Shown here: piece after piece, positions 1 to 64,000 of the stretch | Position numbering within the stretch: the stretch's first letter is position 1 | Layout of the letters: each line of letters opens with the position of its first letter | From: Candidatus Woesebacteria bacterium | Lineage (GTDB): Bacteria > Patescibacteriota > Microgenomatia > UBA8517 | DNA: 64,000 nucleotides | Assembly (NCBI GenBank): GCA_016700095.1 | Contig: CP065002.1 | Location: 1,124,145 to 1,188,144, forward strand | Direction: 5' to 3' | The notes under the pieces: generated by a model | Told to the model about the DNA's origin: nothing | Databases searched by the model: none | The model's input: only the letters and a program-made list of their open reading frames with translations | Program-made: the position numbers and the translations under genes

Positions 1-273
1 TCGGGAAATCCGATAAGTATCACAAAGATTGCTTTGCTTATTTTTTATCCGGATCAAGTTACTTTCAGAAATAATATTGCTGATGTTGGCTTCCCGCCAA
101 AATGGTTAGAAGTTCCAATTGATGAAAGCACATTTTTTACATTCATCAAAGAAGTAGATAATTTACTAATAGGTCCACTGCCGAAAGAGAGTATTAATTG
201 CAAATGGTGTCAGTATAGACACATTAACGAAACACTTATTTCTGACAAAAATACACAAGATATTCCTTTTTGA
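1..273 (+). CDS. C-terminal fragment of a hypothetical protein; true 5' end lies upstream of the window. Contains a C-terminal CxxC motif (INCKWCQY).
   Basis: The open frame runs to the window edge. It has mixed amino-acid composition unlike the I/F/L-rich spurious ORFs of AT-rich DNA. The CxxC near the C-terminus is reminiscent of Cas4/RecB-like nuclease tails, but this cannot be confirmed. Confidence 0.35.
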   Translation, partial: SGNPISITKIALLIFYPDQVTFRNNIADVGFPPKWLEVPIDESTFFTFIKEVDNLLIGPLPKESINCKWCQYRHINETLISDKNTQDIPF

Positions 274-336
274 AATTAGCATTTAATTATTTACTACTTC
301 AATCGTGATACACTTTGAAAGATTTATCACACCACA

Positions 337-780
337 ATGGAAATAATAATTGAGTCTCAAATCGGCAAAACTAAAGGTGATAAATTTCTGATAGTATTGA
401 TTTTAGAGCTATACTACTTCGTACGACGCTACTCTCAGAATCTTTCTGAAAACTACAAAGAAATAAGATCAATGAGTGTTTTTTCCGAATTTAATTTTAA
501 TTACAATCAAGCAATTCACCCCTTTGTTTTGTATTCGCTGTTAATTCCGGTTGTTATAATTATTTTAGTATGGAGTTTTTTGTACTTTGAGTTAGGCCTC
601 TTGTTGGGTGTTTTATATTTTATTTTTATAATTATTGTACTAATTGCTAGCATGCTAATTATGAGCTTGAAGTTTATAATTGACACACTCATATCAAGCT
701 ATTGTTATTTTTTGAGTTTTATTATAACTAGCATTTCCGCCTTTAGTGATTTTATAAAAATGTTGAAAAGGATTATATGA
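337..780 (+). CDS. Hypothetical small membrane protein (very hydrophobic, I/L/F-rich).
   Basis: 147-aa ORF predicted to have multiple TM helices. It lies in an AT-rich region where such ORFs can be spurious, and no SD was seen. Confidence 0.3.
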   Translation: MEIIIESQIGKTKGDKFLIVLILELYYFVRRYSQNLSENYKEIRSMSVFSEFNFNYNQAIHPFVLYSLLIPVVIIILVWSFLYFELGLLLGVLYFIFIIIVLIASMLIMSLKFIIDTLISSYCYFLSFIITSISAFSDFIKMLKRII

Positions 781-883
781 CACACTTTTAAACACAATGG
801 CAATTTACACATTGGAAATTGGGAATAATATTTAAAAGAGTTATAAATTAAAAAGTGTCGGGGAGAAATAGTAAAAGAGATGT

Positions 884-1402
884 TTATATATTTAATATAG
901 AAAACATCTCTTTTTCGTAACCTGGACTAATCCAGTCCTCATGCTTTTTGTAAAGAAGATAGTTTCTTACAGTTTTTAAATCAAGAAACTTTACCGCTTC
1001 TACTTCATCTTCTTCGCGTACAATTTCATGAAGCTGAAAATCGGTTTTCCAATAGAATACCGCGCGATACTCTTTGTATTCGTTGGCTTTATAGATTTTG
1101 ACAAGTTGCAAATCAGATACATTCACAGGTAATCCGGTTTCTTCTTGAACTTCTCTCACTGCACCCGTAAAGTAATTATCGTCCGGTCCAATATGACCGC
1201 CAACGATAACTTCCCATTTACCGGCACCATTATCTTTTTTGAACGATCTTTGCTGACATAGCACCTGGTTCTTGTCATTTAATACCCAGACGTGAGCAGT
1301 TCTTCTCCAATAGTCATTGGAAAATACCTCATGTCTTGGTAGTGGTTTTTGTGGTGTGTCGTATTCATCAACAACACATAACAATTCATTTTTATTTATC
1401 AA
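884..1402 (-). CDS. Nudix hydrolase.
   Basis: Canonical Nudix box GGHIGPDDNYFTGAVREVQEETGL (Gx5Ex7REVxEETG). The start is a TTG placed 5 nt after GGAGGTGAT. Confidence 0.8.
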   Translation of the reverse strand: MINKNELLCVVDEYDTPQKPLPRHEVFSNDYWRRTAHVWVLNDKNQVLCQQRSFKKDNGAGKWEVIVGGHIGPDDNYFTGAVREVQEETGLPVNVSDLQLVKIYKANEYKEYRAVFYWKTDFQLHEIVREEDEVEAVKFLDLKTVRNYLLYKKHEDWISPGYEKEMFSILNI

Positions 1403-1701
1403 TTTTTATCACCTCCTTTTTGTGATTAAAAGGGTTTGAAGATAATTTCCTTCCGCATGTTCACATGCAGTAAATATCTTTATTCTTTTTATCTTTCGGT
1501 ATTGTAGCACATCCACCATACAATAAATCAAGTGACAAATTATTGACTCGATTACAGTCGTTAGATTGACGACACAAAAAAATCTCGACACAAGTCGGTT
1601 TTATAATTACATTGCATACCCCCAATTGTCATTGACAAATTACTTCGACAACAAAACAGGCATCGCAAACTAACGTATGGTAAGCGTTAACTTTCTATGA
1701 A

Positions 1702-1881
1702 TTATTTCTTCAGACGCTCTGCGTCTTCTTTTGAAAGAATTTTAAATAATTTAAGTTCCTTTCCATCTTTTGTAGTAACTGCTTTTGCGGCTAGTTTTCC
1801 GTTTTTCATTGTAACGACTTCAACTGCGCTTTCCGGAACTTCAACACTTTCTCTAATTTGTACACTGTAAAATTTAATCAT
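1702..1881 (-). CDS. Small 59-aa protein not in the ORF track (MIKFYSVQIRESVEVPESAVEVVTMKNGKLAAKAVTTKDGKELKLFKILSKEDAERLKK).
   Basis: Perfect SD AAGGAGGTGATAAAGC followed by ATG, clean ORF, lysine-rich with mixed composition. An imperfect 13-bp hairpin lies in its 5' leader (1896..1930). Function unknown. Confidence 0.5.
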   Translation of the reverse strand: MIKFYSVQIRESVEVPESAVEVVTMKNGKLAAKAVTTKDGKELKLFKILSKEDAERLKK

Positions 1882-2211
1882 GCTTTATCACCTCCTTTTA
1901 TTGGTGCACCACCACCTTGGGTAGTGGTGCACAATGTATTGTGAGAAATTGCGAGAATCTCGCTTTCTATTTATACGCAACCATGTTGCTTTTGTCAACT
2001 AAAAGAAAATGGTCATGCTTTCATGTAAGTTTAAATTGAATTTGAAAATCACTAACGATTGTAAACTGCAATAAAATATAGCTGATGAAATTCCGCTAAC
2101 GAAAGTTATATATACCAAACTAGATGGTTTTGATATTTAGTTTAAGTATCTAACCAAGGAGCAATCTAACATTCTTTAAAAACTACTTTAAGTAATAGTT
2201 ATTAGATCGAT

Positions 2212-2679
2212 CTACCTACGCACTTTACCAGAGATCCGTTGTTCGTATGCTTGATATATAAAATGTTTAATATCATCGGATATTTTCGGAAGTTGATCCG
2301 TTTTAAAAAGCTTAGCTTTAGCAACTTCGTTCGACTCTTTGAATTCTCCTCCTATAAATTCACCTGTGTATAATATTTCCAAACGTGCTGAATCTCTGTC
2401 AGTTCTTATTTTGAATTTTCTATCAACACTTACAACCAGTCCCGACTCTTCTGTTACCTCGCATTCGAGAGCATCTTTGGGATGTTCTTTGGAATTAATA
2501 TAACCCGAAGGAATTCCCCATTTATCACCATTTCTAAATTCATGCTTAAACAAAAGTACTCTATTTTTATTATCGAAAAATATTCCAGCGGTAGCTACCA
2601 AAAATTCATCATGAAATATTCTCATTATGAATAGTTGTAATTTTTTAAAAGGGAATATTTTCCAAATATATTTAAGCAT
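2212..2679 (-). CDS. Nudix-family hydrolase with a divergent Nudix box.
   Basis: GIPSGYINSKEHPKDALECEVTEESGL approximates Gx5Ex7REVxEExG, with the R replaced by C. Confidence 0.55.
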   Translation of the reverse strand: MLKYIWKIFPFKKLQLFIMRIFHDEFLVATAGIFFDNKNRVLLFKHEFRNGDKWGIPSGYINSKEHPKDALECEVTEESGLVVSVDRKFKIRTDRDSARLEILYTGEFIGGEFKESNEVAKAKLFKTDQLPKISDDIKHFIYQAYEQRISGKVRR

Positions 2680-2685
2680 GAGTTA

Positions 2686-3030
2686 TCATAAAGAATCTTC
2701 GTCATAGTCATTATTACCCGCTTTTGTCCTTAATCTTTCATTTTCCAATTCAATTTTATGCAAATCTTTAGTTAACTCTGCAATTCTTTTGTTGGCTTCT
2801 TTAATATCTTTCTCTTTACTACCAATGGTAAAGTAAGTCGACATGAAGCGAAGAAAATATAGAACTGCTGTCAACAGCATGCCTATTGCAGCAGATATAA
2901 GTACCACCAAATAGATGGGACTATTGGTAAGTTGATAAAAACCAAAATTTACACTAATTTGATTTGTATTAATTGTTGCAAAATAAGCAAAAACTACACC
3001 AAACACTACTACGAATATTGAAGTTAACAT
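2686..3030 (-). CDS. Small membrane protein with two N-terminal TM helices and a C-terminal coiled coil (LapA/DUF1049-like architecture).
   Basis: Hydrophobic N-terminus (FVVVFGVVFAYF..., LVVLISAAIGMLLTAVLYF) followed by a charged helical tail (KDLHKIELENERLRTKAG). Confidence 0.5.
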   Translation of the reverse strand: MLTSIFVVVFGVVFAYFATINTNQISVNFGFYQLTNSPIYLVVLISAAIGMLLTAVLYFLRFMSTYFTIGSKEKDIKEANKRIAELTKDLHKIELENERLRTKAGNNDYDEDSL

Positions 3031-3324
3031 TATAAGGTGATTATACTATACATTTTGAAATATTTATTTTGTTATGTAATATGATTAACACTTGGTATAA
3101 CTTGTACTTTCTTTTCTAAATTCGATGCAGCAGCAACATGTTTACGTATAAAAGCACGTGTGTTTTATTTTTCGTTAACTGTTTACCATGAAGTTAATAC
3201 TCCCTCAGATTGTCAAATATATACTCACCTTCTTTTTTAAAGTTTGAGGTGAAAATCACTTACCTAGTGAATGACTTGGTGCCGCCTTACGGGAACCATA
3301 TCTTTAATTAATTTATAGTTTGTT

Positions 3325-4269
3325 TTAGAACAATCCTTCCTTTAATTCCGCAATCGATAAGACAACTTCAAACGTAGCCATATCACCTACATTTACAAAA
3401 AGTGAAAGCGAGTCTTTATCACCTTTTTTAATTATTCCTCCGCACGAATACACGACACGTCGATGTGAATGTAATTCGTTAACCAGAGGCTTGCCATCAG
3501 CTTTGATAAAATTATCAGGAGTAATGATTGGATCTTCGGCCACTTTTACTTCAAATTTATCATTATTACGCGTGAGTTTTGCCCGTCCAATACTGTAAAT
3601 ATATTTTTTAATACCATGTATTTTATGTATTGAAATACCGTGAATAATGAATAGCGCCTCCGTTTCATTTATCCAAATAGGTGGCATGGTGGTTCCTATC
3701 CGCCATTTTGCCCAATATAAATCTTTCGGAAATTCGATATCACCAAGCTTACGAGGTAGTTGATGATGAAGTGCAAACGCCAATATTTTATGATTATACT
3801 TGCGATTCTCGGGTCGGAAAAAATAAGTCACATTATCTACTGGTGTCATATTTTTTCCCGGTCCGAATGTGTTGATAATTAAATAAGGAGGAAGTTCTTC
3901 TTTCCACGTACTGTGTGAATCGATTTTAATTATTGCGGGAAATGGAATAGGATGGCCTTTTTTGTCCCGTAAAACCGCTGTAACACCAATAAGAAGATTT
4001 TCATTTTGCAATTCGATTACTCTGGGATCCTCTAAATTTACACCTTCATACACAGGTTTCCAGATGAGACGCGTGTTAACAATTTTCCCTAAACTGTCTA
4101 ATTCAAACAATTTTAACACTCCCGTATCCGGTTCTCCCTCACCCCCTGCTTTTCTTACTTCTCTTCCTATAAAATATATTGATTCACCATGTAGACTCTG
4201 CCATGCTGCCATATTATAACGAGACACTTTGCTCTCTGGAAAAATATTCTTTATTTTCTTAATTTTCAT
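3325..4269 (-). CDS. Beta-propeller glycosidase/phosphorylase-like protein (GH130 / former DUF377-like, tentative).
   Basis: 314 aa with an EDPRV motif and a repeated beta-strand-like pattern. It is directly adjacent to the GT4 fusion gene. The family assignment comes from motif memory only. Confidence 0.5.
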   Translation of the reverse strand: MKIKKIKNIFPESKVSRYNMAAWQSLHGESIYFIGREVRKAGGEGEPDTGVLKLFELDSLGKIVNTRLIWKPVYEGVNLEDPRVIELQNENLLIGVTAVLRDKKGHPIPFPAIIKIDSHSTWKEELPPYLIINTFGPGKNMTPVDNVTYFFRPENRKYNHKILAFALHHQLPRKLGDIEFPKDLYWAKWRIGTTMPPIWINETEALFIIHGISIHKIHGIKKYIYSIGRAKLTRNNDKFEVKVAEDPIITPDNFIKADGKPLVNELHSHRRVVYSCGGIIKKGDKDSLSLFVNVGDMATFEVVLSIAELKEGLF

Positions 4270-4309
4270 ATATTATTTTTTTCAACTTGTTTTCTCACTT
4301 TCAATAAGT

Positions 4310-6538
4310 TTAATTGTTTTCATTTCCAATAAGACCAGAATTGTTATATAAATTAAGTTCCGATACTACAATCCGTGATAACAAATATGAAACTAACGAC
4401 TCCGCTCCTTGATTTAAATTGATCCTATCCGGATGAATACCATCATAACAGCCACCGTTTTGATAATTGTATAGCGGAAGATTCAAACTATTATTGCCCA
4501 AAAACCAACTAAAGGAAATTGCCATCAAATTTAGATAATTATCGTCATGTGTTATTTTATACGCTGTTGATAATGCCAATATCATAGCTGCAGGATCTTC
4601 GGGTTGTTGGTCAAAGTTGCTTCTTTTTTGATTGTTTTTGTACCAATAAGAATGGCCAATTGGAATGTATCGGTTAGACGAAAATGTTTTATTAATAAGA
4701 AATGTTAATGCAGCTATTCCTTTTTCAAGGTATATTTTTCTTCCCGTTATTTTACTTGCAATTAGTAACGCCTCAGGTATCACAGCATTGTTGTAGCCCA
4801 AATAATCCGCAAACCAATTCCAAGATTTAATCGAATTTTTCGAATATTGGGTAACCAGAGAATCCGCGTGATCAATTATTTTAATTAGTAGTTCTTTGCG
4901 AAACTTGGGATATGCAGTCGATACTAGTGCAAACGATTTAATGATGAAAGCCGACGAACGAACATGTCTTAGCTCTGGTGTCAAAGGAAGCGCTTTGATA
5001 AATATTTCCTTTGCCATATTTCGTATGACCAAAGAGTTGTTTTTGTTACTCATAACTTCACCGACAGCCCATATTGCTCGTGACGATGAATCGTCTAAAT
5101 CTTCACTTTTATTTTGGGGGGTCGCTTTTTTGTGTAAATAATCTAAATAATTGATAAAGCTACCGTCTTGCGATTGGCATTTTTTAATAAATGTAAGATA
5201 TTTTTTCATTTGTATTTCTAAATTATTCAACAAGCTAGTATTCATCCAACTACATATAACCAATGCGCGCGCGTTGTCATCCAACGTATAACCATATTCC
5301 TTGCTTGGTTTGTCTAGCTTCGCAAATTGAAACAGACCAAAACCGTCAGTCATATTATTAAGATGTGTAAAGTTTATCTCCGGTAATATATTTTGTTTTA
5401 ATAGATTCGAATATTGAAGTGCGACATTACTCCATAGCATAGAACGTGTTTGCATATAAGCGTTTTTATGTTTGTTTTCAAGTTCCAACTTGTCACTGAG
5501 TAAATTATTTAAAGCTTTGGTGTAGGCATCGGAATCCATAATGGGAACAAGAATTCCCGTATCTTCATTTACAATTTCTTTCGCCTGAGCGAATTCGGTA
5601 CTAACAACCGCTCTTCCCGTTCCTAGGGCATACGACAATGTTCCACTTACGGCTTGATTGACATTTATGGAAGTGGAAATGTAAATATCTGTTGCTTTCA
5701 AAAATTGAATTAGATCTTTTAATGTTAGGTACTGATTATAAAATCTAACATGATTTTCTAATTGTAATTCTGCAACAAGACTTACTAATTCTTTCCGGTA
5801 ACTTTCCCCTTCATTTTGTTGAACCACTGGATGAGTTTGTCCTAAAACCAGATATAATATATTCGGGTGTCTTTTTACAAGCTCGGGAAGTGCTTGTATT
5901 ACATATTCGATACCCTTTCCTCTACTTAATAACCCAAATGTCGACATGATACTCAAGTTACTTTTTAATTTCAGTTTCTGTTTGGCAGCCTTAGTTGTAG
6001 AAAAAGCAGCATAATGAACACCATGTGAAATTACATATACCTTTCCTTTCGATTTTGGATACAGTGTCTCCAATAAACTTTTTGAGCTTTGAGTCAAAAC
6101 GACGATAATGTTTGCACGATTAATTAATCTACCAGTAACACTTTTCATATTGTCGGAAGGGTTGGGTAAAACAGTGTGCAGCGTTATTAGTATGGGTTTT
6201 TCGCACGCTTCAATAAATGAAAGAATATATTCGCCGTCATTGCCACCGTAAATCCCATATTCATGTTGAATCATGACACCGCTAATCCCTGCATCATTAT
6301 TAAAAATTTGGGCTAGATTTTTATATTCGGCTATGGCGTTCTGATTAATTTCCCATTTTACTTCCGAAGGATATATAAATTTATCAAGAGGTGAAAAATT
6401 CATCGCCGCAACTTTGCATTGGACATCCTTCCCTAAAAGCTTTTGACTTGAGTTTAATAAATCCTGATTAAATGTTGCTATACCGCATTCACGGGGAGGA
6501 TATGTTCCCATGAAAACAACTGTGGGTTGTGTTATCAA
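4310..6538 (-). CDS. Bifunctional-architecture protein: N-terminal GT4 (group 1) glycosyltransferase fused to a C-terminal (alpha/alpha)6-barrel glycoside-hydrolase-like domain (GDE_C/GH63/GH15-like).
   Basis: N-terminus GTYPPRECGIATF and EYGIYGG typical of GT4 retaining transferases. The C-terminal 350 aa carries LDDNARALV and aromatic-rich toroid-like repeats. Total length 742 aa. Confidence 0.75.
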   Translation of the reverse strand: MITQPTVVFMGTYPPRECGIATFNQDLLNSSQKLLGKDVQCKVAAMNFSPLDKFIYPSEVKWEINQNAIAEYKNLAQIFNNDAGISGVMIQHEYGIYGGNDGEYILSFIEACEKPILITLHTVLPNPSDNMKSVTGRLINRANIIVVLTQSSKSLLETLYPKSKGKVYVISHGVHYAAFSTTKAAKQKLKLKSNLSIMSTFGLLSRGKGIEYVIQALPELVKRHPNILYLVLGQTHPVVQQNEGESYRKELVSLVAELQLENHVRFYNQYLTLKDLIQFLKATDIYISTSINVNQAVSGTLSYALGTGRAVVSTEFAQAKEIVNEDTGILVPIMDSDAYTKALNNLLSDKLELENKHKNAYMQTRSMLWSNVALQYSNLLKQNILPEINFTHLNNMTDGFGLFQFAKLDKPSKEYGYTLDDNARALVICSWMNTSLLNNLEIQMKKYLTFIKKCQSQDGSFINYLDYLHKKATPQNKSEDLDDSSSRAIWAVGEVMSNKNNSLVIRNMAKEIFIKALPLTPELRHVRSSAFIIKSFALVSTAYPKFRKELLIKIIDHADSLVTQYSKNSIKSWNWFADYLGYNNAVIPEALLIASKITGRKIYLEKGIAALTFLINKTFSSNRYIPIGHSYWYKNNQKRSNFDQQPEDPAAMILALSTAYKITHDDNYLNLMAISFSWFLGNNSLNLPLYNYQNGGCYDGIHPDRINLNQGAESLVSYLLSRIVVSELNLYNNSGLIGNENN

Positions 6539-6730
6539 AGTACTCCTTGATTATACCCCAGAACCCCAAATTAAACTAAATTTTCCATATATAAATTAGA
6601 ATATATCAATACTAGCTTGCGTTGTTACTTTATATTTGAATATTCGACCCGTCGAGGAATTTTTCTACTATTAGCCCTTAATTGTTGCATTGCAACTTTG
6701 CACTTACTTTATCTTGGGTATAATAAGAAA

Positions 6731-7294
6731 ATGGGACAAATTCCTTTCTTAACCTTGTTGGCGTTATTGTCATTTCTGGGTTATTTTTATACCAACAAAC
6801 GTCCGTATAAGTATGAATTTAAAACTAAAATTGACGATCGACTTAAACTAATTCCGGTATTTGTTATTCCATATCTATCACTGTTCCCGCTTCTTGTCGT
6901 TACGTATTTGTCTTTAGATCATATTTCTTTACTAAAGTTCTTATTGGCATTAATCGTGGTAAATGTTACGTCCTCACTCTTCTGGTTTTACATTCCCAAC
7001 GGAGTCAGACGTTACAAGGTCGACAAATACGATACCCTGTCAAAAATAATTAATTACATATATATCCACGATGGTGATACAAATGGCTTTCCGTCGGCAC
7101 ACGTTTTCTTAAGTACTATCTGCACATACTATTTATATAGTAATTACAACAATCTAGCGTACATTATTCTCGGTTTAATTATTATTCTCTCAACCGTATT
7201 TATAAAACAACACTACGTTGTCGACATACTGGGTGGATTGCTTTTTGCTACAATTGCACTGGTTACCTCCGGTTTACTATTGGCAAATTATTAG
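6731..7294 (+). CDS. PAP2-superfamily membrane phosphatase (phosphatidic acid phosphatase type 2-like).
   Basis: Motifs FPSAHV (PSGH-like) and QHYVVDILGG (SRx5Hx3D-like), about 5 TM helices. The start was moved to the ATG at 6731, preceded by TTGCAC-N15-TATAAT. The track ORF began at 6617. Confidence 0.65.
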   Translation: MGQIPFLTLLALLSFLGYFYTNKRPYKYEFKTKIDDRLKLIPVFVIPYLSLFPLLVVTYLSLDHISLLKFLLALIVVNVTSSLFWFYIPNGVRRYKVDKYDTLSKIINYIYIHDGDTNGFPSAHVFLSTICTYYLYSNYNNLAYIILGLIIILSTVFIKQHYVVDILGGLLFATIALVTSGLLLANY

Positions 7295-7381
7295 GACGAA
7301 CAAACAGTCATACTTTGGGATATTTGAAATTAATTTAAGCCTCTCTTTCATTGTCAATTGCCGGTACTGTATCATTAACGT

Positions 7382-8395
7382 ATGAAAATAAAAGTCCCAG
7401 GATATCTGACTGACAAATTCGTACCTGACTTAAACGCAGTTAATCTCTTAGAGTATTTTTTGATATCAGCTATCAGCGCGTTTCTTGTTATCCGGCTGTT
7501 TCTCGGACTTACAGGTTTTCCCATTATTGGTGGTGATGAACTCCATTTTGCACACATGCTCTGGGGCGGGATCTTTATGCTTCTTGCCATCATTGTGTAT
7601 TCGACATTTATAAATACCCACAGCAAAACAGTTGGGGCGATACTCGGAGGAATTGGATTTGGTACATTTATCGATGAATTGGGAAAATTCATAACTGCCG
7701 ACAACGATTACTTTTACAAACCGACAATTGCATTAATCTATATCATATTTATTTTTATCTTTCTTTTTATTCGTTGGATTTCCTCAATCAGTGAATACTC
7801 ATCAAAAACATATCTGGCAAATTCTATCGAGGTTCTGAGAGAATTGGTTATCTTGGATCTTGATATCAGCGAAAGAAAGCGAGCTTTAAAGTATTTAAAA
7901 AAGTGCGATTCTGGAAATTATATTGTCAATATGCTTAAAGACATTATCGAAAAAACTACAGCCGCACCCCCAAGTAAATCTTTCTATATTACAATTACGT
8001 TACTACTTTTCGGGTGGTACAAAAATACTCTCCATGCAAAGTTTATTTCACAAAGTCTAATACTATTCTTTATAATTACAACCCTCTCCAATTCATTTTT
8101 GGCAATTTATAGATTGTATTATTGGTCGGATCATTCTTTTAGTGACCTTGGGACTTTTTTCTCTTCGATAATCGTTGGTGTGTTTGTTGTTCTGGCTATC
8201 CGTTTTTATCTTAAGGGCAAACGTCTTCATATGTATTACTACCTCCAACACGCCTCACTAGTCGCCATCTTGTTTCTGCAATTCTTTCTATTTCTTCAAA
8301 ACGAAATGACAGCATTTTTTTCATTTGTTATGTTTCTCTCAATCTACCTTGTAATTAAATATGCAATCGAAGCTGAACGAAGATATAAGATTTGA
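7382..8395 (+). CDS. Polytopic integral membrane protein, function unknown.
   Basis: 337 aa with many TM helices. The overlapping antisense ORF 7375..7704 is rejected. Confidence 0.55.
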   Translation: MKIKVPGYLTDKFVPDLNAVNLLEYFLISAISAFLVIRLFLGLTGFPIIGGDELHFAHMLWGGIFMLLAIIVYSTFINTHSKTVGAILGGIGFGTFIDELGKFITADNDYFYKPTIALIYIIFIFIFLFIRWISSISEYSSKTYLANSIEVLRELVILDLDISERKRALKYLKKCDSGNYIVNMLKDIIEKTTAAPPSKSFYITITLLLFGWYKNTLHAKFISQSLILFFIITTLSNSFLAIYRLYYWSDHSFSDLGTFFSSIIVGVFVVLAIRFYLKGKRLHMYYYLQHASLVAILFLQFFLFLQNEMTAFFSFVMFLSIYLVIKYAIEAERRYKI

Positions 8396-8553
8396 ACTAT
8401 ACATTCTAGTTCGCTGCTAAATTAAAATTTCTAAAAAATACCATTTCACACGTACCCAGTGATGCAGATAACGGGTGTCGCGTAAATTACAAATGAAAAG
8501 AATATTTATTTTCATTAATTATTGCTTCTAACTTAAGCATCAAAAAGCCATTC

Positions 8554-11211
8554 ATGATAAAATTTTTTATGGCATACCATGGACTTACCAATCAAGAAGC
8601 TTTACAAAAACAAAAAGATTACGGTTTTAATGAAATACAAGACTATTTAAAGATTACTCCTTTCCAAATACTTGTAAGACAAATTAAAAGTAATTACATT
8701 ATTTACCTCCTAACATGTGCTTCTATTGTTTCATTCATCGTCGGAAAAGATTTCACTGCATATACGATCCTTGCAGTTGTTGCAACGGTAATATTTACAG
8801 GATTTATTCAAGAATTCAAAGCGGAAGGTTCGATCTCAGCATTAAAGAAAATGTTAATGCCCATTACCATTGTTATGCGAGATGGTAAAAAAACTGAACT
8901 ACCATCAAGAGAAATTGTACCCGATGACATCCTGCTTTTGGGAAATGGTGAGAAAATTCCCGCCGATTGCATACTAGTTGATTCGTATGAATTAAAGATT
9001 AATGAAGCAGCATTAACCGGCGAGTCGACTGAAGTCACAAAAAGTACACTTAAATCAGATGCATCATCACCTACCGATGAAAATAAGATTTTTATGGGTA
9101 CGTATATTGTGAATGGAAGATGTGTGGCAAAAGTCCAACACACGGGTATGAATACTAAATTTGGCAGGATTGCACATCTGATTTCTTCAGCAGAGAAATC
9201 GTTCCCACTGCAAGAAAAAATAAACTATATCACAAAGTATATGGTGATAATCGCTATCACCATGGCTGGTGCCACAAGTACACTAATGATACTAAGGGCA
9301 GATACTCTGGATACGGCAACAATATTGGAAATTCTGGTTCTTGCAATCGCGATTGCCGTATCGGCTTTTCCGGAAGGATTACCTGTCGTACTGATATCAA
9401 CTCTTGCGGTGGGAGCCAAAAGGATGTCGGAAAAAGATGCAATTGTAAACAGAATGTCAATAATAGAAGCATTGGGCGAAACAACTGTTGTATGCTCGGA
9501 TAAAACCGGAACTATAACCAGAGGCGAAATGACAGTCAAAAAAATATTTACCGGAGACAATATATATGAAGTTGAAGGAAGTGGATTTGTCGCACACGGA
9601 AGAATTTTGAAAGATTCGGTTTCTGTTGATTTGAAAGATTCTCCCGAACTTAGACAATTAATAAAAGCAGGCGTGTTATGTACCGATGCAGAGATTGAAC
9701 GATCTGGAACCGATAATGAGTATACAACCATTGGTTCCCCAACCGAGGCGGCTTTGTTAGTACTGGGAGCCAAAACTAATATTTTCAAGGAATCATTTAA
9801 ATCACAAAGGACAAACGAAACACCATTTAGCTCGGAAAGGAAAATGATGTCGGTTCTCCACAAGGAAAACGGTACGTATACAGTATATGTTAAGGGAGCT
9901 CCCGAAATTGTATTGGAAAAATGTGAATACTATTTGGCTAATGGTAAAAAGACCAAACTAAAGAAAGACAAGTTAACTGAAATACTCCAAATACAAAAAG
10001 GCTTGTCGGGAAACGCTTATCGAACATTAGTCGTAGCATATAAAGATATTTCAAACGCCAATAGTTACAATGAAGATAATTTAATATTTTTGGGATTAGT
10101 TGCCATGGAGGATCCTCCACGGGAAAATGTCAAGGAGTCGATAGACATCGCGAAAAGAGCAGGAATTAGAGTTATCATGATAACAGGTGATAACAAAGAT
10201 ACTGCAGTATCAATTGCCCATCAAATCGGTTTAGTCGGAAATGTCATAACAGGAATAGAACTTGACGAAATGTCAGAACGTGAAGTGTCTCTTTCGGTAA
10301 AACACACCAGTATATTTGCCCGAGTACGACCTGATCATAAAATAAAAATAATATCCGCTCTCAAATCAAATGGAGAAATTGTCACAATGACAGGTGACGG
10401 AGTTAATGATGCACCGGCACTAAAAGCAGCACATGTTGGAGTAGCAATGGGTATTAACGGCACCGATGTTTCAAGGTCCGCGTCCGATTTAATACTTAGA
10501 AATGATAGTTTTTCTACAATAATCGATGCTATCGCAGAGGGTAGAAATATATTCAATAACTTACGTAAATTTGTTACATATCAGTTAAGTTGTAACTTTG
10601 CTGAACTCATTACAATTTTTGTAGGTGTACTCTTTGCCCCATTTTTCGGCTGGGAAATACCGGTACTTGTTTCGATACAGATTCTTTTTATGAATCTTGT
10701 TACCGACAATCTTCCTGCAATTACCCTTGGTCTTAATCCCACCTCGAAAGACATTATGTTGACTCCTCCTAGAAAAGGTTCGAAAATTCTAAACGGGATT
10801 CTAATAAAGTTATTAATCGTTACCGGAAGTACAATGGCAGCCTTAACACTTATTGCCTTCTATGTTTCATATAATTTGATTGATTACACAACTCAGACAA
10901 GTCGAACTATCGCATTGGTTACATTGATATTACTTGAAATAGTATTTGCTTTTGGTTTTAGATCATTTAGAAAAGCGACATTGACTAGATCACCATTTGT
11001 AAACAAATATTTAGTATACGCATCCGCAGTTTCACTAATTCTAACTTTTGCAATTATCTACACACCGTTAAATAAGTATTTTGAAACCGTCCCCGTCACT
11101 TTTGCCGGTTGGGCAATTGCAATATCTTTGATGTTACTTGGACTTGTAATCCACGATCTACTCAAGAAATTTAATTTAAGAAACTCAAGATATTTAGAAA
11201 GTATAAATTAA
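8554..11211 (+). CDS. P-type cation-transporting ATPase (type II, Ca2+/Mg2+-like).
   Basis: DKTGTIT phosphorylation motif, TGDN, GDGVNDAPAL hinge, 10 predicted TM helices, 885 aa. The true start is possibly the ATG at 8569 (MAYHGLT). Confidence 0.9.
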   Translation: MIKFFMAYHGLTNQEALQKQKDYGFNEIQDYLKITPFQILVRQIKSNYIIYLLTCASIVSFIVGKDFTAYTILAVVATVIFTGFIQEFKAEGSISALKKMLMPITIVMRDGKKTELPSREIVPDDILLLGNGEKIPADCILVDSYELKINEAALTGESTEVTKSTLKSDASSPTDENKIFMGTYIVNGRCVAKVQHTGMNTKFGRIAHLISSAEKSFPLQEKINYITKYMVIIAITMAGATSTLMILRADTLDTATILEILVLAIAIAVSAFPEGLPVVLISTLAVGAKRMSEKDAIVNRMSIIEALGETTVVCSDKTGTITRGEMTVKKIFTGDNIYEVEGSGFVAHGRILKDSVSVDLKDSPELRQLIKAGVLCTDAEIERSGTDNEYTTIGSPTEAALLVLGAKTNIFKESFKSQRTNETPFSSERKMMSVLHKENGTYTVYVKGAPEIVLEKCEYYLANGKKTKLKKDKLTEILQIQKGLSGNAYRTLVVAYKDISNANSYNEDNLIFLGLVAMEDPPRENVKESIDIAKRAGIRVIMITGDNKDTAVSIAHQIGLVGNVITGIELDEMSEREVSLSVKHTSIFARVRPDHKIKIISALKSNGEIVTMTGDGVNDAPALKAAHVGVAMGINGTDVSRSASDLILRNDSFSTIIDAIAEGRNIFNNLRKFVTYQLSCNFAELITIFVGVLFAPFFGWEIPVLVSIQILFMNLVTDNLPAITLGLNPTSKDIMLTPPRKGSKILNGILIKLLIVTGSTMAALTLIAFYVSYNLIDYTTQTSRTIALVTLILLEIVFAFGFRSFRKATLTRSPFVNKYLVYASAVSLILTFAIIYTPLNKYFETVPVTFAGWAIAISLMLLGLVIHDLLKKFNLRNSRYLESIN

Positions 11212-11455
11212 GGTAGATTTATTAAGGATGTATCGCTTGATCAGATATTTCAATTTATACTTCGCGAAAAGTACGAGCTGAAAGCGCGGCCAAAGAAAAT
11301 CGGAGATCATACTTTTCCCTAGAATAGAATACTATGGACTTCCGGGCTGTGGTTCTTTTTTTATTAACCAAAGGGAATGGTTTAATCGTGACAACGCATC
11401 ATGATTTGTAAATTATATACTTAACTAACTGATATAGAGAGGAAATCGCCGATAT

Positions 11456-11746
11456 ATGACTTATTTCGTATACATTCTCAGAACTTCATCTAATACTTTA
11501 TATATTGGTCAAACAAATGATGTAAGAAGAAGAATTTCAGAACACAAAAAGAAAGGCAAAAAGTCTGCTAAGTACTTGCGATACTTTAAGTCAGTGGAAC
11601 TTATTCATCAAGAAAAATACAATACTAAAAGTCAGGCTTTAAAACGCGAGGCTGAACTGAAAAAATGGCCAAAAGCAAAAAAAGAGGAACTGTGTAAAAA
11701 CCGCATCCATGAAGTATTGTCAAATAATGAAAAAGACTTATCCTGA
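11456..11746 (+). CDS. GIY-YIG nuclease superfamily protein (YhbQ/UPF0213-like).
   Basis: YFVYILRTSSNTLYIGQTNDVRRRISEH matches the GIY-YIG core. Confidence 0.8.
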   Translation: MTYFVYILRTSSNTLYIGQTNDVRRRISEHKKKGKKSAKYLRYFKSVELIHQEKYNTKSQALKREAELKKWPKAKKEELCKNRIHEVLSNNEKDLS

Positions 11747-11797
11747 TAATGTTGATGGTGTATTATTTAAGTATTAGGTTAGGAGGTGACAATTACG

Positions 11798-11998
11798 ATG
11801 AAAATACTTCAAAATGAAAGTAAAGTAGATAGGGGTATACGCATGGTTCTCGGTATGGCTATAGCTTTAGTTAGCTTTACCTATCTGGAGGGAACATTAC
11901 AACTTATTGCTCTGATAATTTCTTTGGTACTATTAGTAACCGGCTTTACGGGTTTTTGTCTTTTGTACAAATTACTAGGCATTAATACCAAGAAATAA
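11798..11998 (+). CDS. DUF2892 (YgaP-like) small inner-membrane protein.
   Basis: RGIRMVLGMAIALVSF...LVTGFTGFCLLYKLLGINT matches the DUF2892 signature. The ATG at 11798 lies 8 nt after AGGAGGTGA. The track start at 11786 is a GTG inside the SD. Confidence 0.7.
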   Translation: MKILQNESKVDRGIRMVLGMAIALVSFTYLEGTLQLIALIISLVLLVTGFTGFCLLYKLLGINTKK

Positions 11999-12116
11999 TC
12001 TAGATAGTATAATTTACTTCGACTTAAGATCTTTTTGGCAGTGGTATGTTTACAAAATACTCAACCCTGTTGAGACACTTACCCGGAAGCGGATTTTTAG
12101 TGAGACTTCACGAACT

Positions 12117-12137
12117 AAAGTCCGTGGTGACTTTTTT
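12117..12137 (+). terminator. Intrinsic terminator after the DUF2892 gene (AAAGTC-cgtggt-GACTTT followed by TTT).
   Basis: 6-bp stem, 6-nt loop and a T-run read directly from the sequence. Confidence 0.4.
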
Positions 12138-12306
12138 CGTCTTCAGCGGTAAGGCAAATCTCTATCGACGCGATAGAACGCGTGGTATTACCGAAAAAAG
12201 AAAATAAAAAGAAGCTTTAAAAAGTAAAAATACACAACACCCTTGGATGTAGGAAGAAAAGAATTGATGCGATTGCGTATTTGTATTGGTATTTTTATAA
12301 ACAGTC

Positions 12307-12678
12307 TTATTTTACCGGTTTGAATTTTATACCGTATTGAATAATTCCCGAAGTGTCAAAGTCTGATATTTTTCTAAATACCGCCTCGACTTTTGTACCT
12401 ATTCTCACATCTTTCCTTTTATAATCCGTTAATTGCGACAACATCAGCGGTCCTTTGGTAAGTTTAATTATAACAATCGTATATGGAACAAACTTTTCAA
12501 AACCTGTCGGAGCAACATATACCTCACTTAGCGAAATTATTTTTCCGTAGGGTTGTAGTAAATAATCCTTTGTTTTTCCTATAGCTCTACACTTTGGACA
12601 AACGGTTTTTGCCGGATAGGTAATTAATTTACACTTCAAACAACATCCCCCAAGAAGTCTATATTTCGACTTCTGCAT
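12307..12678 (-). CDS. DUF35 zinc-ribbon/OB-fold protein, the scaffold of the archaeal-type thiolase/HMG-CoA synthase complex.
   Basis: CLKCKL...CPKC zinc ribbon followed by an OB-fold region, located immediately downstream of the thiolase. The start was moved to the ATG at 12678 (GGAG 4 nt upstream). The track start would overlap the thiolase. Confidence 0.8.
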   Translation of the reverse strand: MQKSKYRLLGGCCLKCKLITYPAKTVCPKCRAIGKTKDYLLQPYGKIISLSEVYVAPTGFEKFVPYTIVIIKLTKGPLMLSQLTDYKRKDVRIGTKVEAVFRKISDFDTSGIIQYGIKFKPVK

Positions 12679-12713
12679 TCTCCAATTTTTTGGTGGTAAA
12701 TTGTGCATGTTAT

Positions 12714-13865
12714 TTAAATTCCGAATATACTTACTACACAAGTTGAACCGGAACCTCCTACATTGTGTGTCAATCCGTATCTGACATTAGGTATTTGTCG
12801 ATCTCCCGCCGTTCCCTCTAGTTGGTGTACAATTTCTATGACTTGTTTAATACCAGTTGCGCCAACTGGATGACCACACCCTTTTAATCCGCCTGAAGTA
12901 TTAATTGGCAACTTTCCACTAAGTGTCGTTTCGGCATTTCTAATTCCCTTGAACGCCATACCTTTTTCATAAAAACCTAAATCTTCCATCGCAAACACTT
13001 CGGCTATAGTAAAGCAATCATGTACTTCGGCAACATTGATATCTTTCGGTTTTATATTTGCTTGTTGGTATGCATTTTTGGCAGCTAATCGAGCCGATTT
13101 TAAAGATGTTAGATCCTGTCGATTACATAAAGACAAACTGTCTGTTGCGGACGAAGATGCCAGAACCGAAACCTTCACTTTATTTTTAACAACATTTGTT
13201 TCACTAGTTAGTATTACAGCAGCAGCCCCGTCCGAAATTGGCGAACAATCAAAAAGCTTCAAAGGCGAAGCAACAGGTGCACTATTTAACACATCATCAA
13301 CTGTAATGCTGTTGTGAAAATGCGCGTTTGGATTAAGGCGTGCATTGTGATGATTTTTTACGGCAATAGTTGCCAAATCTTTCTGGGTTAAGCCATACTT
13401 ATCCATATATACAGTTGCCATTAAAGCATAAAGACCCGCAAAGTTTGCGCCATAAAAACTTTCCACTTCATCGTCGGAAGCTTGCATCAATGCCGCTGTG
13501 ATATCCGGAGTACTTAAATCCGTCATTTTTTCGACACCCACAACCAAAACCGTTTTGTTTTGTCCGCTTTTTATACTTTCAGCTGCCAATTGGATAGCCG
13601 TCCCACCGGATGCACATGCCGCCTCAATGTGTACTGCTTGTACATTAATTCCGAGTTCTCCAGTAACCAATGGACCAAGATGAGATTGTCCTGAGGTTGT
13701 TGGAGCAATCATATTGGCTACATAAACTCCGTCAATATCATCGGGCGATAAACCTGCGTCTTTTAATGCAAGAAGTGACGCTTCCAATGCCAATTGTCGA
13801 AGCGACTTCGACCACAGCTCTCCAAATTTTGTAATACCTGTACCTGCTACCAATATCTTGTTCAT
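12714..13865 (-). CDS. Acetyl-CoA C-acetyltransferase (archaeal/SCP-x-type thiolase).
   Basis: N-terminus MNKILVAGTGITKFGE and C-terminal catalytic-region motifs. It overlaps the HMGS stop by 4 nt. Confidence 0.85.
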   Translation of the reverse strand: MNKILVAGTGITKFGELWSKSLRQLALEASLLALKDAGLSPDDIDGVYVANMIAPTTSGQSHLGPLVTGELGINVQAVHIEAACASGGTAIQLAAESIKSGQNKTVLVVGVEKMTDLSTPDITAALMQASDDEVESFYGANFAGLYALMATVYMDKYGLTQKDLATIAVKNHHNARLNPNAHFHNSITVDDVLNSAPVASPLKLFDCSPISDGAAAVILTSETNVVKNKVKVSVLASSSATDSLSLCNRQDLTSLKSARLAAKNAYQQANIKPKDINVAEVHDCFTIAEVFAMEDLGFYEKGMAFKGIRNAETTLSGKLPINTSGGLKGCGHPVGATGIKQVIEIVHQLEGTAGDRQIPNVRYGLTHNVGGSGSTCVVSIFGI

Positions 13866-14905
13866 AGTACGATTTTGTTTTTTAATCTTAAATATGATGT
13901 ATAGGAAATGTATTTCTTGTTGACAAGAAGTGTCGAGGTTTTGGATGCTTTTCTTTGAATTTTAGTCAATTCACGCGTTGTCTCGAAAACAAACGCATCC
14001 GATCCGGATCCTGATCCATATGATGTTAACAATATATTTTGCCCTGGTTTAGCTATGTCAAAAACGCTACACAAACCAATCATTGACGAAGCCGAGTAGG
14101 TATTTCCTAAATTACCAACCACCAAACCGGCTTTCAATTGTTTTTCGGTAAAACCCATTTTAAGGGCAACGTTACCGGGAAACTTACCATTGGGCATATG
14201 AAATACGACATGATCATAATCACTTGGTTGAGTTTTTGTCTTTTCAAGAATGTTTTTTGTAGCCATCATAATATGCTTAAAATATGCAGGTTCACCGGTA
14301 AACCGCCCGGCATGTTTTGGACAAGTCTCACCTTCACGTCTCCAGAAGTCGGGTGCGTCCGAGGAGTAAGATAAGGTATCAATTATTTTTACTGCAATAT
14401 TTTTACGGCCGATGATTATCGCCGCTGATCCGGCTGCAGCGGTATATTCAAGTGCATCGCCGGCAGTACTTTGCGCACAATCAGTCCCGATGGCTAAACC
14501 ATTTTTAATCATTAGTGACGATACCAACCCGATCACAATTTGCATATTTGCCGTTCCTGCTTTGCAGGCAAATTGGGTATCAATTGCCATATAGTCATTT
14601 GTCATTCCAATTGCTTCGGCAACAATCGTTGATGATGGCTTGACCGCATATGGATGTGATTCAGATCCAATATATATTGCACCCACTTCATTTGATTGAA
14701 TTGTAGATCTTTCAAGTGCTCTTAATGCTGCTTCCACCGAAAGTGTAATCGTATCCTCATCGTAATTCGGTACCGATTTCTCATGTACACCCAAAGCTCT
14801 TCCGGGATTCATTGAACTGTTCCAAGCCCTGGCTATATTTTTGGTTTTAATACGCAAGTGAGGAATACTAACTCCGTATCCAACTATGCCAACATTTTTC
14901 ATCAC
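13862..14905 (-). CDS. Hydroxymethylglutaryl-CoA synthase (archaeal type).
   Basis: MMKNVGIVGYGVSIPHLRIK N-terminus typical of archaeal-type HMGS. It has a 4-nt overlap with each neighbouring gene. Confidence 0.9.
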   Translation of the reverse strand: MMKNVGIVGYGVSIPHLRIKTKNIARAWNSSMNPGRALGVHEKSVPNYDEDTITLSVEAALRALERSTIQSNEVGAIYIGSESHPYAVKPSSTIVAEAIGMTNDYMAIDTQFACKAGTANMQIVIGLVSSLMIKNGLAIGTDCAQSTAGDALEYTAAAGSAAIIIGRKNIAVKIIDTLSYSSDAPDFWRREGETCPKHAGRFTGEPAYFKHIMMATKNILEKTKTQPSDYDHVVFHMPNGKFPGNVALKMGFTEKQLKAGLVVGNLGNTYSASSMIGLCSVFDIAKPGQNILLTSYGSGSGSDAFVFETTRELTKIQRKASKTSTLLVNKKYISYTSYLRLKNKIVL

Positions 14906-16098
14906 ACTTGTCCTCCTCTTGCGTATTTCATATGTGCTTTAGCCAAATCATTAGATGACAACGCCGCAAGCAAAGATAATTCACCACAAAGAACTGCAGA
15001 TGCAACTATTTCAGCGAATTTCTTGGCATTAGTTCCTGAAGGTTTACCAGATCCTGCTATACCCATTATTGACAGAGCTTGACTCTGCGATGAAAGATTA
15101 GTTCCTCCTCCAATCGTTCCCAATATCAGACTTGGTAAATCAACACTTATATAAAGGTTGCTGTTATCGGCTTCTATGGAAGTCGTTCCCAAAGATCCTT
15201 CGACGACATGTGCCAAGTCTTGCCCCGTTGCCGCAAAAATAGCTGCTACTACATTTACATGATGTGCATTTACCCCCATCGCACCGGCTACCTGAGATCC
15301 GATCAATAATTTTCGAACATAAACTTCGTATATTTTTTGCGATGTAGTTTTCAGCGTTTTTACGAGAATATTTTTCGGTATAACTACTTCTGCATGGACA
15401 GTATGACCCCTGCCATGTAATTTATTTATCCATGCTGGTTTTTTGTCGGTGCACACGTTTCCACTCAACGAAATGCAATTTACTTGTGTTTTTGGTAAAA
15501 GAAATTTTCTTATAACATGATCACAAGCAAAGGTTGCCATATTCATCCCCATGGCATCATTGGTATCAAATCTAAATCTTAAATATACATTCCTTCCGGA
15601 TATATAAGGATCGATGGCGATAAGTTTGATGAATGGTGAAGTCTCGGTAACCAACTTTTCAATCCGTGTAATATTTTTTTGTACAAATTTAATAAAAGCT
15701 TGTGCTTCGTTATAACTATTAACACAAAAAACTGGCGCTCGCGTCATTTCACTTTTAACAATAGCAACCGACACTCCTCCCGCTGAAGTTGCCGCTTTAC
15801 ACCCCCTGTTTACACTTGCAACCAATGCACCTTCGGTTGTCGCAAGCGGTATATAATAATTTCCTTGCGCATATTTACCTCTAACGGTTAAGGGTCCGGC
15901 AACACCCAGGGGTATATCGACTTTTCCAATTAGATTCTCGCAGTTTTTAGTCGATACATCGTCAACATTAAAACTTGGATTTTCGATACTGTCTAATTTT
16001 ATATGAAGTTTTTTTTCTAAAACAGACCTTCTTTGGCCCATCGGATCACTTGAATTTATTATATTTTCCGTTGGGGTCTTGTTAACAATTTTTTGCAT
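14902..16098 (-). CDS. HMG-CoA reductase, class I (short archaeal-type).
   Basis: DAMGMN and GTIGGGT motifs, about 400 aa. It is the first gene of the operon, with a TATAAT box about 20 nt upstream and no SD. Confidence 0.9.
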   Translation of the reverse strand: MQKIVNKTPTENIINSSDPMGQRRSVLEKKLHIKLDSIENPSFNVDDVSTKNCENLIGKVDIPLGVAGPLTVRGKYAQGNYYIPLATTEGALVASVNRGCKAATSAGGVSVAIVKSEMTRAPVFCVNSYNEAQAFIKFVQKNITRIEKLVTETSPFIKLIAIDPYISGRNVYLRFRFDTNDAMGMNMATFACDHVIRKFLLPKTQVNCISLSGNVCTDKKPAWINKLHGRGHTVHAEVVIPKNILVKTLKTTSQKIYEVYVRKLLIGSQVAGAMGVNAHHVNVVAAIFAATGQDLAHVVEGSLGTTSIEADNSNLYISVDLPSLILGTIGGGTNLSSQSQALSIMGIAGSGKPSGTNAKKFAEIVASAVLCGELSLLAALSSNDLAKAHMKYARGGQV

Positions 16099-16415
16099 AT
16101 TAATATTTTTTCATTATACTCTCACCATTCAACTCTTTCCTTTTCAGTACTTTTTCCTTACAAAGGACACTGTCTGAGGTATATATCTAATTTAATAATG
16201 ACTTTGCCAACAGAAAACTAGATAAGTTAATTTTTGCCAATATTAATAATCCTCAACGCTTGTTTGCTTCACTCAGTGAAATCGAATAACCCAATATCAG
16301 TAATTGGTACCATCGACAAAGAAATGTTAACTTAATTAATTTCTTTAAGTATCACCAAATCGGAACGAATAAGAAAATCTGAAGAAGGCAAAAAAATACT
16401 ATTTAAATTATTTAC

Positions 16416-17546
16416 TTATCCAATTACTTTCTCCCAAGGAAATATATTTCTACCAAAATGCCCATATGAAGCCGTTTTTAGATAGATCGGATTTCTTAAG
16501 TTAAGACCACTTATGATTCCCTCAACTGATGTGTCTAATAACTTATGCATATACATTTTAATTTCTTTTTGTGAAGCTTTTTCTGTTCCGAAAGTTTCCA
16601 CGTCCTGCATGACAGGTTTTCTCGCACCGATGAAATACGCCAGTCTAACTTCTGCCCTTTGAGCAAGACCTTTAGCCACAATATTTTTAGCAAGAAATCT
16701 GGCTGCATATGCTCCGGATCGATCAACTTTTGTTGGGTCTTTACCGCTAAAAGCGCCACCCCCAAGACGGGCATAACTTCCATAACTATCCACTGCGATT
16801 TTTCGACCCGTAACCCCCGTGTCCGATGCCGGTCCTCCGATATGCCACACACCTGTTCCGTTAACAATCAAATCTTTTGGAGATATTTCAAATCCATATT
16901 TCAATAACACAGGGGAAACGACTTTTTTGTAAATGTCATCTTTTACTTTATTAAGTGCAACTTTAGGAGAATGTGGTACAGCAACCACGACATTTGTTAT
17001 TCGATATGGTTTACCATTTTTATATTCAACAGTCACTTGGCTTTTTCCGTCAGGACGAAGATACTTCAGTATATTTTTCTCTCTTACTTTATCTAATAAT
17101 TCACAAAGATTGTGTGCAATCATAATTGGAAGCGGCATAAATACTTTTGTTTCATTACATGCATATCCAAACATCATCCCCTGATCCCCGGCACCTTTTT
17201 TATTTACGCCCTGGGCAATTTCGCTTGATTGTTCATGAATATTTATAGAAATATCACTAGCAGGCGAAAAGCCCAATTCCGGCTCAATATAACCTAATCT
17301 TTTAATTTGTTTTTTAATTATTTTTTCGTAGTCAACCTTATAGTCGGAGGTAATTTCACCCGCAACAAACACTTTATTAGTCGTCACCATTGTTTCAACT
17401 GCTACTCTTCCAAACTCATCTTTTTTGTATACCTCATCAAGAATAGCGTCACTTATCTGATCGCATATTTTATCGGGGTGACCAGCACAAACAGACTCGG
17501 AGGTAAATAAATTTTTGGAGATGATTGTTTTTTGTCGACTGACCAT
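16416..17546 (-). CDS. metK: S-adenosylmethionine synthetase.
   Basis: FTSESVCAGHPDKICDQISD N-terminal signature. The start was reset to the ATG at 17544..17546 (RBS AAGGAAAG), because the upstream track extension overlaps the riboswitch. Confidence 0.95.
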   Translation of the reverse strand: MVSRQKTIISKNLFTSESVCAGHPDKICDQISDAILDEVYKKDEFGRVAVETMVTTNKVFVAGEITSDYKVDYEKIIKKQIKRLGYIEPELGFSPASDISINIHEQSSEIAQGVNKKGAGDQGMMFGYACNETKVFMPLPIMIAHNLCELLDKVREKNILKYLRPDGKSQVTVEYKNGKPYRITNVVVAVPHSPKVALNKVKDDIYKKVVSPVLLKYGFEISPKDLIVNGTGVWHIGGPASDTGVTGRKIAVDSYGSYARLGGGAFSGKDPTKVDRSGAYAARFLAKNIVAKGLAQRAEVRLAYFIGARKPVMQDVETFGTEKASQKEIKMYMHKLLDTSVEGIISGLNLRNPIYLKTASYGHFGRNIFPWEKVIG

Positions 17547-17554
17547 ATCTTTCC

Positions 17555-17645
17555 TTTTGGCCGGAATTAGCACCGTGTTTTAAATCGGTTGCTGGGTAGC
17601 TTAACAAGCCGGATCTTTAGCTACCTCTCTTGATACCTAAATAAA
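17555..17645 (-). ncRNA. SAM-I (S-box) riboswitch in the metK 5' leader.
   Basis: Reverse-strand sequence TATCAAGAGAGGTAGC...GCTACCCAGCAACC...ACGGTGCTAATTCCGG contains the S-box hallmarks (AUCAAGAGnGG, GCAACC, GGUGCUAAUUCC) directly upstream of metK. Confidence 0.8.
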
Positions 17646-17771
17646 AATAGCAAATTCCAATCCATTTGTAAATAGCATGTATGTCTAGATACGATAAATA
17701 CTCCTCACTACAAGTTAGAAATATTCACTTCATAACTTTCCCTGCTCCAGTACGGATTACAATTAATATTT

Positions 17772-18305
17772 CTAAATTAAGTCAGCCATTTTGTTTATGG
17801 CTGCGGAAAAAAGATACGACAATATCCCAATTAATCCAAGAAATAAAATAACCCACCAAATCGTTTTTGCACCAGCAGCCGCCTGTGGTAAAAACAAACT
17901 TGTCTCAGTAAAAATAACCAAAGCAACAATACACATAAGTCTGTGTTTATAGGTCCATTGGGGTAAATAATACCTGAGTTTATATTTTTTTCGTAGTGTG
18001 GCGTAAACATACGACATAAACCTGCTAATTATCATGATCGCGAATGACATTTTTGCAAAAACCGACAGAATATCCTTCTCGTCATAGACAGTGTCGCGTA
18101 AGATGTTTTGAAGGAAAAACTTGACTATTTGAACCGGAAAACCGTGTGACAATTCCAACACTTCTTCATCGGTTGTGTTAATAATTATTATCACAACAAA
18201 CGCTGCAAATATTACAATCGCAGGGGTTAGTATCATATAACCCAGATAATAGATAAAATATTTTACAAACAATTTTAACATCTCATAAGAGTTTACATTT
18301 TTCAT
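17772..18305 (-). CDS. Integral membrane protein, function unknown.
   Basis: Multiple TM helices. The start was moved to the ATG at 18305 (TATAAT 6 nt upstream, leaderless-like) to avoid the antisense overlap with 18372..19583 created by the track start. Confidence 0.45.
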   Translation of the reverse strand: MKNVNSYEMLKLFVKYFIYYLGYMILTPAIVIFAAFVVIIIINTTDEEVLELSHGFPVQIVKFFLQNILRDTVYDEKDILSVFAKMSFAIMIISRFMSYVYATLRKKYKLRYYLPQWTYKHRLMCIVALVIFTETSLFLPQAAAGAKTIWWVILFLGLIGILSYLFSAAINKMADLI

Positions 18306-18371
18306 ATCTGTATTATAAACATATTTAGACTTCATGTAACCCAGGCAAGCTGGTATACTTATTTTTAAAAT

Positions 18372-19583
18372 ATGGCAACCAATATTACATGTCCCTTTTG
18401 CAACAAACATTTTGAACCAAGTGATGCATACAAACACGAACTTGAAGAAAAATTAATTAGTGATATCAAAGCGAAATATAACGAGGAGCTTATTAAACTA
18501 AAGAAAGAAAAACAGGACATTCTTGTCAAAAGCGAAGAAAAATTGGAAGAAGTAAAAAATGAAATTACACTAAAGGCAAGAAAAGATGCGATCAATAAGG
18601 TTAGGTTGGAATACGATGCAAAAATTGCCTCCACAAAAGAGGAAAGTAAAGAGCAGGAATATAAAAATAAAGAGCTCCAGGAAGAAATTAAAAAATTATT
18701 TAAAGAACTTCGGGAAACAAAAGATACTAAAGATCGTTTAGAAATAGAATTCCAAAAGAAACTATTTGAAGAGCAAACAAAAATCAGAAACGTTGCAAGA
18801 CGTGAAGTCGAAAATGAATTTAATCTAGAGATTGCCAAGAAAGACAAAAAAATGCAAGATCTTCAAAAACAACTTCAAGAAGCACAACGCAAAGCGCAAG
18901 TCGGTTCCCAACAGCTACAAGGTGAATTGCAAGAATTAGCATTTGAGAAATCGCTCACAAGTGAATTTCCGTTCGATAAAATCCGCGAAGTCCCTAAGGG
19001 TGTCAATGGCGCAGATATAATCCAGGAAGTGTTTCATAGTTCAGGAACATTTTCAGGGACAATTGTATGGGAAATAAAAAATACCAAAAACTGGTCGAAC
19101 AAATGGATCGCAAAACTCAAACAAGACAAAAGAATGTTGAAAGCAGATCTTGCTGTCCTTGTCACTACGGCTCTTCCCGAAGGATCTTTGTCGTTTGAAT
19201 TAATTGATGGAATTCTTGTTACACAACCAGAAATCGCATTAGGTTTAAGCCATTTACTGCGGCAACAAATTATTCAAGTACACGCTGCAAACACTGCAAA
19301 CGAAGGAAAATCGGAGAAAGCTGAAATTGTATATAATTACTTAATAAGTAATGATTTCAAACAAAGAATAGAGGTATGGGTCGAATACTTCAAAAACCGT
19401 CGTGACGAGATCGACAAAGAAAGAGCTTATTATACTAAAAAATGGGAAAAGGAAGATAAAGACATTGTTCGTGTAATACAAAATACCGCCGGGATATATG
19501 GTGATTTGCAGGGGTTAATTGGCAATGCATTGCCGAAGGTTAGTTATTTGGAGCTGTCTGAGGGAGATAAGAAATTATCTTAA
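18372..19583 (+). CDS. DUF2130 family protein: N-terminal CPxC zinc finger, long coiled coil, C-terminal restriction-endonuclease-like (D...ExK) domain.
   Basis: CPFCNKHF, a K/E-rich coiled coil, then GADIIQEV...GTIVWEIKNTKNW...LVTQPEIALGLSHLLRQQIIQV matching DUF2130 C-terminal conservation. Confidence 0.8.
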   Translation: MATNITCPFCNKHFEPSDAYKHELEEKLISDIKAKYNEELIKLKKEKQDILVKSEEKLEEVKNEITLKARKDAINKVRLEYDAKIASTKEESKEQEYKNKELQEEIKKLFKELRETKDTKDRLEIEFQKKLFEEQTKIRNVARREVENEFNLEIAKKDKKMQDLQKQLQEAQRKAQVGSQQLQGELQELAFEKSLTSEFPFDKIREVPKGVNGADIIQEVFHSSGTFSGTIVWEIKNTKNWSNKWIAKLKQDKRMLKADLAVLVTTALPEGSLSFELIDGILVTQPEIALGLSHLLRQQIIQVHAANTANEGKSEKAEIVYNYLISNDFKQRIEVWVEYFKNRRDEIDKERAYYTKKWEKEDKDIVRVIQNTAGIYGDLQGLIGNALPKVSYLELSEGDKKLS

Positions 19584-19649
19584 CTAAAATCATCCGAGGT
19601 TAAACTCTACTGTCAAGTTCACGTAATATATATTTACTTTATGGTTCGC

Positions 19650-20510
19650 CTAAGCGTTATTGAAGGTATTTTGAAAGACTAAATCATACAAATACTTATT
19701 AAAATCGTCATAGTTGACAGATTTACTTATAGAAATAATATGTCCTCGTGGATTTTCATGTAATACGCCATACTTATCTACTATTACTTTTTTATCCTCA
19801 AAGGATACCCATTTACCAAATAAAACACTTAGAGCTAATACATCGTGTAAATAAGATACTGGATATTTGTATTTAAACCATTTTTTATAATTATCTAAAA
19901 TCAATCTATCTCCTTTATCTTTCGAATCAGTTAAATATTTTATTAACCAATGATTATCATCAACCGCCAAGGACGGATTAATGGTTATATCCGATACAAC
20001 TATTTTTAGCCGTTTACACTTTCGTAAAACCCTTTTAACTGCAGATACGTCATTTTTTGCGTTTGCTTCCGAAGCACCAAAATTTTTCTTCCAGGATGAA
20101 ACCATAGCTAGTACGAGTATCCTTTCTACGTCTCTAGGGTATTTTTTTATTAATTCGGATACATTTGTCAAACATCCCGAGCTCACAATAATCGTTAAAT
20201 CCTTATTAATAATCAGTTTATGAAGCTCACTTAACATAAAATCCGAATCTACATTCTTACAATCATTACATATTTTAAAGACAAAATTATTTCCACACCC
20301 TCGTTCAAAACCTGCAAATGTTGAAATATTCTGATTTGTTAATTGTAAATACTTATCTAATAACAATTTTCTATTTTGACCTATTTCGTTTGAGGTAATT
20401 ATCACATCCGGAATTACTTTTGTAAGTCGAAGAAAGTGTAGCATTGCCATATCATCGGGATCATAACCAATATCAGTACTAATCACCAACCCGATATTTT
20501 TCTTCCTCAT
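19650..20510 (-). CDS. Inosine-uridine nucleoside hydrolase (IUNH)-fold protein.
   Basis: N-terminal STDIGYDPDDMAMLHFL (the DxDxxxDD Ca-binding motif) and SSGCLTNVSELIKKYP (the GPLTN motif). It overlaps the upstream 724-aa gene by 32 nt. Confidence 0.7.
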   Translation of the reverse strand: MRKKNIGLVISTDIGYDPDDMAMLHFLRLTKVIPDVIITSNEIGQNRKLLLDKYLQLTNQNISTFAGFERGCGNNFVFKICNDCKNVDSDFMLSELHKLIINKDLTIIVSSGCLTNVSELIKKYPRDVERILVLAMVSSWKKNFGASEANAKNDVSAVKRVLRKCKRLKIVVSDITINPSLAVDDNHWLIKYLTDSKDKGDRLILDNYKKWFKYKYPVSYLHDVLALSVLFGKWVSFEDKKVIVDKYGVLHENPRGHIISISKSVNYDDFNKYLYDLVFQNTFNNA

Positions 20511-22653
20511 AAAATTTCTTCCATATCTTCAAGTTTTTTTCTTCTTCAATATACTCTCCAGGATACAACAACCTTACCGGTACAGCTTTTGCTTTGTACG
20601 CAGCCACCCAATCGACCTCATTATTTCCCACAAACGCAAACTGCTGTGGAATAATACCCAATTTATTAACCAACCTCAATACCGCTTGTTCACTGGGTTT
20701 TTTAACATTTTCCTCGCTTGATACCAAAACGTTATTAGAGTTAATTATATTACCAATATTACACTTATCAATGATTCTCATCACGAATTCTTTTGAATAG
20801 TGCGTATTAGTAAATATTGCAATTTGTATTCGTTTCTTCTTGAGATTTTTCAACATTTTTATTAATCCTTTCCTGGGTTTTGTAAAATTTATTTCCATTT
20901 GCATTTCTTTATCAAGTAGCATTCTGGCTAATTTTGGAGCAACATTTTTTTCAACACCAGCCTTCCTAACAACTTCTTCAATAATCATTATATAATCTAT
21001 CTCTTGGTACGCAATTTCTTTTGCCTTTTTTTCTTTTCCCCACAATTCCTTTAAACCGCTACTAAACAAATTATATTTATTTCCAAGTTGAAAATATTCA
21101 AATACTTTTTTATGTGTGTTGTGAATACTATTAGACCGTAAATTCTTATTCAAACCTGGTCTTTCCACTAAAGTCTCATAGAGATCAAACCCGACACCTT
21201 CAATTATTTTATGATCATGTAAGTTTACCAAGTATTCTTGAAGTTCATTGAAATTTATAAATGTCCTTTCGCATTGCATCAAGCTTAAGTTGATTATCTT
21301 CTCTGGTATATACGGACCGTTTAGCTTATACTTGGAGTCTTTTCCCAAAAACGAATCGGACACCGGACTAACTGCAAGTGCTTCTAAAGTCAAAAACTTT
21401 TCATACCTAATATTATTATCTTTCGCCCATTTAATATTTGCATAGACTGCAACAAAATCCAGATCAACGTTTTTCGTTAGATGTTTTTTCAACCATTTTC
21501 TGAACTTATCATATGTCTCAAATTTTCCAACCGAATCGTCCATCAACATAATTTTGTTAGCATTATTTATTTTATTAACAAGTTGTTCATTGGGCTCGAT
21601 GTCAATTGCATTATTCTCACTCTTTAAATCGGCAATTTCGGACCTTCTAAGAGGTCTCATTTTTACAATTCTTGTCAATACGTTTATTATTTCGATGTTA
21701 TCACAATGTACATGAACTCGAGATTGTCCCAAATACTTTGCAAGGTACTCTCTGTTTTGAAACACATAACGTAATGCCATGGCGACATCGATACCACCAT
21801 ACAAAGGTGCTAAAACCAAATCTACATCTTCCAATCTTCTTGTTTTAAAAAAGACATGTAATGCAAATAGTAAGCTTATGGGCGATGCCGCTTCTCTGTG
21901 ACTTCGTATTAAATCAAGTTCTGGATAATTTTCGACAGTCTCTACAGTTGTTAGTAGATCTTTAATCAATGATTCCAATCGGTATTGAATATTTTTTTGA
22001 TCAAGATTGGTTTTTGTAATATCCAAGAGGAGAAACAAATCAAAATACTCTTTGTATAGCATATTGAGTAGTTTATTATAGTCATCATTTTGCACTGAAT
22101 TAGTCAAGGCACTTTTGCATGCAATTAAGTAATATGCCACCACAACGTCATTGATTATGTAAAATAGTGATGCCAATTTGGCTAGCCACTCGCTTACATT
22201 AGAGGGTTTAAAATCATCGAGAAATACAAGAATATCACCATCTTCAGTGAGGTTATTCCTCAACATCGAAAGCGCGTGAATACCATTTGGACCCCATTCA
22301 AATTTTCCATCAAAATTGTAAAATTTCGGTCCTCTCAGTGCAACAAAACGTTCAGCGCCTTCTCTTGTGTGTAAGTCACTACTCTCTGACGAATTGTTCA
22401 GCCATATTTCGCGGTCTACCACAGGCATAATTCTTTCACTTAAGAAATATTTCCTTAGCCAATCTGGCAACTCCGCGAATGACTTTTTATCGATAATGGG
22501 ACTACCGTCTATTAAAAACAAATCACCTGTTATCGAATTAATTTTCTCTGGTACACTAAAGGTCTGTTCCACCCGCTTATCGATTATTGCCTGCCAATAA
22601 ATCAATTTTTTAGACATAATCTTCTCCACATCACAGTATTTGTATTTTTTCAT
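20479..22653 (-). CDS. 724-aa multidomain protein: unknown N-terminal region, degenerate PRTase-like middle domain, C-terminal HAD-like hydrolase domain.
   Basis: Middle region LVLAPLYGGIDVAMAL...KIMLMDDSVGKFET resembles the PRTase PPi-loop and hhhhDD PRPP motif. The C-terminus has GVGFDLYETLVERP (a DxYxT variant of HAD motif I) and FVGNNEVDWVAAYKAKAV (motif IV-like). Confidence 0.75.
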   Translation of the reverse strand: MKKYKYCDVEKIMSKKLIYWQAIIDKRVEQTFSVPEKINSITGDLFLIDGSPIIDKKSFAELPDWLRKYFLSERIMPVVDREIWLNNSSESSDLHTREGAERFVALRGPKFYNFDGKFEWGPNGIHALSMLRNNLTEDGDILVFLDDFKPSNVSEWLAKLASLFYIINDVVVAYYLIACKSALTNSVQNDDYNKLLNMLYKEYFDLFLLLDITKTNLDQKNIQYRLESLIKDLLTTVETVENYPELDLIRSHREAASPISLLFALHVFFKTRRLEDVDLVLAPLYGGIDVAMALRYVFQNREYLAKYLGQSRVHVHCDNIEIINVLTRIVKMRPLRRSEIADLKSENNAIDIEPNEQLVNKINNANKIMLMDDSVGKFETYDKFRKWLKKHLTKNVDLDFVAVYANIKWAKDNNIRYEKFLTLEALAVSPVSDSFLGKDSKYKLNGPYIPEKIINLSLMQCERTFINFNELQEYLVNLHDHKIIEGVGFDLYETLVERPGLNKNLRSNSIHNTHKKVFEYFQLGNKYNLFSSGLKELWGKEKKAKEIAYQEIDYIMIIEEVVRKAGVEKNVAPKLARMLLDKEMQMEINFTKPRKGLIKMLKNLKKKRIQIAIFTNTHYSKEFVMRIIDKCNIGNIINSNNVLVSSEENVKKPSEQAVLRLVNKLGIIPQQFAFVGNNEVDWVAAYKAKAVPVRLLYPGEYIEEEKNLKIWKKFYEEEKYRVGD

Positions 22654-23297
22654 ACTATATTAATAATTTTTGTCGCTTAAACGCGTAACAGCTTCGCATA
22701 CTTCTCGCACTTTTAAAAGAAGTTGGGGTTACATTTTATACTAAGGAAGTTTATATGCAAACAACTAATATATAAAAGAGTCATGTTGTTGAAATTACAT
22801 ATTCAATCAAACTATTAAAAATTTCTTTTCACAATAATATAAATAATATATATTACTTTATTGCCATACCTCGTCTTAATTTATGTGATATACTGAATAT
22901 ATAAATACTGATCCGAAACTGAAAAATCTCGTAGACAGGCTTGTCAAAAGAGGGGGTAGGGTTGACGCTTTTTATCTTCGTAACCAAAACAAAAACAAGC
23001 ATGCTATTGTTTACTTAAACGGGTGGATTGCAGGCAAAAACATCCGTGAGGCACTGCAAAAAGCATTGTTAAAATAGTCCGTATTTTTAGACTAATTTGA
23101 TAATTAGTAAATTCAGGTGTATAATAAAGATGTATTTCTAGATTGAAAGAATTACTTCTTAAAAAATTATAATATTTTAAGTTTTGTTAGATAAAAGATA
23201 CCCCAAGTTTTTAAACTATTATATTTGTATCTTTACTTCCTAAACCAATATCTTATTTTAAGGTAATAATTATCTTTCAATCTTAAATACTATTTAT

Positions 23298-24482
23298 ATG
23301 CATAACTATCGACAAAGAAATAGAGGAAGAAATTCCGGTAATTTTCGTGGTAATCAAAACGGACCACGCCGAACGGTTAAGTCATTTAATCCTTCCGGCA
23401 TGGTAAATTCGCCGCAAATACCCAGTGAAAAACAAAGTGAGTACGTTGCTAAACATTCGTTTTCTGATTTTGATATATCCAAGGAATTGAAACGCAATGT
23501 ATATTCAAAAGGTTACAAAATACCAACCCCCATCCAAGACCAAGCAATCGAACCAATTCTTTTGGGTCGTGACTTTGTTGGTATTGCCAACACCGGAACG
23601 GGGAAAACAGCTGCTTTCCTTATTCCTTTAATAAACAAAGTCCTTGTCGACCGTCATCAGCAAATATTAATTCTAACCCCGACACGTGAACTTGCAATTC
23701 AGATAAGAAATGAATTTTTGGATTTCTCGGAATATCTTGGACTGCATTCATGTTTGGCAATCGGTGGAGAAAATATCAAAAGACAAATTCGCGATTTAGA
23801 CTATAATCCGAATTTCGTTATTGCAACACCTGGAAGAATTATAGATTTACTGAATTCAAGAAAAATTAAACCGAGAAACTTTTCTACAGTTGTTCTTGAT
23901 GAGGCAGACAGAATGGTGGATATAGGCTTTATTAAAGATATTAAATATATTATTTCTTTGTTACCGTATAAACGTCAATCATTATTTTTCTCAGCAACCA
24001 TGACAGACGATGTACAAAAAGTATTAAGGGACTTTGTACGTAATCCAATTACCGTATCGGTAAAAAAAGCCGAAACAGCAGAGAATGTATTGCAACAAGT
24101 AATAAGCATTCAAAACAACAATAAGATAGACATATTACACAAATTACTTGTCAGCAAAGACTATGAAAAAGTTTTGGTATTTGGCCGGACGAAACATGGA
24201 GTCCAGAGACTTTCAGATGATTTGGTTAAAAGAGGGTTTAAATCAGGAGCAATACATGGAAACAAAAAACAAAATCAACGCAACAAAGTACTAGACTTGT
24301 TCAAACGCAATGAAATAAAAGTTCTTATAGCTACAGACGTAGCGTCCCGCGGACTTGATATTCCAAACGTCAGTCACGTAATCAATTACGATCTCCCTGA
24401 ATCAAAAGAAGCATATATTCACAGGATTGGAAGAACCGGAAGAGCAGATCAAAAAGGTGTTGCAGTTACTTTTGTCAATTAA
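23298..24482 (+). CDS. DEAD-box ATP-dependent RNA helicase.
   Basis: Q-motif region, AxxGTGKT, PTRELA, DEAD, SAT and HRIGRTGR motifs. It has a 640-bp upstream untranslated region. Confidence 0.92.
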   Translation: MHNYRQRNRGRNSGNFRGNQNGPRRTVKSFNPSGMVNSPQIPSEKQSEYVAKHSFSDFDISKELKRNVYSKGYKIPTPIQDQAIEPILLGRDFVGIANTGTGKTAAFLIPLINKVLVDRHQQILILTPTRELAIQIRNEFLDFSEYLGLHSCLAIGGENIKRQIRDLDYNPNFVIATPGRIIDLLNSRKIKPRNFSTVVLDEADRMVDIGFIKDIKYIISLLPYKRQSLFFSATMTDDVQKVLRDFVRNPITVSVKKAETAENVLQQVISIQNNNKIDILHKLLVSKDYEKVLVFGRTKHGVQRLSDDLVKRGFKSGAIHGNKKQNQRNKVLDLFKRNEIKVLIATDVASRGLDIPNVSHVINYDLPESKEAYIHRIGRTGRADQKGVAVTFVN

Positions 24483-25633
24483 ACAGTACTTCTTTTTATA
24501 GCTACTTTGTAAACTGCGGACGACACTTTCTCAACCACACCCACGTCAAACGGGCCTGGAATAATTTTGTTCGGTGTGGGATTTTTTACCATTGAAGAAA
24601 GAGCATGGGCTGCCGCTATTTTCATATCCATCGTAATTCTTTTAACTTTGGCATCCAGTGCGCCTTTAAATATTCCCGGGAAAGCCAATGAATTGTTTAC
24701 TTGGTTGGGAAAATCGGATCTACCGGTCGCGACAATAAAGGCACCTGCTTTTTTTGCATTCTCAGGCAGTATCTCAGGGATGGGATTTGCCAATGCAAAT
24801 ACAATTGCTCTATCTGCCATTAGTTGTATATCATTGTGACTAATTAAATTTGGACCCGATACTCCAACAAAAATATCAGCCCCCTTTATTGCATCACTAA
24901 GTTTTCCTGTTATATTATTTTTATTCGTTAGTTTTGCAAGTTCCTTCTTGTGAATATCTAAATCATTTCTTTTTATCGATAGTATTCCTTGTCTATCCAA
25001 AACTAAAATGTCTTGTACTTTATTAACAAATATTTTAGCGATCGCGTTTCCCGCTGCACCCGCTCCCAAAATAACCACCTTGGTTTTTTTAATATCTTTT
25101 TTTGCAACTTTTACGGCATTGATAATTCCGGCTAATACAACGACCGCAGTTCCATGCTGATCATCGTGCATTACAGGTACTCCAATATTTTGAAGGGACT
25201 TCTCTATATCAAAACACCTAGGGGCTGAGATATCTTCCAGGTTTATAGCTCCAAACACAGGAGAAATATATTTAACTGTTTTAATGATTTCATCGGGGTC
25301 TTGTGTATCTAGACATATAGGAAAAGCATCAAGATTCGCGAATGTTTTAAAAAGAACCGCCTTTCCCTCCATAACGGGAATAGCTGCCTTAGGACCAATA
25401 TTTCCAAGTCCCAGTACCGCAGATCCGTCGCTAACAATTGCTACTGTATGCGCTTTAATTGTGTAATCAAATACTCTATTACTATTTTTAGCAATTTCTT
25501 TTGAAACCTCACCAACACCCGGTGTATAAACCAGACTCATGTCTCTTTTGGTTTTAACCGGGGTTACAACACGTGTTGCCAATTTACCCTTGTATTTTTT
25601 GTGCAGAGATAGTGATGCCGTTTTATATTCCAT
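24479..25633 (-). CDS. NAD(P)-dependent malic enzyme (short form, no PTA domain).
   Basis: Malic-enzyme N-terminus ...LSLHKKYKGKL, Rossmann motif GAGAAG and overall collinearity over about 385 aa. The start was set at MEYKT (25633). The 11-codon track extension is hydrophobic junk. Confidence 0.85.
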   Translation of the reverse strand: MEYKTASLSLHKKYKGKLATRVVTPVKTKRDMSLVYTPGVGEVSKEIAKNSNRVFDYTIKAHTVAIVSDGSAVLGLGNIGPKAAIPVMEGKAVLFKTFANLDAFPICLDTQDPDEIIKTVKYISPVFGAINLEDISAPRCFDIEKSLQNIGVPVMHDDQHGTAVVVLAGIINAVKVAKKDIKKTKVVILGAGAAGNAIAKIFVNKVQDILVLDRQGILSIKRNDLDIHKKELAKLTNKNNITGKLSDAIKGADIFVGVSGPNLISHNDIQLMADRAIVFALANPIPEILPENAKKAGAFIVATGRSDFPNQVNNSLAFPGIFKGALDAKVKRITMDMKIAAAHALSSMVKNPTPNKIIPGPFDVGVVEKVSSAVYKVAIKRSTV

Positions 25634-25781
25634 GAATGAGATTTTACTGCAATATAAATAAAACATCTACCCGACAAATACCGGCAAAACTATTGCAATT
25701 TAGTAATTTCTAACATGCTTATTATGATAATTAATTTGCAACTCGCCAACAAAATTAATAATCTCCTAGTAGTTAAGTGGG

Positions 25782-26198
25782 TTAGAAATCGCGAAAACTG
25801 CTTGCCCCAACAGAAATCGATGTTGCGTTTATGGTACCACTATCCGCTTTCGTTCCAATAACCATTACGCTTTCACCGACGGCAAGATCGTCTTTTGACC
25901 CTTGCGATGTTTTATTTATCACAGTTGAATCGGAGAATACTACAATATTGTTGCCATCTTCAGACTTTACTGTAAGTGTATTATCATCCCCGTTAATAAT
26001 TTCACCTGCTATCGGTCTATTGAATTGACCATTGTCGCTTCTTGCCTGCATTCCATTCGGTCTATTTACGCCATCTGGAAAATTACGACCGGATACATTT
26101 GTCAATTTACTTTTTTGGTACTGCATTCCTCCGACAAAAGCTAAAGTCCCAACTATTATTACCGATGTAAATATGAGTAAAATATTTTTCTTCATCAT
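25782..26198 (-). CDS. Secreted small protein (DUF5666-like beta-rich domain), last gene of the ABC-exporter operon.
   Basis: Signal peptide MMKKNILLIFTSVIIVGTLAF. SD GGGGGTGATAAAAG. Confidence 0.6.
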   Translation of the reverse strand: MMKKNILLIFTSVIIVGTLAFVGGMQYQKSKLTNVSGRNFPDGVNRPNGMQARSDNGQFNRPIAGEIINGDDNTLTVKSEDGNNIVVFSDSTVINKTSQGSKDDLAVGESVMVIGTKADSGTINATSISVGASSFRDF

Positions 26199-26212
26199 CT
26201 TTTATCACCCCC

Positions 26213-27436
26213 TTATTCATATCTCAACGCTTCAATGGGTTGTAAATTTGCTGCTTTTTTTGCGGGATACCATCCGAATACTATCCCAATTCCAACAGAT
26301 ACAATAAATGCCAGAATTACCGACTGCCATGAAATCACAAATACAGAATTGTTAGTTGTAGAATAAACAAAAAAACCAAATATCCCGGATATTATTCCAA
26401 TCACGCCACCGATAAAAGTCAAAATTATTGCTTCAACCAAAAATTGCTGGATTATTGTTTTATTTTTTGCACCTATTGCTTTACGTAATCCTATTTCTCT
26501 TGTTCGTTCTGTAACAGACATTAACATAATATTCATTATTCCGATTCCACCCACCAATAATGAGATTGCTGCAATTCCTGTCAGCATACTTGTGAAAGTT
26601 CCAGTTACCGCTGTCGCCGTTTCCAGAATATCCGCCTGGGACATAATCCTAAAGTCCGCATTATTAACATCTGAAATATTATGTCTATCCAACAGTAGAT
26701 ACCCAACTTCATTTTGCGCTTTGGTCATTACATCCTCGCTTTTTGCCTCAAGTGCTATTGATGTTAAATTTTTTACACCAAATACTTGTTTCTGAGCAGT
26801 GGTTAAAGGAATATATATGCGGTCGTCTTGATTATCCATACCGCTTACACCTTTTGATTTAGTTACACCGATAATTTTAAAGTTCTTACCATTAATTCTA
26901 ATTGTTTGTCCGATTGAACTAACTCCCTCGCCAAATAAATCTTCTTCCAAACTTGGCCCTATAACAGCAACTTTAGATATGCTAGATAAATTTTGTTCGG
27001 TAATAAAATTCCCCAATGAAAGTGTCAATTTTCTTGTATCAGCGTAAATTGGCTCTACTCCAATAACTTGGGTATTAGCATTATTCCTGCCAGCAACAAC
27101 TTGAGCTCTCGCTGAATACTCCGGCGAAACACTCTTTATCGTCGTTATTTGCGAAGAATTACGAATCGCCGAAGCATCTTCATTGGTCAAAGTAGTAGCT
27201 CCCCCTACGGCTCCTCGAACATTTCCGGATGTCGAAAAACCGGGAGTAATTGTTAATAAATTTGACCCTATTGATTGAATTTGAGACTGAACCGAAGCCT
27301 TACTTGCTTCACCCATAGAAATTAAAGTAATTACACTTCCTATTCCAATAACAATTCCAAGAATAGCCAATCCAGACCTCATCTTGTTAATGATCAAGTT
27401 TTTAAATCCATTTCTTAAGAGTTTGAATAATTTCAT
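26213..27436 (-). CDS. ABC transporter permease, MacB/FtsX family.
   Basis: N-terminal TM helix, large periplasmic domain, and three C-terminal TM helices with the FtsX signature. Confidence 0.85.
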   Translation of the reverse strand: MKLFKLLRNGFKNLIINKMRSGLAILGIVIGIGSVITLISMGEASKASVQSQIQSIGSNLLTITPGFSTSGNVRGAVGGATTLTNEDASAIRNSSQITTIKSVSPEYSARAQVVAGRNNANTQVIGVEPIYADTRKLTLSLGNFITEQNLSSISKVAVIGPSLEEDLFGEGVSSIGQTIRINGKNFKIIGVTKSKGVSGMDNQDDRIYIPLTTAQKQVFGVKNLTSIALEAKSEDVMTKAQNEVGYLLLDRHNISDVNNADFRIMSQADILETATAVTGTFTSMLTGIAAISLLVGGIGIMNIMLMSVTERTREIGLRKAIGAKNKTIIQQFLVEAIILTFIGGVIGIISGIFGFFVYSTTNNSVFVISWQSVILAFIVSVGIGIVFGWYPAKKAANLQPIEALRYE

Positions 27437-27444
27437 TGTATTAT

Positions 27445-28152
27445 TTATCTCACAATACGTTGCCGATGGTCTGTACTATCTTTTATAATTTTTCCGTCTA
27501 ATATATGTATTATCCGTTTAGCGTGTTCGGCGATTTCCTTTTCGTGAGTAATCATGACGATCGTATGTCCGCTATTATTTAATTTTTGAAATATTTCCAT
27601 AATCTCTTCGGCTTGTTGTGATGCAATGTTTCCCGTGGGTTCATCAGCCAGAATTATTGCCGGTTGCATAACAAGTGCTCGAGCTATAGCGACTCTTTGT
27701 TGTTGTCCACCTGATAGTTTATTGGGGGGATAACTAACACGATCTGACAAACCAACCAATTCAAGCATCTTACTGGCCCTTCTCACCTGTTCATTGTATT
27801 GAATATCGGCATAATCCATCGGAAGCATTACATTGTCAATTGCTGACGTGCGAGGTAAGAGGTTATATGCTTGAAATATAAACCCAATTTTTTTATTCCT
27901 GGTTTCTGCAAGTTCATCGTCAACCAATTTCGATACATTTTGTCCATCTAGAATATATTCACCTTTTGAAGGTAAATCTAAAACGCCAAGTATGTGCATA
28001 AGAGTCGATTTTCCACTACCGGATGGTCCCATGATGGCAACAAACTCTCCCCTTGCTATCTCCATCGTAATATTTGCCAATACTTCTGTCTTAATATCAC
28101 CTGTCTGATATGATTTTGATACATGCTTTATTGATATGATTGGTTTCGTCAT
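27445..28152 (-). CDS. ABC transporter ATP-binding protein (MacB/LolD-type).
   Basis: Walker [10 protein letters not shown], signature [15 protein letters not shown], Walker [10 protein letters not shown]. Confidence 0.92.
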
Positions 28153-28302
28153 ATTAAATACGTACTGATGCTATTTGTTAGGTATATTTACTCATGGTTT
28201 GTTTATTTCAGTAAACTGTCGTCGCATGCGTTTTATATAAAATAGATGTCACATATATTTTGAAAATTTAGCAACGTGGTGAATACGAAATCGCAACTAT
28301 TG

Positions 28303-29781
28303 TCAAAAGCCGGGAGGGCTACCGGCAGGCATTGATACTCCACCACTTCGCCCTGTGTTACTTGATCCTGATCTTCCAATACCGCTAAATGGAGAAGTAG
28401 TGTTTGTATCACTTGTTTCATTAATCGAAGTTGTTGCGACAATTACTTTGACTCCCTCAGCTAATCCGGTAAGAATTTCTATGTGAGTATCGTTCTCTAA
28501 TCCCGTTTCAACAACTACATCTTTCACACCACTTTCTTCAAGCACTTGTACAATACCTTGCCCATTAGTCGTTTGAACCGCGGTAAGCGGCACAACAATT
28601 TTTCCAGTTGAAATCCCCGTGATAATCTCGGCATTAACCGCCATATTTGGATATATTTCCAAAGAAACGGGATCAATAAGTACTGAAACAGGATACGAAG
28701 TTACACCTGATGAAACACTTCCGCTAGTTATTACGGCCAAAACTTTCCCTGTAAACGACTTGTCCTCATAAGCATCCAGGGTTAAATTTACTTTTTGGTT
28801 AGCTTTAACATTGACAATGTCTATCTCGGTCAGATTAACTGTCGCGATAAGCTGTCCCTTTGGGTTACTAATTTTTGCAGCTGTTTGACCTTCCACTATA
28901 GTCGCACCATTAGTCGTACTCGTTGATGTACTGGCTGATACAATAATACCTTCGGCTAATGCCAAATCGGTAATAACCCCATCTGAAGGCGCAATTATGG
29001 TTGCAGAATTTTCCTGATAATCTTTGAGTGCGGTTACAATTTTCGCATTAGCGCTGACAATGTCGGCATCCGAGTTTTTATACCGACTCTCCGCAACACT
29101 AAAGGCAAGTCTTTTTTGATCAAGCGTTTTAGTAATAATCATACGTTCATTGTCTGTGTATACTTCGCGGGTCAAGGGATTTGTGTTATCGCTGGTCATA
29201 TCGTCCAATGCTTCTTGGGCATCCAACACTTCCTGTCGGGCGTTCCACATTGCAATATCTGCCAACGACTTACCGTTTAATACTTCCAAGTAGTTTTCCT
29301 GTGCTTCTAAATAAGCTACCCATGCGGTAGACTGACGTTCTTTTGCGTAATCATCCAGATTAACCTCGGCAATTTTTTGACCTTTTGCTACAGTATCTCC
29401 ATTAACAACATAAACCTTACTTACTACACCGGAAGTTTTAGTTGTGACATTTGTGTAATTTCCCGAAGTAATCGTTCCGGTAGCTGAAATTGTGCTAATC
29501 AAGTTACCAGTGCTTGCGATCTGTGTCTCGTAAGTAACGCTTTCCTTATTTGCTGCACCAACAAAATGTTTAATCAATAGAACACATAAAACAATCAGCA
29601 TTATTGCAATGAGCTTTATTTTCCATGAAGATTGTTTTCCCCAATAAAAACACTTTATTACTTTATCTTTGATGTTTAAGAGGGTGAATTTTCTTCGTGA
29701 TTTTTTTGCAATATCTCGACGTCTTTTTTTGTTACTTTGCTTTTCTTTTTCCTTGTTTATATAAACTTTACTTTTGGACAT
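28303..29781 (-). CDS. HlyD/MacA-family periplasmic adaptor (membrane fusion protein).
   Basis: K/R-rich cytoplasmic N-tail, single TM helix, long coiled-coil/lipoyl/beta-barrel region, G/S-rich C-terminus. Confidence 0.8.
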   Translation of the reverse strand: MSKSKVYINKEKEKQSNKKRRRDIAKKSRRKFTLLNIKDKVIKCFYWGKQSSWKIKLIAIMLIVLCVLLIKHFVGAANKESVTYETQIASTGNLISTISATGTITSGNYTNVTTKTSGVVSKVYVVNGDTVAKGQKIAEVNLDDYAKERQSTAWVAYLEAQENYLEVLNGKSLADIAMWNARQEVLDAQEALDDMTSDNTNPLTREVYTDNERMIITKTLDQKRLAFSVAESRYKNSDADIVSANAKIVTALKDYQENSATIIAPSDGVITDLALAEGIIVSASTSTSTTNGATIVEGQTAAKISNPKGQLIATVNLTEIDIVNVKANQKVNLTLDAYEDKSFTGKVLAVITSGSVSSGVTSYPVSVLIDPVSLEIYPNMAVNAEIITGISTGKIVVPLTAVQTTNGQGIVQVLEESGVKDVVVETGLENDTHIEILTGLAEGVKVIVATTSINETSDTNTTSPFSGIGRSGSSNTGRSGGVSMPAGSPPGF

Positions 29782-29800
29782 GATTTATTCTAGATTTTGT

Positions 29801-29821
29801 TTCTTAAGATTAACTTAAGTC
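29801..29821 (-). promoter_or_regulatory. Putative response-regulator box (direct repeat CTTAAGTTAATCTTAAGAAAC in gene orientation) upstream of the ABC-exporter operon.
   Basis: Half-sites have 11-bp periodicity. The same box occurs at 32443..32463 and a variant at 30699..30720. Confidence 0.5.
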
Positions 29822-30075
29822 CTACTTACCAAGACTTAGAAATAGTTACCTTTGTACTTCTGGTGTTTAAAGTTGGTGTGTTTAAACCCAACAATATTCG
29901 TAATATATATTCTAATCACATTTCGTCTTGGCATCAGATAGTTGATCCTTAATTTATCGAGTCAATGATACTCCAAGGACTAAAAGGCTATGTGTCTAAT
30001 AAATGCTCAATTCCTACTTCGCTAGACCATTACACAGATAACCCACGGTTTTACAATTGTTTATTAACACAAATA

Positions 30076-30093
30076 GCTCCCTTTTTTGGGAGC
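30076..30093. terminator. Bidirectional hairpin GCTCCC-TTTTTT-GGGAGC between the two-component operon and the ABC-exporter promoter.
   Basis: Perfect 6-bp GC-rich stem with a T/A-rich loop and T-rich flanks on both strands. Confidence 0.5.
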
Positions 30094-30139
30094 CATTTGT
30101 TACCATATCTAATCGTTTTACAATCCGTGATTGTCAACG

Positions 30140-30652
30140 TTATATCTCAGGTTTTCCACCATTTTGAAAACCATGTCTTGGCATTCCGATTTCATCCATC
30201 AGATATTTAACGTCTATTCCGTTTGACGTTGCCCACCCTACAAGTTCATTGTGTTCACTTTCCCTCGCATTAATTCTCTCTTGATGGGTGGATTTTACTG
30301 CATCTTGACGGTTAGTATGCAATTCCTTGCGTTTCTCTAGTATTAACGTCTTTTGCTCTTGTGTAATTTTTCCGTCAGCGACTTCTTTATTTAATGACTC
30401 TTCAAACAGAGCTTCCATTTCGGCTTGTCTTTCCTCTCTACTTTCTTTCATCTTGGCTTCATATTCATTTCTGTCTTCATCAACAACAGCCTGAACATCG
30501 TCTTTTTCTAAGCCAAATTTCGTTGCAATTTTATCAACAAGGTTTGCCATATGATTTTCGTTTGTGTTTTCAGCAAAAACTGTTTTCGTTGAAATTAATG
30601 ACAACCCCAAAGCAAGCATGGCAAACGCGCTAAATAATAATGTCTTTCTCAT
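30140..30652 (-). CDS. Secreted coiled-coil protein with an LTxxQ-like motif (CpxP/Spy-like periplasmic stress protein, tentative).
   Basis: Signal peptide, ITQEQK (LTxxQ-like), helical charged repeats. The ATG at 30652 lies 5 nt after AGGAGGTGATA. The track start is a GTG inside the SD. Confidence 0.55.
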   Translation of the reverse strand: MRKTLLFSAFAMLALGLSLISTKTVFAENTNENHMANLVDKIATKFGLEKDDVQAVVDEDRNEYEAKMKESREERQAEMEALFEESLNKEVADGKITQEQKTLILEKRKELHTNRQDAVKSTHQERINARESEHNELVGWATSNGIDVKYLMDEIGMPRHGFQNGGKPEI

Positions 30653-30698
30653 AATTATCACCTCCTTTCATTTTCTTCTCTCAAGTTACGCCACTTTT

Positions 30699-30720
30699 CT
30701 TAATAAACACTTAATATAAG
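30699..30720 (-). promoter_or_regulatory. Third copy of the response-regulator box (ATTAAGTGTTTATTAAGAAAA in gene orientation) upstream of the CpxP-like gene.
   Basis: Same half-site spacing as the other two boxes. Confidence 0.4.
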
Positions 30721-30724
30721 AATT

Positions 30725-31750
30725 TTAGTTTGAGGATATCAGCGGTAATTCGACACAAATTGAAGTTCCCTTTCCCGGTTTACTTTCGGCTTTAATTGTA
30801 CCTCGGTGGTTTACAACGATACTTTTTGCTATCGCCAATCCAAGTCCAAATCCTTCGGTTTCTGATCTTGATTTCTCGGCTCTATAAAAACGATCAAATA
30901 TTTTGGGAAGGTCGCTTTTTGAAATCCCGATACCTTGATCTGTAATTTTTACATTTATGTTATCCTTATTACGTTCACCCTTAATGCTAACTTTAGTATT
31001 AGACTTACTATATTTAATTGCGTTGTCAATAATTATCACAAATAATTCTTTCAGTTCATCTGGATTTCCGAGTACTTTAACTCTGGGAACATTATCGATA
31101 AGTTTGATCGATTTTACGGTTGCTTGAGTTGTCAATTTCCGGATTGCCGAAGAAATATCATCTCCAATGAAATGCTTGACATGTCCTTCGCTTGTTTTTT
31201 CATGATGTACTTTAGTCAAATGAAGTAAGCTATTTACCAATATATTAATATCGTTAATTTCTTCCAAATTACTTTTTATTAAGCTTTTCGCGCTTTCTTT
31301 CGTCAAATTATTTTCGAGTAGTGCCGCTTCCATTTCTGCTTTTAGAGTCGCAATTGGAGTTCGCAGTTCATGGGATGCATCCGAGATAAATTGATTTTGT
31401 TCACCAATCATCTTCCCTATAGGCTTTAACGTTTTCCCGGAAAGGAAATATGATGCGCCTCCGGCAACGGCTAAAATTGCCATGTTAATTAATGCAAGAG
31501 AAACAACAAGTTGTTTTTTTTGATATTTTAGTTCTTCGGAACTAATTGTAGGCGGTAATCCCATCGGTCTTGGCGGAGCATTCTCGAATCGTTCAAATTG
31601 AAAGTCTCTAAGTCTGTCGTTTTGAGCTCGTGTAAATCTTTCAATCTGTCGTGAGACATTGCCGTATATTGAAATGCTGAAAAGTAAACTTACGAACATT
31701 AGAATAACTACATACCAAGCAGTTAGTTTTAGGCGTGCTAAGTTAAACAT
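30725..31750 (-). CDS. Sensor histidine kinase (HisKA + HATPase_c).
   Basis: H-box SHELRTPI, N/G1/G2 boxes (DQGIGI, GLGL), two N-terminal TM helices. Confidence 0.9.
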   Translation of the reverse strand: MFNLARLKLTAWYVVILMFVSLLFSISIYGNVSRQIERFTRAQNDRLRDFQFERFENAPPRPMGLPPTISSEELKYQKKQLVVSLALINMAILAVAGGASYFLSGKTLKPIGKMIGEQNQFISDASHELRTPIATLKAEMEAALLENNLTKESAKSLIKSNLEEINDINILVNSLLHLTKVHHEKTSEGHVKHFIGDDISSAIRKLTTQATVKSIKLIDNVPRVKVLGNPDELKELFVIIIDNAIKYSKSNTKVSIKGERNKDNINVKITDQGIGISKSDLPKIFDRFYRAEKSRSETEGFGLGLAIAKSIVVNHRGTIKAESKPGKGTSICVELPLISSN

Positions 31751-31751
31751 A

Positions 31752-32423
31752 TTAATTATCCAGTATTACATAACCAAATCCACGTATCGTTTTAATTAAT
31801 TGTGTGTCAAATGGTTTGTCTATTTTATCTCGAAGATGTTTGATGTGTACCTCAGTCGTGGTTGGCAGTATATCTGCATCATAATTCCAAACAGACTGTA
31901 CAATCTGATCTCTTGTGACAGTCATATTTTTGTAGCGCATCAGATATTCTAATATCGAGAATTCTTTTAGTGACAACTGAATTGTTCTACCGGCTCTTGT
32001 GACAATGAAGTTTACCGGATCTAGCGTGAGATCTTTAATTGTTAGCACATTTTCCTGATTCTTGGACGATCTTCTAAGTAATGCTCTTACTCTTGCGAAT
32101 AGCTCTTCAAACGAAAACGGTTTTACCAAATAATCATCCGCTCCTGCGTCTAAACCGTTTATTTTATCTTTTGTTTGCCCTAACGCAGTTAACATAATAA
32201 TTGGAGTCGCAATTCTTTCATTCCTTACTTTTTTACTTATCTCAATTCCGCTGATCTTTGGAAGCATCACATCAAGAATGATCACATCATACTTTTCTCC
32301 AATCGCTAAATCTAAACCTTGCTCGCCGTCATATACAACATCAACTGTATATTTTTGTGTAATTAATGCGCGTTTTATCGCGTTGGCAAGTTTCTCTTCA
32401 TCCTCAACAAGTAGTATCCGCAT
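31752..32423 (-). CDS. OmpR/PhoB-family response regulator.
   Basis: Receiver domain (LLVEDE, IILDVMLP) plus a winged-helix trans_reg_C domain. Confidence 0.92.
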   Translation of the reverse strand: MRILLVEDEEKLANAIKRALITQKYTVDVVYDGEQGLDLAIGEKYDVIILDVMLPKISGIEISKKVRNERIATPIIMLTALGQTKDKINGLDAGADDYLVKPFSFEELFARVRALLRRSSKNQENVLTIKDLTLDPVNFIVTRAGRTIQLSLKEFSILEYLMRYKNMTVTRDQIVQSVWNYDADILPTTTEVHIKHLRDKIDKPFDTQLIKTIRGFGYVILDN

Positions 32424-32442
32424 GAAGCCATATTATAAACTT

Positions 32443-32463
32443 TTTCTTAAGATTAACTTAATA
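32443..32463 (-). promoter_or_regulatory. Response-regulator box upstream of its own operon (autoregulation site), abutting a TATAAT box.
   Basis: ATTAAGTTAATCTTAAGAAAA in gene orientation, an 18/18 core identity with the box at 29801. Confidence 0.5.
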
Positions 32464-32767
32464 TTTAATTTGAGTTAATGTCACTTAGTTGAAAAACCGA
32501 AAATATTTAAGTTCTTTCTATCATTCCTCCTTTTCCACAAGTATTACAAGTTATTGTCAGCTTGGCTACTCTTCCTAATTGTTGCGTTTCCCTAGTACCC
32601 GTTATACCTAGACATGGACGTCCACTTCCTGCTCTTATGTGTTCCAGAATTTCAACTTACGTTTTGGTATTCTCACCATCTGACCCAGAACTACTATATT
32701 TATGTGTAACTTAAGTACTATGTAAGATCTACAGGAAAGCTTCCAAAAGATTGCTATAATATTTTAT

Positions 32768-33829
32768 ATGGCAAGACTTACCTACGATGAATTAATAAAA
32801 AAGCATACAAGAATATTAAAAGGTCTCCAGCAGAAATCGGGTTTGTTTCTCGCCTCAAAAAAGAACGTCGAAACAGGGTACGACAAATCATGGTTAAGAG
32901 ATAATTTCTATGAAACCTTAGCATTTGAAGTAATTGGCGATTGGCATACGGTAGAGAAAACCTATCGTGCAATACTCAATGTCTTTCTTACTCACGAAAA
33001 GAAAATTGATTGGGCTATTGCCAATAAACCAACCGAAAGCTTTCAATACATTCACGCCAGATTTCACCCCGATAACTTTGGTGAATTCTGGGAATCCTGG
33101 GGCAACAAACAAAACGACGCTGTTGGCTGTATTCTTTTTCGCATTGGTGTTTTGGAGACTAGACTCAAAAGATCAATCATTAAAACACCGGATCACATTA
33201 GAATTGTCAATAAGTTGGTTAAATATCTGGAAGCAATTGAATATTGGAAAGACAGAGATTCGGGAATGTGGGAGGAAGAAGAAGAGCTTCACGCTTCAAG
33301 TGTCGGAGCATGTGTTGCAGGTCTTAAATCCATTTCGCAAGTTTCCACCATCGCGGTTCCCGTCTTATTAATAAAGAAAGGTGAAGATGCACTCAACAAT
33401 TTGTTACCCCGAGAATCAGACCGTAAATTTGTTGATTTATCACTTCTTTCACTTATATGGCCTTATGAAATCATCGACGAAAAGCAAAAACTCAAGATTC
33501 TCGAAAACATTGAATATCACCTTAAACGTGAGCGAGGAATTGTCAGATACAAAGGTGACAAGTACTACAATAAAAACAAAGACGGTGTAAGCGAGGAAGC
33601 AGAGTGGACTTTCGGACTTTCATGGCTTGCAATAATATACGAAAAAGGAGGAAACAAAGAAAAAGCCCAGGAATTACTCAAAGATCTTATCGCAATTGAT
33701 ACTCCGGAAGGCATGCCGGAATTATATTTTTCAAATTCTCCCGAGTTTAATGAAAACATTCCGCTTGGTTGGAGCGAATCGCTTTTCATCATTGCACTTT
33801 TTGACATGAATGAAAGATCTGAAAAGTGA
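32768..33829 (+). CDS. GH15-family (glucoamylase/trehalase-like) (alpha/alpha)6-barrel glycoside hydrolase, catalytic domain only.
   Basis: SWLRDNFYE and GMWEEEEE (the GH15 general-acid WEE motif) in correct order and spacing. Confidence 0.75.
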   Translation: MARLTYDELIKKHTRILKGLQQKSGLFLASKKNVETGYDKSWLRDNFYETLAFEVIGDWHTVEKTYRAILNVFLTHEKKIDWAIANKPTESFQYIHARFHPDNFGEFWESWGNKQNDAVGCILFRIGVLETRLKRSIIKTPDHIRIVNKLVKYLEAIEYWKDRDSGMWEEEEELHASSVGACVAGLKSISQVSTIAVPVLLIKKGEDALNNLLPRESDRKFVDLSLLSLIWPYEIIDEKQKLKILENIEYHLKRERGIVRYKGDKYYNKNKDGVSEEAEWTFGLSWLAIIYEKGGNKEKAQELLKDLIAIDTPEGMPELYFSNSPEFNENIPLGWSESLFIIALFDMNERSEK

Positions 33830-34137
33830 TGGCAGGCATTAAAGTTGAAAATAAAGCTTCGTTTTCCGCACGGTGTGTTGGCTTAATGTTTACACCCACC
33901 GTTCACCCTATATATTTCAAAACAAGGTTTGGCATTCATACTTTTTTTGTCCGAAATCCGATTGATGTCCTGATACTTGATAATGAATTTATTGTCAGAA
34001 AAATGATAGTTAATCTAAAACCCTGGAGAGTATTTTTATGGAATCCAAGGTACAATAACGTAATCGAACTGCCCGGTAGTAGTATTGTAAAGCAAAGAAT
34101 TAAGCTGGGAAGCAAAATTGAGGTACTATTTAAGTAG
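33826..34137 (+). CDS. DUF192 family protein.
   Basis: GLMF...GIHTFFVRNPIDVLILD...ELP pattern of DUF192/COG1430. Start overlaps the upstream stop by 4 nt. Confidence 0.7.
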   Translation: MMAGIKVENKASFSARCVGLMFTPTVHPIYFKTRFGIHTFFVRNPIDVLILDNEFIVRKMIVNLKPWRVFLWNPRYNNVIELPGSSIVKQRIKLGSKIEVLFK

Positions 34138-34233
34138 TGACCTATATCAAATTTGAAAGAAATTAAATTTTACTACAAAGTAATCCTATAAAAAAGAATT
34201 GCTTTTATCTTCATATATAACCAAAATCAGCAT

Positions 34234-34458
34234 ATGACACCTGAAAATCCTTTCTTGAAGAAAATGTTGCGTATATATGCTCAACCAACCAAACCAGATG
34301 AGGGGTCTTTAGAAGATTTAGGCGATGATGATTATGTGCCCAAACGATTTCCACCCAAATCACCACTAACTGGTAAACAAATACGTGAACGAGATGAGGA
34401 AAGGCAACGGCGAGTTAAACAACAAAATGCAGCCAGACAGCAAGCTCAAGGTGATTAA
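34234..34458 (+). CDS. Hypothetical small charged protein.
   Basis: 74-aa ORF, highly charged (RERDEERQRRVKQQNAARQQAQ). Confidence 0.35.
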   Translation: MTPENPFLKKMLRIYAQPTKPDEGSLEDLGDDDYVPKRFPPKSPLTGKQIRERDEERQRRVKQQNAARQQAQGD

Positions 34459-34541
34459 TAACTTCACAAGATATCCAATATCCGCAAATTCCTAATTTAC
34501 CCCTTGAACAAATTATTTTATTCTCATATATTGATAACACT

Positions 34542-35024
34542 ATGGATGATACCAATACGAACCCCGAAGACAAGGCTCGGGACAATACACTGCCCGATTC
34601 CCTCTCTACTTCAGATCCAAACGATGACACCAAAACACTAATTGCCGTCGAATCGCAAATTAAAATGAACATGGCAAAAATTGAACGAGTAAAAAAAGAT
34701 CTCCAGCCGGTCAATGAAATGTTAAAAAACTTACTCGAAAACGATGAGTCATATGTGAAACTTTCTGATATCGCCAAAAAGGCGGCTCGAGAAAAGTCCG
34801 CCAGGAAAAAAGATTTATTAAGTACCCAAAACGGGAAAGAGCTGTTGGGTAAAATTACCGCTTTTAAGGAAGAATTAGCTGACGCACAAGAAGCACTTTC
34901 TTACTATCTTTCCGAATACCAAAAATCAACTGGGCTAAACGAGTTTGAGGGTGAGGACGGCGAGTTAAGGCAAATTGTCTATGTCGCCAAATTGGTTCGT
35001 AAAACCAATCTCAATAGAGGTTAA
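34542..35024 (+). CDS. Hypothetical acidic coiled-coil protein.
   Basis: 160 aa of non-repetitive sequence. No family recognised. Confidence 0.45.
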   Translation: MDDTNTNPEDKARDNTLPDSLSTSDPNDDTKTLIAVESQIKMNMAKIERVKKDLQPVNEMLKNLLENDESYVKLSDIAKKAAREKSARKKDLLSTQNGKELLGKITAFKEELADAQEALSYYLSEYQKSTGLNEFEGEDGELRQIVYVAKLVRKTNLNRG

Positions 35025-36673
35025 TTTTGGCTGTATAAATATTTCTTGTATTCTTCGAGCATTCTTTTTGCACTAAAACCCTCAGCAATTTCAATTGACT
35101 TCCGCATTCTTTTTATCCATTTCAGCGGCAGACCATTTGTGCGGTCGTAATAACACGGCGCCATCTCGTTTTCGAGCAAAGAATAAAAATCATCGGCGAC
35201 ACTTTCAGGATTAAGTGTCCATCCCACACCCTCCCAATCAACTTCATAAGTCCATCCGTCCAAAACGGTACAATTTAAAACACCGTTTGATATTGCTTTC
35301 ATTCCCGAGGTGCCGCAAGCTTCCAAATTACCCTTAGGAGTGTTTAACCAAACGTCGGAGCCGGACGTCAAATGATTGGCAAGAGCAATATTGTAGTTTG
35401 GAATAAATATTGCATGTGAACTTAGTTTGGTGGAAAAAATATGTATTACTTCTTCGATTAATGCTTTTGATCCCATGTCTGCAGCATGTGAATTTCCTGC
35501 ATATAATATTTGAACCGGATGACTTGAATTACTTACTATTTCAATTAAACGATCTATGTCTTTTAATATTGCTTTGGGCTGCTTATAATCCGCCAAGCGT
35601 CGCGCCCACGTAATTACCAATTTATTGTCGTCGTAACCAAATCCTGTCCTTTTAATTACAGTCTCCATTAATTCATGTTTTTTAAGGCGATGGATATTCC
35701 ATAATTCTTCATCCGTAATAGTATCGTTCCTGAAATCACTATCTTGCCAACGGCGCAAAAAGACACCGTTGGTAATCGCAACCCAGTTATAATCGGGATA
35801 CTTTTTTCGTGCATAATCACCGTGTACCCGTGATACCGCGGATTGTTTACGAGAAATGTTAAGCGCATATTTCGTTATCGAAAAATCATTAAAAAAGTCT
35901 CCATCGCGAAGAAGCATTCCGCAATCGATACCGATTTGATCTGCATACGGTTTTGCCCAGTACTTTACGGTGTCGATTGTATAATTTGGATTACCGGCAT
36001 CAACTAAAGTGTGATTTGTATAGACAATATTTTCTTTCGCTTTCTGCCATGCTTCATCAAACTTCATTGCACCGTCTTTCATATATAATATAACCAATTC
36101 CCAAATACAAAACGCCGCACGCCCCTCATTTAAGTGATACACCTTCGGGTTAATACCCAATTCCTTAATTAACTTGGTTCCCCCAACGCCAAGAAGAATC
36201 TGCTGTCGTATTTGACTATCGTTATCACCTCCATAAATAGTATCCATATCATGTCTCCATTCATCTGGATTAGTATCAATGTCGGTTGACAGAAAAAAAA
36301 CTATTGTGGTATCCGATAATCGCAAGTGATACACCTTGACTGAAATTTCGCCTGTCGGAGTTGGAAGTTTAATAATTAACTCTTTTCCGTTTATGGTTGT
36401 AAGTCTTAGAAAAGATGTATCATGATCAAATTCACTATCTCTTTTTTCCTCCTTTCCGTCACCTGTAATGTGTTGGATATAATTCTTACCTTTGTATAAT
36501 ATTCCGACACCTATCGCCGGAAAATGTTCAAAAGCAGCTTCGTTAATAAAGTCACCGGCAAGAATTCCAAGACCACCTACGTAGGTTGGCAATTCACTAT
36601 CTAGAGCAAATTCATTACTAAAATATACAACCGGATCCTTAACCTCGGGTAACCGCATATATAAATCTAACAC
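35021..36673 (-). CDS. glgP: Alpha-glucan phosphorylase (GT35, short archaeal/bacterial form).
   Basis: LGGLGILAGDF..., PLP-lysine motif EACGTSGMKA, about 550 aa. Confidence 0.88.
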   Translation of the reverse strand: MLDLYMRLPEVKDPVVYFSNEFALDSELPTYVGGLGILAGDFINEAAFEHFPAIGVGILYKGKNYIQHITGDGKEEKRDSEFDHDTSFLRLTTINGKELIIKLPTPTGEISVKVYHLRLSDTTIVFFLSTDIDTNPDEWRHDMDTIYGGDNDSQIRQQILLGVGGTKLIKELGINPKVYHLNEGRAAFCIWELVILYMKDGAMKFDEAWQKAKENIVYTNHTLVDAGNPNYTIDTVKYWAKPYADQIGIDCGMLLRDGDFFNDFSITKYALNISRKQSAVSRVHGDYARKKYPDYNWVAITNGVFLRRWQDSDFRNDTITDEELWNIHRLKKHELMETVIKRTGFGYDDNKLVITWARRLADYKQPKAILKDIDRLIEIVSNSSHPVQILYAGNSHAADMGSKALIEEVIHIFSTKLSSHAIFIPNYNIALANHLTSGSDVWLNTPKGNLEACGTSGMKAISNGVLNCTVLDGWTYEVDWEGVGWTLNPESVADDFYSLLENEMAPCYYDRTNGLPLKWIKRMRKSIEIAEGFSAKRMLEEYKKYLYSQN

Positions 36674-36716
36674 GTTACAAATCTTAACTAAAGCATGTAG
36701 TTGTATCCAAGTAACT

Positions 36717-37088
36717 TTACGAAGTATTGCCTATTATCGGCAAATCTTTGAAGCTCACTTCTTTAAAGGTTGTGCAATCATCACCGATCGCAAAATATTT
36801 TATAAGCATTTTGAGATCTGTTGCCAGCTCGATTTCTTTCATAACGCCTGTAGATATTTCTCCAAAAACCCACAATTCATCGCTTCGTCTGATTAAATCA
36901 TTATTGGCCCGTATTAATTTTGCACGTTCGACAGTATCTAAAAGAAAATATGAATACATCATAAAAGCACAAGTTGGCGTAAATCCTTTATCTAATATGA
37001 ACCTGACAATGTGTTCGCGCAGAAAGAAATTTCGCTTGCTCATTGCTGCAAAAATTACAGCTTGTTCAGTATTAGTTACCTTTCTCAT
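36717..37088 (-). CDS. Hypothetical protein, possibly nucleoside 2-deoxyribosyltransferase-like fold.
   Basis: DELWVFGE-ISTGVMKEIELA resembles the D..hhh...S.G...E.G.A motif of YtoQ/NDT-like proteins. Weak call. Confidence 0.5.
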   Translation of the reverse strand: MRKVTNTEQAVIFAAMSKRNFFLREHIVRFILDKGFTPTCAFMMYSYFLLDTVERAKLIRANNDLIRRSDELWVFGEISTGVMKEIELATDLKMLIKYFAIGDDCTTFKEVSFKDLPIIGNTS

Positions 37089-37093
37089 GAGAG

Positions 37094-37432
37094 TTAACCT
37101 TTTCTAAATATATCCATAATTCTAGAAATTAATAATCGTGTCTTCTGCGTTTTTGGTCTCTGATTAACTTTTACCTTTCTACTCCATACCGATAGTATAA
37201 CCCATTCGTTCCTGTCATTTTTTGTGGCTACTACCTCAATAACAAGTTTGTGTTGTGGGGTGTTAGTCAAAGGCCACGTTTTGTAATACACTACCACCCC
37301 TTGTTTTTTTCCATTTTTGGAACTATCGGGTCTTCGAAAAGTTGCCCACGCATCTCCCTGTTTTATCTTGCGCGTCCTTAATCGCTCTATGGCATGATCT
37401 GTCCAAATAACTCCGCCATAGTGCTTATTCAT
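37094..37432 (-). CDS. DUF4258 family protein (RelE/ParE-superfamily-like small protein).
   Basis: WTDHAIERLRTRKI...VVVYYK...VIEVV...WVILSVWSRK matches the DUF4258 pattern (HAxERxxxRxI...V.Tvy). Confidence 0.65.
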   Translation of the reverse strand: MNKHYGGVIWTDHAIERLRTRKIKQGDAWATFRRPDSSKNGKKQGVVVYYKTWPLTNTPQHKLVIEVVATKNDRNEWVILSVWSRKVKVNQRPKTQKTRLLISRIMDIFRKG

Positions 37433-37527
37433 AACAACAGTATACTATCATTTTAGATAATATTTTTCCCCAGGAAGCGATTTAATACTATTTACTTTTA
37501 AAACGGCATGCGAAGCAAGTAGGGTGC

Positions 37528-37899
37528 TTATTGTTTCTTAGAACGTGCCTTCTTTTTGGATTTGACCTTACGTCCGTTGTGTGTTTTGAGATCCGCCAGA
37601 ATTTCACGGCTAATACTTTGAATTTCTTTTTTCAGAAATTCAGAAGCATCTTTTTTAATCTTGTCAGAAAGAAACTCCAGTAAGCCCTCGTCGTGCGGAC
37701 CACTCTCTAGTCGAACTAAGAATTCTTCATGATGTTTCTCGTCAAGTTCATCGAGAATACAATGTAGTACTTTATGGTGTACTATCTCATCGATTACTAT
37801 CCAGTATTCCTGTTTTTCTTGGGTATCTCGAACTAACTTGTTGAGTTTTTTTTCAATTTTATTGAAAGAGAATAATTTATCGTAAAAAAGTTTTGACAT
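37528..37899 (-). CDS. Hypothetical charged helical protein.
   Basis: 123 aa. Lies 2 nt downstream of the preceding gene. No family recognised. Confidence 0.5.
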   Translation of the reverse strand: MSKLFYDKLFSFNKIEKKLNKLVRDTQEKQEYWIVIDEIVHHKVLHCILDELDEKHHEEFLVRLESGPHDEGLLEFLSDKIKKDASEFLKKEIQSISREILADLKTHNGRKVKSKKKARSKKQ

Positions 37900-37900
37900 A

Positions 37901-38908
37901 TTAATTAAGACTTACCAACATATCAACATCAACCATATCATAATTCACAGGTCCAAGTGGTACCTCATTTTCCGGATCATCTACGAAAAATACCAAAACC
38001 GGACCCTTTTTGTATTTTTCTCCACCCAAATAATCCATAACCTCAGGACTACCACCAAAGTGTTTACCGGTCCACGCGGCAGGCCCCGAATCCGCTATTG
38101 ATGCAACAACCGCGTTTCCGTTATTGGTATTTACAATTAGAACTTTCCTGTACTTATACCAATTTTTTAAGTAAGGTTGTCTAGTGTTCCAATCCGGCAA
38201 ATACAGGGTTTGAACTACTGCATACCATCTTTCAATTTCCACAAGATCTTCACTTAGTTTTTCTTTCGAAGGAGCAAAATAACCCCATGACCCAAGCCCC
38301 GGTGCAATACCCTCTTTTATAGTTTCCCTATCTCCATGCAAGCTAAGGTCATCACCGGGAAAACGTCTCAAGTGCTGTTCTATTCCTATAATTCCATAAG
38401 TCGTATTCAAATGCTCACCCTCTAAACTTGCACGTACCTTTACCCCTGTCAAATCTGCAACCACCGCTTCCAAGAACTTTTCTTCGTTTCGGTAAAGTGG
38501 CCGAGTAACCGAAGGCAATACCGACCCAAGCACCTCAGATAATGATGCTTGAAAAGATTTTTCAAATGATTCTCTTTCTTTGTTTTTAACCTTCTCGATA
38601 AATTTGGCATTACGTATCGCATCCGATGGTGACATTAAAGCCGATACGTCGGTAGGTGGATTGAGCATAATTGACCCTGCAATTAAACCTGTTCCAAGTA
38701 ATTTTGCCGAGTGTCTTCGTAAATTTTCTGGTGCCAGTCCCTTATTTTCAAGAAACGTCAACGCTTTTGGATGCGCACTTTTCAGAGCGTTTTTAGTGTT
38801 GAAGTTACGTAGTTTTAGTTTGTTTCTAATTACTTCCGCATCAAAGCCGGAAGTACTTACTTTATTGTTACTTTTCATTTTGGGACAGTACATTGCTGAG
38901 TCTTTCAA
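37901..38908 (-). CDS. Membrane-anchored protein with a C-terminal double-psi beta-barrel (RlpA/3D-like) domain, possibly cell-wall binding or lytic.
   Basis: TM helix LLGTGLIAGSIML. C-terminus VVASIADSGPAAWTGKHFGGSPEVMDYLG resembles the RlpA/expansin DPBB core (DRGP...IDLS). The annotated start overlaps the gltX 3' end, so the true start is probably an internal ATG. Confidence 0.55.
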   Translation of the reverse strand: MKDSAMYCPKMKSNNKVSTSGFDAEVIRNKLKLRNFNTKNALKSAHPKALTFLENKGLAPENLRRHSAKLLGTGLIAGSIMLNPPTDVSALMSPSDAIRNAKFIEKVKNKERESFEKSFQASLSEVLGSVLPSVTRPLYRNEEKFLEAVVADLTGVKVRASLEGEHLNTTYGIIGIEQHLRRFPGDDLSLHGDRETIKEGIAPGLGSWGYFAPSKEKLSEDLVEIERWYAVVQTLYLPDWNTRQPYLKNWYKYRKVLIVNTNNGNAVVASIADSGPAAWTGKHFGGSPEVMDYLGGEKYKKGPVLVFFVDDPENEVPLGPVNYDMVDVDMLVSLN

Positions 38909-40208
38909 TTGTCTCTTTTTTGCCGATCACTTCAATCGACTCATTTATGGGAGGTGTAAATTTTTTACCGGTTATGGCGATACGCAAGTTCATGAAAAAC
39001 TCTCCTGTTTTATACGCCTTACTTTCAATTAGTTGATTAAGTTTTTCATTGATATTTTCTAATTCCCACTTATCAATATTTTTAAATGTCTCCAAAGCAT
39101 CACTTAAATGCGAAGCGTAATTTTCGCTTAGTAGATTGGTATCAACTCTGGGTTTATCAAAGAAAAATCCTGCAATTTCTTCAAAGTTTTTTAAGGTTTT
39201 AATTCTTGTCTGAATAAGTGGAACAATTGTCGCAACCGTGTTCTTGTCAAATTTACCTTTGAAAAAATCAGAAATTTTTGACCCCATATCTTCTACCGTT
39301 AATTTTTGCATGTACTGTCCATTCATCCAGTCAAGTTTATTTCTTAGAAATTTTGGGTTAGCTTCCTGAAAACCATGCACATCAAATGCTTGTGTAAATT
39401 CCGTCAAAGAATAGATTTCCCGATTGTCCTTTGGCGCCCAACCCAATAGCATAACGAAATTAAGTAAAGCTTCAGGCAAGTATCCCTCATCAATGAATTG
39501 TTCCACAAAAACACTGTCTCTTCTTTTGGATAACTTTTTTCCCGTATCGGAAGACAAAATGTCGGTAAGATGTCCAATTTCGGGTCGTTGTCCACCCAGA
39601 TACTCAAACACCAATAAATGTATCGGAGTCGAAGGCATCCAATCATGACCTCGGAGGATGTGAGTAATTTTCATATCAAGATCATCAACTGCAACAGCCA
39701 GATGATATGTAGGAAATCCATCAGATTTAAGCAAGGTCGCATCGTATACCGTATCTGTTTTCCAGGAAATTTCCTTTTTATGAACAAAATCGTAATAAGA
39801 AAGTAATTTGTTTTCCGGCACAAGTAATTTTACTGCCCCAGATGTGTAGTTTTTATCTCTGCACGGATCTCTTAATTCACTTGAATAACCTTTTTCTTTG
39901 GCATTTTTGGGATCACATTGACAATAAAAAGCATGACCTTCGGATAACAATTTTTGCGCTGCCGATTTATACAGACCAAGACGATCTGATTGAACAAAAT
40001 ATTCATCCCAGAAAAGTCCAAACTTTTCTAGTGTTTTTTTCAGTGCATCTACTGACCCCTCAACCTCTCTTTTCTGATCGGTGTCTTCAATTCTGAGCAC
40101 AAATACACCATTTTCACGCTTTGCTAAAGCATATGCATATAATGCCGTTCTTAAGCTTCCAATATGTAAAAAACCTGTCGGACTTGGTGCAAATCTTGTT
40201 CTTACCAT
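38868..40208 (-). CDS. gltX: Glutamyl-tRNA synthetase.
   Basis: HIGH motif (PSPTGFLHIGSLRTA) and KMSKS (KLSKR). The start was set at the ATG at 40208, 7 nt after a TATAAT box (leaderless-like). The track start lies 15 nt upstream. Confidence 0.93.
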   Translation of the reverse strand: MVRTRFAPSPTGFLHIGSLRTALYAYALAKRENGVFVLRIEDTDQKREVEGSVDALKKTLEKFGLFWDEYFVQSDRLGLYKSAAQKLLSEGHAFYCQCDPKNAKEKGYSSELRDPCRDKNYTSGAVKLLVPENKLLSYYDFVHKKEISWKTDTVYDATLLKSDGFPTYHLAVAVDDLDMKITHILRGHDWMPSTPIHLLVFEYLGGQRPEIGHLTDILSSDTGKKLSKRRDSVFVEQFIDEGYLPEALLNFVMLLGWAPKDNREIYSLTEFTQAFDVHGFQEANPKFLRNKLDWMNGQYMQKLTVEDMGSKISDFFKGKFDKNTVATIVPLIQTRIKTLKNFEEIAGFFFDKPRVDTNLLSENYASHLSDALETFKNIDKWELENINEKLNQLIESKAYKTGEFFMNLRIAITGKKFTPPINESIEVIGKKETIERLSNVLSQNEK

Positions 40209-40290
40209 ATAGTAATTATACATTTTTTAATCTGCTTGGCATAACAAGTGTGGCATTGAATGGAATATTTGTACAAGATATACTTAAACA

Positions 40291-41379
40291 ATGTTAACTT
40301 TAACAAGTGCTTCAATTGTTTCCAGAAAATTTATTCGTTATGCTGTAATTAGCATTATTGCAATTGTTATTATTCGTTTCACAATTTTAAGTGGAATAAA
40401 TCTTTATGAACGTTTTTTCCCCGATCCACCACCAGAGGCAACGGTAAAATTTGGAAAATTACCAGCACTTAGTCTTCCCAACAATGCTCAAAGCGAAGAA
40501 GATGTCTGCAGACTGGTCTACAATCTCGAAACAGCAAGCGGAAGTTTACCGGTTTTATACCAACAAACAAATGTTTACTATATGCCTAAACCAATTTCCA
40601 GCATTGGCGCACTCGAGAAGGCAAATACAATTGCCCGCGATTTGGGGTTCAATAGTGAAGGAAGAGAATTGGTTGAGACTGTATTTTTGTTTACCAAAGC
40701 AAATTCTCCTTCGTCGCTTAACATCAACATTGTGACACGGGCGTTTTCTATCAGTTACGATGTCAACTCCGATCCTCAGGTGTTTAACCAAATACCCCCC
40801 CAAGCGGAAAATGCCGTTAGTGCCGTCAAGGGTCTACTGGGTAGAGCCGGGTTAATTAATGATTACAAGTTAGGTCCGACAAAGACACAGTTACTCCGCG
40901 TCGAATCGGGAAAACTGGTCAAGGCAATATCTCAATCAGAGGCAAATATCGTAAAAGTAAATTTATATAGAGAAAAATACGGCGTCACACAATTTGAACT
41001 CCCGGCAGTTACTCCCGATCCCGATGAATCCAACGTCTGGTTTCTAATGAGTAATTCCTCTGGAAACGTCCAAATAATTGCAGGAGAATATCACTACTTC
41101 CCCCTTGATAAAAATAAGTTTTCGACATACCCCGTAAAAACCGCCGAGCAAGCGTTTGAAGATCTGAAAAACTGCAAGGGAGGTATTGCCAAAATAGGTG
41201 ACAATTACGATGGTGAAATAAAAATTAGAAATGTTTATCTTGCGTATTACGATTATGGTCAATATATCGAATATTATCAGCCAGTCGTGGTTTTTGAGGG
41301 CGAAAATGATTTTGTGGCATATGTTCCCGCGGTGACTGACGAGTTCTATGGAGCTAATCAGGTAGACCAGACTAAGTGA
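40291..41379 (+). CDS. Membrane-anchored extracytoplasmic protein, function unknown.
   Basis: N-terminal TM helix followed by a 330-aa soluble region. No recognisable family. Confidence 0.6.
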   Translation: MLTLTSASIVSRKFIRYAVISIIAIVIIRFTILSGINLYERFFPDPPPEATVKFGKLPALSLPNNAQSEEDVCRLVYNLETASGSLPVLYQQTNVYYMPKPISSIGALEKANTIARDLGFNSEGRELVETVFLFTKANSPSSLNINIVTRAFSISYDVNSDPQVFNQIPPQAENAVSAVKGLLGRAGLINDYKLGPTKTQLLRVESGKLVKAISQSEANIVKVNLYREKYGVTQFELPAVTPDPDESNVWFLMSNSSGNVQIIAGEYHYFPLDKNKFSTYPVKTAEQAFEDLKNCKGGIAKIGDNYDGEIKIRNVYLAYYDYGQYIEYYQPVVVFEGENDFVAYVPAVTDEFYGANQVDQTK

Positions 41380-41443
41380 CAGAGCTATATGTTATTTCAC
41401 ACACCTAACCAAGATAATATTTTCTAAACAATTATGGCGGCAA

Positions 41444-42520
41444 TCACTGAAGTGAATGTTCGTCATCTACAACCGGCACTTCGACCCATTCATAATTATC
41501 ATATACCCATGTAATCAATTCTTTTGTTTCACCAAACCTATCTTGACTTCCAAGAACTGCAATTAATATTTTTCTTCCTTTTCTATCAACATAAGTTACT
41601 AAATTTTCTCTAGCGTTTTTGGTCCAACCGGTCTTTACACCCTGTACACCTTCTACTTTTCCCAACAAATCATTCGTCGTGTGAAGCGTCCGAAAAAGTT
41701 CACCGTTTGCATTGTATATTTGAACATTTTCTTTGTTAACAATTTCGGCAAACTTTGGATTTGTAAGCGCATATTTAGAAAGCGCGATTAAATCGTGTGC
41801 AGAAGTTACTTGACTAGTTCCATCAATACCCGTTGGGTTAGTATAAATAGTATCACTTAGACCGAGATCTTTGATTTTACTATTCATGTCATTTACAAAT
41901 GCTTCTCTACCGCCTGCATAATTACTGGCTAAAACTTCAGCCGCATCATTTGCACTGTAAACAAGCAATGCCTTTACTAAATTATCTACGTTTATCTCCT
42001 GACCCTCATAAAGATTCATTTTCTGACCGTCGACATCAACTTCCCCGACTGTTATGGATTTTTCTCCCTGCATATTTTCAAGTGTTATCAAAGCAGTCAT
42101 TATCTTAACTGTTGATGCAGGCAAAAGAAGTTTATCGGAATTTTTGGCATACAGCTGTTCTCCCGAATCAAAGTCAATAACCAAAACACCTTGCGCGGAA
42201 ATTATCGGAAACGCCAAATCGTGATCGTTAATTAGGAGCGGACGTATTTCGGTTTGGATATTATATGCGGCAAGTACTTGAGTCGTTGGAGAAGTAGTAT
42301 GTCTTTTATTTTCTGTAGCACTCTCATTTAAAAGAATATTAACAGCAACCAAAAACACAAAAGTGTATATTGCCAGAAATAATACGTTTTGCTTAAGTGT
42401 ATACTTCAAAACACTGGGGAAATTTTTAGCCTTTGGTTTGGTCTTGTGTTTTACGGCCAGGGGTTTCTTTCGTAATTTCGGGGTGGATATGGTAACTTCT
42501 TTCATTTTGGAAAACATCAC
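41444..42520 (-). CDS. D-alanyl-D-alanine carboxypeptidase (PBP5/S11 family).
   Basis: SxxK (ASTVKIMTA), SxN (YSANDAA) and KTG (KTGWT) motifs in canonical order. Confidence 0.88.
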   Translation of the reverse strand: MMFSKMKEVTISTPKLRKKPLAVKHKTKPKAKNFPSVLKYTLKQNVLFLAIYTFVFLVAVNILLNESATENKRHTTSPTTQVLAAYNIQTEIRPLLINDHDLAFPIISAQGVLVIDFDSGEQLYAKNSDKLLLPASTVKIMTALITLENMQGEKSITVGEVDVDGQKMNLYEGQEINVDNLVKALLVYSANDAAEVLASNYAGGREAFVNDMNSKIKDLGLSDTIYTNPTGIDGTSQVTSAHDLIALSKYALTNPKFAEIVNKENVQIYNANGELFRTLHTTNDLLGKVEGVQGVKTGWTKNARENLVTYVDRKGRKILIAVLGSQDRFGETKELITWVYDNYEWVEVPVVDDEHSLQ

Positions 42521-42816
42521 TTGTTTACTAAAGGCATTACTTATCTTATCTGCTTTTTCATAATACGAAAGATGTAGTTTTATTTCAATTGTTTGTGTTG
42601 TTTAATATTTATTAATATAGCCAAAATTGAGCTTGGGGTATTAAATAAAGAGCTTTAACAAATTGCATAAGTCATAAGTAACATTTTCCCAACCGCAAAG
42701 TTATAACGCTACCTGGTGCAATATATTTTTAAGTTGTTTAAATGCGTAAACGATCCATTGAATTTTTAAATTGATATTAAAATATACTATAATATCAATC
42801 TATGCACAAAGTCACA

Positions 42817-42912
42817 AAGATTAATTCTCTCACTTGTTGCTTTCAAACGTAAACGAGAGATTTAACATGATTGTTGTCAAACCTCTCGAATTACGAGGGG
42901 TTTTTTATTTTT
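42817..42912 (+). promoter_or_regulatory. Candidate leader/attenuator: four mutually complementary segments (TCTCTC / CGAGAGA / CCTCTCG / CGAGGGG-U7) plus a 21-codon uORF overlapping the main start codon.
   Basis: Read directly from the sequence. The terminator-like 3:4 hairpin (42882..42900) plus TTTTTTATTTTT lies immediately 5' of the ATG at 42913. The uORF ATG at 42867 has a GAGAG SD. Confidence 0.3.
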
Positions 42913-43464
42913 ATGAAGGAAATACTTGAATCAATTCTTTTACTGGAAAGGGCTAAAGCTACCTTTGGATTACCCGAAGATGGTTTCACCATAGTTAACG
43001 GAATTATTGTACCTACTACACCTTGCATCCAACACTCGGGTTCGCGGTTTTTTTCAGAATATCCATGGAAATTTATTGGTGAGGACGGTAACAAAAGTGC
43101 ACTTGTACTATCACCCAGACAACAAGTAATTGTCGAGAATGCTTGGGGGTTAATAATAAATAGTGTCAGTCATATTACTAATCCCTACACCCCATTTCAT
43201 AATTTAGATGGTGGTGTATTGGAAGCATGTAAAGAACTTTATCTTGCGGGTACTCAGATAGCACATACCATTGAGGGTGCGCGCATTGTGTTACCGCCCA
43301 CCATAGGACTTAAACCTAGTTACACCGCGGCGAAAGTAATTGGACTTAATGGACTAACTCTAAAGTATAATTTATGGGTTCCACCAGACGTGCACAGTAA
43401 AAATGAGACAGTAGAAATCACAATTACTTCAACCGGAAGCAAAACCAGGTCGTTTAGAATTTAG
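42913..43464 (+). CDS. Hypothetical protein (183 aa).
   Basis: Clean ORF from the ATG at 42913. The track start at 42871 is a TTG in the leader. No family recognised. Confidence 0.6.
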   Translation: MKEILESILLLERAKATFGLPEDGFTIVNGIIVPTTPCIQHSGSRFFSEYPWKFIGEDGNKSALVLSPRQQVIVENAWGLIINSVSHITNPYTPFHNLDGGVLEACKELYLAGTQIAHTIEGARIVLPPTIGLKPSYTAAKVIGLNGLTLKYNLWVPPDVHSKNETVEITITSTGSKTRSFRI

Positions 43465-43557
43465 CGCTAGATTATAAACATATACAAAAAGCAAAAATAC
43501 CGTGGTGATATCGTATACTATCAACAAGTGCAGTTTGCTTATTTGAATACATAAGTA

Positions 43558-45051
43558 TTACTTTTTCGCTAATTCCTTGCGGATTTTATTTCTAGCTTTT
43601 ATAGTTTTAACAAATCTTTCCCAGTCTTTATTGGGTTTTTGAGGGTTTTTTGTTTTAGTTATTTCAACAACATCTCCGTTTGATAGCTTATGAGACAGCG
43701 ATGCTATTTTACCGTTTACCTTAATTGACTTTATATATTTACCAAGATCCGAATGTACCGCATATGCAAAATCAACAGGAGTTGAATTTGCAGGTAAGTC
43801 ATAAACATCACCTTGGGGAGAAAATACAAAAATTCGATGCATTAAAGCATCAAATTTCAAGGCTTCTATGTATGTTTCGGAGTCGGTTAATTCCTTTTGC
43901 CATTTTACAAGTTCTTTCACCCAGGATAATTTGTTTATTTGTTTTGTACTCGTACCTTGTGTTTCCAAAAACTCATCGCTTACACCCTTACTTTTCATCT
44001 CGTTATAGGATATATGTGATGCGGCTCCAAATTCCGCTTGTTTGTGCATAGTATGTGTTCTTATTTGCACTTCGGTAATACGCCCACCGGGTCCAAAGAC
44101 CTTTGTGTGAATTGACTGATATCCGTTGGGTTTCGGTTGAGCTATGTAATCAGAAATTCCCAAGTACGGAACCGGTTTATAATGTTTGTGAACCAGACCT
44201 AAAGCCAAATAACATTCCTCCGGTTTGTCCACAATTATGCGAAGAGCCACGATATCGTGTATTTTTGAATAATCCCAATTTATCTCTTCCCGTTGAAGTT
44301 TTTTCCATAATGAATATAACCTTTTTTCTCGTCCGATAACAGTAGGTTTGATATTTTCTTTTGAAAGATGTGTTAATATCACGGAACGCATTTTTCTTAT
44401 CTGTCTTTCCGCTTCTTTGTATACCAACTTCGATTTGGCTTCCACCTTGTCATAATCAGTCGGATACAGATACCTAAACGCCAAGTCATTCAATTCACCG
44501 TTTATCTCTCCCATACCAAGCCTTTCAGCAAGGGGCGCATAAATATTCAAGGTTTCGCGCGCTACACGTTTTTGTTTATCTATAGGTAAATATTCAAGGG
44601 TTCGCATGTTATGAAGTCTGTCGGCAATCTTTACAAAAACCACTCTGAGGTCTCTTGCCATTACCAATATTAGCTTTCGTAAGTTCTCAATGCTTTCCAC
44701 TTCTTTGTTGCCTCGCAACTTATAATCCGATACTTTGGTAACACCGTCAACCAAATTTGCAATGTCTTGACCGAATTCATTGACTAAATCATCTCGTTTG
44801 GCGGCACCATCATCGATCGTGTCGTGCAACAATCCTGCTAATACTGTCGATTCGTCTAACTTCCACTGAGCGAGAATAATAGCAACTTCCAATGGATGTA
44901 AAACAAACAATTCACCGCTTTTTCTTTTTTGTTCCTCGTGCGCAATTTTCGCGAACTCCCACGTTTTTGTCAACTTCAATACATCAAACTTATTATAAGT
45001 TTTAACTAAAGCTGTCAAATCAGTAAATCTTTTTTCTATTTGTTCATTCAT
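43558..45051 (-). CDS. rel: Small RelA/SpoT-homolog (p)ppGpp synthetase/hydrolase (HD + synthetase + TGS).
   Basis: HD motif LLHDTIDD, synthetase-domain conservation, C-terminal TGS-like region, 497 aa. Confidence 0.9.
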   Translation of the reverse strand: MNEQIEKRFTDLTALVKTYNKFDVLKLTKTWEFAKIAHEEQKRKSGELFVLHPLEVAIILAQWKLDESTVLAGLLHDTIDDGAAKRDDLVNEFGQDIANLVDGVTKVSDYKLRGNKEVESIENLRKLILVMARDLRVVFVKIADRLHNMRTLEYLPIDKQKRVARETLNIYAPLAERLGMGEINGELNDLAFRYLYPTDYDKVEAKSKLVYKEAERQIRKMRSVILTHLSKENIKPTVIGREKRLYSLWKKLQREEINWDYSKIHDIVALRIIVDKPEECYLALGLVHKHYKPVPYLGISDYIAQPKPNGYQSIHTKVFGPGGRITEVQIRTHTMHKQAEFGAASHISYNEMKSKGVSDEFLETQGTSTKQINKLSWVKELVKWQKELTDSETYIEALKFDALMHRIFVFSPQGDVYDLPANSTPVDFAYAVHSDLGKYIKSIKVNGKIASLSHKLSNGDVVEITKTKNPQKPNKDWERFVKTIKARNKIRKELAKK

Positions 45052-46720
45052 ATATCTTTATTATGTCAAGTAGTCTAATCTGCAAACTCTTCATTCCATT
45101 GAAGTTATTATCTTCAAAACAATACACAATATCAACCTTAGTGTTGTCTTTGAATTGACTAATCATATTGCCTAACCCAAAACCAATTCCATCAAGAGTA
45201 ATAGTATTTTTTGTCAATTTAAGTTTCAAATGTTTGTCCTCCTTCCCGATAGTACGAGCGTTCCACACCTCAACATTTTTGGTAATAAATATTGGATCGC
45301 TATTTCCGGCTCCAGTTGGTTTAAAACATTTTATTTCACGCAAGAAATCCCAATCCAGCAATGTAAAGTCTATCTCAATATCAATAATTGCGGTTGGAAT
45401 TAACATTTCTTCCGTTAAATGCTTCATTGCGTATTTAGCCAAGCCATTTTTAAATTTGACAAGATCTTTCGTTAAAATTGTCACACCTGCCGCCATTGGA
45501 TGTCCTCCGGCTTCAATCTTTATTTTCTTGACACTTCTTATTGCTTTAATAATATTAAAACCTTCAACCGAACGAGCACTTGCTTTTGAGTATTTCTTGC
45601 CCATGGAAAATACTATCGAAGGCCTGTAAAATTCTTCGACTAACTTCGATGCCGCAAGTCCCACAACTCCTTCGTGATATTTCTCGTCGGCAATAACAAT
45701 AATGTTTTCAATTTTGTTTTCGTCAAGTGTCATCTTGGCATGATCAAGTACCTTACTGACTATATTTTGACGGCGGGTATTTGTAACCGATAAACGAGAT
45801 GCTAATTCTTTTGCTCTGGCGCTACTGGTGGTACACAATAACCTGAGCGATTCGATCGCGTGTTCCAGACGTCCCATAGCATTAATGCGCGGGCCAATTA
45901 CAAAACCGATTGTAAAGGAATCTATCTCACCTACTTTAATGCCCGCTTCTTCATAAATTTTTGACAAGCCCAAACGCGTATTTTCATTGAGTATTTCAAG
46001 ACCATATTTGACAATCGATCGATTTACCCGAAAAAGAGGCATTTGATCACTAATTGTTCCAATAGCAGCCAAATCCAAACCGGTTACTTTTTTGTCACCG
46101 ATCGAATTGGATATCTCGCGTGCAAAAAACCACGCAACAGCTGCCCCACTTACTTGTTGTGTATGAATGATCGAATGTGCCTCGGGATATTTTTCACCTG
46201 GTTCATGATGATCCGTAATTATTACATCGATCCCCAATTCATTGCACTTTGCGACAGCATCGTTAGCAACGATTCCGTTGTCGACTGTCAGTAAAACCTT
46301 GAAGTTTTCGTCATCTTTTTTCATTTCCTGTATACTTTTGCTTTTTAGACCGTATCCTTCCGAAAAGCGATCAGGTATATACGGACTAACATCAAAACCC
46401 ATCCGATATAGCGTTTCCCAGAGGATTGCCGTCGCACACACACCATCGGCATCATAATCTCCAAAGATAACAATTTTTTCCCTTTTGTCTTTTGCTTGTA
46501 TCAATCTGCCTATTGCTTGCCCAACTTCTTTTGGATTTAAACCAACATCTTTAAGAGGTACTAAAGTTGGGTCAACGCTATTGAAAAATTCACGTCTTTT
46601 TTTATCCGTATTCAAATCTCGATTCGCTAGCAAAATATTAATAACGTCTTCTTTATTTAGTTTCGCTGGAAGTTTTTTACTTTTCCCAACAACAATCCAT
46701 TTTTTTCGCATCTTTGTCAT
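45044..46720 (-). CDS. recJ: Single-stranded-DNA-specific exonuclease RecJ (DHH + DHHA1).
   Basis: GDYDADGVCATAIL, ITDHH and GGHPMAAG motifs. The stop overlaps the rel start by 8 nt. Confidence 0.92.
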   Translation of the reverse strand: MTKMRKKWIVVGKSKKLPAKLNKEDVINILLANRDLNTDKKRREFFNSVDPTLVPLKDVGLNPKEVGQAIGRLIQAKDKREKIVIFGDYDADGVCATAILWETLYRMGFDVSPYIPDRFSEGYGLKSKSIQEMKKDDENFKVLLTVDNGIVANDAVAKCNELGIDVIITDHHEPGEKYPEAHSIIHTQQVSGAAVAWFFAREISNSIGDKKVTGLDLAAIGTISDQMPLFRVNRSIVKYGLEILNENTRLGLSKIYEEAGIKVGEIDSFTIGFVIGPRINAMGRLEHAIESLRLLCTTSSARAKELASRLSVTNTRRQNIVSKVLDHAKMTLDENKIENIIVIADEKYHEGVVGLAASKLVEEFYRPSIVFSMGKKYSKASARSVEGFNIIKAIRSVKKIKIEAGGHPMAAGVTILTKDLVKFKNGLAKYAMKHLTEEMLIPTAIIDIEIDFTLLDWDFLREIKCFKPTGAGNSDPIFITKNVEVWNARTIGKEDKHLKLKLTKNTITLDGIGFGLGNMISQFKDNTKVDIVYCFEDNNFNGMKSLQIRLLDIIKIYE

Positions 46721-47106
46721 GATCTCTACTATAACAGATTAGGTAATTAAGACATGTTATTAATTAATGCACCTAAACATTCCCAATCGGAAACGAGAAG
46801 TTGATTTCACACACACCAGTAAATAATTTCTTGAATGTCTAATGGTGACTAAAAAGTCTATAGATTTCTAGAAAGTTAGTTTATTTGCTGCATGCGAATT
46901 AAGCACTAAAGGTACGTATTTTTCTACAAAGTTTGTTAAAGTGGTATACATCTTAGTGTTTAGAAATTTTCCAAAATTAATTTTTAAAAACATACTGCAT
47001 GTTTACATAATGATAGAAAGTCACACATTAATAATTAAAGATTGAATTATTAAGTTGTATTTTTCGCACATATCCTATTAATTAAAAAAATATCTCAATA
47101 ACAGTT

Positions 47107-48483
47107 TTGATTAGTATGTATAATAAAGCAATGGAAATTAATATTCCTGATGAGGTTAAAAATGTTTTGGAAGTTACCAAAAATGCCGGTTACGAAATCT
47201 ATATCGTTGGTGGAAGTGTCAGAGATGCAATAATGAAAAAAGATACCAATGATTGGGACTTCACCACAAACGCCACACCGCAAGACATACAAAATCTCTT
47301 TCCGGATTCGTTTTACGATAACGTATTTGGTACGGTCGGTATTTCTTACAAAGACAATGAAAAACCATTGGAAATTACGACATTTCGTACTGAACATGGC
47401 TATACAGATTCAAGGCGTCCCGACACCGTCACGTGGGGCAAAACATTACTGGAAGATGTAAAAAGACGCGATTTCACAATTAATGCACTCGCATTAAAAC
47501 ATGTGAAAGGGAATAACTTTGAAGTGATCGACTATTTTTCCGGTCACGATGATTTGGAAAATAAAATTATTAAAGCCGTGGGAGACGCTAATGAACGTTT
47601 CGCCGAAGATGCCCTAAGGATGATGCGTGCGATTAGAATTGCCAGTGAACTTAATTTCAAAATTGAGAGTGCAACGAAAAATGCGATATATGCCAACAAA
47701 TCAAGGATACACAATATCGCCAAAGAGCGAGTACGTGACGAATTTCTCAAACTAATATCTTCACCCCATGCTTATAATGGCATGTTACTGTTTAAAGAGG
47801 TTGGTTTGTTGGAAGAAATACTTCCCGAACTCGAAAAATGTTTTGGTGTAGAACAAAAATCTCCGGGAAGACACCATATATATGACGTGGGGACGCACTT
47901 ATTGATGTCTTTAAAATATTGTCCGTCCAACAATCCGATAGTCAGGTTTGCAACACTCATTCATGATATCGGAAAAGCACAAACTTATAAAAAATTAGAT
48001 AGTGGTGTAATCACTTTCTATAACCATGAAGTACTTGGGGCGAAGATGGCAAAAAATATTTCCGACCGCTTGAGGCTTTCCAACAAAGATAAAGATATTT
48101 TGTGGAAGTTAGTCCGTTTCCATCAGTTTAGTGTAAACGAAAATCAAACCGACAAAGCGATTCGGAGATTTATTGTAAATGTTGGTTTATCAAACGTTAA
48201 CAATATGCTCGATCTCAGAACAGCCGACAGACTGGGCGGAGGTGCTACGGAGACTTCTTGGAGAACCGAAGAATTCAAAAAACGTATTGTTGAAGTTCAA
48301 AAACAACCTTTCGCTATACGCGATATTAAAATATCAGGAAACGATATTATGGAAATACTAAAAATTCAACCCGGACCAAAAGTTGGATTAATTTTACAAG
48401 AACTTTTTGAAAAAGTTGTAAACAAAGAACTAGAAAACGAAAGGGATGCTTTAATCAAAGAAATTAGTAAATATTTGAAATGA
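47107..48483 (+). CDS. cca: CCA-adding tRNA nucleotidyltransferase with HD domain.
   Basis: Pol-beta-like head domain GGSVRDAIM...DWDF, plus an HD domain HHIYDVGTHLL...HDIGK. Confidence 0.9.
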   Translation: MISMYNKAMEINIPDEVKNVLEVTKNAGYEIYIVGGSVRDAIMKKDTNDWDFTTNATPQDIQNLFPDSFYDNVFGTVGISYKDNEKPLEITTFRTEHGYTDSRRPDTVTWGKTLLEDVKRRDFTINALALKHVKGNNFEVIDYFSGHDDLENKIIKAVGDANERFAEDALRMMRAIRIASELNFKIESATKNAIYANKSRIHNIAKERVRDEFLKLISSPHAYNGMLLFKEVGLLEEILPELEKCFGVEQKSPGRHHIYDVGTHLLMSLKYCPSNNPIVRFATLIHDIGKAQTYKKLDSGVITFYNHEVLGAKMAKNISDRLRLSNKDKDILWKLVRFHQFSVNENQTDKAIRRFIVNVGLSNVNNMLDLRTADRLGGGATETSWRTEEFKKRIVEVQKQPFAIRDIKISGNDIMEILKIQPGPKVGLILQELFEKVVNKELENERDALIKEISKYLK

Positions 48484-48800
48484 CTTTAGAATTAATATTT
48501 GACTCCCTAAGTCGTTTAATTAAACCGATATGTTTATTCGATGCGTACCTTACAGCGAGAATTGATAAATTTCTAATTTATTATCTAACCGTTCCCCAAC
48601 TCCCATTTCTTGCTTATTATTTACCGGCGTACTTCAAAATTGCGTTTTATGGTGTTTTTCTGTTTATCTTATCTGGATTATTAAAAATAACTCACAGTGA
48701 AAGTGAGGCTTATTCTTTACTCTTCTATGTTTTATTTTTCGTATTATTCTTCTCCATCGTACTTATCTTTTTTGGGTTTTTCGTCCTGCTTTTTACTTAG
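48480..48800 (+). CDS. Hypothetical small membrane protein.
   Basis: Hydrophobic 106-aa ORF overlapping the cca stop by 4 nt. AT-rich, so it could be spurious. Confidence 0.4.
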   Translation: MTLELIFDSLSRLIKPICLFDAYLTARIDKFLIYYLTVPQLPFLAYYLPAYFKIAFYGVFLFILSGLLKITHSESEAYSLLFYVLFFVLFFSIVLIFFGFFVLLFT

Positions 48801-49345
48801 TATTTCTCACACATCTCCCATAATCCAAGAAGATTTTCCCGAGCCGTTTTTTGCGCATGCAGGAACTCGGTTTGGTGATAAACATCGGGTGGATAACTCG
48901 TTGCATACGCATAACCTTGATCAACGATGTGCAAGTTTACAAAAATATTTTCTACATAAACATATCTCAACAACCTTCCATACCTATCTGTATCTGATAT
49001 GTCTTTTTCTAATCTCACCTTTCGTCCTTCAACCAACTTTCTGTTGAATTCCTTTGCTTCTTTCCCGAAGCACTCGGTTTTACTTTGCGGATCATTCGTT
49101 TCCGGTGTATCTATACCTATATATCTTACCTTCTCTCCGGTTTCCAATTCTATTGTGTCTCCATCAATTACGCGGGTTACTAGAGCTTCTTGTGTTTGAG
49201 CATTCAATACATCTTGAGATACATTAATTTGGTCAATATCAGTAGTAAGAAGCATGTCGTCTTCAAATAATTCAGATGTATTTATTCCAAATACACTTGC
49301 AAGAATAAACAAAACGACAACAAATAATAATCTTCTTTTCACCAA
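48797..49345 (-). CDS. Secreted thermonuclease (staphylococcal nuclease/SNase-like).
   Basis: Signal peptide. VTRVIDGDTIELETGEKVRYIGIDTPET matches the SNase active-site region. Confidence 0.85.
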   Translation of the reverse strand: MVKRRLLFVVVLFILASVFGINTSELFEDDMLLTTDIDQINVSQDVLNAQTQEALVTRVIDGDTIELETGEKVRYIGIDTPETNDPQSKTECFGKEAKEFNRKLVEGRKVRLEKDISDTDRYGRLLRYVYVENIFVNLHIVDQGYAYATSYPPDVYHQTEFLHAQKTARENLLGLWEMCEKY

Positions 49346-49378
49346 TTAAACATAACAAGATGTTATGATTATTGCAAC

Positions 49379-49810
49379 ATGGATCACATAGCAATAATGA
49401 AACCACAATGGCACTTAATTCCCAAAATATTGGGTGGAGAGAAAACCGTCGAAAGCAGGTGGTACACAACACGACGAAACCCCTGGGACAAAGTAAATAT
49501 CGGTGATACGTTATATTTCAAGAATTCTTCAAGTCCAATCGAGGTTTTGGCCGAAGTAACCGATGTTGTGCAGTTTGTCGTAAAAACAAACGCACATGCG
49601 ATGCGGATAATGAAACAATATGCCAAAAAGGACTTGGGAATTAGCACAATACCAGACGAGGTGAAAATATATATAACAAATAAAAGATATGCAATATTTA
49701 TAAGCTTTTCAAACGTAAAAAAAGTTGAAGCGTTCAACATCGACAAAACAGGCTTTGGTGCTATGTCAGCGTGGATTTGTATAAAAGATATTAGAAAAAT
49801 TATTTCTTAG
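49379..49810 (+). CDS. ASCH domain protein.
   Basis: MKPQWHLIPKILGGEKTVESRW N-terminal ASCH pattern. Confidence 0.7.
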   Translation: MDHIAIMKPQWHLIPKILGGEKTVESRWYTTRRNPWDKVNIGDTLYFKNSSSPIEVLAEVTDVVQFVVKTNAHAMRIMKQYAKKDLGISTIPDEVKIYITNKRYAIFISFSNVKKVEAFNIDKTGFGAMSAWICIKDIRKIIS

Positions 49811-50684
49811 TTTTTTTGTATTTTTCGATTATGTTGTTAAATACTATAAGTAGTGGAACGGCAATAAATGGCGAAGAATATGTTCCCAATACTGTACCGA
49901 TCAAAAGTGCAACAGCAAACCACTTAATCGTAATTCCTCCGAGAAGCAATAACGATGAAAGCATAAAAATAATTGTCAGTGAATTGTTCAATGAACGCAC
50001 CATTGTTTCCGTCAATGCTATGTTGGCAATTTCTTCCAACTCTCCGCCGTTGTTTCTTTTCACTTCCCTTATTCTGTCAAAGACGACTATAGTGTCATGA
50101 ACCGAAAAAGAGAGAGTCGTTAAAAGCGCAGTTACAAAAAGAAAATCAACCTCGGCTCCAAAATATTTTCCTAGAACAGAAAAGGCGCCAATCAATATAA
50201 AGCTATCATGAAACATGGCAAGTATCGCGCTCAATCCAAACTTGATACTTTTGAATTGATACGCAACCCAAAGCAAAATAACAATTGCGGCAAACAAAGC
50301 TGCATAAGCCGTCTTTTTAATGAGTTCAGGTCCGATCGACGGCCCAACGGTTTCAAATCTTTGCTCACTTGATTCACCTTTAAAAATATTTTCTTTAAAT
50401 ATTTTATCAACTTTAATTTTTTGGTCTTGAGATATTGCTTTGAGTCGAAACAAATAAGTGTTATCACCTGTTTGTTGAATTGAATTAACCTCGACATCGT
50501 TTATGGCAAATTCGTTAATAGCATCTTCGCTTGATATTTCACCTTCATATTTATACTCAATTAATGTTCCACCCGTAAAATCTAAACCCAGTTTTAGTTT
50601 CCACGAAACAAGAGCAAATATACAAAACACGATTACACCCAAAGAAAGTGATAAATAAACGTATTTGTATTTTAGCCAATTCAT
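49800..50684 (-). CDS. secF: Protein-export membrane protein SecF.
   Basis: Six TM helices with SecF conservation, immediately downstream of secD. Confidence 0.9.
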   Translation of the reverse strand: MNWLKYKYVYLSLSLGVIVFCIFALVSWKLKLGLDFTGGTLIEYKYEGEISSEDAINEFAINDVEVNSIQQTGDNTYLFRLKAISQDQKIKVDKIFKENIFKGESSEQRFETVGPSIGPELIKKTAYAALFAAIVILLWVAYQFKSIKFGLSAILAMFHDSFILIGAFSVLGKYFGAEVDFLFVTALLTTLSFSVHDTIVVFDRIREVKRNNGGELEEIANIALTETMVRSLNNSLTIIFMLSSLLLLGGITIKWFAVALLIGTVLGTYSSPFIAVPLLIVFNNIIEKYKKTKK

Positions 50685-50685
50685 A

Positions 50686-51996
50686 TTATTTTTCTTTAAT
50701 AAATACTCTTAATAAATTGCGAGTAACAACTATTCCCGTGAATAAACTGATAGCAATACCAAGTGCCAGAGTAATTGCAAAACCTCTTACTGGTCCTGAG
50801 GTATGCAAAAACGACCAATCTAAAGGATTTGCCAAAATAAATGCGGTAACCAGTGTGGCTACATTCGCGTCACGGATTGAATCCCATGCTCTTCCAAAGG
50901 ATATTTCCATTGCATCAAGATAAGAATGATTATCTTTTTCTTCCTTGAAACGTTCAAAGATTAAAATATTACTATCGACAGCCATCCCAACCGACAATAA
51001 AAATCCGGCAATTCCGGGCAAAGTAAGTACAACAGGAATAAGTTTGTAAAGCGCTAGCGTGATTACACCAAAGACAATCAAACCAACATCGGCAATTAAC
51101 CCAAATTTTTTATACACTAAAACCATAAATACTAAAACCGCACCCAAACCGACCAAGCCTGCCATTACACTTTTTTCTACCGACTCTGCGCCTAAAGTTG
51201 CACCTACTGTGCGCTCTTCTACTAATTTAATTGGTACCGGAAGTGCTCCTGCATTCAGTTGTATGGTTAAATTCTTGGCACTTTCAAGTGTAAACTCTCC
51301 ATCAATTACGGCACTTCCATTGGTTATATGTGCGGACACAACCGGTGCAGAAACCACTTCATTATCAAGAATCATTGCAAGTCTTTTACCGACATTTCTT
51401 GCTGTTATGTCTGAAAACTTTTTGGCGCCATCTTCCGTGAACTCCAGCGCTACAACCGGTTTGGCGTCAACATTATCATTTGTAACATAAGAACTTTTTA
51501 GATCTGCTCCTGTCAAATCCGTTGGCACCAAACTCGGCTCATCACCTTCAACCACTTCAACGAATGAAAGTTGTGCAGTTTGCCCAATTAAATCAATAGC
51601 TTCGGTTGTGTTACTGACACCTGGTAATTCGACAATTATTCTATCTTTTCCTTCAAATGTTGAACTCTGTACGTTGGGTTCGGATATCCCAAAGAAATTT
51701 ACTCTACTTTCAATAACAGATTTCAAAGAAGTTAAAGCAGTAGATTTTTTATCCTCAGAGAGATTACTCGTATCCGCCTCAAACACGAGATGACTTCCAC
51801 CTGCCAAATCAAGCCCTAAAGCTAAGTCGAAGTTTTTTTGTAAGTTTATGTTATTTAAGGAGATATTTATATCATGTCTTGTGACAGTACGGTCAATCGG
51901 ACCGATATTTACACGCATCTCTCTTGGGAGACTGATATAGCACGCAATAAGTGATATTACAAAAATAATTATGACTTTTTTTAGTGGAGTAAACAT
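50686..51996 (-). CDS. secD: Protein-export membrane protein SecD.
   Basis: N-terminal TM helix, periplasmic domain, C-terminal six-TM bundle (GLDLAGG). Confidence 0.92.
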   Translation of the reverse strand: MFTPLKKVIIIFVISLIACYISLPREMRVNIGPIDRTVTRHDINISLNNINLQKNFDLALGLDLAGGSHLVFEADTSNLSEDKKSTALTSLKSVIESRVNFFGISEPNVQSSTFEGKDRIIVELPGVSNTTEAIDLIGQTAQLSFVEVVEGDEPSLVPTDLTGADLKSSYVTNDNVDAKPVVALEFTEDGAKKFSDITARNVGKRLAMILDNEVVSAPVVSAHITNGSAVIDGEFTLESAKNLTIQLNAGALPVPIKLVEERTVGATLGAESVEKSVMAGLVGLGAVLVFMVLVYKKFGLIADVGLIVFGVITLALYKLIPVVLTLPGIAGFLLSVGMAVDSNILIFERFKEEKDNHSYLDAMEISFGRAWDSIRDANVATLVTAFILANPLDWSFLHTSGPVRGFAITLALGIAISLFTGIVVTRNLLRVFIKEK

Positions 51997-51998
51997 GG

Positions 51999-52583
51999 TT
52001 AACCAATAAGATCTTCTTCATCTCCTATTATCATTACACGACTTTCCGCTAATATCCCAAGAAGAAATGGATCACGGCGCTTTTTTCTAAAAGTAAATTC
52101 GTCTCTGCTCATAACAGTATAGTTAATTTCAAATCCTCTCGTCGATTCTTCTTTGCGTATCAAGGCAGCAATTTCAGGTAAAACTACATTTCCAACCACA
52201 AGAATATCAACTTCATCTTCCCTTTTTCTTTTCTTACGTCGAACAAATTTTCCGGAGAACATTACAAAGGATAAATTTCCCACTTTGTTTTTATTTTCAA
52301 TAATGTCTTTGCCGATTCCCTTTGATTTGGCGACAATTGATAAAAGATCACCGAAGTAAGGATAGTCTTTTCTAACCCAATAATACAATCTGTTGCCACG
52401 ATTTTCATTTTTAATAAGGCCAATATCTTCCAATCTGTCAAGTTCACGTCGGACAGCATTTATCTCTTCACCCGTCTCTCGTGTTATCCCACGTACATGA
52501 TATATTTCCGTTACATCAGACAAAAAAAGCTCTATGAGTTTGACCCTAACCCGTGAAGTTATAATGTCGTTTAAATCAGCCAT
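51999..52583 (-). CDS. Winged-helix DNA-binding protein with an uncharacterised C-terminal domain.
   Basis: N-terminal wHTH-like region (VRVKLIELFLSD...TGEEINAVRRELDRLEDIGLI). C-terminal function unknown. Confidence 0.5.
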   Translation of the reverse strand: MADLNDIITSRVRVKLIELFLSDVTEIYHVRGITRETGEEINAVRRELDRLEDIGLIKNENRGNRLYYWVRKDYPYFGDLLSIVAKSKGIGKDIIENKNKVGNLSFVMFSGKFVRRKKRKREDEVDILVVGNVVLPEIAALIRKEESTRGFEINYTVMSRDEFTFRKKRRDPFLLGILAESRVMIIGDEEDLIG

Positions 52584-52621
52584 TTAATTGGGGCAGGCGT
52601 ACAAGAAATTCCGATAAACAT

Positions 52622-53860
52622 TTAATACTCAACGTCGTTTGTGCTCGGAATTCCTTCGATCCAAATTTCGCCTCGTACAAATGAAATTTCTTTGCCATCC
52701 TCGTTGTAAAATTTAGTTCTTCCTCGTGTTGATTCTTTCTCCCATGTAGCCTTTATTGCATCTCCATTTTGGAATACAATTGCCTCACCAGTCCCGACGG
52801 TTTTGTAAAACATATGTTTCTCTGTATCAACTGGACCTAACTCTTCCACGTACTGAATAACTACGTTTTTTGCCGTAACCTGCTCTCCGCTCGAGAGATC
52901 TTTCACTTCAATACCACCATTAATACGCTTATATGAATTGGATGCCTTGTCATACGTCCAACTAACTCCATATTGCTTATAATCAGCCCAAAATTCAAAA
53001 GAGATATCTGAGGCTTTGGGAGAAGCAAGCGGTGATTCGTCAACGAAAGACCAAGCTTCGTAGTTGTCAGACCATTCATTTCCTTCATCGTCCTTAAAGG
53101 AAAAACCTCTATCTTTGGCTTGGTCAAATATTGCATCTGTTGTGGAAACCATTGTATGTTCTGTGGCTATTGGTTTACCCAATCTCTCTGGATCTCTGAA
53201 AAGAACAGGGAATCCTGTGTCATAGGTGGTATCAAAATCATTTCCACGCGCCTTACGCCAATCAAGATCGACAAGCATCTCAATTGCTCTTACGCGTGGA
53301 TCAACTTGTCCTTTGTATTTCACTCCACCGGGACAATTCCCACATATGTTATTCGCTCCTCCTACATGAACAAATATCGGGTAATCTCCATATTCTGCTG
53401 CCCAATTGACGAAATGTACTCTAGCCGACCTGATCGGAGCTACTCGGACATCTTCGGCACTGGCACCACAGTAATAAATCGCCAGATGTCTGGTGACTCC
53501 ACCTTCCGCCACAGCTTCATAAACAATATCTGCTCTATGGAGACCTTCGACAGGACGCGAGTCTTCATGATTTTCTATAACTGCGGCGATTGGCCGTCTT
53601 GTTTCCCAAATACTCTTTTCAGCCTCTGTATACATTTTCCCGTTCACGGGGCATTCGGCTGTTTTGGGTTTACTTAAATCAATCTTCGACCTGGTGTCTC
53701 CGAGATCCCCGGAATTGTAAATAACTTCAGGATCACCGTTTAAGTATGAAAAAACCGCCCACGAACTCCCGGTGGACAAAAGATACAAGCCAAAAAAACT
53801 TATAAAAATCATGAAGGCCTTTGATGAAGTTAATTTAGAAAATTTTGATGTATGTTCCAT
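52622..53860 (-). CDS. DUF3048 (YerB-like) secreted/lipoprotein-type protein.
   Basis: RPIAAVIENHEDSRPVEGLHRADIVYEAVAEGGVTRHLAIYY...PIRSARVHFVNWA matches the DUF3048 N-domain pattern. Confidence 0.75.
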   Translation of the reverse strand: MEHTSKFSKLTSSKAFMIFISFFGLYLLSTGSSWAVFSYLNGDPEVIYNSGDLGDTRSKIDLSKPKTAECPVNGKMYTEAEKSIWETRRPIAAVIENHEDSRPVEGLHRADIVYEAVAEGGVTRHLAIYYCGASAEDVRVAPIRSARVHFVNWAAEYGDYPIFVHVGGANNICGNCPGGVKYKGQVDPRVRAIEMLVDLDWRKARGNDFDTTYDTGFPVLFRDPERLGKPIATEHTMVSTTDAIFDQAKDRGFSFKDDEGNEWSDNYEAWSFVDESPLASPKASDISFEFWADYKQYGVSWTYDKASNSYKRINGGIEVKDLSSGEQVTAKNVVIQYVEELGPVDTEKHMFYKTVGTGEAIVFQNGDAIKATWEKESTRGRTKFYNEDGKEISFVRGEIWIEGIPSTNDVEY

Positions 53861-53861
53861 G

Positions 53862-54329
53862 TTATTTATTAATTGCTAATTTTAACGCTTTTTTCTCTTC
53901 ATTTGAAAGACTGTATTGGGTTTTTCCTTTTTCTATGTCTTTCAAGTATACTCTTGTCCTCTCTCTCGTATGCAATCCAGTTAGTATTATGCCCGTATTT
54001 TCTTTATCAAGCAATGCCAAAGAAAAACTGTGATCTCCGCCAAGTTCTTTGAACGGATTGAACCTGACAACTCCCACCTTTTGTACAGCAAATAGTGATT
54101 GCTGAGTTAAGTTATTTAAATCGTGTGCAACTCTAGCTATTTTTTCGTCGTTATTTTTTTCTTTCTCGAAAATTTTATGCAATACCTTTGTAATGTCGGA
54201 AACATTTACTCCTTTTGACAAAAAACTAATAGACGCATAAGTCTTATACAAAAAATAACTGGCTACGAATAGCCATATCGTCAACAACGAGAAATATACT
54301 AATGTAAAGAGAACAATATTTTGATCCAA
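53862..54329 (-). CDS. DUF4446 family protein.
   Basis: N-terminal TM helix. VGVVRFNPFKELGGDHSFSLALLDKENTGIILTGLHTRERTRVYLK matches the DUF4446 core. Confidence 0.75.
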   Translation of the reverse strand: MDQNIVLFTLVYFSLLTIWLFVASYFLYKTYASISFLSKGVNVSDITKVLHKIFEKEKNNDEKIARVAHDLNNLTQQSLFAVQKVGVVRFNPFKELGGDHSFSLALLDKENTGIILTGLHTRERTRVYLKDIEKGKTQYSLSNEEKKALKLAINK

Positions 54330-54468
54330 CTTATATTTATATGATTAGTAATTTATTCTGTCGAAAATAAATCCCCTGCAATCAGTTAAATCCATCAAGG
54401 GTGAGCAAATAATTACCTCAAACATTTTTACATCTTGAAGAATTAGTGTCAAGGAGATATAAATCGAA

Positions 54469-54756
54469 TTGCAAATGACTCATCGCAGGACAAGAAAACA
54501 AAAGAGTTTGGCCAAACATCAATTTACTGTAAGTTGGACCGGAAACGATAGTTCCGACAAGAGCAGTGGAGCTGTCAAGGGGGAAAAGAAAATAAATACC
54601 ACGCACACCTCAAGCCTAATTAAAACTAATAAAAATGCCGTCTCTTTGGCAAAAGCCAAGAAACTTGGTTTAATCAAGAAAGATATAATTAAGACATTAT
54701 TTGTAGCTAGCCTCATTTTGAGTTTGGAGCTAGTGATATACTTGGTTTTGCGATAA
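54469..54756 (+). CDS. Hypothetical small basic protein with a C-terminal TM helix.
   Basis: ORF with an AAGGAG 12 nt upstream of a TTG start. Uncertain. Confidence 0.3.
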   Translation: MQMTHRRTRKQKSLAKHQFTVSWTGNDSSDKSSGAVKGEKKINTTHTSSLIKTNKNAVSLAKAKKLGLIKKDIIKTLFVASLILSLELVIYLVLR

Positions 54757-54804
54757 AGCAGACCGAGTTTAATTATTTTAAACTCTGAGGGGAGGTGATT
54801 AATT

Positions 54805-54954
54805 GTGGACGGAAATAAAAAAATGTATTGTGTGAAATGCCGCGAGAAACGTGAAGGTAAGGATTTAGAACCTTACACCATGAAAAACGGTAAAAAAGCT
54901 ACAAAAGCAACTTGTGAAGTTTGTGGCACAAAAATGTTTAAGATCGGCGGCTAA
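54805..54954 (+). CDS. Small zinc-ribbon protein (DUF5679-like), 49 aa, not in the ORF track.
   Basis: GGGGAGGTGA SD 6 nt before a GTG. MYCVKCREKRE...CEVCGTKMFKIGG has two CxxC pairs. Followed by hairpins at 54970..54990. Confidence 0.7.
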   Translation: MDGNKKMYCVKCREKREGKDLEPYTMKNGKKATKATCEVCGTKMFKIGG

Positions 54955-55023
54955 CTGTCGGTCTTTTTTCTTGGGTTTTTACCCAAAAAGCGAAAGGGAA
55001 TTTCCGTTTATACGGGTTCCCTT

Positions 55024-55644
55024 TTGTTATTTAAACGCATGAATTACGAACAAGTATTTAAAATATTTAGAAGCAAGTATCAACATGTTCCGCTTGAAGT
55101 ATTTGTTGGCGATCCGTATAAGATTCTGGTTTCTACATTATTGTCCTCTCGCACCAAAGATGAAACGACGCTCAAAGCTGCAAATAGATTATTTCTTAAA
55201 GCAAACACTGTAACTAAGCTTAATCTACTAACAGAACATGAAATAGCCAGGTTGATTTATCCGGTGGGCTTTTACAAAACAAAAGCACGACATCTTAAAA
55301 TGCTATCTCAAATTCTTATCGACAAGTATAACGGTAGCATCCCGAAAACCAGAAACCACCTAATGACTTTACCTGGCGTTGGAAGAAAAACGGCAAACTT
55401 GGTTTTAAATCGAGCATTTAGCATTCCCGCAATAGCGGTTGACACGCATGTACATAAAATTGCCAATTTACTAGGCTGGGTAAAAACAACTACCCCCGAA
55501 AAGACGGAAATAGAATTACTTAAAATCCTTCCCCAACAATTCTGGAGCCAAACCAACAAATTGTTTGTTTCAATCGGGAGACAATTCACAACGAGAAAAA
55601 AATTAACACAATTCCTGGTAGAAAACAAACTACGCACCCCGTAA
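55024..55644 (+). CDS. nth: Endonuclease III-like HhH-GPD DNA glycosylase (no C-terminal Fe-S cysteine cluster).
   Basis: HhH-GPD motif LPGVGRKTANLVL with a catalytic Lys/Asp arrangement. Confidence 0.85.
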   Translation: MLFKRMNYEQVFKIFRSKYQHVPLEVFVGDPYKILVSTLLSSRTKDETTLKAANRLFLKANTVTKLNLLTEHEIARLIYPVGFYKTKARHLKMLSQILIDKYNGSIPKTRNHLMTLPGVGRKTANLVLNRAFSIPAIAVDTHVHKIANLLGWVKTTTPEKTEIELLKILPQQFWSQTNKLFVSIGRQFTTRKKLTQFLVENKLRTP

Positions 55645-55709
55645 GAGCAAATATCGACTATCGCTATCGAAACATTGAAAAGCCCGTGACACTGACGACA
55701 GTAAAAAAG

Positions 55710-56315
55710 TCATGTATACCTTAAGTATTTTGTAATTAACTTTTTTAATGCATTTTCGGATATCAAATCGATTGACAAATTTACGTCTTCGTTCCACTTC
55801 AGCCAAAAATCAACATCGGTTTTCTTTATATACTTTGCCAATCCGTTCTTGTTAACAAATTCTTGCAAACTTCTTTCTCCTACTTTTTCTATTTCGAAAA
55901 GGTATTTTTCGGACCTACCAAATTGTTTTGATAATTTAATTTCAAAATCCTTAGAGTAATAAATTTTATTTTTATGTTGAATTATTCTGGGCGCTATACC
56001 GGTTTCACACAAATTGGAAAGTATAAGAAATAATGAATAGATCTCGTTCACCCCGCCTCGAATCGGGCAAGATATTTCTTGTAACTTGAACGACTTCTTA
56101 TTTTCCCATTCTCCCACTTTCTGCATCAACTCCGCTTCACCATTTGTAATCCTTATTCTTGTTTCAACGTTTTTTATATCAGGATTCCAGAAAGAAATGG
56201 CAATTCTTTTTTTTATAGAGGGTGGTCCATATTGTTCTTTTAATTGCTTACTTAATTTAGTGTAGAGTTTCTTATCAATATGTCCCAATACTTCGTGTTC
56301 GATCACTATTTTCAT
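55710..56315 (-). CDS. CYTH-like (triphosphate tunnel metalloenzyme) domain protein, tentative.
   Basis: MKIVIEHEVLG N-terminus resembles the CYTH EIERKFL start. The ATG lies 2 nt after the upstream stop, suggesting translational coupling. Confidence 0.5.
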   Translation of the reverse strand: MKIVIEHEVLGHIDKKLYTKLSKQLKEQYGPPSIKKRIAISFWNPDIKNVETRIRITNGEAELMQKVGEWENKKSFKLQEISCPIRGGVNEIYSLFLILSNLCETGIAPRIIQHKNKIYYSKDFEIKLSKQFGRSEKYLFEIEKVGERSLQEFVNKNGLAKYIKKTDVDFWLKWNEDVNLSIDLISENALKKLITKYLRYT

Positions 56316-56317
56316 AA

Positions 56318-56956
56318 TTAGAAGGCGGTGATAGCTACAGCAAAGGAATTCTGTGCATATATACACCCCCACACATATTCTCCACCCGTTAGTAGTTTTT
56401 TGTGACCCAAACTATTCTCCCACATCGAAACAGTTTCTTGAGGACTTTCGCCTCCTGCTGCTAAAAATTCTGCTACGGTTGAATAATTACTAAAAATACT
56501 TTGCAGGTCGGGGCGTTTCTCGGTCATATTACTGAAACCCTCGTGTCCATCTAATTTCCCAAGTTCCAGTAGTTCATTCAAACGAATCGATGCAATCGTA
56601 CACAATTCATCCTTCTGGTTTAACGGATTTACGCCCATTTCTTGACGCCTCTTATTGACAGCATCCCAAAGATCAGGACCCCCCCAGTTTGAATTTCTAA
56701 TATAAGTGATTTCTTTTGTTTCTTCTTTGAAATTATTCGTAATTTCAACCGGTGTTGGAGTAACTTCAATATTCGTAAAGGCGTTAAGAATAGAAGAAAC
56801 CTGTTGAGCATAAAAGTTATCAGACTTCTCTTGTCCATAATTTATTCCCTGGTAAAACCCCAAGGTATAGGTGGCACCGATTAAAGCAATAGCAAGAACC
56901 AGAGTAAAAACTCCGGAAAATACTTTCAGCACATTTTGAAATACAATTTTATTCAT
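56318..56956 (-). CDS. CAP/SCP/PR1-like domain secreted protein (YkwD-like).
   Basis: N-terminal TM/signal sequence. GHKKLLTGGEYVWGCIYA is a CAP signature. Confidence 0.8.
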   Translation of the reverse strand: MNKIVFQNVLKVFSGVFTLVLAIALIGATYTLGFYQGINYGQEKSDNFYAQQVSSILNAFTNIEVTPTPVEITNNFKEETKEITYIRNSNWGGPDLWDAVNKRRQEMGVNPLNQKDELCTIASIRLNELLELGKLDGHEGFSNMTEKRPDLQSIFSNYSTVAEFLAAGGESPQETVSMWENSLGHKKLLTGGEYVWGCIYAQNSFAVAITAF

Positions 56957-57396
56957 TGTTTGGTATCAATTATTATCGTAACTGGACCGTCAAGTGTTGT
57001 GTTAATTTGCATATATTCACCAAACTTGCCAGTCTTGACGTTTATACCATATCCAACTAGTTTGTCAACAAAATACCGATATATTTTTTCGGCATGTGAT
57101 GAATCGGCTGCATCAACAAACGACGGTCGATTACCCTTTTTAGTATTGGCAAAAAGCGTAAATTGAGAAACTACCAAAACCGACTCGTTCGCATCTATTA
57201 AAGACAGATTCATTTTACCCTCACTATCTGAAATTATTCTTAACTTCACAATCTTTTCCGCAAGGATATTAGCATCAATCACTGTGTCGTTTTGAGTAAT
57301 ACCCACAAGTATAAAAAACCCTTTATTAATTTCACCAACAACTTCATCGTCGACACTAACCGATGCTTCAAGTACTCTTTGTACGACAATTTTCAT
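56953..57396 (-). CDS. dtd: D-aminoacyl-tRNA deacylase.
   Basis: MKIVVQRV..., SQFTL motif (VVSQFTLFANTKKGNRPSF), 147 aa. Confidence 0.92.
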   Translation of the reverse strand: MKIVVQRVLEASVSVDDEVVGEINKGFFILVGITQNDTVIDANILAEKIVKLRIISDSEGKMNLSLIDANESVLVVSQFTLFANTKKGNRPSFVDAADSSHAEKIYRYFVDKLVGYGINVKTGKFGEYMQINTTLDGPVTIIIDTKQ

Positions 57397-57414
57397 TGAT
57401 AATTATTATAGAAA

Positions 57415-57660
57415 TTACAAACTAAAAACGCTAAAACCTATTTGCTTAAACAGTAATGCATATATATATCCCCAAGAAAGCGCGGTCAATGCCCACAATC
57501 CGATAAGTATCAACCAATCAAAGCGTTTCTTGCCTTGAATGCGTATCTTATATTCTCGATAGACGATACTCATCGCAGCAGCAGTCGAAGCCAGATAACC
57601 CGACAAAAGTGTGACTCTGACTAAGTTCGAAAACAATGACACCAGTGTGTTTAACGTCAT
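57415..57660 (-). CDS. Small two-TM membrane protein.
   Basis: 81-aa hydrophobic ORF immediately upstream of dtd. Confidence 0.45.
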   Translation of the reverse strand: MTLNTLVSLFSNLVRVTLLSGYLASTAAAMSIVYREYKIRIQGKKRFDWLILIGLWALTALSWGYIYALLFKQIGFSVFSL

Positions 57661-57828
57661 AACCCTATTTGTATCAAAATATGTACCTTAGGTGAAGACG
57701 TGTTATTAATACCTCATCGCAAAGGATCTTAGTATTTGATAATCAGTTTCTCAATTTGTGAAGGTGATATATAAAGCCGTGCACCTATGCCTAACGCTTT
57801 GGCAACGTCGACGTTTTTTTGATCATCA

Positions 57829-58590
57829 TCAAAATACGCAATCTCGTGCATACTTTTGATCGAAGATATCTATTAATTCCGATTCTTTGCCGATTATATT
57901 AATACCAATATTTTTTACTTCATCTTTATTACCAAAAAATAAATTTTTCAACTCTGAATCATTTCTCTTTTTAAATCGGGAAACAACTTCATCTTTTGTC
58001 AACTTCAATTTGCAGTAAAAAATGAATGCGACGTTATACGATTTTGTTCTAAACGCTCCGATTAATTCTATCTTCTCAATATCGCTTTCCACCACACCCG
58101 TTTCTTCGAGCACTTCATTTTGAGCTGATTTGAACAAATCAACATCTTTTCTATGTTGCGGTTTGTTAAATACTCCACCGATATAACTATACTTTCTACT
58201 TGCTGCAAAAAAATCTGATTTTTCACCAAATACAAACATGGCATTACTTGTCTCGATAAAAATTGAAGAATAAGTCGCCATGGGCAAGTATTCATCTCCC
58301 TTTCTTATTAATTCATCGGTAAAATCTCCAATCGAAGATCTGATACTAAACGGAACTGTCGAAAATTCTAGTTTACATTTATTGTCGTGAATGACATACC
58401 CATCCAATCTACAAACTGGCTGATCCCACATTTTTTTACCGTTTTTCAGCGCCTCTTCAAGTTTCAATTGCCAGATCTGCTGTGCTTTATTTTCAATATT
58501 TTTATCTATCTTTCGCGACGATACACTGCTATACGTACAAGAAACACTGTCTTTTGGAAACACTCCTTGAAATAAAATCTTACCGTCCAT
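57829..58590 (-). CDS. Nudix-domain protein with an N-terminal extension. The C-terminus is probably truncated by a frameshift (see findings).
   Basis: AQNEVLEETGV Nudix-box core. The ORF ends in TGATGATGA, and the +1 frame continues with a HAD-motif-like peptide. Confidence 0.6.
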   Translation of the reverse strand: MDGKILFQGVFPKDSVSCTYSSVSSRKIDKNIENKAQQIWQLKLEEALKNGKKMWDQPVCRLDGYVIHDNKCKLEFSTVPFSIRSSIGDFTDELIRKGDEYLPMATYSSIFIETSNAMFVFGEKSDFFAASRKYSYIGGVFNKPQHRKDVDLFKSAQNEVLEETGVVESDIEKIELIGAFRTKSYNVAFIFYCKLKLTKDEVVSRFKKRNDSELKNLFFGNKDEVKNIGINIIGKESELIDIFDQKYARDCVF

Positions 58591-58770
58591 AGCTTTTATG
58601 GAATTTTACCATCTAATTATTATTATCAAACGTGCTAAGTATTTGACCAACGTACATCATTAGAAATGTACAATTATGGTTTTATGAAATTATTATTTCC
58701 TGTTTCAATACCGTTTTGACATTACCGCAAATTCCAACCAATTATTTATTTATAATCAATTGACTTTTGT

Positions 58771-59290
58771 CTACACATCCTCCTTTGGTCTATACTGCAG
58801 CGCCTCTGCTATATGATTGGTAGATACTTCCTTTGTTTCTTCTAAATCCGCTATTGTTCGGGAAATTTTTATTACCTTAAAATAACTTCGAGCTGACAAA
58901 TTCATGGAAGATATTGCACTTCTTAGTATTGTTCGACAGTCAGCATTTAGCAGACAAAATTCTTTCACGGTATTGGAACTCATTTCGCCATTTGATACAA
59001 TTTTTAATCCCTTAAACCTCTTTAGTTGAGCATCCCGTGCTTTTTGTATTCGCCGTTGTATAGATTTCGAGTTTTCGTTTTCATTGGTTTGTTTTCCAAT
59101 TAGTTTGTATGTGTCAACCGATGGAACCCACACATGAATATCGATTCTGTCAAGAAGAGGTCCGGAAATTCGTTTAGCATAGCGTGAGATCTGTCCCGGT
59201 AAACACTTACATGGCCGTTTGGGGTCTTTGTAATATCCACACGGGTGGGGGTGTACATTGTTTTCAACAAGGACACCATCTAATACATCA
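58771..59290 (-). pseudogene. comM: 3' fragment of comM/yifB (Mg-chelatase-like AAA+ ATPase C-terminal domain), separated from its 5' part by the inserted element.
   Basis: HPCGYYKDPKRPCKCLPGQISRYAKRISGPLLDRIDIHVWVP...LSARSYFKVIKISRTIADLEETKEVSTNHIAEALQYR is collinear with the ComM C-terminus (NPCPCGYY...QRYxxRISGPLLDRIDL...LSARAYxRILKVARTIADL...HLAEALQYR). Confidence 0.75.
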
Positions 59291-60921
59291 TCAACAATAA
59301 ACTCTATATGAACCTCACCCTTGTCTCCTACAACAACCCTCTTTATGAATTGCTGCAAAACCTTCTTTTTCTTAGCCAAATCCCCATTATTGAAGTGTTC
59401 GTCAAACTTCATAAGGAACTTCCTCTTTTTATCAAGTAAAGCATTGTTTTCCTCTATAGAGGCAAGGCTACGCTCTAATTTTGTCAGTTCTTCTTTGGCT
59501 GTCTTTAGTGCCATCTCAACTTCTTTTGAGCGTTCATAGTAAGTTTGAGGAGTAACAAAGCCCTCCTGAAATGCACTGTCCCACCTATCTTTTGCAAAAT
59601 TGAGCTTAAAGATTTCCTTTTTCTTGGCTGCAACCTGATGCTTCAGGCTCTCAATAAACTTATCAATCGATAACCTCTCAAATGCTTCTTTAACTTCAGC
59701 ATTTTGTGCCAATTCATGAATCCTCTGTATTATCACTCCTTCCAGTTTAGCAGCTGACATTTTGTAAGTGTTGCATGGACAGACTTTGACACCGCTAATA
59801 TGATTGCATGGACAACCATAGTGTATTCGTGGTTTGGCATTAGGTGACCTCTTGAGAGTTGAGGGAGTAGGGTTTTGTCGCTTGTAGTGTAGTCTGTGCC
59901 CACAGTGGCAATATGCCAGAGGTATTAATAATCCCTCACTCGCAATAGCCCTGCCTCTGAAAATATACCGCTGTCTCATCCGTTCCTGGGCTACCTTGAA
60001 TGTATCTTCATCAATCAGTTTTGGGATTTTCTCGTTAGGCACTAATATCCATTCTTCTGGTGAGGTTTGCTTTCGCTTACCTCTGAAAACAGGTCTATGG
60101 TTATGCCTTACTATGCCTATATAAAAAGGGTTTGCCAAGATTTTCCTAACGCTGGGAGGTCTCCACAACCCTCCCATAGGAGCTGGAATTTTTTCCTTGT
60201 TCAAGACAGTGCAAATTTTGCGGTAAGAATAATCCTCCCTGACAAAGTGTTTGAATATTCTCTTTACCACCTCAGACTGCGCCTCATTCACCAAGATGTC
60301 AAATTCTACTGTTGGATGTATCCGCTTATAATCTTTGTTTAAACCATAAGGAACATTGTGAGGGTCACCCCTTAAAGCTCTCTTCCTCGCACCTTGCCTT
60401 ACTTTTCTCCTTATACCTTTAACATCTATGTCAGCTTTTATATCGACTATCGCCTCATGGATAACCTCTGAATCATCCTGCTGGGGGTCATAGAGTCTTG
60501 GGTCAACAATTTCCCTGGGTTGGTTATAGGAATAAAATTGGATAAAGTTCTTTTTTAATGTTTGCCTAACAAGTAAAGCTGTATCCCTATCCCTGCTAAA
60601 CCTATCTGCGTCATACACAACTAAAACATCAAATTCCCCTTTGTTGGCAGCGTCCATCATTGCCATCAACCCCTCTCGGCTTTCGATGCGGTGACCTTTC
60701 TGTACATCCTTAAAAACCAAATCAACAAACTTCCAGTGGTGGTTGTCTATCGCTTGCAAACACCTTTTTTTCTGTTCATCGAGGCTTCCCTTTGTAGGGT
60801 CTGCCTGGTCATCTGTTGATACTCGGATATAGTAGGCTGCCCTTACTTCTACTTCCTCAATTTCAACCTTCGGTGTAACTGAATTTAGACCTAATTTGTT
60901 AAGCAGTTTTGTGTTTTCCAT
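58771..60921 (-). CDS. Large serine recombinase (about 555 aa of recombinase proper) whose ORF reads through the attachment junction into the comM 3' fragment.
   Basis: Resolvase catalytic domain YYIRVSTDDQ...RFSRD, recombinase domain, zinc-ribbon cysteines (CHCGH...CPCNHISGVKVCPC), coiled coil. There is no stop codon before the comM-derived 160 aa. Confidence 0.9.
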   Translation of the reverse strand: MENTKLLNKLGLNSVTPKVEIEEVEVRAAYYIRVSTDDQADPTKGSLDEQKKRCLQAIDNHHWKFVDLVFKDVQKGHRIESREGLMAMMDAANKGEFDVLVVYDADRFSRDRDTALLVRQTLKKNFIQFYSYNQPREIVDPRLYDPQQDDSEVIHEAIVDIKADIDVKGIRRKVRQGARKRALRGDPHNVPYGLNKDYKRIHPTVEFDILVNEAQSEVVKRIFKHFVREDYSYRKICTVLNKEKIPAPMGGLWRPPSVRKILANPFYIGIVRHNHRPVFRGKRKQTSPEEWILVPNEKIPKLIDEDTFKVAQERMRQRYIFRGRAIASEGLLIPLAYCHCGHRLHYKRQNPTPSTLKRSPNAKPRIHYGCPCNHISGVKVCPCNTYKMSAAKLEGVIIQRIHELAQNAEVKEAFERLSIDKFIESLKHQVAAKKKEIFKLNFAKDRWDSAFQEGFVTPQTYYERSKEVEMALKTAKEELTKLERSLASIEENNALLDKKRKFLMKFDEHFNNGDLAKKKKVLQQFIKRVVVGDKGEVHIEFIVDDVLDGVLVENNVHPHPCGYYKDPKRPCKCLPGQISRYAKRISGPLLDRIDIHVWVPSVDTYKLIGKQTNENENSKSIQRRIQKARDAQLKRFKGLKIVSNGEMSSNTVKEFCLLNADCRTILRSAISSMNLSARSYFKVIKISRTIADLEETKEVSTNHIAEALQYRPKEDV

Positions 60922-60924
60922 AAG

Positions 60925-61806
60925 TTACCAAGTTATTACTGTCCTTTGACCTGTAATCTCATCATGGGCAATAGTGCCAATCATCGAACCAACTGATGTT
61001 AGGTCAATTTTCTGCAAAGAGTTTTCCCATATCTCTTTTAACTTTTTCCCTTCTTGGGTCTCATTAATGAATTTCTGGGCTTCCCATTCGCCAAAGGGTT
61101 CTTTCAAAACCCCATCCAAACCCCTTCCTATAAAAGATTCAAAGCTAAGGCATGACAGGCCAACTAAGTGCATTATGTCAACCTGTGTTAGTGGAGATGC
61201 CTTCGATATTATTGGTGACAGGTGTCTAAGCCACCAGTCCCTTGACACAGTGTTTATTTGCTCTGGGGTTAATAGTTCTTTCTTTACATTCAGTGGTCTG
61301 ATTGAGAAGATTGTGACAGCCAACGCCAAGTACCTTATGTGCTTTGGACTCAAGTTAGAAATTGAGTCTATTGCTTGAGGTGACACAAGAGATATTAGAC
61401 TATCCTCATTCGCAATTAGCCTCTCAGATATAACCCTCGCTAATAATTTATGCCTTTCTTCATTCGATGTCTTTGATGCTGCATATAATGCATCCTGGAA
61501 GGTTGCAGAAAAAGCTGGGTCTCTAAACGCTGACTTAACTAATGCGGCAGTAACTGGGTTGTCTTTGCTTGATTCCTCAATTTTCTTAATTTTCTCTGCA
61601 ATATCTTCCAGATAATGTAGTGTGTTTTCCTCAGCTTTCTTTTGGACTTCCTTTTGGTGAGGTCTCCATTTATCCTTTAACCACTTAATCGCTGGACTTA
61701 GTGCAGCCTTGACCACCATTGAACCTGCCTCAGAAGCCCCACTTTTAGCGATTTCCTCTACACCTTTTGTCAATACATCTGTTACTGGTTTTGGGTCTAT
61801 TGCCAT
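60925..61806 (-). CDS. Hypothetical 293-aa cargo protein of the element (no family recognised).
   Basis: Clean ORF between the HTH gene (shared ATGA overlap) and the recombinase (3-nt gap). Predominantly helical composition. Confidence 0.7.
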   Translation of the reverse strand: MAIDPKPVTDVLTKGVEEIAKSGASEAGSMVVKAALSPAIKWLKDKWRPHQKEVQKKAEENTLHYLEDIAEKIKKIEESSKDNPVTAALVKSAFRDPAFSATFQDALYAASKTSNEERHKLLARVISERLIANEDSLISLVSPQAIDSISNLSPKHIRYLALAVTIFSIRPLNVKKELLTPEQINTVSRDWWLRHLSPIISKASPLTQVDIMHLVGLSCLSFESFIGRGLDGVLKEPFGEWEAQKFINETQEGKKLKEIWENSLQKIDLTSVGSMIGTIAHDEITGQRTVITW

Positions 61807-62075
61807 TACTTACCACCTATCCTTTCCTTAATTTCAGTGATACTAAGCCTTTTAGACTGATACCTTTTAACTTCAGATATTATCTTTAGGCTCTTGTCCT
61901 CATCAAATAACTGGTAACCTCCAGGAGTTTTTTCCACCACCTCAAGCAAGCCTTCTTTTGCGTAGTAACGGATAGTAGAAGGGAGCACCCCTGCCTTTAA
62001 TGCTAATTGTCCAACTTTAACCTTTTTCATAATTTTTTTCCGCAAAATTTTTTCCTTACCAGTCCCAAATGTCAT
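61806..62075 (-). CDS. MerR-family HTH DNA-binding protein (excisionase/regulator-like).
   Basis: VKVGQLALKAGVLPSTIRYYAKEGLL is a MerR-type HTH. Confidence 0.75.
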   Translation of the reverse strand: MTFGTGKEKILRKKIMKKVKVGQLALKAGVLPSTIRYYAKEGLLEVVEKTPGGYQLFDEDKSLKIISEVKRYQSKRLSITEIKERIGGK

Positions 62076-62152
62076 TTTGGTTCTGGACTACCACCCATAA
62101 AAGAGTCTCATAAATTTAATGGTTGGTTGGAAACCCATACCCCCCTTGGCTA

Positions 62153-62350
62153 TTATGGATTTGTCCTACCCCCATCTTTGTTCTCAACTGCTAAATCTTT
62201 ATCCAGGCGTTCCTTTTCTCGCATAGCCCTAATGTTCTGAGCTGCTATCGTAAAGATGCGGTTATAGGCAGTCGTCAAAGCCCTATCAATCTCCTCTGGA
62301 GTGCCTACTTGCTTAAATACTATGTTAGGTGGAACTACTTTTCTTCCCAT
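62153..62350 (-). CDS. Hypothetical 65-aa protein.
   Basis: Lies 4 nt downstream of the integrase gene. No family recognised. Confidence 0.4.
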   Translation of the reverse strand: MGRKVVPPNIVFKQVGTPEEIDRALTTAYNRIFTIAAQNIRAMREKERLDKDLAVENKDGGRTNP

Positions 62351-62354
62351 AATT

Positions 62355-63311
62355 TCAACTTCCTGTATTTATGATTATCGGAACTTCAGGTGGGCTTTCG
62401 CTAAAAGCAACCCCATCAAAAGCGTTGTAATACCTTGGCAAATCCGCTTGCTTCTTGATGCTATCGTTGTACACTTGCAACATTTCTAAGCTGCGGTGTC
62501 TGGTATATTGTGCAACCTCAAGCAAGTCTCCTTTATATGTCTTAATGAGCTTGGTGGTGAAGTAGTGCCTAAACCCATGTGTGGACTTCTCGATATCTAA
62601 ACCCTTGAGAACAGTAGTCACAATTTCCCTGATTGCTCTTGTGGTAAGTCTCTGGTTATTGCGGTTGTTGCTTATAGAAGTAAACAATGCACCAGAGGCT
62701 TTTCTGTTTGATTTTATGTAATCCAAAAGCACTCTTACTGATTCAGGGTGTAGGTCAATCGGTTCTTTGTCATCCCTGCCTTTTCCCTGGATTAGTGCTG
62801 TCATATTTGATAAATCCAAGTCCTCTACATCAAGCCTCACAATTTCAACTTGCCTCAAGCCCTGCAATGCCAGTAGGCTCATTATCGCTTTGACTCGTGT
62901 GTTCTGTGGAGTAGGGTCAAGAGACCTGAGGTAACTTACAAGCCTTGCCATTTCAATCTCGCTAACCCCTGTCCTTTTATGCTTTTTCTCTTGGGTGAAT
63001 GTCTTTATGTTTTGGGTTATATCAACTGGTAATACTCCTTGTCGATTCAACTCCTTGAGGAATATCCTGGCAGCAGCAAGATATTTATTCTTTGTTGAGG
63101 TGCTTAAATCAGTCCTTCCTATCAAATATCTCTTAAATTCTAAGAATGTGTTATGAGTAAATCCATTACCCTGGAGAAAATCTAAAAATAGTCCAATGCG
63201 ATACTTGTAGTCTATGCGTGTACTTTCGGCTACATCAAGAAGGTCAAATATCTTCTGTGCGCTCAAATGTGGGTTATTTATCGTCAAATCTAAATCGTTG
63301 TTCATGGTCAT
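62355..63311 (-). CDS. Tyrosine recombinase/phage-type integrase.
   Basis: N-terminal SAM-like domain. Catalytic R...HGFRHYF...RHRSLEMLQVY (R-H-R-Y) signature. Confidence 0.88.
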   Translation of the reverse strand: MTMNNDLDLTINNPHLSAQKIFDLLDVAESTRIDYKYRIGLFLDFLQGNGFTHNTFLEFKRYLIGRTDLSTSTKNKYLAAARIFLKELNRQGVLPVDITQNIKTFTQEKKHKRTGVSEIEMARLVSYLRSLDPTPQNTRVKAIMSLLALQGLRQVEIVRLDVEDLDLSNMTALIQGKGRDDKEPIDLHPESVRVLLDYIKSNRKASGALFTSISNNRNNQRLTTRAIREIVTTVLKGLDIEKSTHGFRHYFTTKLIKTYKGDLLEVAQYTRHRSLEMLQVYNDSIKKQADLPRYYNAFDGVAFSESPPEVPIIINTGS

Positions 63312-63358
63312 TAAAGTTCGTGACTCACAGTCTCATCCTTAAAGTATCACTTTAAGGT

Positions 63359-63943
63359 TTAAGAGTCAAGTGTTTTGTTTTTTCTCACATAAAAAACCAT
63401 TCCAGGTAAGGCATCTATGAAACTGGCAAACCGTTTGCCACCCTGTTTCTTGATATGAGGCAGTTCGCTCCATATCCTGGCAGCCTCAATCACCTCATAC
63501 TCGGTATAATTATTTGCCAATAGTTCCTTGAATAACCTAACCTCCTTGATAAGGATTCCAATATCTTTGGGCTTTCTGCTTGGGAAAATCTCGTAGTATT
63601 GGTCAAGCAGCTTTGCCTCTTGGTGCATCCGATATCTTTCCTTTTGGGTTCTAAGCAATGCGGTTCTCCTACTTAGAAACTTCTCAAATACCCTTTTTCT
63701 ACTCAAAATGTTTGCTGCACCTTTTTCCTTAATCCATTTAGCTGCCCTGCGTGCCTCTTTGACAGTGTCTATCTCTGGATACTCATCAATCATCTCTTTT
63801 AAGAATTGCTTATCGTCTATGGAGAGTAGAGCCTTTAAGTAATTTATCTTTTCCTCCTTAGTAGAGAAGCCACCAAAAGGAACTTTTGGTACTCCTTTAG
63901 GAGTATCATCCTTTTTATAATCCTTTATATTAGTGTGTGCCAT
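63359..63943 (-). CDS. Hypothetical 194-aa protein in the element.
   Basis: Clean ORF. Basic N-terminus. No family recognised. Confidence 0.6.
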   Translation of the reverse strand: MAHTNIKDYKKDDTPKGVPKVPFGGFSTKEEKINYLKALLSIDDKQFLKEMIDEYPEIDTVKEARRAAKWIKEKGAANILSRKRVFEKFLSRRTALLRTQKERYRMHQEAKLLDQYYEIFPSRKPKDIGILIKEVRLFKELLANNYTEYEVIEAARIWSELPHIKKQGGKRFASFIDALPGMVFYVRKNKTLDS

Positions 63944-64000
63944 TTTGTCTCGACTGGTAGAGTCATTATGTCCTGACTCAGTGGTAGTTGAGCCAATTTG

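Follow-up and report, generated by a model that had tools for sequence, protein, structure and literature searches.

A divergent Vpar_1526/LPO_1073 family protein as probable autonomous cargo at the integrase end of a comM-inserted element in Candidatus Woesebacteria

A gene for a 293-aa protein on a Candidatus Woesebacteria chromosome is under constraint, and an element that is inserted in comM carries it as cargo, close to its integrase end. Judged by its profile matches, its product is a new and divergent member of a known, widespread, and uncharacterized protein family, Vpar_1526/LPO_1073. The protein is probably autonomous cargo of the element, and a defense-type role is plausible. As members of this family travel alone as cassettes and some occur near defense genes, a stand-alone defense-type gene is a more plausible reading than an excision factor, a role that we consider unlikely.

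A compact gene array at the edge of an integrative element

The gene and its neighbors occupy the following positions in the window, the whole stretch of 64,000 nucleotides that was analyzed:

63359..63943, minus strand: 194-aa ORF, first visible gene of the array (ORF list)
62355..63311, minus strand: tyrosine recombinase, 318 aa, second recombinase of the array (Pfam Phage_integrase)
62153..62350, minus strand: 65-aa ORF, 77 nt upstream of the HTH gene (ORF list, sequence)
61806-62075, minus strand: MerR-type HTH ORF, 89 aa (Pfam MerR)
60925-61806, minus strand: 293-aa ORF, the subject of this study (NF045477, PF28206, phrog_19542)
58771-60921 (start 60921), minus strand: 716-aa recombinase ORF (Resolvase and Recombinase domains)
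59254..60921, minus strand: large serine recombinase (LSR) portion of the 716-aa ORF (Pfam and phrog_95)
58771..59253, minus strand: comM/yifB 3' remnant, in frame with the recombinase ORF (Mg_chelatase, Mg_chelatase_C, TIGR00368)

The first-pass annotation had described the HTH gene, the 293-aa ORF, and the LSR as one tightly coupled transcription unit. Its coordinates for these 3 minus-strand ORFs are exact, and the junction sequence TGG TAA CTT ATG, with CTT between the 293-aa stop codon and the recombinase ATG, bears out the 3-nt spacing that it reported. The ATGA overlap claimed for the HTH and 293-aa genes is in fact TAATG (GGT AAG TAATG GCA), in which stop and start codon share a single nucleotide. 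The order and close packing of the 3 genes hold, but the array is longer: upstream of the HTH gene follow, in the same direction, the 65-aa ORF after a 77-nt gap, the tyrosine recombinase after 4 nt, and the 194-aa ORF after 47 nt. From 58,600 to 64,000, the minus strand showed no terminator-like site, so that a single transcription unit is compatible with the sequence, yet it is still one that we infer.

The recombinase ATG has no Shine-Dalgarno-like motif within 15 nt, and GGTGG stands 6 nt before the ATG of the 293-aa ORF. This pattern of RBS-like motifs agrees with the recombinase being translated by coupling to the 293-aa ORF, which we likewise infer. The HTH, 293-aa, and recombinase ORFs are real genes and no chance reading frames, because of their family or domain matches and, for the 293-aa ORF, also because of its pN and pS values (see below). 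The tyrosine recombinase matched Pfam Phage_integrase (E 4e-21) and the phrog_1 integrase (E 1.8e-31), as well as Xer and integron-integrase models at scores below their cutoffs. Profile searches of Pfam, PHROG, PADLOC, and NCBIfam returned no family match for the 65-aa and 194-aa ORFs, and a search of the surroundings of the locus for repeats, tRNAs, and Rfam families returned nothing.

The HTH protein matched Pfam MerR (E 3.6e-10) and MerR_1 (E 3.5e-9) over residues 20-84, and would be 74 aa long if the second ATG (62030) were used as start. It consists of a DNA-binding domain alone, lacking an effector or dimerization domain; NCBIfam models of the MerR family aligned only over their N-terminal ~65 positions, with scores far below the cutoffs.

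The integrase reads in frame into comM

The LSR contains the Pfam Resolvase (residues 28-186, E 4e-22) and Recombinase (residues 214-318, E 5e-24) domains, followed in the translation by a Cys-rich stretch, CHCGH...CPCNHISGVKVCPC. It matched the phrog_95 integrase (E 9e-81) and, below their cutoffs, the CcrB and XisF models. The C-terminal ~160 aa of the 716-aa ORF are a remnant of ComM, an Mg-chelatase-like AAA ATPase: Mg_chelatase and Mg_chelatase_C match residues 556-604 and 616-711, respectively, this C-terminus covers positions 345-499 of the 499 positions of the YifB model TIGR00368, and the HPHPCGYY motif of the ComM part starts at residue 557 (nucleotide 59253). As the LSR reading frame continues, without a break, through the 3' part of comM, this gene is the insertion site of the element, and the remnant, on the evidence of the sequence, marks the junction of element and chromosome (attL or attR). 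The GC content drops from ~0.41 to ~0.34 across the junction between integrase and comM. The fusion of the LSR ORF to the comM remnant, along with a GC content of ~0.41 at the element versus 0.366 for the host, supports the earlier proposal that the 293-aa gene belongs to an integrative element. Relatives of the integrase were absent from the IMG/VR scan, and those in phage genomes were only 24% identical.

Serine-integrase elements are known to split host genes that can be restored on excision, such as comK by A118-like prophages in Listeria, and sigK and spsM by skin and SPbeta in Bacillus. As in these elements, the integrase gene is the outermost one, and a competence-linked, conserved host gene (comM/yifB) is split. 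The Woesebacteria element differs in that the integrase ORF extends across the junction, with ~160 ComM residues joined to it in frame. It is seen here at one end and runs on past the end of the window, its other end lying outside. The in-frame integrase::comM junction is a handy marker for defining the attachment site of the element.

A divergent member of the Vpar_1526/LPO_1073 family

No family had been recognized for the 293-aa protein in the first-pass annotation, and its GenBank entry (QQS38889.1, Candidatus Woesebacteria) is labeled "hypothetical protein". Profile searches overturned this assessment. The protein matched the NCBIfam model NF045477 ("LPO_1073/Vpar_1526 family protein") at 158.5 bits, with a cutoff of 45 (E 2.4e-46), residues 38-289 aligning to model positions 10-251 of 257. 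It also matched phrog_19542 of PHROG (E 8e-29), as did 116 of 116 sampled family members, and all of its homologs carry the Pfam family PF28206. The family takes its name from Veillonella parvula and Legionella pneumophila locus tags, and forms ~504 clusters at 50% identity. Almost all members are single-domain proteins of 270-290 aa, and the longer ones showed no informative domain fusions. Given this clear membership in a curated family, the gene is not the novel one that had been suggested; the description as element cargo stands, and the defense role proposed with it is plausible. No homology to a housekeeping family, which had been named as the result that would speak against an accessory gene, was found.

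Most family members share 24-41% identity with the 293-aa protein, which forms a small subfamily with 3 metagenomic proteins (70-74% identity). Comparison with a 73%-identical homolog gave a pN of 0.143 versus a pS of 0.80, indicating purifying selection on the gene. In an alignment of 116 sequences, the near-invariant residues of the family (N61, P97, T113, H119, L122, D210, H213, L214, C219, T270, G273, and G277) were all kept. The N-terminal motif of the family ("DP - hydrophobic - GGAAGK - xVEKAWD - G - KWL") is retained in its W42/H50 part, while its Gly/Ala-rich stretch reads AKSGASEAGSMVV, with a 7-residue insertion and without the glycine-rich GGAAGK consensus. This divergence was counted against a defense-type reading. 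In length, single-domain build, and near-invariant residues, the protein resembles the rest of the family, and in the predicted order of an all-alpha fold it resembles a 278-aa member; among those sampled, only its gene is placed in an operon with an HTH gene on one side and a serine integrase on the other.

When the 293-aa protein and the family consensus were used as tblastn queries, neither 50,697 phage genomes nor 72,556 plasmids gave a match, and a single pattern scan of IMG/VR contigs found no relative; these results were also counted against a defense-type reading. JGI metagenome contigs yielded no relatives with search patterns that were poorly chosen, which makes this weak evidence. 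The sole published trace of the family is the detection of Vpar_1526 in cell fractions of Veillonella parvula in a proteome study (PMC5491611).

The predicted fold has no match among solved structures

The first annotation had called for a structure prediction, and AF2 yielded a confident, all-alpha model of the 293-aa protein (pLDDT 92.7, pTM 0.90). The model of a 278-aa family member (P0005; pLDDT 95.5) showed helices and 2 short strands in identical order. Foldseek searches of the PDB with both models gave no hit at E <= 0.001 and TM values of at most ~0.3, and an HMMER profile search of the PDB returned only noise. The fold predicted for the family is apparently new with respect to solved structures. 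A structure search of BFVD retrieved one unnamed phage protein of 229 aa (E 0.085).

Several known domains were considered and rejected. D210 and H213 fall on the catalytic DH in a weak alignment with the Cas9 HNH domain (E 0.11), but the model has a helix at this position and no beta-beta-alpha-metal fold. Inspection of the alignment by eye revealed neither the Rx4-6H motif of HEPN domains nor an HD motif. Abi-alpha (PF14337), considered because of a similar-looking N-terminus, could match at E <= 1 in at most 1 of the 116 members.

Relatives occur as integron cassettes and near defense genes

The first-pass annotation had proposed to check whether the gene is conserved beside LSRs. In ~17 other genomic contexts of the family, a small sample without background control, neither a neighboring serine recombinase nor an overlapping MerR gene was found in any. 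Downstream of the closest homolog (74% identity) lie a 44-aa ORF and an SSB gene in place of an integrase, and the 2 closest homologs (73-74% identity) have no MerR gene upstream. Ten upstream neighbors of more distant relatives contained no HTH domain, except for one distant ECF sigma factor.

One subfamily of relatives has features of integron cassettes. A unit of 887 bp, which comprises the gene plus 37 nt before and 13 nt after it, recurs with 100% identity in 4 different contexts; GTTAGGGCAC and its reverse complement form its edges, and attC-like hairpins follow downstream. In the 278-aa relatives, a core-site-like GTTAGGG and its inverse mark the bounds, beyond which come imperfect, attC-like hairpins of ~125 nt, and an attC-like site lies directly downstream of the relatives in contexts L003, L004, L008, and L009. 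One cassette copy adjoins a divergent integron-integrase-like gene and carries a group II intron in its attC, 13 nt after the stop codon. A blastn search with the cassette against E. coli genomes returned no match. The 278-aa subfamily thus consists of self-contained integron cassettes, its bounds and attC-like hairpins indicating that the family is a self-sufficient single-gene module. The 293-aa gene itself is not a cassette: it has no attC, is separated by only 3 nt from the integrase and shares 1 nt with the HTH gene, and is mobilized within a larger serine-integrase element.

Across phyla, the family has a patchy distribution, shaped by horizontal transfer and carriage on cassettes. Recognized defense or toxin-antitoxin (TA) genes were found within ~4 kb in 7 of the ~17 contexts (again a small sample with no background control), and about half of the sampled contexts had no recognizable defense gene. 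The following neighbors were recorded:

L005: AbiEii/DUF6088, HATPase and Mrr
L008: restriction-endonuclease/NsnA-like protein, PDC-S42
L009: ParD
L010: PDC-M48B, AbiEi/AbiEii, Type IIG restriction-modification enzyme
L011: protein related to pAgo-associated models
L013: TIR-like protein
L020: tyrosine integrase
L021: ArdA, PIN, transposases
L022: BglI/SfiI-like endonuclease and methyltransferase
L002-L004, L012, L023: only housekeeping genes or genes of no recognized function

None of 5027 PADLOC models matched the 293-aa protein or the 116 family members; the only hit of the protein in PADLOC-DB v2 was ZorA at E 0.011, which is noise, and across the 116 members no PADLOC family was common to more than 2. 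We note this, together with the lack of a PDB analog hinting at an effector activity, as a point against a defense role; integron cassettes and islands also hold many non-defense genes.

Candidate functions of the 293-aa protein

Going by how the family behaves, the function that we consider likeliest, albeit at somewhat below an even chance, is that of a single protein providing defense or exclusion against phages or other mobile DNA, to the benefit of the host of the element. The earlier suggestion of a defense or abortive-infection gene fits the neighbors of the relatives and is plausible; the lack of a PADLOC match speaks against it. Integron cassettes have been reported to encode phage defense (bioRxiv 10.1101/2024.07.02.601719; PMC12614218). 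In our working model, the small MerR-type protein would regulate the array, the integrase would be translated by coupling to the 293-aa ORF, and the 293-aa protein would work alone, requiring neither the HTH protein nor the integrase, to exert a single-protein defense or exclusion function. The conserved polar residues N61, T113, H119, D210, H213, C219, and T270, along with the strand-loop-helix around G273/G277, may form a catalytic or metal/ligand pocket in the helical core, while the conserved Gly/Ala-rich N-terminal helix may serve in oligomerization or in contact with the membrane. What the protein does biochemically can only be guessed at, each specific mechanism having a small chance of being correct.

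Alternatively, the protein could be cargo with a role outside defense, in regulation, stress tolerance, small-molecule metabolism, or maintenance of the element, in which case its defense neighbors would reflect shared variable regions or integron arrays. We regard this as possible, albeit on the unlikely side. It would account for the lack of a defense-model match, the contexts devoid of defense neighbors (L002-L004, L012, and L023), and the presence of Vpar_1526 in V. parvula cell fractions (PMC5491611), and the conserved His, Asp, His, and Cys residues could equally suit an ordinary enzyme. The patchy, transferred, and cassette-borne distribution across phyla argues against it, as do the defense or TA genes within a few kb in 7 of the ~17 contexts; this combination of distribution and company is typical of conflict systems, and less so of metabolic genes.

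It is rather improbable that the HTH and 293-aa genes form a TA or abortive-infection-like pair that stabilizes the element in the manner of AbiEi/AbiEii, in which the HTH protein would be an antitoxin that binds DNA and represses its own synthesis, and the toxic effector would be the 293-aa protein. The 1-nt overlap of stop and start codon is typical of TA pairs, and the HTH protein bears a weak likeness to the AbiEi_4 HTH (E 0.023) and to "mad1", the small HTH protein of MADS (E 1.3e-8). As in AbiE, which combines an HTH protein (AbiEi) with a nucleotidyltransferase (AbiEii), a small HTH gene overlaps a gene for a protein of ~300 aa on a mobile element, and relatives of the family adjoin true AbiE systems and ParD. 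However, the 293-aa protein has neither a nucleotidyltransferase fold nor a match to AbiEii, and no similarity to known toxin folds. The HTH partner is not conserved across the family either, being absent upstream of the 2 closest homologs and, bar the one distant ECF sigma factor, among the 10 upstream neighbors of more distant relatives mentioned above. In addition, the cassette-borne relatives are single genes, so that proteins of this family cannot be constitutively toxic.

Less probable still is a recombination directionality factor (RDF), which would bind the LSR and turn it toward excision, perhaps as a scavenged, moonlighting protein. Like the RDFs of known LSRs (phiC31 gp3, Bxb1 gp47, and SPbeta SprB), the 293-aa protein is encoded on the same element as an LSR, and its gene directly adjoins that of the integrase, with translational coupling being probable. 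Both phiC31 gp3 and Bxb1 gp47 are comparable to it in size. Known RDFs share no common motif or fold, can reach 25-30 kDa, and include moonlighting proteins (PMC12286644; bioRxiv 10.1101/2024.08.21.608926), so that homology cannot be used to rule this role out. The case for an RDF had been built on position, and this argument proved weak: RDFs lack consistent synteny with integrases (PMC12286644), and adjacency to the integrase therefore carries little weight. Moreover, none of the ~17 other family contexts places the gene beside a serine integrase, family members exist as free-standing integron cassettes, and even the 74%-identical homolog precedes the 44-aa ORF and SSB gene.

Least probable of all, by a slight degree, is a superinfection-exclusion protein that sits in the membrane and keeps the DNA of related elements from entering. 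In its favor, the N-terminal helix is hydrophobic and rich in Gly and Ala in most of the family (GxxxGxxxG in 27 of 116, 15-residue hydropathy of at least 1.6 in 56 of 116), and Vpar_1526 was recovered from V. parvula envelope fractions (PMC5491611), but the hydrophobic stretch spans only ~12-15 residues before charged residues follow, the N-terminus of the 293-aa protein is amphipathic (maximal 19-residue hydropathy 1.34) with no transmembrane-like segment, signal peptide and lipobox are both absent, and the remainder is predicted to be a soluble-looking helical domain.

Returning to the single-protein defense reading, a broader and more doubtful conjecture, which we would not expect to hold, is that the whole family is an unrecognized single-protein system against phages or mobile DNA, with a fold that has no solved counterpart, spread across phyla both as cassettes and as integrase-proximal cargo. 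Here, it would have been placed in an integrase operon under a MerR-type regulator, coupling the expression of defense and integrase. If a defense or exclusion function is correct, the family would represent a small system, made up of one gene for ~280 aa, whose fold is apparently new, and the 293-aa gene would be among the few candidate defense genes on mobile elements of CPR bacteria, which are poor in known defense systems. If it is not, the record is still corrected, in that the gene has a family, its relatives do not share its place next to the integrase, and there is little to recommend it as an excision factor. The cassette-borne relatives offer an easy route to testing the defense role.

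Assignment of the 293-aa protein to a family

The 293-aa ORF (60925-61806, minus strand; QQS38889.1, annotated as "hypothetical protein") had been left without a family when its sequence was first read. However, NCBIfam assigned it along nearly its full length to NF045477, "LPO_1073/Vpar_1526 family protein," with 158.5 bits against a curated cutoff of 45 (E 2.4e-46). The protein also matched phrog_19542 (E 8e-29), a PHROG family of unassigned function, and all recovered homologs carried Pfam PF28206 (Vpar_1526); a direct Pfam scan of the protein itself was empty, since the Pfam copy used predates this entry. The family takes its name from locus tags of Legionella and Veillonella, and the sole published mention that we found is the detection of Vpar_1526 in cell fractions of V. 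parvula as an "uncharacterized protein" (PMC5491611).

When 1.84 billion cluster representatives were scanned in full with HMMER, 504 clusters were recovered at E <= 0.001, nearly all of them stand-alone proteins of 270-290 aa, with Bacteroidota, Syntrophaceae/Smithella, Ignavibacteria, Thermodesulfobacteriota, and Alphaproteobacteria as named sources. Together with three metagenomic proteins (70-74% identity), the window protein forms a small subfamily that shares 24-41% identity with the rest, and it has kept all near-invariant residues (N61, P97, T113, H119, L122, D210, H213, L214, C219, T270, G273, and G277). Comparison with a 73%-identical homolog gave a pN of 0.143 and a pS of 0.80, at saturated synonymous sites, which indicates that the gene is under strong purifying selection. 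The first-pass annotation had proposed a candidate novel accessory or defense gene; what is new is a divergent member of a known, uncharacterized family, found on a CPR mobile element at an operonic position that is unusual, rather than a new category of gene.

The 90%-identity cluster that holds QQS38889.1 is represented by an unrelated 44-aa fragment (P0271) resembling the C-terminus of 6-phosphogluconate dehydrogenase, and appears to be a clustering artifact.

Gene array at the integrase end of an element in comM

The 293-aa gene is cargo of an integrative element, in which it lies within a run of co-directional genes.

Genes of the array, in order of transcription
63359-63943, minus: 194-aa ORF, followed by 47 nt
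62355-63311, minus: tyrosine recombinase, followed by 4 nt
62153-62350, minus: 65-aa ORF, followed by 77 nt
61806-62075, minus: 89-aa ORF, MerR-type helix-turn-helix (HTH)
60925-61806, minus: 293-aa ORF
58771-60921, minus: 716-aa ORF, recombinase and comM remnant

The 716-aa ORF is made up of two parts. The Resolvase and Recombinase domains (Pfam) of a large serine recombinase occupy residues 28-318, a part that matches the phrog_95 integrase (E 9e-81), while residues 556-711 come from a ComM/YifB Mg-chelatase-like ATPase, of which they form the C-terminal third (Mg_chelatase, Mg_chelatase_C, and positions 345-499 of 499 of TIGR00368). The junction lies near nucleotide 59253, where GC content drops from about 0.41 to about 0.34-0.37. 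Taken together, the recombinase, the in-frame comM remnant, and the GC drop show that the array forms the integrase-bearing end of an element that has inserted into comM of the host. The element, which runs on past the end of the window, has a GC content of 0.37-0.43 in its genes (59000-64000), against 0.366 in the adjacent host region (40000-58700), consistent with foreign origin.

In this integrated state, the serine integrase ORF lacks its own stop codon and continues in frame through about 160 residues of the disrupted comM/yifB. This places the crossover site within the 3' end of the integrase gene or right at it, and means that the C-terminus of the integrase cannot be the same before and after excision. 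The tyrosine recombinase and the large serine recombinase (59254-60921) lie less than 2.5 kb apart in the same array, and could be the pair of one element or belong to two nested or tandem elements.

The HTH, 293-aa, and recombinase genes had been described as one tightly coupled unit. Their close packing was confirmed, including the 3-nt gap (CTT) between the stop codon of the 293-aa ORF and the recombinase ATG; the overlap with the HTH gene is a 1-nt TAATG (GGT AAG TAATG GCA), not the ATGA first reported. The limit of three genes did not hold, as spacing is equally small further upstream, up to the 194-aa ORF, and a search of the minus strand inside the array found no terminator-like site. 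A GGTGG motif lies 6 nt 5' of the 293-aa ATG and no similar motif occurs in the 15 nt before the recombinase ATG, from which it is reasonable to infer that translation of the recombinase would be coupled to that of the 293-aa ORF.

Pfam identifies the 89-aa protein as a winged helix-turn-helix of the MerR type (MerR, E 3.6e-10; MerR_1, E 3.5e-9). As its alignment to full-length MerR-family models is confined to their ~65 N-terminal positions, it consists of a DNA-binding domain without further domains. Its ORF has two possible starts (ATG 62075 and ATG 62030), the helix-turn-helix following directly after the second, and promoter-like hexamers (ATGACA, 17 nt, AAAAAT) are found at 62075-62047 (minus strand). 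From sequence, the actual protein may comprise 74 aa from ATG 62030, with a promoter within the annotated 5' end.

Genomic contexts of relatives and possible roles

In about 17 independent loci of relatives, a small sample taken without a background set, no adjacent serine recombinase and no overlapping MerR gene were found. None of ten upstream neighbors scanned encoded a small HTH protein, MerR-type or otherwise; one, at a distance of about 480 nt, encoded an ECF sigma factor. Downstream of the closest homolog (74% identity) lie a 44-aa ORF and then a convergent SSB gene, and the next closest (P0002, 73% identity) has a frameshift and lacks an upstream MerR gene. In P0002 (L015 99-1024), the N-terminal 98 aa lie in one frame and the other 252 aa in another, which points either to a pseudogene or to misassembly of the metagenome contig. 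Seven contexts included clear defense or toxin-antitoxin genes.

Neighbors of relatives, by contig
L005: AbiEii/DUF6088, HATPase and Mrr
L008: restriction-endonuclease/NsnA-like protein, PDC-S42
L009: ParD
L010: PDC-M48B, AbiEi/AbiEii, Type IIG restriction-modification enzyme
L011: protein related to pAgo-associated models
L013: TIR-like protein
L022: BglI/SfiI-like endonuclease and methyltransferase, inserted beside a genuine lexA
L020: tyrosine integrase (mobile-element hallmark)
L021: ArdA, PIN, transposases (mobile-element hallmarks)

A 278-aa subfamily is carried as integron cassettes. Four unrelated contexts share, at 100% identity, a unit of 887 bp that comprises the gene plus 37 nt on its 5' side and 13 nt on its 3' side. 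The unit starts with GTTAGGGCAC, and the reverse complement of this sequence, GTGCCCTAAC, follows directly after it. Further downstream, an imperfect, attC-like palindrome spans about 125 nt and ends in GTTA/GTTG; its hairpin arms vary among loci yet still pair.

Units of 278-aa relatives and flanking genes in L001
L001 5964-6850; L003 51-1058; L004 107-1114; L008 and L009 7897-8915: units
L001 4704-5774, minus: divergent integron-integrase-like tyrosine recombinase, just upstream of the cassette
L001 6916-8217, minus: group II intron reverse transcriptase (RVT_1 and GIIM), 13 nt past the cassette stop

The L001 integrase scores slightly under the NCBIfam integron-integrase cutoffs (214.8 versus 220; 198 versus 265). 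The intron reverse transcriptase is oriented opposite to the cassette, an insertion resembling those of attC-targeting group IIC introns.

Autonomy of the family is well supported, as its members are single-domain, have no conserved partner, and are cassette-borne; the HTH-293-integrase order is therefore peculiar to this element and not a conserved module. We tentatively consider a stand-alone conflict function, i.e., defense against or exclusion of phages or other mobile DNA, the likeliest role. About half of the contexts held nothing recognizable nearby, no PADLOC model matched the family, and tblastn searches of phage-genome and plasmid collections with the window protein and the family consensus gave no match; a non-defense accessory function, the main rival, is possible. 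That the HTH and 293-aa proteins form a toxin-antitoxin pair is improbable, as relatives showed no conserved pairing with an HTH gene. Adjacency to the integrase had also suggested a recombination directionality factor, and such factors may be scavenged moonlighting proteins, according to two sources (PMC12286644; bioRxiv 10.1101/2024.08.21.608926), but with the arrangement specific to this element that idea has lost most of its support and is very unlikely.

Interest in the 293-aa gene is modest and rests on three things: the whole family is a candidate defense gene without a solved structural analog, it has spread as integron cassettes, and translation of the integrase of this element is apparently coupled to it.

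Predicted structure

Structure prediction, as proposed for this protein, gave a confident fold for which no solved counterpart was detected in the PDB. The AlphaFold2 model (116-sequence alignment; pLDDT 92.7, pTM 0.90) contains fifteen helices and two short strands, and that of a 278-aa member (pLDDT 95.5) has an identical order of elements. Foldseek found no PDB match at E <= 0.001 for either model (best TM ~0.2-0.3, to designed helical repeats), and a PDB sequence-profile search with the family profile returned only noise. BFVD gave a single unnamed 229-aa phage protein (E 0.085).

Over residues 205-260, the family profile gave a weak local match to the Cas9 HNH domain (PDB 6o56; E 0.11), with the invariant D210/H213 on the catalytic D-H; as a helix is predicted there, we regard the alignment as chance and rejected an HNH nuclease.

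The conserved N61, T113, H119, D210, H213, C219, and T270, with a strand/Gly-loop/helix (T270-G273-G277), suggest a putative pocket, and our best guess is that it lies in the helical core and is catalytic or binds a metal. A Gly/Ala-rich hydrophobic N-terminal helix is present in most members but not in the window protein.
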